Assembly: GCA_963794325.1 (NCBI GenBank)
Contig: CAWCDG010000004.1
Coordinates: 576,001 to 640,000 of the forward strand
Origin: an uncultured delta proteobacterium
GTDB taxonomy: Bacteria > Desulfobacterota > Binatia > Binatales > Binataceae
Direction: 5' to 3'
DNA length: 64,000 nt
Position numbers and translations under genes: made by a program. Below, one piece after another: positions 1-64,000 of the stretch (position 1 is the first letter of the stretch; the number at the start of each line of letters is the position of its first letter). The notes under the pieces were generated by a model. The model was given only the letters and a program-made list of their open reading frames with translations. It ran no database searches and had not been told where the DNA came from.

Positions 1-355
1 TGGCCTGCGCGTCGAACAGGCGCTGGCGTTCGGGGTCCTTGGTGATGTTGGCCTTGGCCTGGAATTTTTCCTTGCCGAGCTCGATCGTAACCGTCGGATT
101 GGCCTTCAGGTTGTGGTACCACGCGGGATGCGTCGGGAAGCCGCCCTTCGAAGCGATTATCACGATTCGATCGCCGTCCTTGGTGTAGACCAGCGGAGTG
201 GTAAAGGGCTTGCCGCTCTTGGCGCCGGTCGTCGTCAGCAGCAGCAGGGGCGCGTTCACGAAGGGGCCGCTGATCGCCTTGCCGCCATTGGCGCGGAATT
301 CCTGGATCAGGCCCTGGTTGAATTGATGCATCGCTTTTTCGTTGAACTCAGGCAT
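1..355 (-). CDS. Deazaflavin (F420)-dependent nitroreductase family protein (Ddn-like), 3' end runs off the window
   Basis: Not in ORF track; manual translation MPEFNEKAMHQFNQGLIQEFRANGG...LLLLTTTGAKSGKPFTTPL...IASKGGFPTHPAWYHNLKANP matches DDN family motifs; AGGAGA RBS upstream. Confidence 0.9.
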   Translation of the reverse strand, partial: MPEFNEKAMHQFNQGLIQEFRANGGKAISGPFVNAPLLLLTTTGAKSGKPFTTPLVYTKDGDRIVIIASKGGFPTHPAWYHNLKANPTVTIELGKEKFQAKANITKDPERQRLFDAQA

Positions 356-437
356 GGTGGTCTCCTTTTGTTTGCAGTTAAGCAGGGCGGTGGATGCGAG
401 CCAACCTAACCCTCACTCCGATGGGCCGGGAATTGGG

Positions 438-1625
438 TTAACGCGATTTGGGCATTTTGAGGCCGCGCTCGGCGATTATGTTTTTCTGGATATGCGAGGT
501 GCCGCCGCCGATTACCAGCCCGAGCGAGAACATCCACTCATACGGCCAGTAGGCGTGATCGAGTGCGGCTTCGTCGTCGCGCGCGACCATCGAGTAGTCG
601 CCCATCGCCTCCATCGCGGCGGTGGCGAGGTCATGATTCAGCTCGGTGCCAACGAGTTTGTTGATCATCGCCTCGACGCCGGGATTCTTGCCGCGAATCT
701 GATCGGTCAGCTGGCGCAGCGAGTGATAGCGCATCGCCTCGACGCGGATTTCCAGATCGACCAGCCGTTGGCGAAAGACCGGATCCTCGGTGAGCGGGCG
801 GCCGCCGCGCGTGATCGATTTGGCCAGCGCGAGCAGGCGATTGAAGCGCTGCTCGCTGCCGCTGGCGGAGCCGAGCATGTTGCGCTCGTGAAAGAGCGTA
901 GCGTTGGCGACGATCCATCCTTCGTTGAGTTTGGCGACCAGATTTTTGCGCGGCACGCGGACGTTGTCGAAGAAGACTTCGTTGAAGCCGCGATCGCCGG
1001 TCATCTGAACCAGCGGGCGCACCGTGATTCCGGGCGTGTGCATGTCGATCAGGATGTACGAAATGCCGCGATGCTTCGGCGCCTCGGAGTCGGTGCGCAC
1101 CAGGCAGAACATCATGTCGGCGTATTGCGCGCCCGAGGTCCAGACTTTCTGTCCGTTGACGACGAACTCATCGCCGACGATTTCCGCGCGGGTTTTCAGC
1201 GATGCGAGATCGGAGCCCGCTCCCGGCTCCGAATAACCCTGGCACCAGATTTCCTCCGCGGTCAGAATTTTCGGCAGGTAGCGCTGCTTCTGTTCCTCGC
1301 TGCCCCACGATATAAGCGTCGGCCCGAGCATCCCAAGTCCCGAACCGCCAACCAGATACGGCGCCTTCGCGCGCACCATCTCGTCGTTGAGGATCGACTG
1401 GCGCACCGGATCCATCGCCTGCCCGCCGTATTCCTTCGGCCATGCCAGCGCGACGTAGCCGGCTTCGTGCAAGCGGCGCTGCCATGCCTTCGCGCGCGTG
1501 AGCCACGTCTTGTCGTCGCGGCCCTCGCGATCGGCGGAGAGGCCGCTGGTCGGCATGTTCTCGGCGAGCCAGCCGCGCACCTTTGATCGAAATGCTTCTT
1601 CTTCGGGCGTGAATTGAAGATCCAT
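438..1625 (-). CDS. Acyl-CoA dehydrogenase family protein
   Basis: WCQGYSEPGAGSDLASL, NGQKVWTS and IGGGTSHIQKNII motifs; start MDLQF with AGGAG RBS. Confidence 0.93.
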   Translation of the reverse strand: MDLQFTPEEEAFRSKVRGWLAENMPTSGLSADREGRDDKTWLTRAKAWQRRLHEAGYVALAWPKEYGGQAMDPVRQSILNDEMVRAKAPYLVGGSGLGMLGPTLISWGSEEQKQRYLPKILTAEEIWCQGYSEPGAGSDLASLKTRAEIVGDEFVVNGQKVWTSGAQYADMMFCLVRTDSEAPKHRGISYILIDMHTPGITVRPLVQMTGDRGFNEVFFDNVRVPRKNLVAKLNEGWIVANATLFHERNMLGSASGSEQRFNRLLALAKSITRGGRPLTEDPVFRQRLVDLEIRVEAMRYHSLRQLTDQIRGKNPGVEAMINKLVGTELNHDLATAAMEAMGDYSMVARDDEAALDHAYWPYEWMFSLGLVIGGGTSHIQKNIIAERGLKMPKSR

Positions 1626-1815
1626 GTGCGCTCCTGCGGTCGTGACAGCGTTCAGCCGGTACCGCGGCTTCGCACCCAGCATAGTCAAAACCGCGGCCAC
1701 GCGAAAAGCGCATCGCGCCTATCGCACGATGAACAGAGTTGTGACCGATTGCCCGCTGAAATCAGCGTTGTTAGAGTTTGAGGTTGATCAGCTCGATATA
1801 CCGGGGTCCACATAG

Positions 1816-2655
1816 ATGGCGACGACGATCACAAGCGAATGTATCAACTGCGGAGCGTGCGAGCCGGAGTGTCCGAACACGGCGATTTACGCGGGCGGCG
1901 TGCCGTGGGAGCTTAACGGCGCAACCAGTCCCGCGATCGCGCAGGATATCTATTATATCGTCCCGTCAAAATGTACCGAATGCGTCGGCTTCCATGACCA
2001 TGAAGCGTGCGCAGCGGTGTGCCCGGTAGATTGCTGCATTCCCGATCCTGCGAATCTCGAGACTGAAGGGATCCTGCTTCAGCGTGCCCGCGAGTTGCAT
2101 CCTGAGACGACATTTCCCGACGACGCACCGTCGCGGTTCCGCAAGGAAGGTGCGAGCGCCGAAGCGCCCGCAGCCAACGGCGCAGCAGTCGAATCCACAC
2201 CAGCTCCCAAACCTGCGGCGGCTGCGGTGGCGGCCGCGAAACCTGCGCCCTTGGCTCCGGCAGCAGCCGTGGCATCTTCAGCGTCGAGCGCGGAATTCAA
2301 CCCGCTCGCATGGGAAGTCCCCGTCATCTGCAAAGATTGCAACGAGCCATGGACGATCCCGTATCGGCTGTTCGAAAAAGGCGTCGTGTTCCATTGCCCG
2401 TACTGCTCGGGATCGTTCGTGCCGAAAACCGCGATGTACCGCGCGGTGAAAGAAACCTTCGAGGGCTTCTACAATCGCCGGCGCGCGGATCGCGAAGCCT
2501 TCGATCGCAAACGCGCGCGCGAGGCCGCGACATTCGAAGCGAAGCAGGCGGCCGAGATGGAAGCCTTCAAGCAGAAGCTCGAGCAGTTGGCGCAGTCGAT
2601 GAAGCCGGCGGGCAAGCTGGTGAAGCCGACCGGCATCGCGTCGATGTTCACGTAG
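1816..2655 (+). CDS. YfhL-type 2x[4Fe-4S] ferredoxin fused via Ala/Pro linker to a CxxC..CxxC zinc-ribbon/coiled-coil domain
   Basis: CINCGACEPECP and CTECVGF..CAAVCPVDC motifs; later CKDC and CPYC. Confidence 0.85.
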   Translation: MATTITSECINCGACEPECPNTAIYAGGVPWELNGATSPAIAQDIYYIVPSKCTECVGFHDHEACAAVCPVDCCIPDPANLETEGILLQRARELHPETTFPDDAPSRFRKEGASAEAPAANGAAVESTPAPKPAAAAVAAAKPAPLAPAAAVASSASSAEFNPLAWEVPVICKDCNEPWTIPYRLFEKGVVFHCPYCSGSFVPKTAMYRAVKETFEGFYNRRRADREAFDRKRAREAATFEAKQAAEMEAFKQKLEQLAQSMKPAGKLVKPTGIASMFT

Positions 2656-2672
2656 GAAGCAGAACCGATTGA

Positions 2673-2970
2673 AATGAAACCCCTCCTGGGTTTCAAACTT
2701 CCCTGGGCAGGGTTAAACCCTGCACCTTAGAATTAAGATGCGGGACTTCGTCCCTGTTCGAACTAGTTGGGAGACCTTTCCCGCGGTGGCGACTTAGTCG
2801 CCAGCCGCTTACTTGGCGAGGCAAAGAGGAGACGCCGTAATGCCTCGCTTCGCTCGAGAAACACGCCAAAAAAGGTTCTAACAGGGACGAAGTCCCGCAT
2901 CTTTCTTAATTCTAAGGTGCAGGGTTTAACGCTGCCCAAGGAAGCGTGAAACCCACGGAGGGGTTTCACT
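2673..2970. repeat. Inverted pair of ~90-95 bp REP-like repeats (REPIN/MITE-like) around a ~110 bp spacer
   Basis: ~2673-2763 is the imperfect reverse complement of ~2874-2970; core GTGAAACCC..GGGTTTCAC..GGCAGG..CCCTGCACC recurs near 53171 and 56362. Confidence 0.85.
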
Positions 2971-2986
2971 ACAATCAAGTTCCCTT

Positions 2987-4216
2987 CTACCCCAGCGCCG
3001 GGACGTCGAACGCGTAGCCGTGACGTTTTAGTTGTTCGCGGATTGCTTCGATGTGGGCGGGGCCGCGGGTTTCGAGTTCCAGCATCACGCGCGCGCCGCC
3101 GATTGCGATGTCGCGACGCGTGCGATCGTGATCGATCGCGCGGACATTCGCGCCGGTCGCCGCTACCATCGAGACCAGCTTGCCGAGCTCGCCGGGGCGA
3201 TCGCGCAAATCGACGGCGACTCGGAAAAGACGCCCGACCTTGACCAGTCCGTGACCGATGATCCGATCGAGGACGTTGGTGTCGATGTTTCCGCCGCTCA
3301 CTACCAGGACTACAGTTTTGCCTTTCAGCTCGTTCTTGAGTTTGAGTGCGCCTGCGAGCGCTGCGGCGCCGGCGCCTTCAGCAAGAAGTTTCAGGCGTTC
3401 GAGCATCAGCAGGACGGCCTCGCCTATCTCGAAATCATCGACCGTGACGGCGCGCGTGACGCGACCGCGCATCACCTCGAACGGAATCGCGCCGATACGG
3501 CCGGTGGCGAGACCGTCGGCGATCGTATCGACTGGACGGCCGATCGACGCGGCCGCATCCGCGGCGAGACTCGCGGACAACTGGGGCGAGCCGGCAGCCT
3601 CGACACCGATCACTTCGGCGCTGGGCACGCGAATCGCCAGCGCAGCCGCGACTCCCGCAATCAATCCACCGCCGCCAACCGGGACGATTACGAAGTCGGG
3701 GGTAACTTCGTCGGCGATTTCCAATCCTACTGTGCCTTGCCCGGCGATCACTTCAGCATCGTCGTATGCGTCGATGAAGGCACTGCCGCGATCGGCGCAC
3801 ATTTTCACCGCGGCCGCGCGCGCCTCCTGGTAGTCGACGCCTTCGAGCACCACCGACTGGCCGTAGCTGCGGGTCGCGTCGATCTTCGCGATGGCGGCCG
3901 TCGTCGGCATTACGATTGTCGCGATGATACCCGCGCGAGTTGCGGCATAGGCAAGTGCCTGGCCGTGATTGCCCGCGCTCGCGGCCACGACGCCGCGCGA
4001 TTTCTGCTCATCGGTGAGCGTCGCAAGCCGGTTGTAAGCTCCGCGAATTTTGAACGAGCCGGTCTTCTGCAAATTTTCGGGCTTGATGAACACGTGCGCG
4101 TCGAGGATTCGATCGAGCGTCGAACTGCGCATGAGCGGCGTAGGCTTGATGATGCCGGCGAGACGGCGGCGCGCCTCTTCGATTTTCGTAGGGATCATCG
4201 AGCGCGTGGACGGCAT
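2987..4216 (-). CDS. ilvA: Threonine ammonia-lyase with C-terminal ACT domain
   Basis: KPENLQKTGSFKIRGA PLP lysine motif, SAGNH, VGGGGL, SGGNID; ACT DRPGEL; start may be 4198. Confidence 0.92.
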   Translation of the reverse strand: MPSTRSMIPTKIEEARRRLAGIIKPTPLMRSSTLDRILDAHVFIKPENLQKTGSFKIRGAYNRLATLTDEQKSRGVVAASAGNHGQALAYAATRAGIIATIVMPTTAAIAKIDATRSYGQSVVLEGVDYQEARAAAVKMCADRGSAFIDAYDDAEVIAGQGTVGLEIADEVTPDFVIVPVGGGGLIAGVAAALAIRVPSAEVIGVEAAGSPQLSASLAADAAASIGRPVDTIADGLATGRIGAIPFEVMRGRVTRAVTVDDFEIGEAVLLMLERLKLLAEGAGAAALAGALKLKNELKGKTVVLVVSGGNIDTNVLDRIIGHGLVKVGRLFRVAVDLRDRPGELGKLVSMVAATGANVRAIDHDRTRRDIAIGGARVMLELETRGPAHIEAIREQLKRHGYAFDVPALG

Positions 4217-4224
4217 CGGAAGAT

Positions 4225-4575
4225 CTAATGGTGCGAGGCCGGAGTGAATTGTCGCGGGGCGATCGCACCAAATGAATCGCCGTCGAAATCGATTTGGGTG
4301 CAGGCGCCGGTCTTGTAGTCGAGGTCGAGCAAGAGGTTGCGGATGGCGCGCCGCTTGATCGAGGCGATCAATGTGGCAACAGCAGCTGGATCGGCAGTTG
4401 AGATCGCCGCTACTTCAGAGGCGTCGAGATTGCTGACGTGGCAGAACTCGCGTGCTTTGTCTTCGCTCGAGAACGCGACTACGCCCGCCCACGTCGCACC
4501 TTTCTCCTGAAAGACGATCAGCGCGCCCGCGGAATCGAGAAGGAGATAAATCTCTTGCGGCAACGAAGAACTCAC
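4225..4575 (-). CDS. Hypothetical protein
   Basis: 116-aa ORF with host-like codon usage; start overlaps the stop of the upstream ORF (GTGA). Confidence 0.7.
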   Translation of the reverse strand: MSSSLPQEIYLLLDSAGALIVFQEKGATWAGVVAFSSEDKAREFCHVSNLDASEVAAISTADPAAVATLIASIKRRAIRNLLLDLDYKTGACTQIDFDGDSFGAIAPRQFTPASHH

Positions 4576-4910
4576 GTGCCTTCGACTCTGAGCTTGCCGG
4601 TGCGAATTGCCGCCGCGCGCTCACGGACCAGCGCGGGATATGTGTAGTAGTGATCGCCGCTCAAGTGCAGGAACGAGTCGATGTCGACGTCGTCGAGATC
4701 GAGCTCCGCGATCGCGCGCTCGGCGGACTTGCGGTCGGGAGCCTTCACGATCGAGTCGTAGAGCGCGCGGCCTTGCGCGGACTGGAAGTCCTCGCGCGGT
4801 GGAAGTCCATCGGCGCCGAGTTTGCCTGAATGAAAGTTGTCAAGAATGAAGCGCAACGCTTTCAGTTCGTGGCGCAGGATGTCGATAGGTTTCAGTGAAT
4901 CGCGCGGCAT
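4572..4910 (-). CDS. Hypothetical helical protein (weak DnaB N-terminal-like motif)
   Basis: 112-aa ORF; LPPREDFQSAQGRALYDSI resembles the LxPEDFxxxxHxxIF helix. Confidence 0.7.
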   Translation of the reverse strand: MPRDSLKPIDILRHELKALRFILDNFHSGKLGADGLPPREDFQSAQGRALYDSIVKAPDRKSAERAIAELDLDDVDIDSFLHLSGDHYYTYPALVRERAAAIRTGKLRVEGT

Positions 4911-4947
4911 ACCCGCGAGCTTATCGCCGCGAGTTATCGTGATTCAA

Positions 4948-5784
4948 TCAGTCGCCCTTGATCAGGCGATGGATCGCGCTCAGGTGGCGCTGCGAGTCGC
5001 GTTTGCGGCCGGCCGCTTCGTACATCTCGGCTGCGTTGCGATGCGCTTCGACATTGGCGGGATCGCATTCGAGCGTGCGCTGAAAACTCCGCAGCGCGTT
5101 CTGATACTCTTCTTTTTTTCGATAGAGGAGACCGAGCTTCAGATGCACCTCGGCGCTGGCGGGAACGATAGCGGCGGCGCCCAGCAGATGACGCAACGCG
5201 CCGGCCAGATCTCCTTCACGTTCGAGCAGTGTGGCGAGGCGCATGTGCGCCTCGAAGTTGCCAGGTTCACGACCGACCAGCTCGCTGTAGATTGTCAGAG
5301 CTTTAAGCGGATCCTCGTCAGCAACCCGGCGTGCTTCTTCGAAACGCTCTCGCACCCGGGCCGGCCCGAAACTGTCCTCGAGTTTGCCGGGCTGATAGCT
5401 GCGATCGAAGTCGAAGATCAACTGTCCCGTCTCAACCTCGATGAGCGAGGGACCGTCGCGCACGACGATGCGGCCTTCATCGTTAACCAGTTTCAGCGAG
5501 GTGACCGAGCGATCCGGATCGACGAGCGTACGCACCCGCTCGAGAGTCCGCTGAATCGGATCGATATGCTGGCGTGAGCCGAGCAGTTCCTTGGCCAGGC
5601 GCATCTCGAGCAGATCGTTGAACGCGAACCGATAATTGCGGCCGCCGAGATTCAGCGGGCGCACGAGATTGCGCTTGACCCAGTAGCGAATACGCTCGGG
5701 CGTGACCGCGAGAATCCTCGCAGCCGTGCGCGTGGAAAAAGTCTCGCCCCCGCCGCCCGCCTCTGCCGTCATCTTCACCACCAA
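4948..5784 (-). CDS. MerR-type HTH plus tetratricopeptide repeat protein
   Basis: AARILAVTPERIRYW..LVRP..YRF HTH; TPR-like helices (EAHMRLA, EVHLKLG, EAHRNAA). Confidence 0.85.
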   Translation of the reverse strand: MVVKMTAEAGGGGETFSTRTAARILAVTPERIRYWVKRNLVRPLNLGGRNYRFAFNDLLEMRLAKELLGSRQHIDPIQRTLERVRTLVDPDRSVTSLKLVNDEGRIVVRDGPSLIEVETGQLIFDFDRSYQPGKLEDSFGPARVRERFEEARRVADEDPLKALTIYSELVGREPGNFEAHMRLATLLEREGDLAGALRHLLGAAAIVPASAEVHLKLGLLYRKKEEYQNALRSFQRTLECDPANVEAHRNAAEMYEAAGRKRDSQRHLSAIHRLIKGD

Positions 5785-5865
5785 CGCCGACGAGTATAGG
5801 GAGTCGCGGGCATGCTCTCAACGAGGCGTGCGCGGTTTCTTAACACCTGTGGAGTGATCAGCGTG

Positions 5866-6279
5866 CTAGCCGCGAATTTCCTTGAGTACGCGAATAACAC
5901 CGACTACTGCGTTGACGCCGTTTTTTGCGTTTTCGATTCGCGCAACGGCCTGCTCGTCGGTCATCGCGGGTCCGATGATCGAGAGGCCGACGGGCTTGTC
6001 GAACTCGAGCGACAGCTCGATGCCGGCGCGGGCGATCGCATGCGCGATCACTTCATCGTGATTAGTCTCGCCCTTGATCACTGCGCCAATCATCACGACG
6101 CCTTCGATTTCCTTGCGCTGCAGCAGAGCTTTCACGACCGACGCCATGTCGTACACACCGGGGACGCGGACTACTCGCGCGACTTCGACGCCGAGCGACT
6201 CGGCATGGCGGCGCGCCCGCTGTTCCATCGGGGTGGTCACCTCGGAGTTGAACTCTGAAACTACGAACGCGATTTTCAT
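5866..6279 (-). CDS. ribH: 6,7-dimethyl-8-ribityllumazine synthase
   Basis: [29 protein letters not shown] motifs; ATG overlaps hisF stop (ATGA). Confidence 0.9.
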
Positions 6280-7085
6280 ATTTTCACTGAGGAATCCAGG
6301 TCCACGCTGACGGCGTCGCGAATCTCGACGCCGTTGCCTTTGAGATATGACTTCAACGCGGGAATCGGATGCTCGCCGTAGTGAACGATCGATGCGACGA
6401 TAGCGGCGTCGGCCACTCCCGCGGTGAACGCGTCGCGCAGATGTGCCGGCTCGCCCGCGCCGCCCGACGCGATCACCGGAATCGAAACTGCCTCGCTGAT
6501 GCGGCGGGTGATCTCGAGATCGTAGCCGAGCTTGGTGCCGTCGCGATCGATCGAGTTGATGCACAGCTCGCCGGCGCCGAGGCGTTGACCCTCGAGCGAC
6601 CATGCCAGCGCGTCGCGGCCGGTCGGCTGGCGTCCGCCGTCGATCACGACTTCGTAACCGGTCGGCACTTCGTGACGGACGCCGGTTTTTTTCACTTGCA
6701 TCGAGAGCACGATGCACTGGCTGCCGAACGCGCGCGCGCCCTCGGAGATCAGCGCCGGATCGCGGACCGCGCCGGAGTCGATCGAGACTTTCTCTGCGCC
6801 CGCGAGCAGGACGGCGCGCATGTCTTCGAGAGAGCGGAGTCCGCCGCCGACGCTGAACGGAATGAAAATCTCGCGAGCTACCGCGCGAACCACGTCGAGC
6901 ATGATACCGCGGCGCTCGTTGGACGCGGTGATGTCGTAGAAGACGATCTCATCGGCGCCTTCGGTGTAGTAGTAACGCGCCATCGCAACCGGATCGCCGA
7001 CATCGACGTTCTTCAGGAACTGCACACCCTTGGTGACCTTGCCGTCGCGAACGTCGAGGCATGGGATGATTCGCTTCGCAAGCAT
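6276..7085 (-). CDS. hisF: Imidazole glycerol phosphate synthase cyclase subunit
   Basis: [40 protein letters not shown]. Confidence 0.96.
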
Positions 7086-7087
7086 CG

Positions 7088-7708
7088 TCAGAAATCCAAC
7101 CGGCAGAAGTTGTCGAGCAGCTTGAGGCCGGCGGCGCCACTTTTTTCGAGATGGAATTGAGTGGCGATCACGTTGTCGCGCGCGACCGCCGCAGTGAATG
7201 GAACGCCGTAGTCGCACGTGCCGATCGCGATCGATGGGTCGTCGGGAATCGGATAATAGGAATTGACGAAATAGAAGTGGGTGTTGTCGGGCACGCCGGC
7301 GAAGACGCGATGCGGCCGCGCCTGGCGGACGCGGTTCCATCCGATTTGCGGAACCTTCAGGGGGCGGCCGTCGAGCGACCGCGGATAACGAACGACGCGA
7401 CCGGCGAGAATGCCGAGGCATTCGGCGCTGTCCTCTTCGCTGCGATCGAACAGCACCTGGATCCCGATGCAGATGCCGAGGAAGGGCTTGCCGGCGCGTG
7501 CGACATCGTTGCGCAGAACTTCGACGAGTCCGAGCGCGCGCAGATTTTCCATCGTGGCGCCGGCCGCGCCGACGCCGGGAAGGATCACGCGGTCCGCGGC
7601 GACGATGCGCTCGGGGCGATCGGTAATCTCGGATTTGTGGCCGAGGAATTCGAGCGCGCGCTGAACGCTGGTCAGGTTGCCGGCCTTGTAATCGACGATT
7701 GCAATCAT
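7088..7708 (-). CDS. hisH: Imidazole glycerol phosphate synthase glutaminase subunit
   Basis: [33 protein letters not shown]. Confidence 0.95.
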
Positions 7709-7728
7709 CGCTGGAATCCAGAGAAAGC

Positions 7729-7761
7729 GATCATAGCTGGAGTCGTATCGCCACCCAAGGC
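7729..7761 (-). promoter_or_regulatory. Putative sigma70 promoter of hisH (copy 1 of a 33-bp direct repeat)
   Basis: Minus strand TTGGGT-N17-TATGAT; 31/33 identical to 8123-8155. Confidence 0.6.
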
Positions 7762-7811
7762 ATCCAGGTCGGCATCGTCGAAGAGTCGTGCGTCTTGCGG
7801 AAGTGGAGATC

Positions 7812-8117
7812 TCAGTCCGGATTCTTGCCTTCGACCGAGTTCTCAAGAACCGCGCCAGTCTTCGCGTCGATTCCGACTTCGTGCTTCTCAGTGTGGTGGC
7901 GAATGACGAACGAGTATCGGAGTCCGCTGCCGCCGGATTCCTTTTCGAGTTCCTCAGAGACGATCTTCCCCGGAAAGGTCTTAAGCGCGGTTTCGCGAGC
8001 CTGCGGCAGCGTTACGCTCGCCTCGGGAAGATACTTTTCACCGTCAAAGGCAAAGGCAGTCCCAGACAAAACCGTCGCAATCAGAGTGCCGATCAATACT
8101 CTACGATATGCAGCCAT
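7812..8117 (-). CDS. Secreted PepSY domain protein
   Basis: Signal peptide then QARETALKTFPGKIVSEELE...YSF...EVGIDAKTGAVL. Confidence 0.88.
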   Translation of the reverse strand: MAAYRRVLIGTLIATVLSGTAFAFDGEKYLPEASVTLPQARETALKTFPGKIVSEELEKESGGSGLRYSFVIRHHTEKHEVGIDAKTGAVLENSVEGKNPD

Positions 8118-8122
8118 GATCG

Positions 8123-8155
8123 GATCATAGCTGGAGTCGCATCGACACCCAAGGC
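8123..8155 (-). promoter_or_regulatory. Putative sigma70 promoter of the PepSY gene (copy 2 of the 33-bp repeat), probably leaderless
   Basis: TTGGGT-N17-TATGAT followed by 6 nt then ATG, no SD. Confidence 0.6.
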
Positions 8156-8189
8156 GGCGGGTGCAGGCTGACGAAGAGCGAATCGCGAT

Positions 8190-10232
8190 TTAGATTTCCG
8201 CGCGGATGTCCTGCTGGTCGGAGAGGACGCGGACGTTTACGTGATGCTCGTCCGAGTTGCCGAGCGATCCCCAGTGCATCGCGAAGTTCTCGAGCTGGAC
8301 GTCGGGGTTGAAGCGCTCCGAGACGCCCATCACGACTTCGTCAACGCTTAGAAGAAACGCCATGCGGGCGATCGCATAGACCTGATCGTTGGAGACGACC
8401 ACCAGCGGGGTGACGGCGCGTCCATGATCCTCGCAAACCTTAACCACCTTACTGAACAGTTTACCCTCGGCGTCGCTGAAGATCTGTCCGCCGTCGCTGG
8501 AGGCAAGTCCCTTCTCGGTTCGAACCGTCAGCGCGATCAACTCAGCACTGTCACGCTCGGACAAATAGCGATGCAGATGCGCGAGGTTGTTCGGATCGCG
8601 AATAGCAATCAGCTTCTTCTGCGGCCCGAACAGGCCGAGACCGATCGAATCGACCTGGCTTTCCTCGATCAGTTGCAAGTTAAATTTCTCGGGCTCCTCG
8701 CCGTAGGCGTGCGCGGCCTGCCCGTTGATTTTTTCCGAAATCAGGAAAATCACGAACAGGCCGAGCGTGAAGCTGATGCCCGAGATTGTTGCGACCTCCT
8801 TGGTGAACAGATTGATCACCGCGGTCGCGAACAAAACCAGAAAGGTGAGTGCGAGACCCAGCGGAAAGTCCTTGCCCCACGGACGGAACCATTTCAGATT
8901 CAGCGGCATCCGCCACAGGCGATGATACTGATCCTTGTAGCGCAGGATCAGGACCGACAGCGTTTTGAAGACGAAGCTCCAGATGACGCCGAATGCGTAG
9001 GCCTCGCCCAGCACGAACATATCGCCGCGGGACAAAACGATCGTGGCAATCTGGAGCATCGCGACCATGTTCACGATGCGATAATTGGTGCCGTATTTCT
9101 TATGCGGATGACGGAACCAGTCGAGCAGCACCCCGTCTTCCGCGACGCGCGTGAGCACGCCGGTCGAGCCGACAATCGCGGTGTTAACGGCCCCGGCAAG
9201 AATCAGGAATCCAACGAAGACGACGAATGTGCGCAATGCGAGTCGCGCCCACAGCGGTCCGACCATGAACATCGCGAGACCGCCGATCAGGTCGTCGCCG
9301 TAATTGGACATACGGACGCTGTCGGGGATGATCATGACGGCAAAGAACGAGACCAGCGAGGTCAGCAGCAGGCTGTAAATGAAGATCACGAGGCCGGTGC
9401 GCAGCAGGTTTTTGAGTTTGGGCGCCTCGATCTCACGATTGATTTGTGCGAGAGATTCTTCACCCGACATCGCGAGGATCGAATGGCCGAACGCGATCAG
9501 AATTCCCAAGGTGCCAATAGTGCGCGCACCGGGAAAATGCTTGAGCCATCCGAGCGAGTCGTCGGTGAACTTCAATTCGAAGGGCGGCATATGCGCGCCA
9601 CGCATGAAAATCGTCAGCCCGCACCATCCGATCATCAGCACGGCCATCACGGTCGTGACCTGCATGATGCGCATCGCTTTGCCGCTCGATTCCTCGATGC
9701 CGAGAATGTTCTGACGCCAGAAATATACGGTCACGGCGATGGCGAAGAAGGCGGCGGCGAAATCCGGCGGCAGAATGATGCTGGAATGCGCCAGCTTAAG
9801 CAGTTCGTTGATCAAGCCGACCAGGTATTGGCCGGCGGAGACGCCGCTTATCGGCCCGGTCAGGATGTAGTCGAACATCAGAGCCGACACCGAGATTTTT
9901 GCCAACGTCGAGCCCATCGCTTCCTTGACGACGCGATAGACGCCGCCGCGGGTGAACATCGAGCACGACTCGACATAGACCGCGCGCACCGCGTACGAGA
10001 ACAGCATGACGGCGAGGATGAAATACGGCGCCGAGCGACCGCACGCCTGCTCGACGATGCCGCCGATGTAGTAGGCCGTCGAGGCGAGGTCGCACAGCAC
10101 GATCGCGGACGCTCGCCAGAACGAAATGAAGGCGAGCATCCCGGTGGTTACTACGATTGCTTTAGTTTGTTTGCCGAAGGTCGCCTGCGGCTGATGCCGC
10201 TCGGCGTCGAAGACTTTTGGAGTCGCAGCCAA
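8190..10232 (-). CDS. APC family permease with C-terminal cytoplasmic (USP-like) domain
   Basis: About 12 hydrophobic segments, GGVYRVVKEAMG, SGEESLAQ; TTG start at 10232 preceded by GGGGAG. Confidence 0.88.
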   Translation of the reverse strand: MAATPKVFDAERHQPQATFGKQTKAIVVTTGMLAFISFWRASAIVLCDLASTAYYIGGIVEQACGRSAPYFILAVMLFSYAVRAVYVESCSMFTRGGVYRVVKEAMGSTLAKISVSALMFDYILTGPISGVSAGQYLVGLINELLKLAHSSIILPPDFAAAFFAIAVTVYFWRQNILGIEESSGKAMRIMQVTTVMAVLMIGWCGLTIFMRGAHMPPFELKFTDDSLGWLKHFPGARTIGTLGILIAFGHSILAMSGEESLAQINREIEAPKLKNLLRTGLVIFIYSLLLTSLVSFFAVMIIPDSVRMSNYGDDLIGGLAMFMVGPLWARLALRTFVVFVGFLILAGAVNTAIVGSTGVLTRVAEDGVLLDWFRHPHKKYGTNYRIVNMVAMLQIATIVLSRGDMFVLGEAYAFGVIWSFVFKTLSVLILRYKDQYHRLWRMPLNLKWFRPWGKDFPLGLALTFLVLFATAVINLFTKEVATISGISFTLGLFVIFLISEKINGQAAHAYGEEPEKFNLQLIEESQVDSIGLGLFGPQKKLIAIRDPNNLAHLHRYLSERDSAELIALTVRTEKGLASSDGGQIFSDAEGKLFSKVVKVCEDHGRAVTPLVVVSNDQVYAIARMAFLLSVDEVVMGVSERFNPDVQLENFAMHWGSLGNSDEHHVNVRVLSDQQDIRAEI

Positions 10233-10288
10233 GTATGAATCTCCCCGAGCAAACGCCGAAAATGCGGCGTTGCCAGGCAATTCAAAGT

Positions 10289-10455
10289 GCAAGATGCAGA
10301 CCGCAATGAATCCGCATGATCCTGCTGTTGTTTAAAAAGCTGGAAGTGCGTACCGCAATGGCGTTGGCGGATGGAGCCATGCAATCTGCAATGTTACGAG
10401 AACTAAGGGCTCTTGATGCTGCCGACCTGTCGAGCGGTAGAATGCAAACTGTGCA
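10289..10455. promoter_or_regulatory. Candidate TGCA-Nx-TGCA activator-binding palindromes in the divergent intergenic region
   Basis: TGCAAGATGCA (~10289), TGCAATCTGCA (~10380), TGCAAACTGTGCA (~10443), next to an NtrC-family regulator. Confidence 0.35.
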
Positions 10456-10472
10456 GCTAACCGGGGAATCGC

Positions 10473-11801
10473 TTGGCTAACATTCTCGTCGTCGATGACG
10501 ACCGCAATATTCGCCGCACTCTGGCGGCGAGTCTCGAGTCCGCGAAACATCAAGTGACGGTGGCGGAAAGCGCCGAGCATGCGCTGGAACTATTTGGCCC
10601 GTCGGCGCCAGCGGTGGTCGTGACCGACGTTCGAATGGAAGGGATGGGCGGGCTCAAGCTGCTCGAATCGATCAAGCGGCTCAATCCTGCGATGCCGGTG
10701 GTGATGATGACGGCATTCGGATCAATTCCCGACGCGGTCGAAGCGATGCGCCAGGGGGCGTACGACTATGTCACCAAGCCGTTCACCGCGGATCATATCG
10801 TGCACGTCGTCGCGCGCGCGCTCGAGGTGCAAGAACTGCGGGCCGAGAACAAGGAGCTGCGCGATCGAATCGAGAACCTGACCGAGCCCGAGCCGTTTCT
10901 CACGTACAGTCCGCATTCGCGAAAGGTGGCGGAGACGGCGGCACAGGTCGCAGACAGCGACGCGACCGCTTTAATCACCGGCGAAAGCGGCACCGGCAAG
11001 AGCATGCTGGCGTCGTACATCCATCGTTTGAGTCCGCGCAAGAACGGCCCCTTCGTGCAGGTCGCGTGCACGACTCTCAGCGAGCATCTGCTGGAGAGTG
11101 AGCTGTTCGGGCACGTGCGCGGTTCGTTTACCGGCGCGATAAAAGACAAGCCCGGACGTCTCGAAGCGGCCGAGGGCGGGACGGTGCTGCTCGACGAGAT
11201 CGGCGACCTGACGCCGGTGGTTCAATCGAAGCTGCTGCGTTTTCTGCAGGAGCGGACGTTCGAGCGGGTGGGCGGCGCACAGACGATCAAAGTCGATGCG
11301 AGAATTATTGCGGCGACCAATCAGCATCTCGAGCAATTGGTCAAGGAAAAGCGCTTCCGCGAGGATCTTTATTATCGGCTCAACGTGATCGAACTGCAGG
11401 TGCCGGCGCTGCGCGATCGGCCGGGCGAAATCCTGAAGCTGGCAGAACACTTCGCCGCGCAGGCCGCAGAGACGCATCACAAGCCCGCGCATTCGATAGC
11501 AGCAGAGGCGCGCGAGGCGCTGGTCTCCTACGCGTGGCCGGGCAATATCCGTGAATTGCGCAACGTGATGGAGCGCGCGGTAATCCTGAGCCGCGGCGAG
11601 ACGATCGCGCTGAGCGATCTGCCCGACAAAATTCTCGCATCACCCGACAAGCTCGATCACAGCCACACGCTGGAGCAGATGGAACGGCGGCATATCGAAG
11701 TAGTACTCGAACAGGCGGTGACGCTGGAAGAGGCGGCCGAGATGCTGGGAATCAACGTCGCGACATTGTGGCGAAAGCGCCGGCGATACGGCCTGGACTG
11801 A
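10473..11801 (+). CDS. Sigma54-dependent (NtrC/AtoC-family) response regulator
   Basis: REC domain (VVDDD, TDVRM, TKPF), GESGTGKS, ESELFGHVRGSFTGA, WPGNIREL, Fis HTH. Confidence 0.95.
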   Translation: MANILVVDDDRNIRRTLAASLESAKHQVTVAESAEHALELFGPSAPAVVVTDVRMEGMGGLKLLESIKRLNPAMPVVMMTAFGSIPDAVEAMRQGAYDYVTKPFTADHIVHVVARALEVQELRAENKELRDRIENLTEPEPFLTYSPHSRKVAETAAQVADSDATALITGESGTGKSMLASYIHRLSPRKNGPFVQVACTTLSEHLLESELFGHVRGSFTGAIKDKPGRLEAAEGGTVLLDEIGDLTPVVQSKLLRFLQERTFERVGGAQTIKVDARIIAATNQHLEQLVKEKRFREDLYYRLNVIELQVPALRDRPGEILKLAEHFAAQAAETHHKPAHSIAAEAREALVSYAWPGNIRELRNVMERAVILSRGETIALSDLPDKILASPDKLDHSHTLEQMERRHIEVVLEQAVTLEEAAEMLGINVATLWRKRRRYGLD

Positions 11802-12426
11802 CAACGGGCTTTGCGGGCGACGGTTGAAGCGTCGCCAAAATCGCAGCTGTGAACGCGGGATCGTCAAACAAACGCGCAAATGCGTCCTCCAACGATCCCT
11901 GAAGCTCGCGTGAAAAACACTTGTCAAGATAAAAGTAGGCGGTGGTGGGCGCGCCCTCGCCGCGCACGATTTTTGAATACAGAACTTTGCCGGATTGCGG
12001 CTGGACCTGAACGCGCATCGAAAGAGTCCCGCTTGCGTGAATTCCCGACATGTCGGATTCAACGACCGCCTCAAATCGGCCGAGTTGAATAACGACCAGC
12101 GCGCCGCCGTTACCGATCTTGAATCCGCGCGCTTTCAATTCAGTCTCAGCCGCCCCCTTCAGGGTGTCCACGGGGTCTTTGACGCGGGAATAATTCGTCT
12201 GTTTTATCGGATCGATCGAGTTCCAGAGCGAGTCGGACGCGGGAGCCTGTAGATCCTCCACTCTGACTTCTACCGCAATTGCGCCGGCGTCTTTAACCGG
12301 ATGCACGCTTTCCTGCGGGACGTAGTTGATCGGCTCTTCTCGTGCAGTTGCGCATCCCGCGATGAGCGATGCGGCGAAGATCATAAACGCAGCCGCGCGT
12401 AATTCGCGATAGCGATCGGAAAGCAT
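11752..12426 (-). CDS. YajG-like lipoprotein
   Basis: Lipobox LIAGC; VRVEDL, ELKARGF pattern; 3' end overlaps the convergent regulator gene; start uncertain. Confidence 0.65.
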   Translation of the reverse strand: MLSDRYRELRAAAFMIFAASLIAGCATAREEPINYVPQESVHPVKDAGAIAVEVRVEDLQAPASDSLWNSIDPIKQTNYSRVKDPVDTLKGAAETELKARGFKIGNGGALVVIQLGRFEAVVESDMSGIHASGTLSMRVQVQPQSGKVLYSKIVRGEGAPTTAYFYLDKCFSRELQGSLEDAFARLFDDPAFTAAILATLQPSPAKPVVSPGRIAGAFATMSRR

Positions 12427-12551
12427 CGATAGTTCAATTATCAGTTGTTTGGGCTGCGGAAAATGGTGAGCGAAGGCGAGTGCACAGCGGCGCGCCCCTC
12501 GATGGAGCGCGCCGCGCACGGGCGAAATCCTGATGCGTTTGGTGATGCGGG

Positions 12552-12974
12552 CTAGGACTTTTTGTTCATCGCGCCTTCGAGACGGCTGTGACTCTGCACG
12601 CAAGTGCCGAGGCTGGTGAACGGATCCGGCCAGTCGTGCTTTACGCAATATGGCAGCGCCGTCATGTCGGTTTCACTGTATCCGCGCGCCGAGAGATCCT
12701 TCCTGATGCAATCGCTGTGCGCTTTGTTGGAGCCTGCAACGGCCGCGGCGTCGTCGGCAGCTTCAGTTATCAACGCGTCGCGCAGTTCGATCTTCACCTG
12801 CGGATCCTCGCTCTTGCCGAGTGAACCCGCGACGTTGCTCGACGGCCCGCAAACCCCGACCGAGTCGATAAACGCCTCTTCGAGCCCGACCGTGCTGAGA
12901 TCTTTTGCGAATCCCACACTCACCGCGGTCATCAGGATGCTGGTCGCGATCATTGCCACAGCAAATCGTTTCAT
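12552..12974 (-). CDS. Hypothetical secreted protein with four cysteines
   Basis: Signal peptide MKRFAVAMIATSILMTAVSVGFA; GGAGG upstream. Confidence 0.7.
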   Translation of the reverse strand: MKRFAVAMIATSILMTAVSVGFAKDLSTVGLEEAFIDSVGVCGPSSNVAGSLGKSEDPQVKIELRDALITEAADDAAAVAGSNKAHSDCIRKDLSARGYSETDMTALPYCVKHDWPDPFTSLGTCVQSHSRLEGAMNKKS

Positions 12975-13174
12975 CACATTCGCCCTCCAGGTTGAGATGT
13001 GACCGCGTGAAAATGAAACCGGCCCCATCGTTGATGACAATACGCTTATCTGTAGAATCGACAGCCAAAAAAGTCCAGCGACCGACCCCGCGCTCCCGTT
13101 CCGCAAGGCACTCGGCTTGACGGAAACTCCCGCTTGATGAAAGTGTCGGGTCAGTCAGACCAAAGGAATCTACC

Positions 13175-14113
13175 ATGGCGAAAATTGCTCTTGCCTGCAC
13201 GATACTCCCCGACAGCCCGCCGACGCGCCTGATCGAATGGTCGCGCGCGGCGGAGGACGCGGGCTTTTCCGGCGTCTTCATGACCGAGGCGAATAACGAC
13301 TCGCTGGCATGCTCGCTCGCGCTCGGGCTTCACACCAAGCGAATCAAGCTCGGCACCGCGATCACGAACATTTATCTGCGTCATCCGAATCTGCTCGCAA
13401 ACGAAGCCGCGGCAGTCCAGGAATTTACCGGCGGCCGATTTATCCTCGGCCTCGGCACGGGGCATCGCGAAGGCAACTCCGCGCTCGGAATCGACATGGG
13501 AGTTCCGCTGACCCGGATGCGCGAAACGGTGAAGACCTTGCGCGCCATGCTCGACGGCGGCAAGACGGGGCCGCGGGTCAGCACGAAGCTTCCGCTTTAC
13601 CTGGCGGGCGTATCGCGCCCGATGGTCAAGCTGGCCGGCGAAATCGGCGACGGCGTGATCTTCAACTTCTTTCCGCCGGCGCGGGTCAAGGAAGCGCTCG
13701 GCGAGTTGGCCGATGGGGCGAAGATTGCAGGCCGCGACGTGAAACAGATTGAGCCGACGCTGTTCGCGACCGCCTTCATTTCGGATGACCTGGAGGCCGC
13801 GCGGCGTCCCGCGCGCAAGCTGCTATCTCGCTACGGCGCGCTGAAGTTCTACGGCAACATGATGGCGCATTCGGGATTCGAGCGCGAAATCGCGGCGATT
13901 CGCGCGGCGGGCCGCGATGCCGACGCGGCGATTAAAGCCGTCAGCAACGAGTTGATCGACGCGACGCTAGTGGTGGGATCGGAGGCGCGGGTTCGGGAGC
14001 GGCTGCAGGAGCTATGCGCGCCGGGAATCGGCACCGCGATCGTGTTCACGAATCCGGTCAACGAAGATCGCAACGCGGCCGTGATGCGAACGATCCGCGC
14101 GCTCAAGCAATAG
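13175..14113 (+). CDS. LLM class flavin/F420-dependent oxidoreductase
   Basis: AEDAGF, TKRIKLGTAITN, GRFILGLGTG, LAGEIGDGVI. Confidence 0.92.
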   Translation: MAKIALACTILPDSPPTRLIEWSRAAEDAGFSGVFMTEANNDSLACSLALGLHTKRIKLGTAITNIYLRHPNLLANEAAAVQEFTGGRFILGLGTGHREGNSALGIDMGVPLTRMRETVKTLRAMLDGGKTGPRVSTKLPLYLAGVSRPMVKLAGEIGDGVIFNFFPPARVKEALGELADGAKIAGRDVKQIEPTLFATAFISDDLEAARRPARKLLSRYGALKFYGNMMAHSGFEREIAAIRAAGRDADAAIKAVSNELIDATLVVGSEARVRERLQELCAPGIGTAIVFTNPVNEDRNAAVMRTIRALKQ

Positions 14114-14137
14114 AGCGGCTCGCCCTTAACAGGCCGT

Positions 14138-14908
14138 CTAGGGCTGATCTTCCTGATCGCCGGCGCTTTGATCGTTGGTGTCGCGAGCCAGCGCAACGCG
14201 ATCGAAGAATCGCTTGATGCGCCGAGCGTTGACGCCGAAGTCACCGATTCCGTCGCGCGATTTCGAGCGCATCTCGATCAAGCTGGCTCCGTCCGGCGTC
14301 GGCCGTACCTGGATCACGACGTCATCGTTGAAATGCCAGAGCTTTGAAGTCGCGACGGCCTCGAGCGTATTGGTGGCCGGATCCGAATACGTAATCGTCC
14401 ACGTCGGTGAGGCCTTGGCGACTTCGGTCACGCGCGCGAACGCGTCGGCCGGGGAAAGGCGTTCCTTGATCGGACCGATCGGGCCGTAGCCCTTGAGCTG
14501 CCGGTCGGCGTATTTCGCCTTGTCGTATTTCATGTCGCGATTCGGCTCGTGCTGCAGCTTCTGCGCGTTGACGAACTCGGGTGGATTATCAAAGTCGGTC
14601 GTGATGTCGTTGATAGGCGGGTACTTGGAACTGCGCAGCACAGTCACGATCAGCGGCAGCGCGATTACGGCGCACACCACCGTGGCTATCACCGCGCGAT
14701 TACGTCCGGCGCTCGCCTGAGGTTTACGCGTCAGAAAAATCGCGAGCAGGCCGACCAGGAGGCCGATGATGCTCAGTAGAAATGCCAGCGCAAATAGCTG
14801 AAACCCCATGAATGGCGCAATCAGATGGAAGTGCGCGCCGACCATTCCCGCGGCGATCATCGCGATTGCTATAAGCGCGTCGTAGTACGCGAGCCATGCA
14901 AAAGTCAT
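14138..14908 (-). CDS. DUF1499 domain membrane protein
   Basis: Three TM segments then PPINDITTD..PPEF and DDVVI..RSKSRDGIGDFGVNARRI. Confidence 0.88.
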   Translation of the reverse strand: MTFAWLAYYDALIAIAMIAAGMVGAHFHLIAPFMGFQLFALAFLLSIIGLLVGLLAIFLTRKPQASAGRNRAVIATVVCAVIALPLIVTVLRSSKYPPINDITTDFDNPPEFVNAQKLQHEPNRDMKYDKAKYADRQLKGYGPIGPIKERLSPADAFARVTEVAKASPTWTITYSDPATNTLEAVATSKLWHFNDDVVIQVRPTPDGASLIEMRSKSRDGIGDFGVNARRIKRFFDRVALARDTNDQSAGDQEDQP

Positions 14909-14936
14909 TCGTCTTTCCCCCGAAAGAGATTTGCGT

Positions 14937-15740
14937 TCACGCCTGGTTCCTGATTCCCCGGACCACGAATTGCGGCAATACGAACAGAAACGATCCGCTC
15001 GCGACGGCGCGATCGATATCGGCGAACCAACCTTCGACCTCGGCCGCCGCGATCTTGCCGGAATCGCGAGCATACCGCGCGAAGCTGGCTTTCAGCATCG
15101 GCAACGAGCGTCCCGCAGTATCCGCGCCGGCATGAATTTCAACTTTCACATCGTCAAGACCGGCCGCGCGAAAGAGCCGATAGAGTTGCCGTCCAATCTG
15201 CGGCTCCCTGATAGCGATCGCCTTCGACGCCGCGAGGATTCGATCGCTGCGTTCACGACCGTCGCGACCGATGTCGAGCGCGATCATGTCCCAGTCGCTG
15301 TCAACCGCGACGACCACCCCGCCCGGCGCGGTCACGCGGGCCATTTCCGCGACAGTATCGGCTGCGGAATCGACATATTCAAGGACGTTTTTGCACCACA
15401 CCCGGTCGAATGAAGCGTCGGGAAACGGGAGTGGTGGAAACGCACTATGCACGAACTCCGCCGGCAGCTTCGCTTCGCGTGAACGTGCGCTGGATCGCTC
15501 GACGAATTCCGCGTTGATATCGACACCGGTCACCTTGCCGCCGGGAGCGACGCGCCGTGCGAGCTCGAAGGTGGTGTGACCTGGTCCCGAGCCAACATCT
15601 AACACTCGCAAACTCGCTTTGAGATCGAGCGGGCGCAGCAGCGGCTCCATCGCGGGATGATACGCAAGGATCTTGTCGTACGCGCTGTGGCGGTCGGAGT
15701 CGATATCGACCCAGTGCTGCTTGTAATAAGGCTCAGGCAT
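14937..15740 (-). CDS. Class I SAM-dependent methyltransferase
   Basis: VLDVGSGPG, LPFPDASFD, RVTAPGG motifs. Confidence 0.9.
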   Translation of the reverse strand: MPEPYYKQHWVDIDSDRHSAYDKILAYHPAMEPLLRPLDLKASLRVLDVGSGPGHTTFELARRVAPGGKVTGVDINAEFVERSSARSREAKLPAEFVHSAFPPLPFPDASFDRVWCKNVLEYVDSAADTVAEMARVTAPGGVVVAVDSDWDMIALDIGRDGRERSDRILAASKAIAIREPQIGRQLYRLFRAAGLDDVKVEIHAGADTAGRSLPMLKASFARYARDSGKIAAAEVEGWFADIDRAVASGSFLFVLPQFVVRGIRNQA

Positions 15741-15753
15741 GGCTGATGACCGT

Positions 15754-16626
15754 TCAGACGAGTCGGAGTTCCTTCATCGCGACGCGCAGTTTCTCGGCGG
15801 GACCGGCGGTCATCGGGACCAGCGGCATCCGCAACTCGTTGGCGCATTTGCCCATGAACGCGAGGGCCTGCTTGATGGGAATCGGATTTGTTTCGACGAA
15901 CAGCGCACGCATCAGCGGCAGCAGCCGGAAATGGATCTCGCGAGCCTTCGCCAAATCACCAGCCAGCGCGGCGGCCGCGAGATCGTGCATCTCGCGCGGA
16001 ACGATATTGCTGCAGGTGCAGATCACACCCTTCGCGCCGAGCGCGATGAGGGGGAGCGTGAGCGCGTCGTCGCCGGACAGAATCGTTATCCGGTCGCCAC
16101 ACATCTTTAAGATGTCCGAGGACTGATCCATCGAGGCCGACGCTTCCTTGATGCCGACGATGTTCTTGATCTCAGCGAGCCGCGCCACCGTCTCCGGCAA
16201 AATGTTCGACGCCGTGCGTCCGGGGATGTTGTACATGAACAGCGGGAGATCGACGCTCGCCGCGATCGTCTTGTAATGGCGGTAGATGCCATCCTGGGTC
16301 GGCTTGTTGTAGTAGGGCGACAGCAGCAGCGCGCCGTCCGCGCCCATCTCGCGCGCGGCCGCAGTCAGACGAATCGCCTCGGCAGTCGAGTTCGATCCGG
16401 TGCCCGCGATCACCGGGACGCGCTTTCGCACCTGCTCGATCGTGAGCTTGATTACGCTGTCGTGCTCGGCGTGCGTGAGCGTCGCGGATTCACCGGTCGA
16501 ACCGCACGGGACCAGCCCGTCGATTCCGCTCTGAATCTGCCATTCGATCAGGTCGCGCAACGCAGGCGCGTCCACCTCGCCGTCGCGAAACGGCGTGACC
16601 AGAGCAGTCAGTGCGCCATTGAACAT
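15754..16626 (-). CDS. dapA: 4-hydroxy-tetrahydrodipicolinate synthase
   Basis: TALVTPF, GSTGE, PYYNKP, YNIPGRT, GIKEA. Confidence 0.96.
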   Translation of the reverse strand: MFNGALTALVTPFRDGEVDAPALRDLIEWQIQSGIDGLVPCGSTGESATLTHAEHDSVIKLTIEQVRKRVPVIAGTGSNSTAEAIRLTAAAREMGADGALLLSPYYNKPTQDGIYRHYKTIAASVDLPLFMYNIPGRTASNILPETVARLAEIKNIVGIKEASASMDQSSDILKMCGDRITILSGDDALTLPLIALGAKGVICTCSNIVPREMHDLAAAALAGDLAKAREIHFRLLPLMRALFVETNPIPIKQALAFMGKCANELRMPLVPMTAGPAEKLRVAMKELRLV

Positions 16627-16653
16627 CGTTCGAAGCCTCCCGCCTTTTTCATT

Positions 16654-17556
16654 TCACTTTTTCACTGGGACCATTTCGTCGGCGCCCAGCTCGACTGCGC
16701 CGCTAAAAACCTCGATGGCGTTGCCGGTCATGAAGACGTGATTCGCATCGGCGCCGTCGGCACGCCATTCGACTTCAAGATTGCCGCCGCGCAACTCGAC
16801 GGTCGCGGTCCGTTCGCAATGATTGGTGAGCACCGCTGCAACCAGCGCGGCGCAGGCTCCAGTTCCGCATGCCCAGGTTTCGCCCGAGCCGCGCTCCCAT
16901 ACACGCATCTTAAGATTGCGGCGCGAGGTTGCGAAAATGAACTCAGTATTCACGCGGCGGGGAAAAAACGGGTGATGCTCGAACTCGCGGCCCAGCGCGG
17001 CGAAATCGCGATCCTGAAGCTTGAAGACACCGTCATCGGCAACGAACAAAACGCAGTGCGGATTACCCATCGAGACCGCCGTGATCGACTCGCGGCGGCC
17101 TGCAACCTCGAGTGGGTAGTCTATGATTCGGCCGTCTGCTTTCACCGGGATGTCGCGGCCTTCGAGAATCGGTTCGCCCATATCGACCGTCGCGCTGACA
17201 ACGCGGCGGCCTTCGAGCCGGAGCGCGACCGTCTTCAGCCCAGCGTCAGTCTCGACGACCATTGGATTGGCGCGGACCAGGCCGCGCTCGAACGCGAGCC
17301 GCGCGAGGCATCGAATTCCGTTGCCGCACATGTCGCCGCGGCTGCCGTCCGCGTTGTACATCTCCATTCGGATGTCGGCATTGCTCGACGGCGCGAGCAT
17401 GATCAAGCCGTCGGCACCGATCCCAAAGTGACGATCAGAAAGTTTGACGGAGAGCGCTGGCGGATCGGCGGGACGCGCGCGCATCGCGACTATATAGATG
17501 TAGTCGTTGCCGCATCCGTGCATTTTGGTGAATTCAAGCGTTGCCATCGCGTTCAC
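16654..17556 (-). CDS. dapF: Diaminopimelate epimerase
   Basis: FTKMHGCGNDY, MCGNGIRC, SMGNPH, ERGSGETWACGTGA. Confidence 0.96.
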   Translation of the reverse strand: MNAMATLEFTKMHGCGNDYIYIVAMRARPADPPALSVKLSDRHFGIGADGLIMLAPSSNADIRMEMYNADGSRGDMCGNGIRCLARLAFERGLVRANPMVVETDAGLKTVALRLEGRRVVSATVDMGEPILEGRDIPVKADGRIIDYPLEVAGRRESITAVSMGNPHCVLFVADDGVFKLQDRDFAALGREFEHHPFFPRRVNTEFIFATSRRNLKMRVWERGSGETWACGTGACAALVAAVLTNHCERTATVELRGGNLEVEWRADGADANHVFMTGNAIEVFSGAVELGADEMVPVKK

Positions 17557-18812
17557 GCCGTCTTCAGGTCAACCATATGTTCGCCGCGAATCTGATCCTC
17601 GAAAGTATCGCGCTCACGAATCACGTGCACGTCGGCGCCGTCAACGAGAACTTCGGGCGCGCGCGGGCGGCTGTTGTAGTTCGACGACATGACGAAGCCG
17701 TAGGCGCCGGCGCTCATCACGGCGAGCAGGTCGCCCTCCTCGGGCATAGCCATCTCACGCTCACGCGCAAAGAAATCGCCGCTCTCGCAAACCGGACCGA
17801 CGATATCCGCAGTCACGGTTTTGCCCCGCTTGCGCCGATCGACCGGAACGATCTCGTGATACGCTTCGTAGAGCACCGGACGAATCAAATCGTTCATCGC
17901 GCCGTCGATGACGACGAAGCGTTTCACGTCGGTTTCTTTATTGTAAAGCACCTTCGTCACGAGCATGCCCGCGTTGCCAACCATCACGCGTCCCGGCTCG
18001 GTGATAATCCTGAGCCCGAGACCCACGATCGGCTTCAGCAGCGCGTGCGCGTATTCCGACGGTGGCGGAGGCTGCTCCTGATAGGGGATTCCGAGGCCGC
18101 CGCCGAGATCGAGATACTTGAGCGCGATTCCCGCATTGCGGAGACGCCCGACGATGGCGGCAACCTTCTGTCCCGCTTCGGCAAATGGCGCCATCTCGGT
18201 TATCTGCGATCCGATGTGCGTGCTCAGCCCAACGATTTCGAGCTGTGCCAGCGCCGCCGCCTCAGCGTAATACTCGTCAACCTGCGAGAGCGGCACACCG
18301 AACTTGCTGTCGCGATGCCCGGTTGAAATGTGCGGATGCGTCCCCGGATCGAGATCGGGATTCACGCGCAGACTAACCGGCGCGCGATGCTTCATCCGCC
18401 CCGCGACTTCCGCGATGCGGTGCAGCTCGGGGCGCGACTCGACGTTGATCATGAGGATGCGGGCTTTGAGCGCAGCCTCGATTTCCTCGTCAGTCTTGCC
18501 GACACCCGAGAAGACAATCTTGCGCGGGTCCGCGCCGACCCGGAGGCATCGCATCAGCTCGCCGACCGACACGATGTCGAATCCGGCGCCCATCGAATCG
18601 AACAATTTCAGGATGCTCAGATTCGAGAGCGCCTTCATCGCATAGCAGATCAGATGATCGGTGCCGGCAAAAGCCTCGTCGAACACCCGGTAATGCCGCC
18701 TGAGAGTGCGCGCGCTATAAACGAAAAAGGGAGTGTTGATTCGCCTCGCCAGGTCGGCGATCGGCACGTCTTCCGCGTAAAGTTGATCGTTGCGGTATTC
18801 GAAGTAGTTCAT
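17553..18812 (-). CDS. lysA: Diaminopimelate decarboxylase
   Basis: YAMKA, HIGSQ, DLGGG, EPGR, GPVCESGD, SNYNSRPR. Confidence 0.96.
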   Translation of the reverse strand: MNYFEYRNDQLYAEDVPIADLARRINTPFFVYSARTLRRHYRVFDEAFAGTDHLICYAMKALSNLSILKLFDSMGAGFDIVSVGELMRCLRVGADPRKIVFSGVGKTDEEIEAALKARILMINVESRPELHRIAEVAGRMKHRAPVSLRVNPDLDPGTHPHISTGHRDSKFGVPLSQVDEYYAEAAALAQLEIVGLSTHIGSQITEMAPFAEAGQKVAAIVGRLRNAGIALKYLDLGGGLGIPYQEQPPPPSEYAHALLKPIVGLGLRIITEPGRVMVGNAGMLVTKVLYNKETDVKRFVVIDGAMNDLIRPVLYEAYHEIVPVDRRKRGKTVTADIVGPVCESGDFFAREREMAMPEEGDLLAVMSAGAYGFVMSSNYNSRPRAPEVLVDGADVHVIRERDTFEDQIRGEHMVDLKTA

Positions 18813-18902
18813 GGCGCTGTCGCGATACGAAAGATCGTTTCTATCATAGCGCGGCCCGGCGAATAAACGGACATTCGCGGCAGTCTCGGGGCCTCCCCGA
18901 TG

Positions 18903-19409
18903 CTATTGAATCGGAACAGGTGTAGGCACGACGAAATTTTCAGGATTGGGCGGCGCCGACGCATTCTTGCGGACGATCGTCACGTCGTTGGACGGCTCGC
19001 TGACGTAACCGTCGGTGGTGCCGGAGGTCACCTGGTAATGATAGGTCTTGCCCATAATCGTCGAGCCGTCGATGAACTCGAATGTATTTTGGACCTGGAA
19101 ACGGCCCTGGTCGTTCACCTGGATGTCGCCGATCTTCGCGGCGGGCTTGCCCTCCTCCGCACGCGAGATTGTGAAGCTGCCGAGGTCCTTCATCTTCGCG
19201 CCACCGGCGTAGTTTTCAGGGCGATCCCAGGACAAGCGAATACCCTCTTTCGCGTTGGCGGCCTCGAGGCTGGCGATTTTTTCGGGACGTGCAGCCTCCG
19301 GTGGTATCGGCTGTGACTTGACGCCGCATCCGATGACGATCGCGCTGGCGAATGCGGCGATCGCCACTGTGAGCGTCAACCAATTCGCACGATGGTTTTC
19401 CCGATTCAT
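18903..19409 (-). CDS. Lipoprotein with LptM/YifL-like CGxK..PxP motif and fibronectin type III-like domain
   Basis: IVIGCGVKSQPIPPE lipobox; LSWD, YHYQV, SEPSN; lies between argH and lysA. Confidence 0.75.
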   Translation of the reverse strand: MNRENHRANWLTLTVAIAAFASAIVIGCGVKSQPIPPEAARPEKIASLEAANAKEGIRLSWDRPENYAGGAKMKDLGSFTISRAEEGKPAAKIGDIQVNDQGRFQVQNTFEFIDGSTIMGKTYHYQVTSGTTDGYVSEPSNDVTIVRKNASAPPNPENFVVPTPVPIQ

Positions 19410-20788
19410 CGACGTCCGAGCTCCTTGAGGCGGCGCTTGACTGTGGACGGTGCCGGACCGCCTTCGATAGTGCGCCGCGCGATCGAGTTTTCCGCTCGAA
19501 GAAGCGCGATAGCATCGGCGCCAAACGCGCTCGAATGCTGCCGCAACTCGTCGATACTCAAATCTTCGAGCGTTCTGTCCGCTTGGGCTGTCTCGCGAAC
19601 GATAGCACCGACGATTTCATGCGCCTCGCGAAATGAAGTGCCGCGACCGACCAGGTATTCCGCAAGATCCGTGGCCAGCGCAAATCCGCCGGCCGCTGCG
19701 CGCATGCGCTTCGGGTCAAAGCGGAGCGCCGGCCACAACTTCGCAAACAGATCGAGCGCCGGCTTCAACGCGTCCAGCGCATCGAACACGCGCTCCTTGT
19801 CTTCCTGCAAGTCCGAATTATAGGCGAGCGGCAGGCCTTTCAAGACCGTCAGCATCGCGACCAGATCGCCAATCACGCGGCCAGTCTTGCCGCGAATCAG
19901 TTCGAGCAGGTCGGGATTCTTTTTCTGAGGCATCATCGAGCTGCCCGTCGAGAATTCATCGGGAAGCGCGGCGAAGGCGAACTCCGCGGTCGTCCAGAGA
20001 ATTATTTCCTCGCTCATGCGTGACAGATGCACCTGCGTGAGCGCGGCGGCCGAGAGAAAATCCACGACGAAGTCGCGATCCGACACCGCGTCCATGCTGT
20101 TGTTGGTGATCGCCTTGAATCCGAGCGCACGCGCGACCATCCGGCGATCGAGACGAAGCGTCGTACCAGCTAAAGCGCCTGCGCCAAGCGGCATGACAGC
20201 GGTGCGCGCCGCGGCCTGCTCGAAACGCTCGCGATCCCGCCCGAGCATTTCGACGTATGCAAGCAGATGATGCGCGAGCGTCACCGGCTGTGCCCGTTGC
20301 ATATGCGTATAACCGGGCATGATCGTGGCGACGTGTCGCCGCGCGAGCCGAATGAGCGTCGCGCGCAATTCGGCGACCAGCGCGATCACGCCGGCAATCT
20401 CGTCGCGCAGGAACAGGCGCATGTCGAGTGCGACCTGATCGTTGCGCGAGCGCCCGGTGTGCAGCATGCGCCCCGGCTCGCCAATCGATGCGATCAGCCG
20501 GCGCTCGATCGCGAGATGGATATCTTCATCTGCGATATCGAACTTGAACCGTCCACCAGCGATCTCATTTTCGATGCGCTCGAGTCCGCCGACGATCGCC
20601 CGCAGCTCGTTCGCCTTTAGCAATCCAACCTTCGCGAGCATTTGCGCGTGCGCGATCGATCCACGAATGTCGTGCCGAAAAAGCCGCCGGTCGAACGGCA
20701 ACGACGCCGTGAATTCTTCGACCTCGGGCAGACGGCCGCGCGCAAATCTTCCGCGGATGAGATTTTTCCGGCTGCGACGCACTTTCAC
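19406..20788 (-). CDS. argH: Argininosuccinate lyase
   Basis: GRF, HTGRSRNDQV, GYTHMQRAQP, GSSMMPQKKNPD; start taken at GTG 20788. Confidence 0.96.
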   Translation of the reverse strand: MKVRRSRKNLIRGRFARGRLPEVEEFTASLPFDRRLFRHDIRGSIAHAQMLAKVGLLKANELRAIVGGLERIENEIAGGRFKFDIADEDIHLAIERRLIASIGEPGRMLHTGRSRNDQVALDMRLFLRDEIAGVIALVAELRATLIRLARRHVATIMPGYTHMQRAQPVTLAHHLLAYVEMLGRDRERFEQAAARTAVMPLGAGALAGTTLRLDRRMVARALGFKAITNNSMDAVSDRDFVVDFLSAAALTQVHLSRMSEEIILWTTAEFAFAALPDEFSTGSSMMPQKKNPDLLELIRGKTGRVIGDLVAMLTVLKGLPLAYNSDLQEDKERVFDALDALKPALDLFAKLWPALRFDPKRMRAAAGGFALATDLAEYLVGRGTSFREAHEIVGAIVRETAQADRTLEDLSIDELRQHSSAFGADAIALLRAENSIARRTIEGGPAPSTVKRRLKELGRR

Positions 20789-20822
20789 GATCAGACGAGC
20801 TGGGCGGTCCGCGACGCGATAG

Positions 20823-21002
20823 TCAATTGAGCGGCCGTAACTGGCACGAGCATCCGCGCGCCGCACAACTCATCGATCCGTCGGGATGCGTGATGTGGAC
20901 GTCCAGCTTGTGATGGCAGTGGTCGCAATCTCCGGTGCGCGGCGGACGAGGCACCAGCTTGGGCTGCGAGCGCACTGGTTTGAACTGGATGACTTTGCCC
21001 AA
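20823..21002 (-). CDS. 59-aa Cys/His-rich microprotein (RGCVC-family-like zinc finger)
   Basis: Manual translation MGKVIQFKPVRSQPKLVPRPPRTGDCDHCHHKLDVHITHPDGSMSCAARGCSCQLRPLN; TTG start with AAGGA upstream; fills the argG-argH gap; below the ORF-track cutoff. Confidence 0.7.
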   Translation of the reverse strand: MGKVIQFKPVRSQPKLVPRPPRTGDCDHCHHKLDVHITHPDGSMSCAARGCSCQLRPLN

Positions 21003-21007
21003 CTCGA

Positions 21008-22225
<1,218 letters not shown>

Positions 22226-22240
22226 GATTCTTAACGCGCG

Positions 22241-23185
22241 TCACTCCGGCGACGGCGAAGTAGTCTGCAAAATTTCGGGACGTATCAGCCAGACCATCAC
22301 GGCTTTCTGCGCATGCAGCCGGTTCTCAGCCTGATCGAGCACGACCGAGCGCGGGCCGTCGATCACGTCGTCGGTGATTTCCTCGCCACGATGCGCCGGC
22401 AGGCAATGCATCACAATCGCGCCCTTGCGCGCATGCTTCATCAACGCGTCGTTGACCTGAAAGCCCTTGAAGTCGCGCCGTCGCTGCACCGCTTCCTTCT
22501 CGCGGCCCATCGAGGTCCACGTATCAGTGTAAACGACGTCGGCGTCCTTCACCGCCTCGGCGGGATCGTCGGTGAGCGTGCCGATCTCTTCGTTGCGCAG
22601 GCGCTTCATGAAATCCTTATCGGGCTCGTAGCCCTTGGGACTCGCGAGCCGAAGCTCGAATCCCGCGAGCGCCGCCGCTTCGATCCAGCTCTGCGCGAGG
22701 TTGAAGCCGTCGCCCACGAACGCGACGCGCACTTTCCTGAGATCGCGTCCGAACCGTTCCTGCAGCGTCATCAGATCGGCGAGCAACTGGCATGGATGCA
22801 GCAAATCGGTGAGCCCGTTGATGACCGGGACGCTTGCTTCGCGCGCCAGCTCGACCGCGGTCTCATGCGAGAAAGTGCGAATCATGATCAAATCCACGGC
22901 GCGGGAAATGTTGCGCGCGACATCCTTGACCGATTCGCGCTCTCCGATACCGATATCATTCGGCGCGAGATAAATCGCATGCCCACCAAGCTGCGCCATC
23001 CCCGTCTCGAAAGTGACTCGCGTCCGCAGCGACGGCTTTTGAAATACCATCGCGAGCGTGCGGCCGCGCAGGTACGGATGTTCGAGTCCGATCTTGAGCT
23101 CGGCCTTCAGGCGCGCGCCGAGCGCGAGCAGTCCGTTGAGTTCCGCCGTCGATAGCGAGCTGAGATCGAGAAGGTCGCGTTTCAT
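22241..23185 (-). CDS. argF: Ornithine carbamoyltransferase
   Basis: KPSLRTR, HPCQ, DTWTSMG, HCLPAHRG, AENRLH. Confidence 0.95.
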   Translation of the reverse strand: MKRDLLDLSSLSTAELNGLLALGARLKAELKIGLEHPYLRGRTLAMVFQKPSLRTRVTFETGMAQLGGHAIYLAPNDIGIGERESVKDVARNISRAVDLIMIRTFSHETAVELAREASVPVINGLTDLLHPCQLLADLMTLQERFGRDLRKVRVAFVGDGFNLAQSWIEAAALAGFELRLASPKGYEPDKDFMKRLRNEEIGTLTDDPAEAVKDADVVYTDTWTSMGREKEAVQRRRDFKGFQVNDALMKHARKGAIVMHCLPAHRGEEITDDVIDGPRSVVLDQAENRLHAQKAVMVWLIRPEILQTTSPSPE

Positions 23186-24381
23186 TTCGGGACTGGCACG
23201 CTCTTGAGCGCACTCTCGATAATCGCGAGGCCGGCGTCCGCTTCCTCGCGGGTGAGGTTCAGCGGCGGCAACAATCGCAGCACGTTGCCCGCAGTGCCAT
23301 TGACGAGCAGGCGGTGCTTGAGGCACGCCTCGACAATCGGACGCGGATCGTGCTTGAGCACCACCCCGATGATCATGCCGAGTCCGCGGACCTCGACGAT
23401 CCGATCGCACGAGCGCGCAAATTTACGGAGCCGCTCGAGGATATAGCCGCCGACGCTCGACGCGTTCTCGAGTACGCCGTCCTGCTCGAGCGCGTCGATC
23501 ACGCCGAGCGCTGCGGCGCATGCCACCGGATTTCCGCCGAAGGTGCTGCCATGGCTGCCCGGTGTGAAGCTCGACGCAATTTCGGCCTTCGCGATCATCG
23601 CGCCGATCGGAAGGCCACCGCCGAGCGCCTTGGCCAGCGTCACGATGTCGGGTTTGATGCTGACGTGCTCGTAGGCGAAGAAGCGGCCCGTGCGGCCCAA
23701 TCCGGTTTGTATTTCGTCGAGTATCAGCAGCAGCTTGTTGCGATCGCACCAGTCGCGCAGTCGCTTCAGGTAATCCGCGTGCGGCACGACCACGCCGCCC
23801 TCGCCCTGGATCGGCTCGACCATCACGCCGACGGTTTCGTCGCGCCGCGCACGGTCGAGCGCCGCGAGATCGTCGAATGGCACGAATCTGAAGCCGGGCA
23901 TCATCGGCTGAAACCCCTGATGGTACCGCTCCTGGCCGGTCGCGCTCACAGTCGCGAGGGTGCGTCCGTGGAATGAGCCGAGCGTCGTCACAATCTCGAA
24001 GCGCCCGCCGCCGGTGTCGCTGCCCCATCGTCGCGCGAGCTTTATCGCAGCCTCGTTGGCCTCGGCTCCACTGTTTCCTAAAAAGACCTGTCCGTTGCCG
24101 AAATGATTCGCCAGCCGCTCGACCAGTCGCGCCGTCGGCTCGGTATGAAAAACGTTGGAGACGTGCGTGAGCTTTTCCGCCTGTTCCTTGATCGCGCGCA
24201 CGACGCGCGGATTTCCGTGACCGAGGCTGGTGACCGCGAGGCCGCAGAAAAAATCGAGATAGCGGTTGCCGTCGGCGTCATAAAGATACGCGCCGTTGCC
24301 GCGCGCGAAGGCGAGCGGAAGGCATCCGTAAACGTCCACCATGTTGCGATGCGTGAGTTCTATTATCTCGGCGTTATTCAT
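23182..24381 (-). CDS. argD: Acetylornithine aminotransferase
   Basis: NSGAEANE, FHGRT, EPIQGEGG, DEIQTG, AKALGGG. Confidence 0.95.
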   Translation of the reverse strand: MNNAEIIELTHRNMVDVYGCLPLAFARGNGAYLYDADGNRYLDFFCGLAVTSLGHGNPRVVRAIKEQAEKLTHVSNVFHTEPTARLVERLANHFGNGQVFLGNSGAEANEAAIKLARRWGSDTGGGRFEIVTTLGSFHGRTLATVSATGQERYHQGFQPMMPGFRFVPFDDLAALDRARRDETVGVMVEPIQGEGGVVVPHADYLKRLRDWCDRNKLLLILDEIQTGLGRTGRFFAYEHVSIKPDIVTLAKALGGGLPIGAMIAKAEIASSFTPGSHGSTFGGNPVACAAALGVIDALEQDGVLENASSVGGYILERLRKFARSCDRIVEVRGLGMIIGVVLKHDPRPIVEACLKHRLLVNGTAGNVLRLLPPLNLTREEADAGLAIIESALKSVPVPK

Positions 24382-25319
24382 CGAGCTTTGCCGGCCTGTG
24401 CGCTCCGAGCGGTGTTCCTCAACGCCGACACTTTGGCGCGGCGCTGCACCACTTCGGTGCCGATTCCGGAGCGGGTGAAGATTTCGAGCAGGACAGCGTG
24501 CTTGTTGCGGCCGTCGATAATGTGGGTCTTCGCGACGCCCTTGTTCAGCGCCTCGATGCAACATTCGACCTTCGGAATCATCCCTTCATGAATCACGCCG
24601 CGCGCGATCAGGCGGCGCGCTTCGGCCGCGTCGAGGGTCGAGAGCAGTTTGCCGTCTTTATCTTTTACGCCTTCGACGTCGCTCAGCAGAATCAATTTTT
24701 CCGCCTTGAGCGCGGCTGCGATTTCGCCCGCCGCGGTGTCGGCGTTGATGTTGTAAGTCTGGCCGTCGCGGCCGAACCCGGTTGGCGCGATCACCGGAAT
24801 AAAATTGCTCGCCTCGAGCGTGCGCAACACTTCCGGATTGACGCGATCGACTTCACCGACGAGGCCGATATCGACCCGCGAGCGTTTGCCGTTGTCGTCG
24901 GTGACGACCATCCGCATCTTGCGCGAGCGAATCAGGTCGCCGTCCTTGCCCGACAGCCCGACCGCGCGGCCGCCCATCCGAGAAATCGTCGCAACGAGGT
25001 CCTTGTTGATTCTCTGAAGGACCATCTCGGCCGCTTCCATCGTCGCCGGATCGGTCACGCGCATTCCGCGCACGAAACGCGACTTGAGCCCGAGCTTGCC
25101 GATCAGTTCGGTAATTTGTGGGCCGCCGCCGTGCACGACAATCGGGTTGATGCCGACCAAATCGAGCAGCACGACTTCCTGCGCAAAACTTTCGCGCATC
25201 TCCTCGGTCTGCATCGCATGCCCGCCGTACTTGATGACGAACGTTTTCCCGCGAAAGCGCCGAATATACGGCAGCGCTTCGATCAGCACGTCGGCTCGAT
25301 TGTGGGTAGCCTCTTTCAC
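24378..25319 (-). CDS. argB: Acetylglutamate kinase
   Basis: EALPYI, IKYGGHAM, HGGGPQI, NINAD, GMIPK. Confidence 0.96.
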   Translation of the reverse strand: MKEATHNRADVLIEALPYIRRFRGKTFVIKYGGHAMQTEEMRESFAQEVVLLDLVGINPIVVHGGGPQITELIGKLGLKSRFVRGMRVTDPATMEAAEMVLQRINKDLVATISRMGGRAVGLSGKDGDLIRSRKMRMVVTDDNGKRSRVDIGLVGEVDRVNPEVLRTLEASNFIPVIAPTGFGRDGQTYNINADTAAGEIAAALKAEKLILLSDVEGVKDKDGKLLSTLDAAEARRLIARGVIHEGMIPKVECCIEALNKGVAKTHIIDGRNKHAVLLEIFTRSGIGTEVVQRRAKVSALRNTARSAQAGKAR

Positions 25320-25423
25320 GCCCTAAGAGTTTCTCCAAAAAGAGAAATCAAAACAGTATTACACGCGCGGTGCAATGTGTTGCCTGCGTGGCGGTTAACA
25401 CCACTGTACCGGATGGACGGGAG

Positions 25424-26794
25424 CTACAGGATATAGCGCGACAAATCTTCGTCCTTGACGATTTCGTCGAGGCGGCCGTGAACGTATGCGGCGTCGATAG
25501 TCAGGTCGCGATCCGGCAGCTCCGGCGCGTTGAATGAGAGCTCTTCGAGCAGGCGTTCGAGCACCGTATGCAGCCGGCGTGCGCCTATATTCTCCGAGCG
25601 CCCGTTCACCTTGGCCGCGATTTCCGCCAACGCCGCGACGCCGTCCTCGGTGAAGCGCATGTGCACGCCCTCGGTCTCCATCAGCGCGACGTATTGGCGG
25701 GTCAACGCGTTCTCCGGCTCGGTCAGGATACGGATGAAGTCCTCTCGCGTGAGCGCCTTAAGCTCGACGCGAATCGGAAAGCGTCCCTGGAACTCTGGAA
25801 TCAGGTCCGACGGCTTCGAGGTGTGAAATGCCCCCGACGCGACAAACAAAATGTGGTCGGTCTTGACCGCGCCGTATTTCGTATTGACGGTCGAGCCTTC
25901 GACAATCGGCAGCAGATCGCGCTGCACGCCTTCGCGCGAGACATCCGGCCCGTGCGATTCGCGTCCGGCGATTTTGTCGATCTCGTCGATGAACACGATG
26001 CCCGATTGCTCGGCGCGCGTGACGGCCTCGTGCGCGACCGCGTCCATGTCCACCAGCCGCGCCGCTTCCTCCACGGTCAGCAACTCGAGCGCCTCGGGGA
26101 TTTTCACCTTGCGCGTGCGCGTCTTCTTGGGCATGAGCTGATTCATCAGCTCCTTCATGTTGAGGCCCATCTCCTCCATGCCTTGCGGCGTGAAGACTTC
26201 AATATTCGGCACGGCGTTCGCGCTGACTTCGAGCTCGACCTCGCGATCGTCAAGATGGCCGCCGTTGAGCAGCTTGCGCAATTTCTCGCGCGTGTCCTTG
26301 TGCGAGTTATTGTCCACTGCCTCGATATTCCCCTCGGGCGTGATACCGGCGGGACGGCGAACTTTGGTCGGGGCCGGGAACAGGATATCGAGCAATCGCT
26401 CCTCGGCATTCTCGCGCGCCTTGACCGCCACGCGATCGCGCGCCTCGTCGCGGACCATCTTGACCGCGATTTCTGCGAGATCGCGAATCATCGACTCGAC
26501 GTCGCGCCCGACGTAGCCGACCTCGGTGTAGCGCGAGGCTTCCACCTTGACGAATGGCGCCTGCGCCAGCCGCGCGAGTCGTCGAGCAATTTCCGTCTTG
26601 CCGACACCGGTCGGCCCGATCATCAGGATATTCTTGGGCGCGATTTCGTCGCGCAACTCGGGCGCGACATTCTGCCGGCGCCATCGATTGCGCAAGGCGA
26701 TCGCAACTGCGCGCTTCGCGTCATGCTGTCCGACGATATAGCGGTCGAGCTCCGAGACAATCTCGCGCGGCGTCATCACTTGGGGAACTGACAT
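25424..26794 (-). CDS. hslU: ATP-dependent protease ATPase subunit HslU
   Basis: [43 protein letters not shown]. Confidence 0.97.
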
Positions 26795-26814
26795 TGGCTG
26801 GAAACTTCCTGAGG

Positions 26815-27387
26815 CTACAGCTCTTCGAAGACGAATTGGTCGTTGGTGTAAACGCAGATTTCCGACGCGATTTTCATCGCGCTTTCGGCGATCTGCCGGG
26901 CCGTCATGCCTGAGCCATGCCGAATCAGCGCGCGTGCGGCAGACAGCGCATAGTTGCCGCCGGATCCGATCGCCAATATTCCATCGTCGGCCTCGAGCAC
27001 ATCCCCGACGCCGGAGATAAGCAGCGAGCTCTCCTTGTCTGCGACTACCAGCATCGCCTCGAGCCGCCGCAGGATTCGATCGGTGCGCCAATCCTTGGCC
27101 AGCTCGACCGCCGCGCGCCGGAGCACTCCATTGTATTCCTGCAGCTTCGATTCGAACTTGTCGAATAGCGTCAGCGCATCCGCGGTCGATCCCGCGAAAC
27201 CCGCCAGCACGCGATCCTGATGCAGCCGGCGCACTTTCTTCGCCTTGCCTTTCATGATCGTTTGGCCGACGGTCACCTGCCCGTCACCCGCCATTACGAC
27301 GTGCCCTTCGTGGCGCACGCTCAGAATCGTGGTGTGGCGAAACACGACGCCCGGCTCGATACCTCTGTCAGACTCGTGGAAAGGCAC
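26815..27387 (-). CDS. hslV: ATP-dependent protease subunit HslV
   Basis: [33 protein letters not shown]. Confidence 0.96.
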
Positions 27388-28297
27388 GTCGATAAACCTC
27401 TTTCAAATGATTCACGCTCACATGAGTATAGCGCTGCGTGGTCGCCAAACTCGCATGCCCGAGCATCTCCTGTATCGATCGCAAATCGGCGCCATTGCCA
27501 AGCATATGCGTTGCGAACGAGTGACGCAGCCCGTGCGGTGTGACGCCCGCGGTGAGCCCGGCGGCCTCGATTCTCTTCTGTAGAATCATTTCGACGCTGC
27601 GCGTGGTCAGCCGTCCGCCGCGAAGATTCGTGATGACGGGACCATCATGCTCCCATGCCACCGGCATCGCAGTCTTCCACTTTTTCAATGCGTCCAGGGC
27701 GGGCTCGCCGAGCGGCACGAGACGATCCTTGTTACCCTTGCCCGCTCGGACCATCACCATTCCAAGCTCTTCGTCGATATCGCGCCAGTTGAGGCCGACC
27801 AGCTCGCCGACGCGCAGGCCTGACGAGTACAGCGTCTCGAAGATCGCGCGATCGCGGATGGAGGCGGGCGTGGAGTCGTCGGGCGATGACGAAAATTCGA
27901 GCAGGCGGCGAACTTCGTCCTCCTGCAATATCGAAGGCAGGCCCCTGACGTTCTTGGGCGAGCGAATCGTGCGCGCAGGACTTGCGGCGCCAATCGTCGT
28001 CTCGCGATAACGGAAAAACGCCTTGATCGCGCTCAGCCGGCGTTGAACGGTGGCCCGAGCAGCATTGTTTTTCATCAGTTCAGCAAGGTAGCTGCGGACA
28101 TGATCTGCCGTGATACTTGCGACCTCGATCTCGTCGAGACGCTTGCCCAATATCGCCGCCCGCTCGATCAGAAAACTTCGGAACGCTAGCAGGTCGCGGC
28201 GATAGTTCGTCACGGTATTGTCGGCGGCGCGCGACGCTTTTTTCAGTGCGCCAGCAAACGCCTCGACCTCGGCTCCCATCATCTCGCGCGCACCCAT
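27368..28297 (-). CDS. xerC: Tyrosine recombinase XerC
   Basis: [37 protein letters not shown]; xerC-hslV-hslU synteny. Confidence 0.9.
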
Positions 28298-28378
28298 CTG
28301 AGCCGTTATGCTATCAGCGGCGATTCGACCGACAAAGCGCGCTTTTTTCGTGCGACACCAAGAACCCCAGCCTTAGCT

Positions 28379-28669
28379 ATGAACTGTTGGCATTGCGCGA
28401 AAAAAATCGAAGTCGTCACCGGTGAGCGCATCGGTTTTCGCGACGAATGCCCCGGATGCGGCCGCGCGCTACATTCATGCCGCAACTGCGGGTTTTACGA
28501 TCCGTCGTACAACAACAGTTGCCGGGAGACGATGGCGGAGCGGGTGGTTGACAAGGAACGTTTCAACTTCTGCGAGTATTTTATTCCGAGCGACGCGACT
28601 GCCAAGCCGCCCGTGAAAAGCCAAAAGACCGGCGCGCAGGACAAGCTGGAGGCTCTTTTCAAAAAGTAA
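28379..28669 (+). CDS. Hypothetical Cys-rich (zinc-binding) protein
   Basis: CWHC, CPGC, CRNC..Y, NFCEYF motifs. Confidence 0.8.
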   Translation: MNCWHCAKKIEVVTGERIGFRDECPGCGRALHSCRNCGFYDPSYNNSCRETMAERVVDKERFNFCEYFIPSDATAKPPVKSQKTGAQDKLEALFKK

Positions 28670-28679
28670 TAAAAAAATC

Positions 28680-29108
28680 ATGACACCGCGAAGACTCCAG
28701 CTTCATGACCGATGCGCCGAGCTTCTTTTCGTCGCGGCGTTAGCTTCGATCGTTGCCACCGGATGCCATCCCGCGAACAGCGCGCGTGGCGTCGTAGATC
28801 GCTTCATCGATCAATACTATGTAGCGATCGATCTGAAGGCGGCCGAGCCATTCTGCACCGGACTCGCGCTCGACAAGCTGCATAAAGAGATGACGCTGAT
28901 CGGGAATCAGAAAATCGACGAGAACACGCGCAAGCCAGTCGTGCACTACAAGCTGACCGCCGAGCGCGACGCCACCGACCATATCGAGTTCCTGTTCCGC
29001 GCGACCATCGACGTGCCCGAAGGCGGCACCTTCAATCGCAACTGGCTGATAACGGCGCGCAAAGACGCCGACACGTGGAAAGTCTCGAACTTCGATGACT
29101 ATGAGTAA
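28680..29108 (+). CDS. Hypothetical lipoprotein
   Basis: Lipobox VATGC; co-oriented with glmU. Confidence 0.7.
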   Translation: MTPRRLQLHDRCAELLFVAALASIVATGCHPANSARGVVDRFIDQYYVAIDLKAAEPFCTGLALDKLHKEMTLIGNQKIDENTRKPVVHYKLTAERDATDHIEFLFRATIDVPEGGTFNRNWLITARKDADTWKVSNFDDYE

Positions 29109-30525
29109 CGTCGCCGCGATCATCCTCGCCGCCGGCAAGGGCACAAGGATGCGTTCGCAGCGCGCCAAGGTGCTGCACGAGCTGGGCGGAGAACCGATGA
29201 TTGCGCGCGCGGTTCGCGCAGCCGCCACACTTGAGCCTGATCCAATCGTAATCGTCGTCGGGCATCAGGCGCATGAAGTCGAAGCTGCGGTAAATCTCCC
29301 GAACGCGCGATTCGCGCTCCAGGAGCCCCAGCGCGGCACAGGCGACGCCGCGCGATGCGGGCTCGATCAGCTACCCGCGAACTTCACCGGTGACGTGTTG
29401 ATCACTTACGGCGATATGCCGGCGATCAAGCCGTCAACCCTGCGCGCGTTTCTGGACGCCCATCGTAAGCGCGGCGCAAAGCTCTCGTTCATCAGTATCG
29501 TTCTCGACGATCCCGCTGCGTACGGCCGCGTGATTCGCGGTGCTAGTGGCAACGTCGAGAAAATCGTCGAGTTCCGCGACGCGTCATCCACTGAGCGCGC
29601 CGTCAAGGAAATCAACACCGGGTGTTACCTGGTCGATAGCAATCTGCTTCGTTCTGCGCTGGCGGAACTGAAGCCCGCCAATGCGCAGGATGAGTACTAC
29701 CTGACCGATATCGTCGCGATTGCGCGTGCGCGCAATCAAAAAGTCGAAGCGTGGGTTGCTGACGACCCGGCGGAATTCGCCGGAATCAACTCGCGCGAGG
29801 AGCTGGCAAATATGGAAGCGGAAATTCGTGCAGCGGTTAATCGAAAGCTGATGCGGTCCGGCGTGACGATTGTCGATCCCGCAACCGCCTATATTTCCGA
29901 ACAAGCGGAAATCGCGCCGGATTGCGTGATCGGTCCCAACGTCCAGATTCTCGGCGCGTGCCGCATCGGCGAGGGCGTCCGAATCGACGGCACCGCGTGG
30001 CTGAGCAACGTGACAGTTGGCCCGCGATGCCATCTGAAGCTGGGCGTGCGCGCCGAAGATTGCGTCATCGGCGAGGAATCCGAAATCGGCCCGTTCGCGC
30101 ATCTGCGCGCCGGCACCGAATTACTCGGACACAATCGCATCGGCAATTTCGTCGAGACCAAAAAGGCGCGCCTCGGACGCGGCACCAAGGCCAGTCACCT
30201 GAGCTACCTCGGCGACGCCACGATCGGCGACGACACCAACGTCGGATGCGGCGTTATCACGGTGAACTACGACGGCTACGACAAGCATCACACGGAAATC
30301 GGCGACCGCTGCATGGTCGGATGCGACACCCAGCTGGTCGCGCCAGTAAAGGTCGGCAGCGACGTGTACGTCGCGTCCGGCACGACGATTATTCGCGAAG
30401 TTCCCGACGGCTCGCTGGTGATGTCGCATCACCCGCAGCGCGAAAAGTCCGGCTGGATGGCAACCTGGCGCAAGCGCCACAACGACAGCCCCGATGGGAG
30501 TTTGCGGCGTAAGAAGGATCACTAA
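29101..30525 (+). CDS. glmU: Bifunctional UDP-GlcNAc pyrophosphorylase / glucosamine-1-phosphate acetyltransferase
   Basis: ILAAGKGTRM, EYYLTD, GNFVETK, HLSYLGD, NYDG; hexapeptide repeats. Confidence 0.97.
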   Translation: MSNVAAIILAAGKGTRMRSQRAKVLHELGGEPMIARAVRAAATLEPDPIVIVVGHQAHEVEAAVNLPNARFALQEPQRGTGDAARCGLDQLPANFTGDVLITYGDMPAIKPSTLRAFLDAHRKRGAKLSFISIVLDDPAAYGRVIRGASGNVEKIVEFRDASSTERAVKEINTGCYLVDSNLLRSALAELKPANAQDEYYLTDIVAIARARNQKVEAWVADDPAEFAGINSREELANMEAEIRAAVNRKLMRSGVTIVDPATAYISEQAEIAPDCVIGPNVQILGACRIGEGVRIDGTAWLSNVTVGPRCHLKLGVRAEDCVIGEESEIGPFAHLRAGTELLGHNRIGNFVETKKARLGRGTKASHLSYLGDATIGDDTNVGCGVITVNYDGYDKHHTEIGDRCMVGCDTQLVAPVKVGSDVYVASGTTIIREVPDGSLVMSHHPQREKSGWMATWRKRHNDSPDGSLRRKKDH

Positions 30526-30609
30526 GACTCGTCGCTTGAACTCGGTCGGCTGAACGAGAATAATCAACACAACGAGGTGACGGTCGAGCGATAGAAAATA
30601 AGAATCGAG

Positions 30610-30765
30610 AGTAGCGCCAGGACTCGCGGCCCTTACACGCTGCGAGTTGACGAGGTGGAAGCAGTATCGAAAGATTCGGCGGATGGCTTCCCGGCTCCAC
30701 AGTCGATAGAGGCGAGAATTGAAACCGTGCGGTTGACCGCGCGACAAAATGCGCCTCGAGTGGCA
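30610..30765 (+). ncRNA. glmS ribozyme (GlcN6P-activated self-cleaving riboswitch)
   Basis: A^GCGCC cleavage site (30613/30614), P1 ACTCGCGG..CTGCGAGT, then TGACGAGG, TATCGA..TCGGCGGA and a P4-like hairpin; directly upstream of glmS. Confidence 0.92.
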
Positions 30766-30887
30766 GAGCATCCGGCTCTGACGTGATCTTCTAAACTCTC
30801 CATACAAACATTTCGCTATCGTTTTCGCTCCGTCTGCGAGTTCGGATAACTCTGCAAACTTCCCTCGCGGGAAAGGAGAGAGCGATC

Positions 30888-32721
30888 ATGTGCGGAATAA
30901 TCGGATACGTCGGGCCGAGCGAGGCCTACCCTATCCTGCTCGAGGGTCTCGGGCGACTGGAATATCGCGGGTACGACTCGGCCGGCATCGCAACTATCGT
31001 CGATAACGGCAAGCTCGAAATTCGCCGCGCCAAAGGCAAGCTCGAAAATTTGCGCCATCTGCTGGCCGACTCGCCTTTGCATGGCCATATCGGAATCGGG
31101 CACACGCGATGGGCGACGCATGGGCGCCCGTCCGAGGAGAACGCGCATCCGCACAAGGCCGGGCCGGTCGCGGTAATTCATAACGGCATAGTCGAGAACT
31201 TTGTCGATCTGCGCGCCGAGCTGCTCTCGCGCGGCCACAAGCTGCGATCCGAAACCGACACCGAGCTGATTTCGCATCTGATCGAAGAGAAACTCAAAAC
31301 TGCGCGTGGCCTGACTGAGGCGGTGCGCGAGGCCGTCCTGCGCATCCGCGGCTCGTTCTCAATCGTCGTGCTGTCGGAAACCGAGCCCGGCAAGCTGGTC
31401 GCCGCCAAGACTGCGACGCCGCTGGTGCTGGGGCTGGGCGACGGCGAGAATTTCATCGCGTCGGACATTCCCGCGATTCTCGAGCATACGCGCAGCTCGA
31501 TCGTCCTCGAAGACGGCGAGCTGGCCGAGGTCACCGCATCGGCGATTCGGCTGATGAAGTTCGACGGCACCCCGATCACTCGCGCGCCGCGTCAAGTCGA
31601 ATGGGACGCTGTCGCAGCGACCAAAACTGGCTTTCGCCATTACCTGCGCAAGGAAATCAACGACCAGCCGCAGGCGTGGATCGACACGATGGCGGGACGC
31701 GCGGACGGCGGCTCGTCGACCGTGCGCTTCGAGGGCGAGCTGCTGCCGGCAGGGCGGGCCTAAGTCGATCGGGCGAATCGTGATGCTCGGTGCGGGCGCC
31801 TCGTGGATCACCGCGCTGGTGGGCAAGTTCATGGTCGAGCATCTCGCCGGGATTCCGGTCGAAGTCGATTACTCATCCGAGTTCCGCTATCGGCGGCCGC
31901 CGATCGACGAGCGCACGATGATCATCGCGGTGTCGCAGTCGGGCGAAACCGCCGACACGATCGCCGCGATGGAAGAAGGGCGCGCGCGCGGGGCGCATCT
32001 GCTGGCGATCACCAATACGGTGGATTCGTCGATCGCGCGCAAAGCGAACGCGCAGTTGTACACGCGATGCGGTCCCGAGACGAGCGTGACCACCACCAAA
32101 TGCTTTCTGACGCAGCTCGAGGCTTACTATCTGTTCGCGATTCATCTGGCGGCGCGGATGGGACGTATTTCAGAGGCCATTGCGGGCGACCTTTTGCAGC
32201 CGGCATTGGCGATTCCCGGACAGATCAAAGCCATCTTCGAGAGCGAGCCGAATATTCAGCAGATCGCTCGCAAGTATGCGCAGGCGAGGGACTTCCTGTT
32301 CCTCGGCCGCGGCATCAACTACCCAATCGCACTCGAGGGCGCGCTCAAGCTGAAGGAAATTTCGTACATCCACGCCGAAGGTTACTCGGCGGGCGAGATG
32401 AAGCACGGGCCGATCGCGCTTATCGACGACAAGATGCCGGTGGTGGTGATAATTCCCAACGACGAGCTGTTCGAGAAGTCGATGTCGAACCTGAAGGAAG
32501 TGGAATCACGCAACGGCCGGATAATCGCGGTGACCAATCATGCGACCGCCGAGCTCAAAAGCGTCGCCGCGGAAATTATCGAAGTGCCAACGACCAACCG
32601 GATGCTGACGCCTGTCCTGATGACAGTGCCGCTGCAATTGCTCGCCTACCACATCGCAGTGGAGCGCGGCACCGACGTCGATCAGCCGCGGAATCTGGCG
32701 AAGTCGGTGACGGTCGAGTAG
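30888..32721 (+). pseudogene. glmS: Glutamine-fructose-6-phosphate aminotransferase, split by a 1-nt frameshift near 31752 (probably an assembly indel)
   Basis: MCGII..GHTRWATHG (30888-31763) plus SQSGETAD..EGALKLKE..KHGP..PRNLAKSVTVE (to 32721); removing one G from GCAGGGCGGG restores one frame. Confidence 0.9.
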
Positions 32722-32725
32722 GGGA

Positions 32726-33340
32726 TCAATTCGCCCGCAACATTCGTAGGCCGAATAGCAGGCGTTGTGCGCCGGTGACGATTTCCAGCGCGGCCATCGC
32801 ATAGCAAAGTAGCGGGCCTACGGCGCGCAGGATCGGCGTGGCTTCGAGTGCTCCGAGCACTATGAAAAAAATTATCGCTTCGGTGCGTTCGAGGATTCCG
32901 GGTGGGTACTCGATCAATTTTCTGCTCGGACCTTCCACCGCGGCGCCGACCGCCAGGAATATCGTGATGTTCACGTACCACGTCGCTACCAGGATTAGCG
33001 CCGGGAAATAGAGGGTGGGATCGCGCCATGCGATGCCGACGATTACGCATGCCTCGACCACGCGATCGGCCGACAGGTCGAGCACGCCGCCGAGCGGGCT
33101 CACGCTGGCGCATTCGCGCGCGATGGTGCCGTCGAGAGCGTCGAAGGCGGCGCTGAGAATCAACGCGGCGATCGCGAAGGCGGGGTAGCCGCGCGCGAAT
33201 GCGATGCCCGATGCGATGCCGGCGATCGCGGCAAGTATCGTCGCTACGTTGGCGCCGATGCCGGCGCGGAACAGCGCACGGGCGCATCGCGATTGCGCGC
33301 GCTTGATATCGGGATTCGCAGCGAGAATCGTATCGAGCAT
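32726..33340 (-). CDS. CDP-alcohol phosphatidyltransferase family protein
   Basis: DALDGTIAR...GGVLDLSADR signature. Confidence 0.9.
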   Translation of the reverse strand: MLDTILAANPDIKRAQSRCARALFRAGIGANVATILAAIAGIASGIAFARGYPAFAIAALILSAAFDALDGTIARECASVSPLGGVLDLSADRVVEACVIVGIAWRDPTLYFPALILVATWYVNITIFLAVGAAVEGPSRKLIEYPPGILERTEAIIFFIVLGALEATPILRAVGPLLCYAMAALEIVTGAQRLLFGLRMLRAN

Positions 33341-33432
33341 CGGTTGTTTCGGTCCGCCTGCGCAAAGAATTAAGCTAGAGAGTCGTGGAACCCGCGACCA
33401 AGGTTCCAGACGAAAGACGCATTGGCAAGGGC

Positions 33433-34239
33433 ATGACTAGGACATTGAAACGGCCATTGACGGTCGCGGCGTTCGCGATCGTGCTGGCGGCTGCGTGCAC
33501 GCGGACCGCGTTTTCATCGGAAGAGCTCAGCTTTCCGCCGACCAGTTTTGCGATTCTTAATCCCACTACGGGCGTTGCGATTGGGCGCGCCCGCTACCGC
33601 GTTGAGGGCGCACTCGATGGCGGGATTTTGCGCGGCGAGAATGGATATTACGACGGCCAGACTGACGTTGAGACCGCGCATCTCCAGTTCGCATCCGGCG
33701 GGCAGCCGAAGCTGACCGAATTCGATCACACCTACTACAACCCCGACAAATCGATCCTGAAACGTGCGCACGTGGACCTGAAGACGGGTGTCGCGACTTG
33801 TATCGACAACTCGGCCGGTCAAAAGAGCGAGCAGTCCGCGGTGCTGACTGTCCCGGACGATACCTGGGCGGGCGCGAGTATCGTGATTCCGATCCAGAAT
33901 TTTTTGCGCGCGGGCGACAAAGGCATCAGCCGTCCGCTGCATGCGTTCAGCTGCGCGCCGACGCCCAAGATATTTTCGATCAGCGTGGATATCGATCCGG
34001 GCCCCGCGGTATGGACGACCTACGGCGCAGAGGCGATGCGAGTCGAGGTGCGGCCGGATTTCGGATTACTAAACCTGATTATCTCGGCTTTCGTGCCCAA
34101 GCTGCACGCGTGGTTCGATCCGGCGCACGGGCTGGACTTCATCGGCGACGAAGCGGCGCGCTATTACAAGGGCGATCCGATCATGCTGGTCAAGCGGCCT
34201 GCTATCGACGGACACGATGGCACGCACCCAGCGAAATAG
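33433..34239 (+). CDS. Hypothetical exported beta-rich protein
   Basis: N-terminal signal/lipoprotein-like segment (VLAAAC); host codon usage. Confidence 0.75.
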   Translation: MTRTLKRPLTVAAFAIVLAAACTRTAFSSEELSFPPTSFAILNPTTGVAIGRARYRVEGALDGGILRGENGYYDGQTDVETAHLQFASGGQPKLTEFDHTYYNPDKSILKRAHVDLKTGVATCIDNSAGQKSEQSAVLTVPDDTWAGASIVIPIQNFLRAGDKGISRPLHAFSCAPTPKIFSISVDIDPGPAVWTTYGAEAMRVEVRPDFGLLNLIISAFVPKLHAWFDPAHGLDFIGDEAARYYKGDPIMLVKRPAIDGHDGTHPAK

Positions 34240-34260
34240 CTGAATCGGTTCTGAAAAAAT

Positions 34261-34476
34261 CTAAAAGTGGACGATGCCTTCGCCCTCGACGTGGCGGGCG
34301 CTCTTCGCGGCTTTGGGCTTTCGATACAGAAACGAAGTCTTGCACTGCGGACAGGTGCCTTCGGGCTGTTGGCCGCTGCGGCGAACCAGTTTGACGTAAC
34401 GCACGGTTCCGTCGTCGCACAGATGACCGGCGACGGGGAAATCGTACACGGTGCGGACCGTGATTTTCTCGCTCAT
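34261..34476 (-). CDS. Small zinc-ribbon-like hypothetical protein
   Basis: 71 aa with HLC and CPQC; GAGGAG upstream. Confidence 0.6.
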   Translation of the reverse strand: MSEKITVRTVYDFPVAGHLCDDGTVRYVKLVRRSGQQPEGTCPQCKTSFLYRKPKAAKSARHVEGEGIVHF

Positions 34477-34654
34477 TATTCTGCTCGTGCTCCTCAGGTC
34501 GTTAGTCTCGCTCGTCCATGGTTACGCACGACGATTTTTTTCGTTTCATCCCTCGACCGCGCGCCGAAAATCAAACTTGGATTAAACACCATATTGAAAT
34601 CGCGCCGCGGATCAATCTTTTTGACGATCGATTTCCAAAAAAACTTCACAACGA

Positions 34655-37427
34655 TCAACGCTTAGCGCGCACTTCGAACGTCACGATCTCGAACGGCTTG
34701 AGTTCGATTGTGATCGCACCATCGCGCGAGCGCTTGAGACCGGCGCGCTTAACGGGACGTCCCGCGAGATCGACGAGACGCGCGCGCCCACTGGCGGAGA
34801 AGGTGAATCGAGCGGTCTCCGGCGTCGGCGACGCGCTGTAGACGCGCACTTTGTAGGAGTTGGCGCGGGCGAGCGGGCGAGCGGTGGAAAAAATTACTTT
34901 GGAATTGTTGCAGGATAGCAACAACGCGGCATCGCGATCGTCGCGGCGGCCGGAAAAAATTCGCGGCGGTGACGTGTACGCCTCGACGCGCTGGACCAAA
35001 TCGCCTCCCAGATAGCTTCCGCTAAAGGTGGCGACCGCAAATTCGAAGTGATGCGCCCCCAGCTCCTGGGCGTCGGGCGTCTCCAACTCGGGTCCGGCGC
35101 CGCCGCGACGCGTCGCCAGGTCGGAACGCGATAGCCACCCGACGCATCGGAGCAGAGTCAGGAGAATCGTCGTCGCACCCGGATGCTCGGGGCGCGCCTC
35201 GACCTCGAGGATGCCGCGGCTGGCCAGCGCGGCCGAGAATTCGGCGCCTTCGACGGCGGTGAACGTACGATGTGGCACGGTGGGATAGATGTCTTCGGTG
35301 CCACGCGGCTCCGAAGGCGAGAGCGGGCGCCGGATCATGCCGAAACTGGTGTCGTGCACAGCATCGGTGGCGACGACCGGCGTGCGCAGGGCGGCGCGCA
35401 GGCGATGGTCGCGCGCACGATTCGTGACGTCGGCGATGAAATCGACTCGGTCGAGACCCTGATAGAGCGTCGCGGTGAGGACGACCTCCAGTTTCTCGAA
35501 TTGCGGCGAGCGAGCGCTTCTGTCGGAGGCGAGCGATGCCGGAACGTCAAACGTCATCGCGAGCTTGATACGCTGGCGCACCGGGCCGTTGTCGATGACG
35601 CTGGCAACGAACGAGGTGGGTTTGGCAATTACTGCGCCGTTGTCTACAGGATCGTAGTTGTACTCGTCGCCGCGATCGCCTTCGTCCTCGAAATACAGTT
35701 CCATCGACGTGTTGCGCTTGAGATCGCGAATCTCCAGGCCGCGCGGCGTCGGCGTCAGACGGAAAAATTCGTTCTCAATCGACGCGGCCGGCTTGGGACT
35801 ACACCGGCAAGGCGGCGGAATCGTCGCGGACGATTCGGTAGAAGCTGAATCCCGTTTGCGCGAGTTCGTCGGCGACGAAACTGAGCGCGCATCGCGCTGC
35901 GCTGATTGCGTGAATGCGCACCGATCCCGAATCCGGAATGCGCGTGCGAATCGCGTGCCTGAACTCGTCGAGATCGAGATCGCTGAACGCAGCGCGGCTC
36001 ATGAAAAGGTTCACCTGCGAACGCCCGTCGGTCGTGCTCACGATCTCGTAGCGATTCACGGTGCGGCCAAACATGGACGGCTGACTCAGGCCTCCGACGA
36101 TCGATTTGAATTCAGCGGCCGGCATGTCGGCATCAAGCGCTCGCTCCGCTCGGGCGACGTCGATCTCGGCCGGGATTCGCCGGCCATCAGACGTCTCGAC
36201 TGCATACCTCACACCCGGATCGGCAACTTCGGTCTCGCCGGTCACGAGTGCGGACTGCGAAAACGTTGGGTTGAAGACCGCGATTTCGGACGCGTCGACA
36301 TTGCGAACATCGAGGCATGCCGCTGCGGCGCGGCGCACCGTGGTCTCGGCCAGCATCGCGGCCTGATCGAATCGATAGCGCATGTCGATATGCACCTGAT
36401 CGACCGAGCATCCGCAAATCGAATCGTGAGGATGGTTCTGAATTTCCGTCCGCCACGCCATCTCGAGAAACTCGTCAAGGCCGGCGCCGCGCCCGACCGC
36501 GTTGGCCAGCGCCGCGAGCGGATCGGCGAAGCGCTCGAGCGCGCGGCAGTTCTCGAAGTCGCGCTGCTTGATCCACGTGCGCGCTGAGGTGACGCCGGGC
36601 AACAGATGCGATCGCGACGGCGAGCGCAGTTCGCCGCGATGACGCGGCGTGCCGTCGAGCGGAAGATCGGCGAGTCGGCGTACGTAGTTTTCGAGCGAGC
36701 CGGTCTCGAAGGTCATCGCGGAAATCTCGCGCGCCTCGTTGATTCTCTCTGAAAGGCGCGCGTCAGGCGGCGCGTGATCAGTACCGTTCATCACGAGGAT
36801 CGGCGTGCCGGCGGCGAAGTCGCGCTCGCGGCTCGCAATCTGTTCAGCGCGCGCGACGAAACTGTCGACCGTTTCGAGCGGCAGATTCGCGCCGTTCGAG
36901 TAACCGTTCGGCAGATAGACCGTCAGCACTGAACTGCCGTCGAGCGCCTCCCACGTGAAGCGATTGCGATTCACGTCTGCGCCGACGCCGCGCCACAAGA
37001 CCGCGGTCGTGAATCCGAAGCCGGCGAGAATTTGCGGCATCTGCCCGATATGGCCGAACTGATCGGGCAGATAGCCGACGTCGAGCGGGCGGCCGAAGCG
37101 GCGCGCGATCGCCATCCCGATTTCGAGATTGCGGATGAGCGATTCGCCGCTCACCAGGAAACTGTCCGCGAGGACGTACCACGGGCCGACCTGGATTTTG
37201 CCCGCGCGAATCAAGTTGCGCAGCCGCGGCTCGGCGCGCGGGCGCATCTCGAGATAGTCGTCGAGCACGATCGTCTGGCCGTCGAAGTGAAACGACGGGA
37301 TCGTGCCTCGCTCGACCAGCGGGATCATGCGATCGGCCATAGCAACCAGCCGCGCGCGCATCTGCTGAAACGGCTGATACCATTCGCGATCCCAATGCGT
37401 GTGAACGACGAAGTAGAGATGATCCAT
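34655..37427 (-). pseudogene. GH38 alpha-mannosidase (MngB-like), frameshifted near 35800 (probably an assembly indel)
   Basis: HTHWDREW, DGQT, GPWYV, PDQFGH, HDSICGCS; C-terminal part (EDEGDRGDEYNY, LLRCVGWLSR) continues in another frame. Confidence 0.88.
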
Positions 37428-37438
37428 AACGGTGCGCC

Positions 37439-37885
37439 TCAGGCGGGACGGCGTGGGACGAGAATTTTGCGGCGCAGGACCATTATCCGTTCGCCGCGTT
37501 GATTGAGCCCGCGCGTCTCGACGTATATTACGCCGCGATCGCTCTTCGATTTCGACGCTGTCGTCTCGAGCACCGTCGTCTCTGCGTACAGCGTGTCGCC
37601 GGCAAATGTCGGCCCGGTGTGACGCACCGATTCGTACTCGAGATTCGCGATCGCATTCTCGCTCACGTCCTTCACGCTCATGCCGACCACCGTCGCCATC
37701 ACGAGCAGCCCGTTGACCAGCGGCCGTCCGTGCTGCGTCGTCGCGGCATAGGCGGCGTCGAAATGAAGCGGGTTGGTGTTCATCGTCATCAGCGTGAACC
37801 AGGTGTTGTCGAAGTCGGTGATAGTGCGGCCGGGCCAATGCTTGAAAGTCTGGCCGGCGGTGAAGTCCTCGAAGTAGCGATTCAT
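37439..37885 (-). CDS. MaoC family dehydratase
   Basis: RYFEDF..G, RTITDFD, NPLHFD, GDTL. Confidence 0.92.
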   Translation of the reverse strand: MNRYFEDFTAGQTFKHWPGRTITDFDNTWFTLMTMNTNPLHFDAAYAATTQHGRPLVNGLLVMATVVGMSVKDVSENAIANLEYESVRHTGPTFAGDTLYAETTVLETTASKSKSDRGVIYVETRGLNQRGERIMVLRRKILVPRRPA

Positions 37886-37961
37886 GCGAATGCGGTGCCC
37901 TGTCGGGAATTATACGACAGTCGCGCCGGTTGCAATTGATTATGCTAGCTTCGACGAATCG

Positions 37962-39449
37962 ATGGCACTGCGACTGACAAAACTGCTCATCGCAAATCGG
38001 GGCGAGATCGCGCTTCGGATCATCCGCAGCGCGCGCGTGTTTGGCCTCAAAACTGTCGCCGTCTATTCCGCAGCGGATGAGAAAGGCACGCACGTTGCCG
38101 CGGCTGACGAGGCGATAGCGATCGGCCCGGCCGAGGCCGCGAAGAGCTATCTCAATATCGCGGCGATAATTTCAGCCGCAAAACAATCCGGCGCCGACGC
38201 GATTCATCCGGGCTACGGATTTCTCTCCGAGCGTCCCGAGTTCGCGCAGGCAGCGGTCGACGCGCAGATAGTATTCGTCGGGCCGAGGCCGGACGTGATG
38301 GCGGCGCTGGGCGACAAGGTCGCGGCACGGCGAATCGCGGTCGCAGCAGGAGTCCCGGTGGTGCCGGGAATAGAGACCGCGGAAATTGCCGCGGCGCGCG
38401 AGTTCGCGGCGCAAGTTGGATACCCGATTCTCATCAAGGCTGCCGCCGGAGGAGGCGGGCGCGGGATGCGAGTGGTCGCGGAAGCCGCGCAGCTCGAGAC
38501 CGCTCTGGAAGCGGCTGCGCGCGAGGCGAGCGCGGCATTCGGCGACGGGCGGATATTCATCGAGAAGTATCTCGCGCATCCGCGTCATATCGAAATACAA
38601 ATTCTTGGCGACGAATTCGGCAACGTCGTCGCGCTCGGCGAACGTGATTGCTCGATCCAGCGGCGGCATCAAAAGATTATCGAGGAGTCGCCCGCGCCCG
38701 GACTTTCCGCCGAGCTGCGCGCGAAGATGATTGACGCCGCCCTGAAACTCGCGCGCGCAGCTCACTACACCAACGCAGGCACCGTCGAGTTTCTGGTCGA
38801 GGACGACAACTTCTACTTCCTGGAAGTGAATGCGCGCCTGCAGGTGGAGCATCCCGTGACCGAGATGCGTTTTGGATGCGACTTGGTGTGCGAGCAATTG
38901 CGGATCGCGGCGGGCGGTAAGCTGTCGGAGCCCGCGACTCCGCGCGGCGCTGCAATCGAATGCCGAATCAACGCCGAGGATCCCGAGCATGACTTCCGTC
39001 CCGCGACCGGAACCGTGCTTCATCTGAGCGTCCCCGGCGCCCCGGGCGTGCGCTTCGACTCGCATTTGGCGCGCGGGATTGAAGTGACGCCGTGGTACGA
39101 CGGCTTGCTGGGCAAACTGATTTGCTACGGCGCGAATCGAGAGGAGGCGCGCACACGGCTGGTCGACGCGCTCGACGAATTCGCTCTGTGCGGCGTGACC
39201 AACAACGCGGCATATCTTCGCGATATCGTTGCGAGCGATCAATTTCGCGACGCGAAACTCTCAACCCATTTCATCGACGAATTTTTTTCTGGGTGGAAGA
39301 TCGATGCCGCTGAAATCGATGCGGCAATCGTCGCCGCTGTGATTACTGCCGAACGCTCACAGGTCGAACACGCCACCCGCAACAGCAATGAGCGGCGTTC
39401 GCCGTGGGACGCTCTCAGCAACTTCGAGCTGTGGGGATCGCGGCGATGA
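37962..39449 (+). CDS. Biotin carboxylase subunit of an acyl-CoA carboxylase
   Basis: LIANRGEIA, HPGYGFLSE, GGGGRGMR, RDCSIQRRHQK, EVNARLQVEH. Confidence 0.95.
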   Translation: MALRLTKLLIANRGEIALRIIRSARVFGLKTVAVYSAADEKGTHVAAADEAIAIGPAEAAKSYLNIAAIISAAKQSGADAIHPGYGFLSERPEFAQAAVDAQIVFVGPRPDVMAALGDKVAARRIAVAAGVPVVPGIETAEIAAAREFAAQVGYPILIKAAAGGGGRGMRVVAEAAQLETALEAAAREASAAFGDGRIFIEKYLAHPRHIEIQILGDEFGNVVALGERDCSIQRRHQKIIEESPAPGLSAELRAKMIDAALKLARAAHYTNAGTVEFLVEDDNFYFLEVNARLQVEHPVTEMRFGCDLVCEQLRIAAGGKLSEPATPRGAAIECRINAEDPEHDFRPATGTVLHLSVPGAPGVRFDSHLARGIEVTPWYDGLLGKLICYGANREEARTRLVDALDEFALCGVTNNAAYLRDIVASDQFRDAKLSTHFIDEFFSGWKIDAAEIDAAIVAAVITAERSQVEHATRNSNERRSPWDALSNFELWGSRR

Positions 39450-39976
39450 AGCTCACGCGCGCGGGTGACACTCACGAAATCGACGTCGAGGTGGTCTCGC
39501 GCGACGGCAGTACGATTCGCATGCGCATCGGCGATAGGGAAATCGTTGCGGAGTTCACGCCGAATGCAGACGGCGGAGGGATTCTTGCGATCGACGGTCG
39601 CCGCTACCCGATTTTCGGCGCGCGACGAAAGGAGTCGATCCTCGTGTCGGTCGGGCCCGCGTCGTTCGAGTTCAAGCCGGTCGAAGCGGCTGCGCGCCGC
39701 CGCTCGCGCGGGCTGGCCGCCGCGGAAATCACCGCGCCGATGCCTGGCAAAGTGCTCAAGGTGCTCGTGCGCGACGGCGACATCGTCGAGGCGGGGCAGC
39801 AGCTGGTCGTGATCGAGGCGATGAAAATGGAAACGACGCTGGCTGCCGAAAGCGCCGCGATTGTGAAACGGGTTTGCGTCCAGGAGGGACAGACTGTCGA
39901 TCACGGCGCGGTGCTGATCGAGCTTAGTCCCCCTCCGGCTTCATCAGGTCGCGAATCTGCGCCCCCAGATTCTTGA
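39446..39976 (+). CDS. Biotin carboxyl carrier protein
   Basis: APMPGKV and EAMKME biotinylation motif; ATGA coupling to the carboxylase. Confidence 0.93.
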   Translation: MKLTRAGDTHEIDVEVVSRDGSTIRMRIGDREIVAEFTPNADGGGILAIDGRRYPIFGARRKESILVSVGPASFEFKPVEAAARRRSRGLAAAEITAPMPGKVLKVLVRDGDIVEAGQQLVVIEAMKMETTLAAESAAIVKRVCVQEGQTVDHGAVLIELSPPPASSGRESAPPDS

Positions 39977-40157
39977 TCCAATCCTCGAAATCACCGTCGC
40001 GCTCGACGACTATCTCCAGCTTGCCGTTCTTCAAAATCGAAATGCGACCCGGATGCTCGGTGCGCAGCGGAATCTCGACCGCCTCGCGCGAGATCCCCAT
40101 CGGATCGATCACCGCGAAGATTCTTTCGATTTCTTTCAGCGTGACGGCCTTGAGCAT
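39924..40157 (-). CDS. Hypothetical protein
   Basis: 77-aa ORF with host-like codon usage. Confidence 0.6.
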   Translation of the reverse strand: MLKAVTLKEIERIFAVIDPMGISREAVEIPLRTEHPGRISILKNGKLEIVVERDGDFEDWIKNLGAQIRDLMKPEGD

Positions 40158-40250
40158 TTTTTTACTGCGCCTCGTGCAAGTACGCTCTTTACTTAAATTG
40201 TCAGCGTCGTAAGCTCAAGGCGCGGCGCAATCTGGTTCGGGAGGGATGGC

Positions 40251-40454
40251 GTGTTCGGAACAATCAAGAAAGTAGTCAAGGACAAGGGCTTCGGCTTCAT
40301 AATCGCGGACGATGGCGGAGACGAAGTTTTTTTCCATCGCTCGGCGCTGTCGCCCAAGGTCTACTTCGACGACCTGCGCGAGGGCAACGAAGTTCAGTTC
40401 GACGTCCGTCCGGGTGAAAAGGGACGCCAGGCATTTAACCTGCGCCTGCGATAA
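40251..40454 (+). CDS. Cold-shock domain protein
   Basis: KGFGFI and VFFH RNP motifs. Confidence 0.92.
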   Translation: MFGTIKKVVKDKGFGFIIADDGGDEVFFHRSALSPKVYFDDLREGNEVQFDVRPGEKGRQAFNLRLR

Positions 40455-40455
40455 T

Positions 40456-41979
40456 TCATCGAGTGAACGCGAACCAGCGCTTCATCAGGCCCGCGACGAA
40501 TGGAGTGAGCCGCGTGCGCGTGTAGAGTCCGGCGGCGCGGCGAATCGCGTCGGCCTGCGTCGGGTACGGATGAATCACGTCGCCGAGTGTGCCGAGTCCC
40601 ACGCCGGCTTTGATCGCAGTCGTGAGCTCCGAGATGATCTCGCCCGCGTGACTCGCGACAATCGTTGCGCCGACAATGCGATCGCTCCCCTCTTTCACGA
40701 GCACCTTCACGAAGCCATCGGTTTCTCCGTCCAGCACCGCGCGATCGACTTCTTTCAGCTCCTGCGTATAGGTCGCGACCGCGATTCCGCGCTGCTTCGC
40801 CTCGGCTTCGTAAAGCCCGACGTGCGCGATTTCAGGATCGGTGTAGGTACACCATGGAATAGTCAGTTGGCTCGCACGCTGGCGTCCGAAGAACAGGGCA
40901 TTGCGCAGGATGATGCGTGCGTGTGCATCCGACAGATGCGTAAATTTGTACGGCGATGCAACGTCGCCGCCGGCGTACACGAGCGGATTCGTCGTGCGAA
41001 GATGGTCGTCGACCTTCACCCCGTTCTGCTTGTCGTATTCGATCATCGCGGCTTCGAGATTCAATCCCTCGACCGCGGGCACTCGCCCGACGCCGATCAA
41101 TATTTGGTCGGCGACAATCTCGCGCCGGACACCGTCGCGCTCGGTCGCGATTATTTTCTCACTGCCGCGCGACTCGACGCCGGAAATTTTGCATCCGGTG
41201 ATGATTTCCACGCCGTCGCGGACGATCGCGCGCTCGACCCACTCGGCGGCATCGCGATCCTCGCGAATCAGAATTTGCTGCGCAACTTCCAGTAAAGAAA
41301 CCTGAGCGCCGAATCGCGCGAAGGTCTGCGCGAGTTCGCATCCGATCGGCCCGGCACCAATCACAACAATCCGCCGCGGTAACTCGGTCAGCGAAAAAAC
41401 CGTCTCGTTGGTCAGGTATCCGGCCTCGGCCAGACCAGGAATCGGCAACGCGGCGGCGCGCGCTCCGGTAGTGATAGCGGCTTTCTTGAATTTGAGCCGC
41501 TTGCCGTCGACTTCTACGACGTCAGGCGCGACGAAGCGTCCGTCGCCGATAAACACGTCGACGCCGAGCCCGCGAAATCGATTTGCAGAGTCGGTCGGAC
41601 TGAGCTCGGTGCGAATCTTGCGCATCCGCTCCATCACGGCCGGAAAATTCACGCGCACGCCCGGCGGCACTTCGACGCCGAAGCCGCCTGCGTCGCGAAC
41701 CGCGGCGGCGGCGCGCGCCGAACGGATCAGCGCCTTCGACGGGACGCATCCGAAGTTCAGGCAATCGCCGCCCATCAGGTCGCGCTCGACGAGCGCAACT
41801 TTCGCGCCAAGAATCGCGGCACCCGCTGCCGTCACGAGGCCCGCGGTACCCGCGCCAATCACTACCATGTTGTAGCGGTCGGCAGGCGTGGGATTTACCC
41901 ATCCACTGGGATGCAGATTTTCCGTCAGCGCGAGGTTGTATGCGTCGAGCGGCTCATGCTTCAGCGCGTGCGATCCCAT
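40456..41979 (-). CDS. Pyridine nucleotide-disulfide oxidoreductase (mercuric reductase-like family)
   Basis: GAGTAG, GGDCLNFGCVPSK, GAGPIGCE, HPYPT; no C-terminal CC. Confidence 0.9.
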   Translation of the reverse strand: MGSHALKHEPLDAYNLALTENLHPSGWVNPTPADRYNMVVIGAGTAGLVTAAGAAILGAKVALVERDLMGGDCLNFGCVPSKALIRSARAAAAVRDAGGFGVEVPPGVRVNFPAVMERMRKIRTELSPTDSANRFRGLGVDVFIGDGRFVAPDVVEVDGKRLKFKKAAITTGARAAALPIPGLAEAGYLTNETVFSLTELPRRIVVIGAGPIGCELAQTFARFGAQVSLLEVAQQILIREDRDAAEWVERAIVRDGVEIITGCKISGVESRGSEKIIATERDGVRREIVADQILIGVGRVPAVEGLNLEAAMIEYDKQNGVKVDDHLRTTNPLVYAGGDVASPYKFTHLSDAHARIILRNALFFGRQRASQLTIPWCTYTDPEIAHVGLYEAEAKQRGIAVATYTQELKEVDRAVLDGETDGFVKVLVKEGSDRIVGATIVASHAGEIISELTTAIKAGVGLGTLGDVIHPYPTQADAIRRAAGLYTRTRLTPFVAGLMKRWFAFTR

Positions 41980-42000
41980 CGATTGCCTCTGCTCCGGATT

Positions 42001-42711
42001 TCAGGTTTTCTCGCGCAGGGCCCGCGCGCCGATTCGCGTTGCATACACGACGACCGCGACCGTCGCGACGAATCCGACTGCGGTGAACGCCCATCCGGCA
42101 GGCGTTCGATGGGCGCTGCCCCCGGCTGCGCGCGCGAGGTCGCCGCTAAGTGAGCCGATGTACACGTAGAGAATCGTCGCCGGAATCATTCCGATCCACG
42201 ACGCGAAAAAGTAGTCCCGCAGTGATACGCTGGTCAGCCCGTACGCGTAGTTGAGCAGGTTGAACGGAAACACCGGCGACAACCGCGTCAGGATGACTAT
42301 CTTCCACGCTTCCCTGCCGACTGCTTCGTCGATCGCCCTGAACTTCGCATTGCCCTCCAGTTTTTCACTGACCCAATCGCGCGCCAGGTAACGACCCACG
42401 AGAAACGCCGCCGTCGCCCCAAGCGTCGCGGCAATCGAAACGTAGATCGAGCCGCGCACCACGCCGAAAATCACGCCACCTCCGATCGTCATGATCGATC
42501 CGGGAATAAACGCCACGCACGCCACTATGTAAATCGCGATGAACGCGACCGGCGCCAGCGCGCCCAGCCCACGAATCCAATCGAGCGCATTGGTCAGCCA
42601 TGGCCCCGCTCCGACCCGATGCGCACCATAAAGGATCGCAATTACAGCCAGCACGAACAGCAAAATCTTCGGGCGAAAAATACCGGCGAGTCGGCTGGAC
42701 GCGGTGGTCAT
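42001..42711 (-). CDS. TVP38/TMEM64 (DedA superfamily) membrane protein
   Basis: LGATAAFLVGR, RLSPVFPFNLLNY. Confidence 0.92.
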   Translation of the reverse strand: MTTASSRLAGIFRPKILLFVLAVIAILYGAHRVGAGPWLTNALDWIRGLGALAPVAFIAIYIVACVAFIPGSIMTIGGGVIFGVVRGSIYVSIAATLGATAAFLVGRYLARDWVSEKLEGNAKFRAIDEAVGREAWKIVILTRLSPVFPFNLLNYAYGLTSVSLRDYFFASWIGMIPATILYVYIGSLSGDLARAAGGSAHRTPAGWAFTAVGFVATVAVVVYATRIGARALREKT

Positions 42712-42790
42712 CTTGAGGGTCCGGCGATTGCGAGCTTCGCGGGCGCGGACTGCTTATAATGCCATCGAGGATTGTGTAATCCTAATCCGC

Positions 42791-43288
42791 ATGCCGGTCC
42801 ACGAACACCAGAAACACGCGCGCAAAAATCTCAAAGTCGGCGTGATCACCGCCAGCGATTCGCGCACGCCCGAGACCGACGAGAGCGGCAAAGTCATCCA
42901 CACCTTGCTGCAGGACGCCGGGCATCGCGTCGATTACTACGAAATCCTGCCCGACGATCCCGAAAAAATCTCCGCCGCGCTCGCCACCAATCTGGAAAAT
43001 CTCGACGCGATTATCCTCAACGGCGGCACCGGCATCACTGCGCGCGACAATACTACCGAAGTCGTGAAATCATTGCTGGACAAGGAGCTCGAGGGCTTCG
43101 GCGAATTGTTCCGAATGCTTTCTTTCAATGAGATCGGCGCCGCCGCGATGATGAGCCGGGCGATCGCCGGCGTCCGTCATGGAAAATTCATCGCCGCGCT
43201 GCCCGGTTCGCCGGACGCATGCCGGCTCGCGATGGAGAAGCTGCTCATCCCGCAGCTCGGGCACATCACGTATCTGTTGCGCAAATGA
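42791..43288 (+). CDS. moaB: Molybdopterin adenylyltransferase MoaB/MogA family
   Basis: ITASD..D.SG, NGGTG...RD.T, GFGELFR, SRA, LPGS. Confidence 0.9.
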   Translation: MPVHEHQKHARKNLKVGVITASDSRTPETDESGKVIHTLLQDAGHRVDYYEILPDDPEKISAALATNLENLDAIILNGGTGITARDNTTEVVKSLLDKELEGFGELFRMLSFNEIGAAAMMSRAIAGVRHGKFIAALPGSPDACRLAMEKLLIPQLGHITYLLRK

Positions 43289-43986
43289 ATAAGTTCACGA
43301 TCAAACTCTTCGCGACCCTTCGCGAGCGCGCGCATACAGCGGAGCTGACGCGAGAATTCCCCGACGGCACCACAGTCGGGGACATCTGGCGGCAGATGGT
43401 CGTCGAATTTCCCGAGCTCGCCGGGCATCACGATTCAGTCGGCTTCGCCGTCAATCAGGAATATGTCGACAGCGGCTTCAAGCCGCGCAAGGGCGACGAG
43501 ATCGCATTCATCCCGCCGGTAAGCGGCGGCGCGGATACACTGGCATGCGTCGGCAAAATTACAATCGGACGCAACCGAATCGAGGTTGCCGCGCTTGAGC
43601 GCGAAGTCGCCGACCCTGCCGCAGGCGCGATCGTATCCTTCACCGGCACGACGCGCCGCGACAACGCAGGCCGCATCGTCATTCGCCTCGAGTACGAAGC
43701 CTACGAGCCGATGGCGCTATCCGAAATGCGCAAGCTGGCAATCGAAGCGGGCCAGCGATGGAAAATCACGCGCATCGCGATCGCTCATCGCATCGGCGTC
43801 GTCGAGATTGGCGAAACGTCGGTCGCGATCGCAGTCTCAGCGCCGCATCGAGCCGAGGCCTTCGAGGCCTGCCGCTACGCAATCGATCGCCTGAAAGAAA
43901 TCGTCCCCATTTGGAAAAAAGAACATTTCGAAGGCGGCGAAGTCTGGATCGGCTGCCAAACTTCGCATCCGCCAGCGCTTGAATAG
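43285..43986 (+). CDS. Fused molybdopterin synthase MoaD-MoaE (MoaX-like)
   Basis: KLFATLRE..AVNQEY..IPPVSGG then GAIVSF.G, LEYEAY, HRIG, PIWKKE. Confidence 0.92.
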   Translation: MNKFTIKLFATLRERAHTAELTREFPDGTTVGDIWRQMVVEFPELAGHHDSVGFAVNQEYVDSGFKPRKGDEIAFIPPVSGGADTLACVGKITIGRNRIEVAALEREVADPAAGAIVSFTGTTRRDNAGRIVIRLEYEAYEPMALSEMRKLAIEAGQRWKITRIAIAHRIGVVEIGETSVAIAVSAPHRAEAFEACRYAIDRLKEIVPIWKKEHFEGGEVWIGCQTSHPPALE

Positions 43987-44040
43987 GCTTTTCGGGACCC
44001 CTCATTGACCGGCCGGACAGTTACCAGTTACAAATGAAGC

Positions 44041-44982
44041 ATGGCGTTGGGCGTAACATCTGTTCAAAAAATCATCCTGGCTGAGCCGCGCGGTTTTTGT
44101 GCCGGCGTCGATCGTGCCGTCGAGGCCGTTCGCAGCGCGCTGCGCTCCTACGGACGCCCGCTCTACGTGCGCCACCAGATCGTGCACAACCGCTTTGTGC
44201 TCGAGGCGCTCGAGCGCGAAGGCGCGATTTTTGTCGAGAGCCTTGACGAAGTTCCGACCGGCCAGCGCGTCATCTTCAGCGCCCACGGCGTAGCGCCCAG
44301 CGAATGGGATCGCGCCAAGGATCGCCAACTGCGCGTCATCGATGCCACCTGCCCGCTCGTGACCAAGGTCCATCTCGAAGTTGAAAAGTACGATAACGAA
44401 GGCCGCACCGTTATCCTCATCGGCCACGCCGGCCACGAGGAAGTGAAAGGCACGCTCGGGGTCGCGCCCGGCAAAGTGGTGCTGGTCGGCAGCGTCGCCG
44501 AGGCTCGCACGGTCGCCGTCGAGAATCCGGATCGAATCGCCGCCGTCACCCAGACCACGCTCAGCGTTGACGACACTCGCGATATCATGGAGACGCTCAA
44601 GGAGCGTTTCCCCACGATGCAGGCGCCGAAGACCGACGACATCTGCTATGCGACCCAGAACCGCCAGAACGCGGTCAAGGAACTGGTGCAGGTCAGCGAT
44701 GCGGTGCTGGTGGTCGGCTCGAAGCAGAGCTCGAATGCGAACCGGCTGGTCGAGGTCGCGCGGATGCGCGGCGCGCGCGCGTTCCTGGTCGATTCGATCG
44801 CCGACGTCGAGCCCGCGATGCTCGAAGGTGTTCGCGCCCTCGGCCTGACCGCCAGCGCGTCGTCGCCCGAGTGGCTGGTCGAGGAAATTATCGGTGCGTT
44901 CGCCCGTTCAGGCGCCGAGGTCGAGCTGCTAAGCGTCGCCAAGGAGCGCGTGCACTTCCCACTCCCGATGCCGGCCGACTAA
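44041..44982 (+). CDS. ispH: 4-hydroxy-3-methylbut-2-enyl diphosphate reductase
   Basis: PRGFCAGV, IVHN, SAHG, DATCPLV, QTT, ICYATQNRQ, SSN. Confidence 0.96.
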   Translation: MALGVTSVQKIILAEPRGFCAGVDRAVEAVRSALRSYGRPLYVRHQIVHNRFVLEALEREGAIFVESLDEVPTGQRVIFSAHGVAPSEWDRAKDRQLRVIDATCPLVTKVHLEVEKYDNEGRTVILIGHAGHEEVKGTLGVAPGKVVLVGSVAEARTVAVENPDRIAAVTQTTLSVDDTRDIMETLKERFPTMQAPKTDDICYATQNRQNAVKELVQVSDAVLVVGSKQSSNANRLVEVARMRGARAFLVDSIADVEPAMLEGVRALGLTASASSPEWLVEEIIGAFARSGAEVELLSVAKERVHFPLPMPAD

Positions 44983-44997
44983 TTTTCTCTCCCACCC

Positions 44998-45044
44998 TCC
45001 TATCCGGTTCCCCTTCCCGCTCGGGAAGGGGTTAGGGGTTAGGT
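44998..45044. repeat. REP-like palindrome
   Basis: CCCCTTCCC-GCTC-GGGAAGGGG followed by TTAGGGGTTAGG in the intergenic gap. Confidence 0.6.
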
Positions 45045-45125
45045 TCCTCGCGTTTCGCCTTGACAATTCCGCGTCTTTGCTTGCAGACTCATCCCGATTT
45101 CGCCGAACCTTGAGAGGACACACTG

Positions 45126-45983
45126 ATGCGAACATCTATCGCGCGCGCGCTGATTCTGCCGGTCCTGCTGGCAATACCGTTGATCAGCGGATGCCAGTCC
45201 GAGGCGAAAAAGCATCTCTATAAGGCTGAGGATCTGTTCGAAAAGCGCGACCTCGACGGCGCCAAACGAGAACTCGAACTCTCGATAAAAGCCGACCCCA
45301 ACAACGTCGATGCGCATAAGTCGCTAGCGAACATAGATCACCTGCTCGGCGATGAAGAAGGCGCCGGCAAGGAATTTATGGCCGCCTCGACGCTCGATCC
45401 CACCGATCAGAAACTCCTCGATCAGGCGCGCCTCTACAAGACGCTCCAGGACATGGCCAATTCCTCAGGCCAGGCGCTCGACAAGATCAAAGCGGGCCAG
45501 GTCGAAGAGGGCGTCGCTCAGCTCAAGGACATCATCACCACCACCAGGATTCCGTCAGCCCGTGAAAAAGCGGTGAACGCGCTCTCCGACGCGGTCCCGA
45601 TTATCGAAAAAGTCGGCGACCAGCAGGTGGCCGATAAGAAATACACCGACGCGATCAACACTTACGAGCAAGGCATCCGCGCCTCGATGCTGCTGGCGAG
45701 GGCGCACAAGATGGACACGCTGGGGACCGAAGCGGACCCGATGATGCACAAGATCAACGATGCCGCCAAGGCCGCCGGTAAGCCTGACGCCACCTTCAAG
45801 CTGTTCAATGACGTGATCGCCGTTTATCCCGACGACAAGGTCGCCAACATGGAATTGGCGCAGGTCTATCTGAGTGAATCGCCGCCCAACTATGACAACG
45901 CGGCCGATCTCGAAGAGCGCGGCGGTGCGCCCGACGACCAGGTCCGCAAACTCCGCGACATGGCCAAGAAGCATCGCAAGTGA
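45126..45983 (+). CDS. TPR-containing lipoprotein
   Basis: Lipobox LISGC; DPNNVDAH..LA TPR-like repeats. Confidence 0.8.
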   Translation: MRTSIARALILPVLLAIPLISGCQSEAKKHLYKAEDLFEKRDLDGAKRELELSIKADPNNVDAHKSLANIDHLLGDEEGAGKEFMAASTLDPTDQKLLDQARLYKTLQDMANSSGQALDKIKAGQVEEGVAQLKDIITTTRIPSAREKAVNALSDAVPIIEKVGDQQVADKKYTDAINTYEQGIRASMLLARAHKMDTLGTEADPMMHKINDAAKAAGKPDATFKLFNDVIAVYPDDKVANMELAQVYLSESPPNYDNAADLEERGGAPDDQVRKLRDMAKKHRK

Positions 45984-46022
45984 TCGGCGTCGGCGATACA
46001 CGTTCGCGACTGCGATGAGCTA

Positions 46023-46679
46023 GTGCCAGAATCGGGCCCGATGCGCCGGCGCGGCTATATCGCGGTCGAAGGCCCCATCGGGGTTGGCAAAACGAGCCTG
46101 GCGCAGGCGCTCGCGCGCGAGCTCGGTGCGCGCCTGATGCTCGAGGACGCCGACAACAATCCGTTCCTGCCGCACTTCTACCAGGATCCCGACAAGTACG
46201 CGTTCCCCGCCCAACTGTATTTTCTGCTCACCCGCCACAACCAACAGCGCGAGCTGAAGCAGCAAGATCTCTTCACGCAAGCGACAGTCGCCGACTATCT
46301 GTTCGCCAAGGATAAAATTTTCGCCGCGATGAATCTGGCGCCAGACGAGCTCAAGCTCTACGACAACGTCTACAAGCTGCTCGACGCCGAAATGGCCAAA
46401 CCCGATCTCGTGGTCTACGTCCGCGCGACTATCGAGGTGCTGGCCGAGCGGTTGCGCAAGCGCAATCGCGACTTCGAACGCCATATCAGCTTCGATTACC
46501 TCGAGCGCGTATCATCAGCCTACCGCGATTTCTTTTTCTACTACGACGAAGCCCCACTGCTCGTCGTCGATACTTCAGACATCGACTTCGTCGCCAACCC
46601 CGAAGATCTGGGCCAACTAATCCGCGAAATCGACCGCACCGGCCCCGGCACCCAATACTTCGTCCCGCGCAAAACCTGA
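46023..46679 (+). CDS. Deoxynucleoside kinase
   Basis: IAVEGPIGVGKT P-loop, NPFLPHFY, QLYFLLTR, PDLVVY. Confidence 0.93.
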   Translation: MPESGPMRRRGYIAVEGPIGVGKTSLAQALARELGARLMLEDADNNPFLPHFYQDPDKYAFPAQLYFLLTRHNQQRELKQQDLFTQATVADYLFAKDKIFAAMNLAPDELKLYDNVYKLLDAEMAKPDLVVYVRATIEVLAERLRKRNRDFERHISFDYLERVSSAYRDFFFYYDEAPLLVVDTSDIDFVANPEDLGQLIREIDRTGPGTQYFVPRKT

Positions 46680-46703
46680 CCGCGGCTTGCGTAGTCCGAC
46701 AGC

Positions 46704-46720
46704 GCCAACTTGGCTATAAT
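46704..46720 (+). promoter_or_regulatory. -10 box with adjacent palindrome (candidate TA operator)
   Basis: GCCAA-C-TTGGC immediately followed by TATAAT, then AGGAG RBS. Confidence 0.5.
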
Positions 46721-46729
46721 CCAGGAGTC

Positions 46730-47041
46730 ATGAAAAAAGCCAAAATCGCGGAACTGCGCAACGGACTTTCGCGTTATCTGGATCATGTTCGCGAAGGCGG
46801 CTCCGTAATGGTGTACGACCGCGACACCCCAATCGCGCAGATTGTGCCCCTCACGCGGAGTAAGTCCAAAAGCAAGAAAGATCTCGATGAAGAGCGCCTC
46901 GCGCGCCTCGAAGCCAAGGGAGCTATTACGCGCGGAACAGGTGATTTGGCTGAATGGTTCAAGACCCACAAGCCGATTAAGATTCCTGGAGGCGCTGGTG
47001 TCTTGCAAGCATTGTTAGACGAGCGAGAAAGTGGCCGTTGA
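46730..47041 (+). CDS. Phd/YefM family antitoxin
   Basis: IAELRNGLSRYLDHV..G..V.VYDR..PIAQIVP. Confidence 0.9.
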   Translation: MKKAKIAELRNGLSRYLDHVREGGSVMVYDRDTPIAQIVPLTRSKSKSKKDLDEERLARLEAKGAITRGTGDLAEWFKTHKPIKIPGGAGVLQALLDERESGR

Positions 47042-47466
47042 GATTCTGGGACTCCTCGGCGCTGGTCCCGATATTCGTCGAAGAGGCATCGACTGCAGAA
47101 GTTGAGAGTTGGCAAGCCGCCGATCCTGGCATCACAACCTGGATGATGACGCGGGTCGAAGTACTCGCAGCTATCGCGCGAAAGAAACGTGAGCGGCCAG
47201 AAATGGTGGCTTTATGGAACCGCGCGATCCGAGAGGTGCATGAAGTTGCTTCGAGATGGATTGAAATCTCAGACGCTGCTACCACCCGTCTTCACGCTGA
47301 GCGCCTCGTCGTGGACTATCCACTGCGAACTGCCGACGCCCTCCAACTCGGTGCTGCACTCGTAGCCGCGGATGGCGAACCACAATCACTGGAACTAGTC
47401 ACGCTCGATCGCAGACTCGCTGAAGCGGCACGGCGCGAGGGCTTTCCCGTCCTCGGGGTGCCATAA
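47038..47466 (+). CDS. vapC: VapC/PIN domain toxin
   Basis: FWDSSALV, LRTADALQLGAA, TLDRRL; 4-nt overlap with the antitoxin. Confidence 0.9.
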   Translation: MRFWDSSALVPIFVEEASTAEVESWQAADPGITTWMMTRVEVLAAIARKKRERPEMVALWNRAIREVHEVASRWIEISDAATTRLHAERLVVDYPLRTADALQLGAALVAADGEPQSLELVTLDRRLAEAARREGFPVLGVP

Positions 47467-47469
47467 CTC

Positions 47470-48489
47470 TTACGCAGGGGTGCTCGCCGCATCCGCTCTA
47501 AGCGCGGTCAGTTCGCGGCTGGCGCGCGGCAGGAATACCAGCCCGATCAGCGCGTTGCACAGCATGAACGTGAGTTGTGCCGCCAGGCTGTAGGCGACAA
47601 TCTTTGCGGGCGACGCGTTGGTCGAGAAGAACAGCAGCCACGCCGCCTGGCTGGTGCCGAGATGGGCTACCGAAATAGGCAGCGCGGCGGCCAGAAAGAC
47701 CAGCGGCAGAAATAGCATCAGCTTCACGAACGGGATCGCGATTCCGTACAGCGCCAGCGCGTAGTATTGCGCCACGACCGAGGCGAGAAACGTCGGCGCC
47801 TTGATCGCCAGCACAACGAGGTAGTCGAGCGGACGCGCCTGGATGAACGTCGCGAGGATTGCGCCGGCTCGTCCGGTCTCAACCCAGTTGCGAATACGCG
47901 CGCTACTGCGGGCAATCGCGAAGAAAATCATGATGCCTGCGAGCAGTGCCCACGCCGCGATGTACACCACCCGAAGAATCGCGACGATCCTTGTCTGCGC
48001 GTCGCCGACTGGTGTGTAGAAGATCACGCCGAGCGTCGAGAACAGAAAGAGCTGGTAGATTTCGAGCATCGCGATGAACAGCACCGAGCTGAGTGCGCTC
48101 AGGAAGCTGACTCCGGCTTTGCGATGCAGGTAATACGCGACGCCGCCCTGCGCGAGGCTGGTGTTGATGAGCGCCAACACATACATGCTCGCGCGAATCG
48201 GCAGGATGTCGCTGTACCGCATCCGCGCGTTAAAGCGCCGCACAACCCAGGTGAGGCACGCCGAATCGATCGCGCAATAGAACAGCGAGTACGGCATGAA
48301 GACCGCGAGGAAATCGAGAATCGGCACTTGAGACAATGCCTGCTCGACTTTGTGGATCGGTATCTTCAAGAAGATCAGCGCAAAGATCGCGACGGTGCCG
48401 AGATACGGAATCGCCTTGCGCCAGAGCGGCGTGACGCGCGCGGCGGCGATCTCGCTGCCCTGCGTATCGCGTATCGGCCCGGCGCTCAT
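47470..48489 (-). CDS. Lysylphosphatidylglycerol synthase TM-domain (flippase-like) protein
   Basis: About 8 TM segments; LPISVAHLG motif. Confidence 0.75.
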   Translation of the reverse strand: MSAGPIRDTQGSEIAAARVTPLWRKAIPYLGTVAIFALIFLKIPIHKVEQALSQVPILDFLAVFMPYSLFYCAIDSACLTWVVRRFNARMRYSDILPIRASMYVLALINTSLAQGGVAYYLHRKAGVSFLSALSSVLFIAMLEIYQLFLFSTLGVIFYTPVGDAQTRIVAILRVVYIAAWALLAGIMIFFAIARSSARIRNWVETGRAGAILATFIQARPLDYLVVLAIKAPTFLASVVAQYYALALYGIAIPFVKLMLFLPLVFLAAALPISVAHLGTSQAAWLLFFSTNASPAKIVAYSLAAQLTFMLCNALIGLVFLPRASRELTALRADAASTPA

Positions 48490-48923
48490 GCGTCCTTCAT
48501 CCTCACCGCGGCGGTGCCTATCAGCACTTGCTCGCCGCGCTGGTTGTCGACGTGAATCTGCAGCTCGGTGCGATTCGCATCGTTATCGATTGAGATGATC
48601 TTCGCATACGAGGTCAACGTGTCGCCGAAGATCACCGGCCTGGTGAGCGACACTTCGATACGTCCGCCCCGAACGAAGCGCATCCCGAAGTTGTCGGCGA
48701 GGAATTGCGCGACTATCGCGATAGTCTGCTCGCCGCCGGCGATCGGCGCGACGAACCCTGCCTTGCGCGCCGCGTCCTTATCGTCGTGGATACCGCTAGG
48801 CGGGCGACGCCGCGGAGGCTGCTCGATTCCGTCGTGATACGCTTTCGCCGCGGCCGCATCGAGCAGGTACGGCGCCGAGACCAGCTCCGCGCCGATTCGA
48901 ATCTCAATGGGCGCCGCACTCAT
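48486..48923 (-). CDS. MaoC-like hotdog-fold protein
   Basis: IHDD..AR.AGF..PIAGG, RPV..GDTL, NQRGE. Confidence 0.85.
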   Translation of the reverse strand: MSAAPIEIRIGAELVSAPYLLDAAAAKAYHDGIEQPPRRRPPSGIHDDKDAARKAGFVAPIAGGEQTIAIVAQFLADNFGMRFVRGGRIEVSLTRPVIFGDTLTSYAKIISIDNDANRTELQIHVDNQRGEQVLIGTAAVRMKDA

Positions 48924-49370
48924 TGCATCTCTCCACTCTCGTTCAGCAGCACCGAGGTGATTGCTTGACGCACCAGAAGCTGGCCGGTCAACGCGTCACG
49001 CGATTCGTACTCGAGCGTGAAATAAAACTTGCCGCGCTTGCGATAGGTCGCGGTGATCGTGCCCTCGACTTTGACCGCCTGCCCGACGCGCATCGGCTCG
49101 TGAAACTCGCACCAGTGCTTGGCGTGGACGCCACCTTTGCCGCCTTTCAGCCGAGTCGCGATGAGCAGGGCGTAATCCTGCAAGCGCATCGTAGGCGACA
49201 CGATTGCGTTGGGGTTCTGCGCCGCGGTGATTGACGTCGGGATTCGCGGCCCTGACCGCCGCCGAAAATGCTCGCGCGCGCTCCGCCGTGATGACGTAAT
49301 GAAGCGGCCCAAAGCGCATCCCCTCGTGGAGATTCTCGGGACACATTGGGAGTCGGTGGTCTTCGCTCAT
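48920..49370 (-). pseudogene. MaoC-like hotdog-fold partner protein, frameshifted near 49240
   Basis: N-terminus (LHEGMRFGPLHY) and C-terminus (GVHAKH..EFHEP.RVG..Y.KRGK) are in different frames; dropping one C of CCC joins them. Confidence 0.75.
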
Positions 49371-49429
49371 CGTACCGATTGAACGACTCTAGCAGGCGTG
49401 CAAGATTCGGCGAACCGTCTTTCAGTTAA

Positions 49430-50110
49430 ATGGCAACCAACAAAGTCGATTATGCGCGCAAGGCGCGGATGCATCTGAGCAAGGCCGACCCAATCCTCGC
49501 GCGGATTATTGCCGAGGTCGGCGCGCTTGGAATCCAGCCGCGACGCGAACGTTTCCAAGCGCTCGCGCGAGCGATCATTTTCCAGCAGCTGGCCGGCGCG
49601 GCGGCCAACGCTATCTACGGACGTTTCGTCGGGTTGTTTCCCAACGTGGAGTTCCCGTCACCGGAACAAGTGTTGGCCAAAACCGACGCTGAGCTTCGCG
49701 CGGTCGGACTCTCGGAGAAGAAGGCGCTCTACATCAAAGACCTCGCCGCGCATATTCGAGACCGCAAACTCGATTTCCATAAGTTCCATAGGATGACCGA
49801 CGAGGAGATCATCGAGCATCTCATTATGGTCAAGGGAATCGGCAGATGGACCGCCGAGATGTTCCTGATGTTCAACCTCGGCCGGCCCGACGTGATGCCG
49901 GCCGGCGACCTCGGCGTCCAGAACGCAATCAAGCGCCATTACAAGATGCGCCAACGGCCCAATCGTAAGCGATTGCTGAAGCACGCCGAGCGATGGCGTC
50001 CGTACCGAACAGCCGCCGCATGGTACCTGTGGCGCAGCCTCGACATCGTGCTGCCTGATGGCGGAGCAAAGCCGCCGGCCAGGAAGGTCGCAAAGCGCAA
50101 GACGCGGTAG
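49430..50110 (+). CDS. DNA-3-methyladenine glycosylase II (AlkA family)
   Basis: IIFQQL, KGIGRWTAEM, D..P.GDLG, WRPYR. Confidence 0.93.
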   Translation: MATNKVDYARKARMHLSKADPILARIIAEVGALGIQPRRERFQALARAIIFQQLAGAAANAIYGRFVGLFPNVEFPSPEQVLAKTDAELRAVGLSEKKALYIKDLAAHIRDRKLDFHKFHRMTDEEIIEHLIMVKGIGRWTAEMFLMFNLGRPDVMPAGDLGVQNAIKRHYKMRQRPNRKRLLKHAERWRPYRTAAAWYLWRSLDIVLPDGGAKPPARKVAKRKTR

Positions 50111-50128
50111 ATTCAGCTCAGAGTATTC

Positions 50129-50536
50129 TCATTGGTTAGGTAGCTTCGAGGATTTGGGCAGGGCCGGGTTCATGTAGTCCCATGGCTGGGCGCTCGCGGT
50201 GTAGATGTCATGGCTGGGACGAAACGCACTCGGATCGTCCAGGCTGCCGACTCGGATCGAGACAAACTCAGCGCCCGATCCGAAGAGCGTTGAACCGCAG
50301 TCGGCGCAAAAGGTCCGCCGGGTGATACGCCCGCTATCCGCGGTTAGATCGAAGTACTTTGGACTCCCCTGGGTCACCCGAAAGGTTGCAGTAGGAACAC
50401 CAAGAACTGGGGCGTAAGCGCTCCCGGTTTCACGCTGACAATCGCGACAGTGACAATTCATTGAGTAGAGCGGTTCCCCTTCAGCGCTGTAACGAATCGC
50501 ACCACAGGCGCAACCACCAATAAGCAGAGCGGACAT
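50129..50536 (-). CDS. GFA family protein
   Basis: GGCACGAIRY, CHCRDCQR, FCADCGS. Confidence 0.92.
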   Translation of the reverse strand: MSALLIGGCACGAIRYSAEGEPLYSMNCHCRDCQRETGSAYAPVLGVPTATFRVTQGSPKYFDLTADSGRITRRTFCADCGSTLFGSGAEFVSIRVGSLDDPSAFRPSHDIYTASAQPWDYMNPALPKSSKLPNQ

Positions 50537-50594
50537 ATCGATACTCCTTTATCCCCTTTCACCGGAATCGGCATTTCGCGTCATTGGTATTTCT

Positions 50595-51113
50595 TTATTT
50601 CGTCAGCTTTTTCAGATCCTTCAGCAACAGGAAAAGGTGAAGCGGGTCTGTCGGGCTCGGCTCGAAATCAAATTGCTCGTACCAGCGGCGCGCATTGTCG
50701 TCCTTTGCGTGCACCACCAGCGCTCGAATACCCGCGATATCCGCAGCCTGCGCCGTTCGCAACAAGGCATCTTTGAGAAGGGCTTTCCCGATACCCGATC
50801 CCTGGTCCGAACGGTCAACCGCAAGTCTTGCGAGAATCATCACCGGAACCGGATGCCGTGCGTTTCCTTTGATGACGCGCGACGGAGAATCTTCGCGCTG
50901 CACGGACCCCACCGCGAGGCTGTAGTAGCCGACGACCCGCCTGGCGCGGCATGCGACGTAGGTCTGCGCTGTATTGGCAGCTTGGTTCGCAAGCGCGAAT
51001 CGCTTCAGGAATCGGTTAAGGTCGTCCTGCCCGCAGTCGAATGGATCGGTTACATCGTCGGTACCGAGCTTATGAACCAGTGAGAACGCCTCTGTCGAGG
51101 CAGCCGCACTCAC
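50595..51113 (-). CDS. GNAT family acetyltransferase toxin (TacT/AtaT-like)
   Basis: FDCG..LN.FL, VVGYYSL, ILARLAVD..QGSGIG, VHAK. Confidence 0.92.
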   Translation of the reverse strand: MSAAASTEAFSLVHKLGTDDVTDPFDCGQDDLNRFLKRFALANQAANTAQTYVACRARRVVGYYSLAVGSVQREDSPSRVIKGNARHPVPVMILARLAVDRSDQGSGIGKALLKDALLRTAQAADIAGIRALVVHAKDDNARRWYEQFDFEPSPTDPLHLFLLLKDLKKLTK

Positions 51114-51385
51114 TCAAGGACGCTCCGCTCTGCGAGCAGACGGGCCAGCTTTCGCTTGATACGGGGAGGCCGGTCCAGGATTTTCAGAAACTCGTCCCAT
51201 CGTCTTTTGTCCAATACGAAGGAGCGCCGGTCTTCAAGCGTCTCGGCCGCCGCGATCAGCCCGGCATCCAACAAAAACTGGCTGACGGTCTTGTTAACCT
51301 GGCGCGCGGCCATTTGAAGCGTATTCTTGGCAGATGGAGTCACCCGCACATCAACTCGTTGAGTTCTCGAAACCGATGCTGGCAT
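51110..51385 (-). CDS. DUF1778 ribbon-helix-helix antitoxin
   Basis: RVDVRV..K..LQ.AA..KTVSQFLL, W..F...LD.PP; overlaps toxin start. Confidence 0.92.
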   Translation of the reverse strand: MPASVSRTQRVDVRVTPSAKNTLQMAARQVNKTVSQFLLDAGLIAAAETLEDRRSFVLDKRRWDEFLKILDRPPRIKRKLARLLAERSVLE

Positions 51386-51415
51386 TAGAAGGTGTCTCCT
51401 TCTCTGTTTGTATCA

Positions 51416-51434
51416 TCCGGACATTGTCCGGACA
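51416..51434. promoter_or_regulatory. Palindromic operator upstream of the DUF1778-GNAT module
   Basis: TCCGGACA-T-TGTCCGGA perfect 8-1-8 inverted repeat about 30 bp before the antitoxin ATG. Confidence 0.65.
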
Positions 51435-51435
51435 A

Positions 51436-52143
51436 CTACTCCGCCAGCATTGGGTTTGGTTTTGGGAAACCTAGTTTTGTGAGGGCCTCGTCGAGGGTGC
51501 GGATGTCTTCAGACGGAGTTGGTGCGTGCTCGGCCAGATCGTCCACGCGGCGGCGCATTTCTTTTAGTTCTTGGTAGAGACTGCCGGATAGGCGCGCGAT
51601 CACGACGAAGCAAACCCACGGGATTACTACCAGCGCCACAATCGTGATGATGATCATAAGGCGGGCTTGCGACTCCGCGTTGTTGGCGACCGCTATCAGA
51701 GCCGCGTCGTCGAGGCTCATCAGGTCTGCCACGCGGCCTTGCAGTTCGCGGAGCTTCGGCTCGAGGCTGTCGTCACTTGGCGACGCGGTGCGCATCGCAT
51801 CGAACAGCGGGCGCGCGTCGTTGGCGATTTTTTCGATCAGCTCCGCCTGCTCGCGGTTCGACATGTGCTCGCGTGCGATCTCGATTTCGGAAATGAATCC
51901 GCGCTGCTGGTCCATCACGATTTGCGAGGCGTCGGGCTGGGTGCGTCCCCAATCCATCTTGTAGAGGGCATTCTCCATGCCGTGGGCCGAGCGCGCCGCC
52001 GCATCCTCGTTCTCGTGAATCTCGCGCGGCAGCGTGCCGAGAATGTGGAATGCGCCTGCAATTACGGCGGCCGCGAGCAGCAGAATCGCCGGCGCGATCG
52101 CAGCGATGAAACGGAGCTTGGTAACGATAGTCAGATTGTTCAT
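51436..52143 (-). CDS. Two-TM protein with periplasmic helical (4HB sensor-like) domain and no output domain
   Basis: TM, helical periplasmic region, TM, short HAMP-like tail. Confidence 0.7.
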   Translation of the reverse strand: MNNLTIVTKLRFIAAIAPAILLLAAAVIAGAFHILGTLPREIHENEDAAARSAHGMENALYKMDWGRTQPDASQIVMDQQRGFISEIEIAREHMSNREQAELIEKIANDARPLFDAMRTASPSDDSLEPKLRELQGRVADLMSLDDAALIAVANNAESQARLMIIITIVALVVIPWVCFVVIARLSGSLYQELKEMRRRVDDLAEHAPTPSEDIRTLDEALTKLGFPKPNPMLAE

Positions 52144-52252
52144 GCGGCTTCTTTTTCGTTCCTGTGGTTGTTTCAAAAGGATGCCCGCGACGGACGCGAA
52201 AACGCAACGCCCGATGTGACCTCGCCGCGCCGGTATGCGATAATCCGCAGCG

Positions 52253-53140
52253 ATGAACTTTGCCGACCGCCTTGCGGATGCATCGCGCGCGAAAAACAGC
52301 GTCGTGGTGCTGGGTATCGATCCTCAGCTCGACGGGGCCGGCGCTCCGGGAATCCCGCATGGTTACACGCTTGCGCGCTTCTGTTGCGAAATCGTCGAGG
52401 CATGCGCGGGTTCCGCAATTGCGGTCAAGCCGCAGCTGGCGTTTTACGAGGCGCGCGGACTCGAAGGGATGCGCGCGTTTTGCGAGGTCGTCAAGCTGGC
52501 GCGGAAACTCGGACTGATTACGATCGCCGATGCGAAGCGCGGCGATATCGGCACGACATCGGCCGCTTATGCAGAAGCGTTTCTCGGCGACGGCGACTTC
52601 AATTGCGACGCGGTGACCGTCAACCCGTACCAGGGCAGCGACGCCGTGATGCCGTTTATCGCGAAGGTGAGAAGTGGCGGCCGCGGCGTGTTCGTGCTGG
52701 TGAAGACATCGAATCCATCGTCGGGCGAATTTCAGGATCTCAACGCGCCAAGTCGCCCGATTTGGGAATCGGTGGCCTCGCGAGTGAACGGATGGGGCGG
52801 CGATTTCATCGGCGATAGTGGGCTCAGCTCGATCGGCGCGGTGGTCGGCGCGACGTATCCAGTGCAGGCGCGGCGCGCGCGTGAGCTGATGCCACTCGCG
52901 ACGATCCTGGTGCCGGGATACGGCACGCAAGGTGGGACGGCGGCTGACGCGGTCGCGTCGGCGCGCGCGGACGGAAGTGGATTCATCGTGAATGCCAGTC
53001 GGAGCCTGCTCTACGCATATCGGACAAAAGATGGCGCCAGCCCGATCGAGGCAGCCGCCGAATACGCCGAGTCGATGCGCCAGGAACTTAACGCCACACT
53101 CGCCGCCCGCAGCACAGAAGGCCCGAAGCACTCCGCATAG
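52253..53140 (+). CDS. pyrF: Orotidine-5'-phosphate decarboxylase
   Basis: LGIDP, KPQLAFYE, DAKRGDIGTT, KTSNP, VVGAT, LVPGYGTQG. Confidence 0.96.
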   Translation: MNFADRLADASRAKNSVVVLGIDPQLDGAGAPGIPHGYTLARFCCEIVEACAGSAIAVKPQLAFYEARGLEGMRAFCEVVKLARKLGLITIADAKRGDIGTTSAAYAEAFLGDGDFNCDAVTVNPYQGSDAVMPFIAKVRSGGRGVFVLVKTSNPSSGEFQDLNAPSRPIWESVASRVNGWGGDFIGDSGLSSIGAVVGATYPVQARRARELMPLATILVPGYGTQGGTAADAVASARADGSGFIVNASRSLLYAYRTKDGASPIEAAAEYAESMRQELNATLAARSTEGPKHSA

Positions 53141-53225
53141 AGCCTTGCAGCACCGAACAACTGCATCTTTAGTGAAACCCTCCGCGGGTTTCACCCTTCC
53201 GCGGCAGGGGTGACCCCTGCACCCA
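53133..53225 (+). repeat. Left ~93-bp direct repeat (pyrF stop plus REP-like hairpins)
   Basis: CCGCATAGAGCCTTGCA...AGTGAAACCC..GGGTTTCAC..GGCAGGGGTGACCCCTGCACCCA aligns with 56325-56417. Confidence 0.85.
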
Positions 53226-53409
53226 AGTTCATCGTCACCTGGGCATCGCGCGAACGTCGGTGCATGTCGAATCGTAAGTCGCAACAACCCACCACACGCG
53301 ACTTCTCATCGCGGCGGCGCTGGAAACAACGTGTGAACAAAAAGAGGCCTATAATCTTGTACAGGCGCGCCATTTGATCTACAAGACGAGTTGAAATCGG
53401 AAGGGGAAG

Positions 53410-55905
53410 ACGGAAATCCAAGCACAAGCTGCTCCTCCACAGCCGCCGGAGGAGGTTAAGATACTCCACTTCTCCGATCCGCATTGCGGGTACGGATTCA
53501 AGGACGACCAATGGAAGGATCTGCTGAATTGGTCGGAGAATAACAAGCCGCACTTGATAGTAGTCTCAGGCGATTTCGTCAACAGCCCTTGGCGATGGTG
53601 CTTCCGTGATGCGAAGCGAAAAGTAGAGAAGCTGCGCGAGAAAGCCGGGTCCCCTGAATGTCTTACAGTGCCGGGCAATCATGACACTCGTATCCTCGGA
53701 ATCGTTCCCGTTGCGTGGATCTATCCTTCTCTGATCACCGCCGCTGCTGTTCTGACAGCGGTAACCGCCTTCGGGATAGTGTCGTCTCGCAGTTGGTATC
53801 TTCTGATAACGGTCGCGATTCTGATCGCTCTTAGATTTGCCGTGAGCGGAACGTTGTCGGCCAACCAGGGCGTCCGTATTCTTGGAACCGTTCGAGTTGC
53901 CTGGATCGATCCCGCACTGTTCGCAGCAGCGGCCGTTCTGACTGCCACTGCTTTTGGTGTAGTGCCCTACCTCGGTTGGTACCCGCTGATTGCCATCGCT
54001 GTCTTGATCGTTCTCAGATTTGCCCTGATCGGAAAATTTGAATCCTACTTCCCTCAGGGGGAACACCTCAGAGTGTTCGAAAAACTTGGGCTTGAGACCT
54101 TCACTTTTGATTCCGCATCCGTCGGTCCGTATTGGGCACAAGGGCTGATTGCGCCTCGACAGTTTATCGATTCTAAGGAAGAGTCAAAGAAGCGAAGGGA
54201 GGCCGCTCCCGAATCCCGGCCGTTTCGCATCGGCGTACTACATCATCACGCGATGCCGATCCCTTACGAACAGGAAGCAGAGCCAATGATGGTCTTGCGT
54301 AATGCTGGCGCATTGCTTCAGCAAGCGGCCAGTCTAGGCATCTCGCTTGTCCTCCATGGCCATCGCCATCGCTTCGGCTTTTCGCGAGTGACCGTCACAG
54401 CGGACGCTGAGGACTCCAAGGAGATTGCGGTTCTATCAACGGGTTCGGCTACGGCGGGAACTGAAGAGGACCATAATTTTAATCTAATAACGGTGAACCG
54501 TTGGGGCGCAGTGAAAATCACCCCGCACTGGTCGCACAAAGGATCCCCTTTCAAAGCGGCTCCGTCGTTCTGGGCTCGCTCGTTCGAGGACGCGGCACGC
54601 CAGTTTTTTCAGGTCAATGAACAAGCTAAAGGCTGCTATTGCGCTCGCACCTACAACACATTCGACATCAACGCGGAGGGCGACGCCCAACAATCGTTGG
54701 AGTTCTGTGGGTTACGCCCAATTCGAGGGCGCGGTATGGATGAAGTGCCGGGGACAATTGGGGCAGGTTCGACGGTCGGCCATCTGGAGCGCATTCGTCT
54801 CAAAACGCTGGTTTCTTCCGCAGGTCAGCAGATAATTCCTGAAAGCCCGAGCCGAACGCTCCGCACCTACTCGGCTAAGGTCAGATTTGAGCCTCCGCTG
54901 GACTCGGCGAACGAGCCGGTCAATTTCGCGTTACGATATTACGCGATCAGCTCGTATGCGATGTCTGAAAGGCAATTCAGAGAGATGTACCCCCCAAGCC
55001 CAATACAACCGACAGAATCTTGTTACGCAACGGTCAGCAATATTCCTACCGCCGAACTCGTGATCATTGTCCGGCTGCCTGAGGGGTTTAAAATCAAAGA
55101 TAACGGGAACCCTGGGCTCTCAGTGCTTCGTCTGGACGACAGCGCCGACATCGAGTTGCAGGAAGCTTTGCGAGGCAACCTGCGTTACGATCCGATTCTT
55201 AATCTCATTACCATGCGAGTTCCCTATCCTCCGCTCGATCGCGCTTATCGTCTTGAATGGCCTCTTCCAGAGGTGTGGCCGCTCCCCAAAGGGCTTTCGA
55301 ACAAGCCGGCCAGCCTGAGCCAAAAAGGGATGACCACCAAGGCGGCCACGAAAATGCTGAAACTGACAGAGTCAGATCCATACAACAGCCCGCTGAATAA
55401 GCTTGGGCCAGAGATACTTCAAGTTGCAATTGAAGCATTCGAGCTTGCTCAGGGCGATTCCACGCTCGAGTTCAGCATAATGGCATACGACCCAGAAAAG
55501 CTCGCATTGCGTGTGGCGGCCGCCAATTTTGCTGACCAGAAAGATCCTCGATGGAGTTGGCCGCTACCGTACGGTGATGGAATCGCAGGGCGCGTTTATA
55601 AGAATAATTTCGCTATGGTGGTTGTGAGGCAATTCGCCGTAGATAATGGGTTGCCATTTTACTATCTGCCAGTTAATGACCAGTTCGTTTCCGACAACGG
55701 AGGCGAGATGCCAGCGGTGATGATCTCGGTTCCACTTTGCTGCAAAGAAAACCCAGAGGAAATGTTTGCAGTGCTGAGTATTAGTTCGAACGATCCGGCG
55801 TGCAAGCTGGTTGATGTCACAGAGGAAGAAATGCGAACAACCAACAGCAACTTTGCGCAAGCGGTGGCGAACGCTTGCCTCAGGATATTCGAGACGATAG
55901 CATGA
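53410..55905 (+). CDS. Calcineurin-like metallophosphoesterase with inserted duplicated TM hairpins, central beta-rich domain and C-terminal GAF-like domain (start codon non-canonical or uncertain)
   Basis: In-frame ILHFSDPH upstream of the track start, SGDF, GNHD, LHHH, HGHRH; GDGIAGRV...ISVPL...AVLSISS GAF-like end. Confidence 0.8.
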   Translation, partial: TEIQAQAAPPQPPEEVKILHFSDPHCGYGFKDDQWKDLLNWSENNKPHLIVVSGDFVNSPWRWCFRDAKRKVEKLREKAGSPECLTVPGNHDTRILGIVPVAWIYPSLITAAAVLTAVTAFGIVSSRSWYLLITVAILIALRFAVSGTLSANQGVRILGTVRVAWIDPALFAAAAVLTATAFGVVPYLGWYPLIAIAVLIVLRFALIGKFESYFPQGEHLRVFEKLGLETFTFDSASVGPYWAQGLIAPRQFIDSKEESKKRREAAPESRPFRIGVLHHHAMPIPYEQEAEPMMVLRNAGALLQQAASLGISLVLHGHRHRFGFSRVTVTADAEDSKEIAVLSTGSATAGTEEDHNFNLITVNRWGAVKITPHWSHKGSPFKAAPSFWARSFEDAARQFFQVNEQAKGCYCARTYNTFDINAEGDAQQSLEFCGLRPIRGRGMDEVPGTIGAGSTVGHLERIRLKTLVSSAGQQIIPESPSRTLRTYSAKVRFEPPLDSANEPVNFALRYYAISSYAMSERQFREMYPPSPIQPTESCYATVSNIPTAELVIIVRLPEGFKIKDNGNPGLSVLRLDDSADIELQEALRGNLRYDPILNLITMRVPYPPLDRAYRLEWPLPEVWPLPKGLSNKPASLSQKGMTTKAATKMLKLTESDPYNSPLNKLGPEILQVAIEAFELAQGDSTLEFSIMAYDPEKLALRVAAANFADQKDPRWSWPLPYGDGIAGRVYKNNFAMVVVRQFAVDNGLPFYYLPVNDQFVSDNGGEMPAVMISVPLCCKENPEEMFAVLSISSNDPACKLVDVTEEEMRTTNSNFAQAVANACLRIFETIA

Positions 55906-56108
55906 TAGTTGAAATGACTAAGATTTCTGAATCGCTATTTGCCATGCCGATGGGGAAAGCTGACCCGCAGAAGGTGCGGGAGTTGTCCGACCGCCTTTTT
56001 GACGCCTACCTGAAGAGGAGTGGAAAACAGGCGCAGGTTATCGTAGCCGACAACAGCAATGGGTTGAACTCGGACGTTCCTGACGATTCCGGGAAGGCCA
56101 AGCCCTAG
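55902..56108 (+). CDS. 68-aa hypothetical protein coupled to the phosphoesterase
   Basis: ATG overlaps the upstream TGA (ATGA); MIVEMTKISESLFAMPMGKADPQKVRELSDRLFDAYLK. Confidence 0.55.
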   Translation: MIVEMTKISESLFAMPMGKADPQKVRELSDRLFDAYLKRSGKQAQVIVADNSNGLNSDVPDDSGKAKP

Positions 56109-56324
56109 TTTTTCCCGCTTCCCGTCTGTCCCCAATTTTATTACCAAGCGAGGCTCTATCTCGCAGTCTGGCCGAGCCACACCCCGCGTATCTAGGCTAC
56201 GCCCGTCCAAGCGACCTGCTGCGACAGGACGCGCGTGGGGGGTGAGTGTCAATCAGGCCGCCTTTACGGCTTTAGTAACTGAACGCGGCAATCATCGCGC
56301 GGCGGACAGATGGGCTGTCGCATA

Positions 56325-56417
56325 CCGCATAGAACCTTGCACCGCTGAAGAACTTAATCTTAGTGAAACCCGCGGTGGGTTTCACACTTCCTTCGGCAGG
56401 GGTGACCCCTGCACCCA
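56325..56417 (+). repeat. Right ~93-bp direct repeat
   Basis: CCGCATAGAACCTTGCA...AGTGAAACCC..GGGTTTCAC..GGCAGGGGTGACCCCTGCACCCA. Confidence 0.85.
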
Positions 56418-56462
56418 GTGAAATCGCGAAATGTTGAGGACAACCTTTCGCTCTCCGAAGCG

Positions 56463-57533
56463 TTAGGGCTTTAGAAGGACCTTCATTGCGTTGTCTTTTT
56501 TGGCGTTGAAAATTTCGTAGGCTTTGGGGGCGTCGGTTAGAGGCATTATGTGGCTTATCAGGGGGCGCGGATCTAGCGTGCCTTTTTCTATCAGGCGGGA
56601 TAGGTCCGGGATGTGCGCGTTGATGTTGGCGAGGCCTATCTTGAAGGTCAGGTCGCGCATGAAGGCGTAGCCCATTGGGAAATTGAACGACTGGGAGGCG
56701 AAGACGCCGATTACTGAGACGGTGCCACCGCCGCGTACCGCCATTATTGCGGAGGTCAGTGCGCCATCGTTGCCTACTGCCTCGATCGTTACGTCGGCGC
56801 CGCGGCCTTCGGTGCGGTCGAGTATCGTTTGACTTGCTTTTTCAGTGTCTACCGGGAACGCACCGAGTTTGCGCGCTAGTTCCAGGCGATAGGGGATGCT
56901 GTCCACTGCGATTACTTCGGCGGGGCCGAAGAGTTTCGCACTCATCACGGCGCATAGGCCGACCGGGCCGCATCCGAAGACTGCGACCGTGTCGCCGGGG
57001 CGGATGTTGCCGTTGATCGCGCCGAAGTAACCCGTCGGCAGGATGTCGGCGAGGAAGACTGCACAGTCGTCGTCGATTGCATCGGGCAGCGGGTAGCAGG
57101 TGTAATCGGCCATTGGGACGCGCACCGCTTCGGATTGCTCGCCGCCCAGCCATCCGAGCTTGCCGGCGGCGCTCGCGCCGTAGCCGAATACCGCGGAGCC
57201 GCTCTCGAAGCATTGCGAAGGCTGCCCGCGCCGACAGAAGAAGCATCGACCGCAGGCGACCAATCCCGACACCACGACGCGCTGGCCTTTCTTCAGACGA
57301 TCGACGCCGGCGCCGACTTCCTCGATCACGCCGACGCCTTCATGGCCCAGCACGAAGCCGGGCTCGATGGGAAAATTGCCGTGATAGTAGTGGAGGTCGG
57401 AGCCGCAGATTCCGGCGCGGGTGATTCGCACGAGGGCGTCGGTGGGCGTTTTGAGTTCGGGGTCGTCGACGCGCTCGACGCGCACGTCGTGAGGTCCGTG
57501 GAAGACAGTTCCTTTCATTGTACCTTTGGACAA
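56463..57533 (-). CDS. Zinc-dependent alcohol dehydrogenase (formaldehyde dehydrogenase-like)
   Basis: GICGSDLH, LGHEGVG, CGRCFFC..C, LADILPTG, GCGPVG. Confidence 0.93.
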   Translation of the reverse strand: MSKGTMKGTVFHGPHDVRVERVDDPELKTPTDALVRITRAGICGSDLHYYHGNFPIEPGFVLGHEGVGVIEEVGAGVDRLKKGQRVVVSGLVACGRCFFCRRGQPSQCFESGSAVFGYGASAAGKLGWLGGEQSEAVRVPMADYTCYPLPDAIDDDCAVFLADILPTGYFGAINGNIRPGDTVAVFGCGPVGLCAVMSAKLFGPAEVIAVDSIPYRLELARKLGAFPVDTEKASQTILDRTEGRGADVTIEAVGNDGALTSAIMAVRGGGTVSVIGVFASQSFNFPMGYAFMRDLTFKIGLANINAHIPDLSRLIEKGTLDPRPLISHIMPLTDAPKAYEIFNAKKDNAMKVLLKP

Positions 57534-57587
57534 CCTCCGCGCACGGGTTCGGAGAATAGGCAGAATCCTGAGTTCCGCGCAAAAGCG

Positions 57588-57638
57588 CCCTCACCCGCTC
57601 CTTCGGCGCGGCCTCTCCCGCAACAAAGCGGGCGAGGC
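57588..57638. repeat. REP-like element
   Basis: CCCTCACCC...CCTCTCCCGC-AACAAA-GCGGGCGAGG hairpin in a divergent intergenic region. Confidence 0.5.
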
Positions 57639-57741
57639 GAATAATCAGTGGCGCGGGACGCCACATCCTAATTTGGGGCGGGTTTGCAGAGGCGGCGAAG
57701 GGCGTGGTAATTCCAGAGTTCCTGATACGTTGGAGGTTCCT

Positions 57742-58206
57742 ATGTTTCAAAACGTGAAGAAAATTCTTTCGCCGATCGATTTTTCAGAGCACTCGATGGA
57801 AGCGATGCGCGCGGCGATGGAAATGGCGAAGGACGTCGGCGCCGAAGTTCACCTGATGCATGTGATCGCGCCGCATCACATCTTCATCCCGCTGCCCCTG
57901 GCTACCAGCGGCGAACAGAGCCGCGAGCTTGCGCGTGAGGCCTCGATGATCGAGCAGGCGGAAGAAGAACTCGCGCGCATCAAGAAAGACGAGTTCGGCG
58001 ATTCGAAGAATGTCCTCACGTACGCAGTGGTCGGCCATCCGGTTCAGAAACTCGTTGACTACGCCAAAGAGCAGGGCATCGACTTGATCGTGATGGCGAC
58101 GCACGGACGCAGCGGCGCCGAGCATATGCTGCTAGGCGGAACGACCGAGAAGCTGGTGCGCAACGCCCCGTGCTCGGTCCTGGTGATCCGTCCGCGCAAA
58201 CAGTAA
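57742..58206 (+). CDS. Universal stress protein
   Basis: ILSPIDFS, DLIVMATHGRSG..LLGGTTEKLVRNAPCSVL; GGAGG RBS. Confidence 0.94.
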   Translation: MFQNVKKILSPIDFSEHSMEAMRAAMEMAKDVGAEVHLMHVIAPHHIFIPLPLATSGEQSRELAREASMIEQAEEELARIKKDEFGDSKNVLTYAVVGHPVQKLVDYAKEQGIDLIVMATHGRSGAEHMLLGGTTEKLVRNAPCSVLVIRPRKQ

Positions 58207-58281
58207 TCGAGCGATAACGTCAATTCCCGGCGGTCGCGAGCGCATGACGCGCGGCCGCCGCGGCGCCATTGGAGATTTGGC

Positions 58282-58680
58282 ATGAACCTCGAACAGCAGA
58301 AGGAACGCGCGCTGGCTTTTCTCAAGAATTTCGAAAAAGCAGATCCGAAGATTTTCGCCGATTTGATTACGGACGACTTCGAATTCGAAATGATGGGGCG
58401 GCTGCCGGGAGTCGCGCCTGTACGCGGCAAAGAGGCTTACCTGAAGGGCACACCGAAGTTGCTGAAGGCGATGTTTCCCAACGGCTTGAACATGAAGTTC
58501 CATTCGACGATCGCCGAGGGACCGCATGTCGCGATTCAGGCTGAGTCAGACACGACGGCCGGCAACGGGAAGAAATACGCGAACTTCTATCACTTCTACT
58601 TCCTGTTCAAGGGCGACAAGATCGCGCAGGTTCGCGAGTACAACGACGTAAATCACGTGCGCGAAGTCTTCATGAGCTGA
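58282..58680 (+). CDS. SnoaL-like / NTF2 family protein
   Basis: IAEGPHVA, GKKYAN.YHF.F, KI..VREY.D. Confidence 0.9.
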   Translation: MNLEQQKERALAFLKNFEKADPKIFADLITDDFEFEMMGRLPGVAPVRGKEAYLKGTPKLLKAMFPNGLNMKFHSTIAEGPHVAIQAESDTTAGNGKKYANFYHFYFLFKGDKIAQVREYNDVNHVREVFMS

Positions 58681-58857
58681 TTTCGAGCGCTTCGCGATCT
58701 CAGAGGCCACTACCTGCTCCCCCGCTCTTATCTCTCCCCCTCAACACGGATTTCGATTCGGTCGCTCAGTCGAAAATGACCCAAACCGGAAGTGTGGTCA
58801 GCGGGTCGCGGAGAATTGGATCAGCGGATAATGGGCTCAGGGAGCCACTCAGAGCGG

Positions 58858-58932
58858 AAAAATAAGGGCCAGGCAGATTGCTCTACCCGGCCCGTAGCCA
58901 ACCGGGAAAAGGGGGGCAAACCCCGGCCAGCA
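58858..58932 (-). ncRNA. Candidate stand-alone small RNA (~75 nt)
   Basis: Promoter TTGCAA-N16-TAGAAT; hairpin with C-rich loop (GUUUGCCCCCCUUUU); terminator GGGCCGGGUAGA-GCAA-UCUGCCUGGCCC-UUAUUUUU. Confidence 0.6.
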
Positions 58933-58938
58933 ATTTGT

Positions 58939-58966
58939 ATTCTATACAACTGCGCGCGTGTTGCAA
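58939..58966 (-). promoter_or_regulatory. Sigma70-like promoter of the sRNA candidate
   Basis: -35 TTGCAA (58961-58966), 16-bp spacer, -10 TAGAAT (58939-58944). Confidence 0.6.
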
Positions 58967-59018
58967 TAACAATCAGGACGGCTCGTTTTATAGTTTTTGA
59001 GCGCTCTTTTGCTCGGGC

Positions 59019-59288
59019 TCAGACCCGACCGCCGCCTAGCGCGGGGATGAAATGCACTTCGCTGTCCTCGTTAACAGTGTCGAGGACGCCGCCAGTCGCG
59101 ATTTCCCCGTCGATCGACACCGCAATAGACGGCCGGATGTCGCCTTCTTGTAGTAACTGCTGGTCTATCCCTGGAAACTGATCGCCAAGTTCCCGGACGA
59201 TCTCGCGAATTGATTTTCCCGAGACGTTCACGCGCTCCCGGCCGCCGGTAAACTTGCGTAAGAGTGCGGGGATGACAACGGTCGGCAT
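59019..59288 (-). CDS. MoaD/ThiS family ubiquitin-like protein
   Basis: VVIPALLRKFTGG, IAVSIDGE, C-terminal IPALGGGRV. Confidence 0.88.
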   Translation of the reverse strand: MPTVVIPALLRKFTGGRERVNVSGKSIREIVRELGDQFPGIDQQLLQEGDIRPSIAVSIDGEIATGGVLDTVNEDSEVHFIPALGGGRV

Positions 59289-59291
59289 TGC

Positions 59292-59328
59292 AAAATTAAA
59301 AGGGGCGAGCGATGTACGCCCGCCCCCT
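59292..59328 (-). terminator. Intrinsic terminator-like hairpin between the xdh large subunit and the moaD-like gene
   Basis: GGGGCGGGCG-TACAT-CGCTCGCCCC followed by TTTTAATTTT on the minus strand. Confidence 0.6.
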
Positions 59329-59344
59329 TGTTGATCACTCCCGA

Positions 59345-61633
59345 TCAATCAGCCGCGGCAGAATGTTTTGTCGAGTCGCGATGCTTCAGCATTTCCTTCA
59401 GCAGCTTCGGCGGCGACATCGGCGTCTCCGTCATCCTGACTCCAACGGCGCGATAGATAGCGTTGGCTACAGCGGCCACCGGCGGCACGATCGACACTTC
59501 ACCGACGCCGCGCACGCCCAGCGGATGGCCGGGGTTTGCTTCCTCGACGACTACCGTTTCGATCATCGGCAAGTCGAGGCAAGTGGGCATGCGGTAGTCG
59601 AGGAATCCGGAGTTACGCAGCGTGCCCTTGTCGTCGTAAAAATATTCTTCGTTGAGCGCCCATCCGAGTCCCTGTGCGGTGCCGCCCTGCATCTGTCCTT
59701 CGACGTAACTCGGATGAATCGCCTTGCCGGCATCCTGCGCGACGGTGCATCGCAGGATTTGCACCTTGCCGGTGTCGGGATCGACCTCGACGTCCACGCA
59801 GGTGGTCGCGAATCCGGGGCCGACGCCACGCGCATTCACGCTCGCGCGACCGGTGATCGGTCCTCCGGTGCGCGGGAAGCGGGGCGCGAGCTGCTTGATC
59901 GACATCGGCGGCACGCCGTTGCCTTTCGCGTGCAGCATGCCGTCGCGGAATTCCACTTCGTCGGGCTTCTTCTCCCAGACCTTTGCGGCGCGCTCGATTA
60001 GCTGGCGCTCGGCGTCCTTGGCGGCTTCGTACACCGCCATCCCAGTTGCAAAGGTGACGCGGCTGCCGCCGGTCACGTCGGTATGGCCGATCGAATCGGT
60101 GTCGGCGGTGATCGGACGCACGTCGGTGACGGCGAGTCCGAGGACTTCAGCGGTGATCATCGCCATCGAGGCGCGCGAGCCGCCGATATCCGGCGAGCCG
60201 GTGACGACGCTGGCGGTTCCGTCGGCGTGGATATTCACCGTCGCAGAGGATTGCATCCCGGCATTGAACCAGAAGCCCGACGCGACGCCGCGGCCGCGGA
60301 ATTTGCCGGTCAGTTTCGATTTGTAATGAGGGCTGTTCTTGATTCCTTCGAGCGTCTGAATCAACCCGATGCGTTTGAACGGAGGACCGACGACCTGCGC
60401 GTCGCCTTCCTTGACGGCGTTCTTGAGACGGAAATCGATCGGATCGATTCCGCATTTCACGGCAAGCTCATCGATCACGGTTTCGGAGGCGAACGCGGCG
60501 TTGGTTGCGCCCGGTGCGCGATAGGCCGCGGTTTTGGGACGGTTGACGACGACGTCGTACGCGTCGATCAGGAAATTCTCGACAGTATATGGAGCAATGA
60601 TGCACATCGCGCCCGCGCCGACCGGCGATCCGGGAAACGCGCCCGCCTCGTACGCCATCCAGATTTCGGCGGCGACGATTTTGCCGTCCTTGGTCGCGCC
60701 CATCTTAACTTTGATCTTCGAGCCCGAGGTCGGGCCGCTGGCGCGGAGCACTTCCGATCGCGACATGACGAGCTTGACCGGCGCGCCGGTTTTCTTTGAC
60801 AGCAGGACAGAGAGCGGCTCGAGGTAGATGGTGGTCTTGCCGCCGAAGCCGCCGCCGATTTCAGCCGGCACGACTTTGATATGGCCGACCGGCATCCCGA
60901 GCACTTGCGCGCTGAGCGAGCGCACGTCGAAGGCGCCCTGCGTCGAGCAGTAAATCGTCGCCTGTCCGTCGGAGTTGTAGATGCCGACCGCGTTGTGCGG
61001 CTCGATATATCCCTGGTGGACCATCGCGGTGTTGAATTCGCGCTCGATCACGTAGTCGGCAGCCTTGAATCCCGCCTCGAGGTCACCGCGCTTGAACTGG
61101 TAATGCTGCGCGACGTTGGTCTGCTTGTCGCCCTCCTCCTTGTTGCGCAGATCCTTCAGCAGAATCGGCGCGCCCGGCCTGGTCGCGACGTCAACGGTCA
61201 TCACGGGCGGCAGCACCTCGTATTCGACTTCGATAAGGCGCAGCGCTTCTTCGGCGATATGCGGGCTGGTCGCGGCGACGGCTGCGATTGCATGGCCGTC
61301 GTAGAGGACCTTGTCGTGTGCGAGGATGTTCATCGAGAGATACATCGGGTTGATAACCATCTCGCCGGACTGCTCGAGCTTGTTCTCGGCCTTCGGCAGG
61401 TCCTTGCCGGTGACGATCGCCTTGACGCCGGGGAGCTTGAGCGCCTTGTCGATTTTGATCGATTTGATATTCGCGTGAGCGTGCGGGCTGCGCAGCACCT
61501 TGCCGTGCAGCATGCCGGGGAACGCGTAATCGGCGCCGTACTTGGCGCGGCCGGTCACTTTGTCGACGCCGTCGTGCCGGATCGGACGCGTGCCGATAAC
61601 TTTGAAATTGCCAGTCGTGGTTGATGCCGCCAT
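59345..61633 (-). CDS. Xanthine dehydrogenase family molybdopterin-binding subunit
   Basis: KVTGRAKY, LRSPHAHA, IGGGFGGK, AYRAPG, EGQMQGG, RGVGE. Confidence 0.93.
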   Translation of the reverse strand: MAASTTTGNFKVIGTRPIRHDGVDKVTGRAKYGADYAFPGMLHGKVLRSPHAHANIKSIKIDKALKLPGVKAIVTGKDLPKAENKLEQSGEMVINPMYLSMNILAHDKVLYDGHAIAAVAATSPHIAEEALRLIEVEYEVLPPVMTVDVATRPGAPILLKDLRNKEEGDKQTNVAQHYQFKRGDLEAGFKAADYVIEREFNTAMVHQGYIEPHNAVGIYNSDGQATIYCSTQGAFDVRSLSAQVLGMPVGHIKVVPAEIGGGFGGKTTIYLEPLSVLLSKKTGAPVKLVMSRSEVLRASGPTSGSKIKVKMGATKDGKIVAAEIWMAYEAGAFPGSPVGAGAMCIIAPYTVENFLIDAYDVVVNRPKTAAYRAPGATNAAFASETVIDELAVKCGIDPIDFRLKNAVKEGDAQVVGPPFKRIGLIQTLEGIKNSPHYKSKLTGKFRGRGVASGFWFNAGMQSSATVNIHADGTASVVTGSPDIGGSRASMAMITAEVLGLAVTDVRPITADTDSIGHTDVTGGSRVTFATGMAVYEAAKDAERQLIERAAKVWEKKPDEVEFRDGMLHAKGNGVPPMSIKQLAPRFPRTGGPITGRASVNARGVGPGFATTCVDVEVDPDTGKVQILRCTVAQDAGKAIHPSYVEGQMQGGTAQGLGWALNEEYFYDDKGTLRNSGFLDYRMPTCLDLPMIETVVVEEANPGHPLGVRGVGEVSIVPPVAAVANAIYRAVGVRMTETPMSPPKLLKEMLKHRDSTKHSAAAD

Positions 61634-61676
61634 GTCTTATTTCACCTCTCGAATCCCAGCGTCGTTGCTGTGCTCT

Positions 61677-62177
61677 CTAACGGGCGGCCGCTTTGCCTTC
61701 GCCCTGCGAGCGAATGTCCGCGGCGGCGTCGAGGACCGCTTTCACAATTTTGTCGTAGCCGGTGCATCGGCAAAGATTGCCGGCCAGCGCGTAGCGAACT
61801 TCGGGCTCGGTCGGCTTCGGATTTCGATCGAGCAGCGACTTGGCCGAGATCAAAAATCCGGGAGTGCAGATGCCGCATTGCAGGCTGGCATGCTCGAGAA
61901 ACTTGTTTTGCAAAACGCTGAGCACGCCCTGCGTGGCGAGTCCCTCGACGGTAACGATTTTTTTGCCCTGCGCCTCGACGCCAAGCATCAGGCACGAGTC
62001 GATCGCGCGCCCATCGACCATCACGGTGCATGCGCCGCAATCGCCAGTGAGGCATCCTTCCTTCGAGCCGGTGAGTTCGAGCACGTCGCGCAGGGTTTCG
62101 AGCAGGCTTTGTCGCGGCTCGCACAGGAACTCGACCGTTTCGCCGTTGATTGTCGCTTCTACCAAGGTCTTTTTCAT
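61677..62177 (-). CDS. (2Fe-2S)-binding subunit (CoxS/XdhC-like)
   Basis: GCLTGDCGACTV, QCGICTPG, GNLCRCTGY. Confidence 0.95.
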   Translation of the reverse strand: MKKTLVEATINGETVEFLCEPRQSLLETLRDVLELTGSKEGCLTGDCGACTVMVDGRAIDSCLMLGVEAQGKKIVTVEGLATQGVLSVLQNKFLEHASLQCGICTPGFLISAKSLLDRNPKPTEPEVRYALAGNLCRCTGYDKIVKAVLDAAADIRSQGEGKAAAR

Positions 62178-62200
62178 ATCTTTATGCCGTAATGTTTGAT

Positions 62201-63071
62201 TCAGCTTTTTTTCGCGCGTTCGGCGGCGATGACCAGCGCACGGCGGGTGAGCACGCCGGCCACGTGGACCCGAAAATCGATCGTCCCGCGCATGTCGTCG
62301 ATTGGCTTGCAGATCTCGCTCACCGCGCGTCCCGCAGCTTCGAGCGCCGCGTCGTCGAGTTTCTTGCCGACCAGCCCCTCGGCAGCCTTGCTCTCGAGCA
62401 GCGGCGTCGCCGCAACCGCGCCGAGCCCGATACGCGCCGCCTTCACTTTGTCGCCGTCGAGCGTGACCGACACGCCGACGCCGACCACTGCGATATCCAT
62501 CTCGTTGCGCGGGATAAATCGCAGATACGCGTCGCTCGAATGGGGCGCGGGGGCGGGAACTATCAATTCGACCAGCAACTCGCCGGGCTTCAGCACCGTG
62601 CGTCCAGGGGACACGACGAACGACTCGACCGGAACCTCTCGTTCACCAGCCGGGCCGACGATTCGGGCGCGCGCACCGAGCGCGATCAACGCGGGCGTCG
62701 TGTCGGCGGCGGGCGACCCGTTGCATAGATTGCCGCCGACCGAGGCGCGATTCTGAATCTGGAGCGATCCGATGAGATGCGCCGCCTCGGTCAGGCCTGG
62801 GTAATGACGGCGCATCACGTCGCTCTGCGCTAATCTCGATGCAGGGGACGGCCGCGCCGAGGCGCAATCCCTTTTTCGCATCGAAGGAGAGCGTCTGCAG
62901 CTCCTTGATTTTCTTGACGTCGACCAGATGTTCGGTGCGGCGAACTCCGGCGCGAAGCTGAATCAGGATGTCGGTGCCGCCGCATAGCGGGCGGGCATTC
63001 TCGCCGTGGGCTTTGAGGATGCTGACGGCCTGATCGAGCGTGCTAGGGGCTTCGTAATTAATGGCGTGCAA
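62201..63071 (-). pseudogene. FAD-binding subunit (CoxM-like), frameshifted near 62833 (probably an assembly indel)
   Basis: YEAP..LCGGTD N-terminus and IGSLQIQNRASVGGNLCNGSPAAD C-terminus in different frames; GGAGG RBS. Confidence 0.88.
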
Positions 63072-63167
63072 GTGTGGAAACCTCCGGTCGGGTCAAGATT
63101 ATACCCGCCTTTATTCCTTGGATAGCCTACTTGCCGCGCGCTGAAAAGGGGACGCAGATAGCGGGGG

Positions 63168-63476
63168 TCATGCCGCGCGCTTGCGCGGACGAACCTCGCG
63201 CTCGATTTTGGCCGCGAGTACATCTTTGGCTTTTTCGAGTTCGTAGTCGCTCTGCAGTCCGAGCCAGAATTCCGCTGATGTACCGAGATAGCGGGAGAGG
63301 CGAAGTGCGGTGTCCGCCGAGATGGCGCGCTCACCCTTGACGATTTCCGCAATCCGGTTGGCCGGCACGCGCAGGTCCATCGCAAGCCGATGGATGCTGA
63401 TACCGGTCGGGCGAATAAAGTCTTCGTGCAGTACCGCTCCGGGGTGAAGCGGTGGAAATTTCTTTCTGCGGGCCAT
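63168..63476 (-). CDS. higA: HigA family addiction module antitoxin (orphan)
   Basis: HPGAVLHEDF, RI.EIVKG.R.IS.DTALRL, FWLGLQ..Y.L. Confidence 0.92.
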   Translation of the reverse strand: MARRKKFPPLHPGAVLHEDFIRPTGISIHRLAMDLRVPANRIAEIVKGERAISADTALRLSRYLGTSAEFWLGLQSDYELEKAKDVLAAKIEREVRPRKRAA

Positions 63477-63503
63477 ATCTGCGTGCCTTAACGCGCTTCG
63501 CGC

Positions 63504-63726
63504 GAGATCCTTCGCTCCGCTCAGGATGACACAAAAACAAGACGAAGGATTGAGATACGCAAGTCGCTCTCAGAAGGAATTCGTGTCATCTGAGCGGAGC
63601 CGCCTTGTGTCATTCTGAGCGCAGCGAAGAATCCCGGATCTTTCTGGATGGCCGCCGATGCACCCCAACCACGGTACATGCGAGGCGCCTGGTGGGTGAT
63701 TCCGGGATTCTTCGCTGCGCTCAGAG
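63504..63726. repeat. Cluster of four TGTCAT(C/T)CTGAGCGNAGCGAAG(G/A)ATC-type REP copies
   Basis: Copies at ~63504-63531 (reverse), 63584-63600 (partial), 63608-63638, 63701-63726 (reverse); the last two form an inverted pair. Confidence 0.8.
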
Positions 63727-63792
63727 TTTGTGAGTGAGGAGGTGAAGCGCGGGGTCTGAAACCTCGCTCTTCGCCTTTGGAATTTTGGAGGG

Positions 63793-63827
63793 GGAGGTGG
63801 CGATGCGCATCGCGCATCGCCACCTCC
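63793..63827. terminator. Perfect 16-bp hairpin after the upstream minus-strand gene
   Basis: GGAGGTGGCGATGCGC-ATC-GCGCATCGCCACCTCC; no clear U-tract. Confidence 0.55.
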
Positions 63828-63834
63828 TTGGGGA

Positions 63835-64000
63835 TTAGTGGCCGGACTGGACCATCTTCTCGGGGGTGAAGAAGTTGCGGTCCACGGCGCCCATGTTGAC
63901 GAACAAGCTGTCGGTATGACTTGCCGGGCCCGGTGAATAGACCACGGTCGAAAAGCCGCTGGTTATATCTTCATCAACCAGCGCGGTTTCGAACATGCGT
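63835..64000 (-). CDS. C-terminal fragment of a hypothetical (possibly DUF1329-like) protein
   Basis: Manual translation ...RMFETALVDEDITSGFSTVVY...VNMGAVDRNFFTPEKMVQSGH*. Confidence 0.55.
   Translation of the reverse strand, partial: RMFETALVDEDITSGFSTVVYSPGPASHTDSLFVNMGAVDRNFFTPEKMVQSGH

Follow-up and report, generated by a model that had tools for sequence, protein, structure and literature searches.

Between pyrF and a zinc-type alcohol dehydrogenase gene (ADH) of an uncultured delta proteobacterium lies a 3.2-kb segment with one large and one very small gene, which raises the question of what this pair does and how it came to lie there. The locus is part of a 64,000-nucleotide stretch of DNA, the whole of which is referred to here as the window. 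As originally noticed, the segment is AT-shifted, with a GC content of 0.51-0.57 over positions 53250-56500 compared to 0.60-0.65 in the flanks. The original prediction described a repeat-bounded mobile island encoding a membrane-anchored, ligand-gated phosphoesterase with the small protein as its regulator; its observation was partly confirmed and its interpretation partly supported. The two-gene unit resembles a self-contained module, so far undescribed, for defence or of the toxin-antidote type (Table 1).

Table 1. Features of the two-gene locus and its borders (positions in the window).
Feature	Position	Strand	Basis
pyrF (orotidine-5'-phosphate decarboxylase), context gene	52253..53140	+	Pfam OMPdecase, E 1.8e-27
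REP-like double-hairpin element, copy 1 (GTGAAACCC..GGGTTTCAC plus CAGGGGTGACCCCTG)	53172..53225	+	repeat search, genome search
Large gene: metallophosphoesterase (MPE), TM hairpins, beta-sandwich, GAF	53395..55905	+	836 codons open plus stop
Candidate non-canonical start: GGAGGAGG Shine-Dalgarno-like run, ATA (53461) 5 nt later	53448..53463	+	sequence inspection
MPE motifs I-III: D28-x-H30, G59-D60, G94-N95-H96-D97	53476..53685	+	Pfam PF00149, residues 22-99
Four hydrophobic helices: two 2-TM hairpins inserted between MPE motifs III and IV	53692..54039	+	hydropathy
MPE C-terminal half: FDSAS (D239), H283-H284-H285, G322-H323-R-H325	54109..54540	+	Metallophos_2, residues 276-365
Beta-sandwich, 260 aa, like OST1/ribophorin I luminal domain and M1 aminopeptidase N-domain	54541..55314	+	predicted structure
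GAF domain, motif Y-G-D-G-I-A-G-R	55315..55902	+	predicted structure
Microprotein gene, 68 codons from ATGA overlap or 64 from ATG 55914	55902..56108	+	ORF list, homologue alignment
Diverged pyrF 3'-end relic	56274..56332	+	repeat family D1, 72% over 88 nt
REP-like element, copy 2	56363..56417	+	repeat search, genome search
Zinc-type alcohol dehydrogenase (ADH), context gene	56463..57533	-	Pfam ADH_N + ADH_zinc_N

The gene of ~830 aa that had been described is present as an open frame, but no ATG, GTG or TTG occurs between the in-frame TGA at 53392-53394 and MPE motif I, and the first canonical start (TTG 53554) lies downstream of the DxH motif. Translation of a product of this size would thus have to begin at a non-canonical codon, unless the gene has lost its start. 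Judging from the sequence, ATA 53461 or an ATC at 53416 may serve as the start; the 48 nt from ~53409 to 53456 are the same as in a close relative (locus L006) save for one base, the whole gene being ~84% identical. A canonical start precedes motif I in all 22 other full-length loci examined. The 5' end of the window copy is anomalous: either a non-canonical start codon is used, or the gene has recently been disabled. The copy of the closest relative carries a frameshift, and the local copies may be decaying or may contain long-read assembly errors. In comparison with L006 (dS 0.5-0.7), the large gene had dN/dS values of 0.155 (613 codons) and 0.107 (140 codons), and the microprotein one of 0.22 (63 codons); both genes are under purifying selection.

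All five calcineurin-like motifs noticed earlier were found, and they are invariant in 33 of 33 aligned sequences. The Pfam Metallophos match (E 2.1e-9) scored 38.5 bits against a cut-off of 21.5, and, of the proteins with a solved structure, those nearest in sequence are Rv0805 (E 2.3e-11) and Icc (E 6.1e-11), both cyclic-nucleotide phosphodiesterases. The nearest named family is DS-9A (NF053862, E 1.4e-20), an experimentally validated anti-phage phosphoesterase, although the large protein scores far under its cut-off; the NCBIfam DS9_1 match spans residues 248-357. Passages of PMC13092281 describe the loss of defence in catalytic mutants of DS-8 and DS-9A.

The four hydrophobic segments (residues 100-215, after GNHD) stem from a tandem 183-nt duplication (53764-53851 and 53947-54034; repeat family D2, 70% identity), which the window protein shares with proteins P0001 and P0002 only, a single hairpin being typical of the clade. 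Such an insert is present in 26 of the 33 aligned members, while the other seven have none and retain the beta-sandwich, GAF and microprotein arrangement. Membrane contact is therefore outside the core mechanism, and the predicted anchoring, although matched by the segments seen in the window, is not a defining trait.

The beta-rich middle region, previously left unassigned, was modelled with a pLDDT of 90.6 and gave no Pfam match. Its fold could now be matched to ribophorin I/OST1 and, next, to the N-domains of M1 aminopeptidases: VIA-align yielded Z 13.3 for 6c26 (rmsd 4.5, 212 aligned), 12.9 for 6s7o and, lower, 10.3 for ITIH1 and 7-9 for M1 peptidases, with a Foldseek match at E 4e-5. The C-terminus, originally called GAF-like, has a true GAF fold according to its model (pLDDT 87.7), and its motif residues G727, G729 and G732 are invariant. 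Foldseek returned 92 PDB matches at E<=0.001, and among the matches listed almost all are GAF or GAF-like. The best was 5w10 (E 4.6e-7), also found with a sequence profile against PDB sequences (E 7.7e-4), and VIA-align gave Z 12.4-9.8 for 50 GAF entries. Domains that bind cAMP or cGMP are among the best matches (5w10, 1ykd, 1mc0, PDE6). Ligand gating and a cyclic-nucleotide role of the large protein are conceivable; the microprotein, as placed by the complex model described below, is the one GAF ligand for which there is any support.

The 68-codon ORF described at the ATGA overlap does open at 55902, but the protein probably starts at ATG 55914 (64 aa), the position at which the small proteins of the closest clade (L006-L010) begin. 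It consists of an N-terminal M-x-K-I-S-E-S-L-F strand, a helix and a charged disordered tail. In 28 of 29 relatives' loci, which come from several phyla, a same-strand ORF of 54-100 aa starts between -25 and +60 nt from the large-gene stop, and in 25 of the 29 it is the longest such ORF, the downstream ORFs measuring 54-98 aa; among control genes (neighbouring genes, crudely called), 39 of 175 pass the same test. With tblastn, the window microprotein was found downstream of the large gene in five further entries (E 4e-24 to 9e-4), two of which represent a single site in one genome. Between distant clades, the small ORFs show no detectable homology (phmmer gave five small groups and 13 singletons), and the 3 kb around the pair revealed no third conserved gene. 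The large gene and the small ORF are a conserved operon, which bears out the partnership originally proposed.

The predicted complex of the two proteins scored 0.69, compared to 0.01 for the best of three controls. Among solved complexes, 116 of 157 attain this mark, as against 2 of 215 mismatched pairs; these counts are only rough because our own alignments were used for the complex model. At least 77% of the contacts agreed between runs, with a partner pLDDT of at least 57. The predicted interface connects partner residues 7-36 with GAF-domain residues 666-677, 733-753, 779-787 and 810-831 of the large protein, and also with its residue 428. The microprotein is thereby predicted to bind the GAF domain, and the model would be compatible with an inhibitor, activator or adaptor role alike.

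The family is rare, patchy and scattered over unrelated bacteria, and is accessory rather than core, in keeping with the original prediction. The full protein as query found two clear relatives in 24 other genomes of the genus, and a beta-sandwich plus GAF profile found one in a phylum-wide sample of 300 other genomes. Among 1.84 billion proteins there were 1745 (E<=1e-3), 1019 (E<=1e-10) or 395 (E<=1e-30) representatives, with members in records labelled Proteobacteria, Acidobacteriota, Verrucomicrobiia and Nitrospira. The architecture had not been recognised as a named system in the original prediction, and searches of Pfam, PADLOC, NCBIfam and PHROGs gave no curated family for it, and neither protein had a PADLOC match at a meaningful level. 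When 72,556 plasmid and 50,697 phage records were searched by tblastn with the beta-sandwich plus GAF part, no copy turned up.

In a scan of 21 neighbourhoods, members were often located beside CBASS, restriction-modification, toxin-antitoxin or transposase genes, a tally that has no matched control. The neighbours include a CBASS cyclase with TRIP13, TIR and SAVED (L007), CapP (L013 and L028, the latter also with a CBASS phospholipase), PDC-M71A/B (L016), restriction-modification or methylase genes (L011, L024, L039), PIN (L009, L018), Zeta toxin (L020), IS66 or Tn3 transposases (L007, L015, L032) and prophage-type genes (L014, L019). At least four of the scanned loci (L008, L010, L031, L047) lie amid ordinary metabolic genes, as does the pair in the window.

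The best reading, to which we assign a probability of about 0.5, is a conflict module in which the microprotein on the GAF domain keeps a latent phosphodiesterase effector off. The computation shows which domains are present, that the catalytic residues are conserved, that the genes are paired and under purifying selection, and that the family is rare. The first gene would encode a calcineurin-like phosphodiesterase of the CpdA/Rv0805 class followed by a beta-sandwich 'cap' and the C-terminal GAF domain, and in the window's clade the hairpin within the catalytic domain (duplicated here) would tether the enzyme at the inner membrane face. The second, translationally coupled gene would supply the 64-68-aa protein, whose helix would dock on the GAF domain and, by occupying it, hold the phosphodiesterase off. 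If the microprotein were lost or displaced, or if a ligand competed for the GAF domain, the enzyme would be released and would destroy a phosphodiester substrate; a nucleotide or nucleic-acid species is the likeliest candidate, ahead of a lipid. We infer inhibition rather than activation, and likewise the substrate, the trigger and the defence role. A similar restraint of an effector by a GAF-bound small protein is seen in SpoIISA/SpoIISB, where, according to PMC3057836, a small disordered protein neutralises a membrane toxin via a GAF domain. PDE6 resembles the proposed pair in that a phosphodiesterase is held by a small subunit, P-gamma. A toxin gene ahead of its antidote gene is the rarer arrangement, and this order in the window pair counts against the conflict-module reading, as do the blank PADLOC search, the loci with metabolic neighbours, the absence of copies from the plasmid and phage records searched, the possible decay of the local copies and the lack of detectable homology between small ORFs of distant clades.

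A physiological rather than immune function is unlikely: the enzyme would be a GAF-regulated, class III-like phosphodiesterase tuning cAMP, cGMP or another nucleotide signal, with the microprotein as a regulatory gamma-like subunit. The solved sequence relatives, the cyclic-nucleotide-binding GAF matches, the 'CpdA' in relatives' source annotations and the metabolic neighbours agree with such a role. However, this patchiness would be unusual for a signalling housekeeper, members often adjoin defence genes and IS elements, DS-9A, the closest named family, is an anti-phage enzyme, and the neighbourhood contains no conserved cyclase or other signalling gene. Highly unlikely is a membrane-lipid phosphoesterase akin to LpxH, LpxG or sphingomyelinase-like enzymes, whose active site would be placed at the bilayer by the hairpin and would cleave a lipid head group. 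A TM hairpin does lie inside the catalytic domain of most members, and a passage of PMC13092281 likens DS-8 to the sphingomyelinase-like protein SMPDL3A; yet the faint NCBIfam matches to LpxG and LpxH (E 0.04-0.08) score 12-16 bits, far under cut-offs of 134-350, and the insert-less members keep the rest of the arrangement. More plausible than either, if still doubtful, is that the large gene of the window's genome is a recently disabled remnant, in a family that may function elsewhere. At most a 783-aa product without the DxH metal ligands would then be made from TTG 53554, and the intact small gene would be what stays under selection. The missing canonical start fits this explanation, as do the canonical starts of the other loci; moreover, P0001 reads through from a TTG start with an arginine where the window has TGA, the GTG start of L006 is GTA plus indels in the window, and the public gene call for this exact sequence is a 539-aa fragment (P0003). 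Against it, the remaining codons are stop-free and dN/dS is low, and therefore any inactivation would be very recent. The strong GGAGGAGG site ahead of ATA falls in the stretch shared with L006, and the differences lie partly in G-runs, so sequencing errors could explain them if the assembly is a long-read one; the available reads had no coverage over 53328-53441.

The least likely of all explanations is that a mobile island integrated site-specifically into the pyrF 3' end, leaving attL and attR. Direct repeats of 144 nt were indeed found at 53082-53225 and 56274-56417, the segment's GC content is lower than that of its flanks, and the second repeat holds a diverged pyrF end, as integration into a gene end can leave. 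This relic still reads L-N-A-A-I-I-A-R-R-T-D-G-L-S-H-T-A-stop in register with the true pyrF end and shares ~70% identity with three relatives' pyrF ends. However, the perfectly matching part of the repeats, their final 54 nt, is a dispersed REP-like element with 209 matches in the genome (both strands, all 10 contigs), 85 of them near full length (>=45 nt, identity >=85%). It marks no specific boundary and was rejected as an att site, and the ORF list and Pfam revealed no integrase, transposase or other mobility gene in the segment. pyrF is present in 28 of 30 other genus genomes (E<=1e-40), and synteny with the genus breaks off at its 3' end: for all 28 relatives, the DNA match to the pyrF locus ends within 53024-53225, and a search of these loci to 1.5 kb from pyrF revealed no ADH. 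Among the relatives examined, ADH is syntenic with L006 only (homology over 56464-63488). There the same gene pair is joined to the ADH-Usp block but has a different left flank, and its borders contain no pyrF, REP element or relic. It follows that the border at pyrF is a breakpoint of a chromosomal rearrangement, not an insertion site, and the mobile island of the original prediction is not supported. In 11 of 12 relatives pyrF is followed by genes that, in the window's genome, lie 392 kb away and adjoin the block that precedes the pair in L006; this displacement points to a chromosomal rearrangement at REP-bearing spacers. The immediate surroundings of the two-gene unit in the window are metabolic genes, namely pyrF, ADH and Usp.

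The large gene lies directly after pyrF, in a segment whose GC content falls from 0.60-0.65 to 0.51-0.57 before the ADH gene, in agreement with the AT shift described in the original prediction. All five calcineurin-like motifs attributed to its product were found (D28-x-H30, G59-D60, G94-N95-H96-D97, H283-H285 and G322-H323-x-H325), and they are invariant in all 33 aligned sequences. The Pfam model Metallophos (PF00149) matched residues 22-99 with 38.5 bits against a gathering threshold of 21.5 (E 2.1e-9), while Metallophos_2 (residues 276-365) scored 21 bits, under its threshold of 27. With one model above its threshold and every motif in place, the large protein is a member of the calcineurin-like metallophosphoesterase superfamily. 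The nearest solved sequence relatives of its catalytic domain are Rv0805 (E 2.3e-11), Icc (E 6.1e-11) and PDB 2dxl/2zo9 (E 7.6e-7; titled 'Phosphohydrolase', which we take to be GpdQ), with SbcD and Mre11 ranking after them. Both catalytic halves of Rv0805, Icc/CpdA and 2dxl/2zo9 align with the large protein, including the D-S and HHH/GH-x-H regions; however, these are soluble enzymes of about 270-330 aa without a TM insert, beta-sandwich, GAF domain or partner. The CpdA model NF008359 did not match the window protein at E ≤ 0.1, and two relatives reached 20-25 bits against a cut-off of 225.

The four predicted TM segments correspond to four hydrophobic segments (residues about 100-215) separating motif III from the second catalytic half. 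They derive from a tandem duplication of a 183-nt unit encoding a two-helix hairpin, shared only by P0001 and P0002, its nearest relatives in the database. The hairpin is missing in 7 of the 33 aligned members, in which all else is kept. Membrane tethering is therefore a clade-specific addition to the family, which makes a lipid substrate less likely than a soluble nucleotide or nucleic acid. Thus, the proposed membrane anchoring holds for the window protein, with its hydrophobic hairpins, but not for every member.

Features of the window and of related loci
Feature	Position	Strand	Description
REP-like elements	2667-2762; 2868-2983; 53172-53225; 56363-56417
TacA-like antitoxin and GNAT acetyltransferase (TacT-like toxin) pair	50598-51385	-	antitoxin PF08681, E 2e-19; pair 0.9 kb upstream of pyrF
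246-aa protein gene	51439-52176	-	one N-terminal and one C-terminal hydrophobic segment; no Pfam match
pyrF	52253-53140		Pfam OMPdecase, E 1.8e-27
Direct repeats	53082-53225; 56274-56417
In-frame TGA	53392-53394	+	upstream of large gene
Large gene	53395-55905	+	836 codons without a stop in one frame
Earliest canonical start in large gene	53554	+	TTG, 3' of DxH motif
Microprotein ORF	55902	+	ATGA overlap, 68 codons
Microprotein ORF, alternative start	55914	+	ATG, 64 codons
Diverged pyrF 3' end	56274-56332		59 nt before second REP copy, in microprotein-ADH spacer; still readable in frame
Zinc-type alcohol dehydrogenase (ADH)	56463-57533	-	convergent with large/small gene pair; Pfam
Frameshift in relative's locus L006	L006:9880-9900 (= window 55481)		+1, extra G in G-run, start of GAF domain
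CBASS-like set in relative's locus L007	L007:10952-14603		directly downstream of, and convergent with, family member
Rearrangement sites	window genome (G000), contig C4 629,140 and 1,020,430-1,021,453		relative to 11 of 12 genus relatives

The regions downstream of the catalytic domain, for which Pfam has no model, were modelled with AlphaFold2 from alignments of 23 family members. The beta-rich middle region that had been left unassigned (residues 383-645) forms a large beta-sandwich (pLDDT 90.6), found to be OST1/ribophorin I-like by Foldseek and VIA-align. The top matches were to the OST1/ribophorin I luminal domain (6c26, Z 13.3, rmsd 4.5 over 212 aligned residues; 6s7o, Z 12.9), followed by ITIH1 (Z 10.3) and two function-unassigned bacterial proteins; the N-terminal domains of M1 aminopeptidases and LTA4 hydrolase gave Z 7-9. 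These matches name the fold and not the function.

Residues 640-836 were modelled as a GAF domain (pLDDT 87.7), as expected from the GAF-like C-terminus originally proposed. With Foldseek, 92 matches in the PDB were obtained at E ≤ 0.001; nearly all of those listed were GAF or GAF-like domains, and the best was the cAMP-bound Lcd1 GAF domain 5w10 (E 4.6e-7). In VIA-align, Z ranged from 12.4 to 9.8 over fifty entries (best match rmsd 3.4 over 141 aligned residues), and 228 chains had Z ≥ 8. A sequence profile of the family searched against PDB sequences also matched 5w10 (E 7.7e-4) and 4mcw (E 0.0097), and no Pfam GAF model matched the large protein at E ≤ 1. As modelled, the C-terminus is a true GAF fold, an antiparallel sheet with flanking helices. 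Among the Foldseek fold matches of this region was also the periplasmic domain of T4 holin T in complex with antiholin RI (6px4, 6psk, 6pxe).

The small ORF proposed to overlap the large gene at ATGA is real, with 68 codons from that start; in the closest clade (loci L006-L010), however, the homologues begin at the position of the downstream ATG. Its dN/dS against L006 is 0.22 at dS 0.7, and it is therefore a real coding gene, with no Pfam or NCBIfam match. In tblastn searches, the window microprotein was found directly 3' of the large gene in L006, L007, L009, L010 and L002 (E 4e-24 to 9e-4; L002 and L010 are the same place in the same genome). The pairing was counted in 29 distinct relatives' loci with a near-full-length match to the large protein. 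A same-strand ORF of 54-100 aa starting -25 to +60 nt from the large-gene stop was present in 28 of these and was the longest such ORF in 25, compared to 39 of 175 crudely called neighbouring genes used as a control, which bears out the proposed coupling. In the lone exception, L016, a kinase/TPR pair matching the PADLOC candidate PDC-M71 comes next. The microproteins evolve fast, phmmer grouping them into five small clusters and 13 singletons; their size and position are constant throughout the family, and those of several clades are alike in having a short N-terminal strand, then a helix and then a charged tail. No third conserved gene was found within 3 kb in 23 loci, where the only neighbours matching across loci were IS66 transposases, DNA methylases and CapP-like peptidases.

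A complex of the full-length protein (alignment A6) with the 64-aa partner (A5) was predicted with a score of 0.69 (median of three runs), compared to 0.01 for the best of three controls; of 157 solved complexes 116 attained this mark, as did 2 of 215 mismatched pairs, counts that are only approximate because our own alignments were used. The runs agreed in at least 77% of contacts, with a partner pLDDT of at least 57. The predicted contacts join partner residues 7-36 to GAF residues 666-677, 733-753, 779-787 and 810-831, as well as to residue 428 of the beta-sandwich. The model supports binding of the microprotein to the GAF domain, for which it is the sole partner with any model support, and as a prediction it fits inhibition and activation equally. 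The two genes are adjacent and coupled; for a type II toxin-antitoxin way of working, mutual binding of the products is a model prediction.

A word-indexed search identified 64 relatives of the large protein, many of 720-870 aa and aligning end to end. A profile of the beta-sandwich and GAF part, searched against 1.84 billion representatives, gave 1745 matches at E ≤ 1e-3, 1019 at 1e-10 and 395 at 1e-30; among the 150 matches listed, most were 700-860 aa long with this part at the C-terminus. A scan of species-representative genomes yielded 77 loci; the records that carry members bear the labels Proteobacteria, Acidobacteriota, Verrucomicrobiia, Nitrospira and others. Core status had been named as a finding that would speak against the original prediction; the gene is non-core, clear relatives of the full protein being present in 2 of 24 other genomes of the genus (G007, 39% identity; G013, 26%) and matches of the beta-sandwich and GAF profile at E ≤ 1e-10 in 1 of 300 other genomes of the phylum sample. 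A further genus genome, G014, gave just a 100-residue match to the catalytic part (E 2.6e-4). These counts, and those of the pyrF loci of relatives, take in the unpublished genome G019, itself without a match and with no conclusion resting on it. The family is uncharacterised, sizeable, rare and scattered.

Neighbourhoods were surveyed in 21 loci using crudely called genes within about 5.5 kb (120 proteins against Pfam, 81 against PADLOC). A CBASS cyclase, TRIP13, TIR and SAVED were found near L007, CapP-like peptidases near L013 and L028 (the latter also with a CBASS phospholipase effector), PDC-M71A/B near L016, a type IIG restriction enzyme near L039, cytosine methylases near L011 and L024, PIN toxins near L009 and L018, and a Zeta toxin near L020. 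IS66 or Tn3 transposases occur near L007, L015 and L032, and prophage-type genes near L014 and L019; at least four of the 21 loci (L008, L010, L031, L047) have ordinary metabolic neighbours. The association with defence and mobile genes, an uncontrolled tally of these 21 loci, is suggestive only. A tblastn search with the beta-sandwich and GAF part against plasmid and phage collections gave no match at E ≤ 1e-5, a search that relatives of 20-25% identity could escape. The CBASS-like set of L007 comprises a PADLOC cyclase (E 4.6e-104) and TRIP13 (E 3.6e-118) with TIR and SAVED fragments recognised by Pfam; upstream in the same locus are an IS66 transposase and a fragment resembling DruA.

The architecture had originally not been recognised as a named system, and the libraries agree. 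No model of it exists in PADLOC 2.0.0, PHROGs or Pfam, PHROGs giving generic metallophosphoesterase families only; in PADLOC-DB 2.0.0 the large protein had no match at E ≤ 1 and the small protein matched only LmuB (E 0.011, 12 bits). The best 3 of 30 ESM Atlas clusters are 'hypothetical protein' with Metallophos. No paper describing the large-protein architecture was found in literature searches, in which the DefensePredictor and SpoIISA/SpoIISB papers surfaced. By far the best NCBIfam match was NF053862 (DS9_1 anti-phage phosphoesterase), at E 1.4e-20 with the window protein and between 6e-19 and 9e-21 with two relatives. This match spans the catalytic domain only, and its 73.6 bits fall short of the equivalog cut-off of 420. 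NF053861 (DS-8) gave 16.4 bits against a cut-off of 790, and YaeI, CpdA, LpxG and SbcD models had E above 1e-4.

According to the DefensePredictor study (PMC13092281), DS-8 is a metallophosphatase-NACHT protein and DS-9 combines a metallophosphatase (DS-9A) with a HAD phosphatase (DS-9B); both protect E. coli against phage, protection being abolished by catalytic mutation. The likeness to our family lies in a calcineurin-like phosphoesterase catalytic domain with a fused or paired regulatory module. However, Pfam found no NTPase domain in the large protein, hence no NACHT, and there is no HAD-phosphatase partner, the microprotein being followed by ADH on the other strand. Moreover, DS-9A carries an N-terminal extension and, in the portion compared, which stops short of the C-terminus, shows no hydrophobic stretch following GNHD; metallophosphatase is the sole DS-9A domain named in PMC13092281. 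Since neither cut-off was reached and neither partner domain is present, the family is, by sequence comparison, not a member of DS-8 or DS-9A. DS-8 and DS-9 are E. coli systems with experimental tests, whereas the family described here is known from computation. Six RefSeq contigs carrying family members are absent from the searchable part of the DefensePredictor supplements; the family may be predicted elsewhere in them.

Two further systems resemble the pair in how it may work. In SpoIISA/SpoIISB the large gene comes first and the small one second, as in our family. In this Bacillus subtilis toxin-antitoxin system, for which cell lysis is reported, a membrane killer with a cytoplasmic GAF fold is bound by a small disordered protein of the same operon; SpoIISB, a natively disordered antitoxin, binds the GAF-fold domain of SpoIISA at nanomolar affinity (PMC3057836). 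SpoIISA is without an enzymatic domain, whereas the putative effector here is a metallophosphoesterase with an extra beta-sandwich. Pfam at E ≤ 1 returned only Metallophos families, so the large protein matched no SpoIISA-type family; by analogy, the resemblance may indicate a way of working and not membership. PDE6 with its P-gamma subunit is likewise a GAF-bearing phosphodiesterase with a small, partly disordered subunit, and P-gamma bridges a GAF domain and the catalytic site. PDE6 GAF domains match our GAF region at Z of about 10 in VIA-align, with entry titles naming the inhibitory P-gamma subunit. However, the catalytic fold of PDE2, 5, 6, 10 and 11 differs from that of calcineurin-like phosphoesterases, and their GAF domains are N-terminal and tandem, in contrast to the single C-terminal GAF domain of our family.

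Throughout the family the catalytic site is invariant, the beta-sandwich and GAF domain are always present, the microprotein gene is nearly always 3' of the enzyme gene, and both genes are under purifying selection. Overall, we read the pair as a putative enzyme effector with a sensor domain and a small protein regulator, akin to metallophosphatase defence effectors. The microprotein, as modelled, sits on the GAF domain, and we propose that it keeps the phosphodiesterase silent; its loss or displacement would activate the enzyme against a phosphodiester substrate. SpoIISA/SpoIISB and PDE6/P-gamma are precedents fitting such a clamp on a GAF domain. Our most far-reaching reading, to which we assign a probability of about 0.35, is that the window holds the founding example of an undescribed, phylum-spanning two-gene immune or toxin-antitoxin class, in which the microprotein, like SpoIISB or P-gamma, acts as a clamp on the GAF domain and its release during infection or stress leads to destruction of nucleotides or nucleic acid. 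No earlier calcineurin-like phosphoesterase toxin would then be known to have a protein antidote, and the GAF domain would sense a protein instead of a small molecule. Metallophosphatases have only recently been validated as anti-phage effectors (DS-8, DS-9), with targets described as unknown in PMC13092281. In public data, the family counts no fewer than 395 strong matches (E ≤ 1e-30) among 50%-identity representatives, named at most 'metallophosphoesterase' or 'hypothetical protein' by the libraries searched. It offers a compact two-gene system with a testable regulatory idea, the microprotein on the GAF domain, and natural variants with and without a membrane tether that could reveal phosphodiesterase targets and silencing; it would also add a real, conserved, fast-evolving microprotein of the sort that gene callers can miss.

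The gene of about 830 aa originally described exists as an open frame, but no ATG, GTG or TTG was found between the in-frame TGA and motif I, and the public annotation of this exact sequence calls just a 539-aa fragment (P0003). A canonical start precedes motif I in 22 of 22 other full-length loci examined. The 86% identical P0001 opens from a TTG as L-N-Y-K-T-S-R-N-R-R, and the window follows the same frame with TGA at its arginine; where L006 (about 81% identical) has its GTG start, the window has GTA and small indels, partly in G-runs. The run GGAGGAGG lies 5 nt 5' of an ATA codon, within a 48-nt stretch that matches L006 save for one base. For the large gene in the window this leaves a near-cognate start, very recent inactivation or errors of assembly. 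The remaining frame is intact with a low dN/dS against L006 (0.155 over 613 codons, 0.107 over 140 GAF codons), which, like the run 5' of the ATA codon, argues against simple decay. Public soil-metagenome contigs are identical to short pieces of the window (e.g. 53459-53609 and 55727-55877), and none of them crosses 53328-53441, the region holding the TGA; the sequencing runs listed were three soil-metagenome DNA runs of one study, with small shares, and no RNA run. L006, the closest species-representative relative, itself carries a frameshift, and was considered as a pseudogene; this was rejected, the lesion being one extra G in a G-run with dN/dS still low 3' of it. Either a very recent origin or a homopolymer error of long reads probably accounts for it, and as a possible assembly error it was not counted toward decay.

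The original prediction was largely right in its observations and, in interpretation, right on the protein and its partner but wrong on the repeat-bounded mobile island. The last 54 nt of each direct repeat form a double-hairpin element. A search of the 4.45-Mb genome gave 209 hits to it, of which 85 are near full length; they lie on both strands and in all ten contigs. The element is REP-like; a 24-mer of the repeat, with just 2 copies in the window, seemed specific until the whole genome was searched. The repeats were thus rejected as att sites, and with them a site-specifically integrated island, the identical portion not being unique. No integrase or other mobility gene lies in 53226-56417, which holds just the two genes. 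Synteny upstream through pyrF is common to the pyrF loci of all 28 relatives, and 11 of 12 relatives share a block after pyrF (about 16 kb examined), which in the window genome sits 392 kb further along the contig, there following the block that L006 carries ahead of its phosphoesterase pair. On the right-hand side, L006 is syntenic from the pair through ADH and Usp to window position 63488, and at the borders of its pair there is no REP element or pyrF relic. ADH was not found within 1.5 kb of pyrF in the 28 loci, and in 12 relatives the roughly 16 kb that follow pyrF showed no DNA homology of at least 150 nt to window 53226-64000. Therefore, the junction between pyrF and the phosphoesterase gene, originally read as the border of a repeat-bounded island, is a chromosomal rearrangement point at REP-bearing spacers and does not bound a 3.2-kb insertion. 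A segment excised and re-inserted between such spacers would give this pattern, as would an assembly join. The case illustrates how island-like borders may arise from a REP element together with a chromosomal breakpoint.

The displaced block joins the L006-type pre-pair block via a REP copy, and the REP-like element has a very high summed depth in soil-metagenome contigs. The diverged pyrF 3' end in the microprotein-ADH spacer matches the real pyrF end at 72% identity and those of three relatives at about 70%. On the other side of pyrF, the gene for the 246-aa protein is kept in 28 of 28 relatives' pyrF loci. Most of these loci are without DNA homology to about 50551-51436, so the TacA/TacT-like pair looks inserted in the window lineage.
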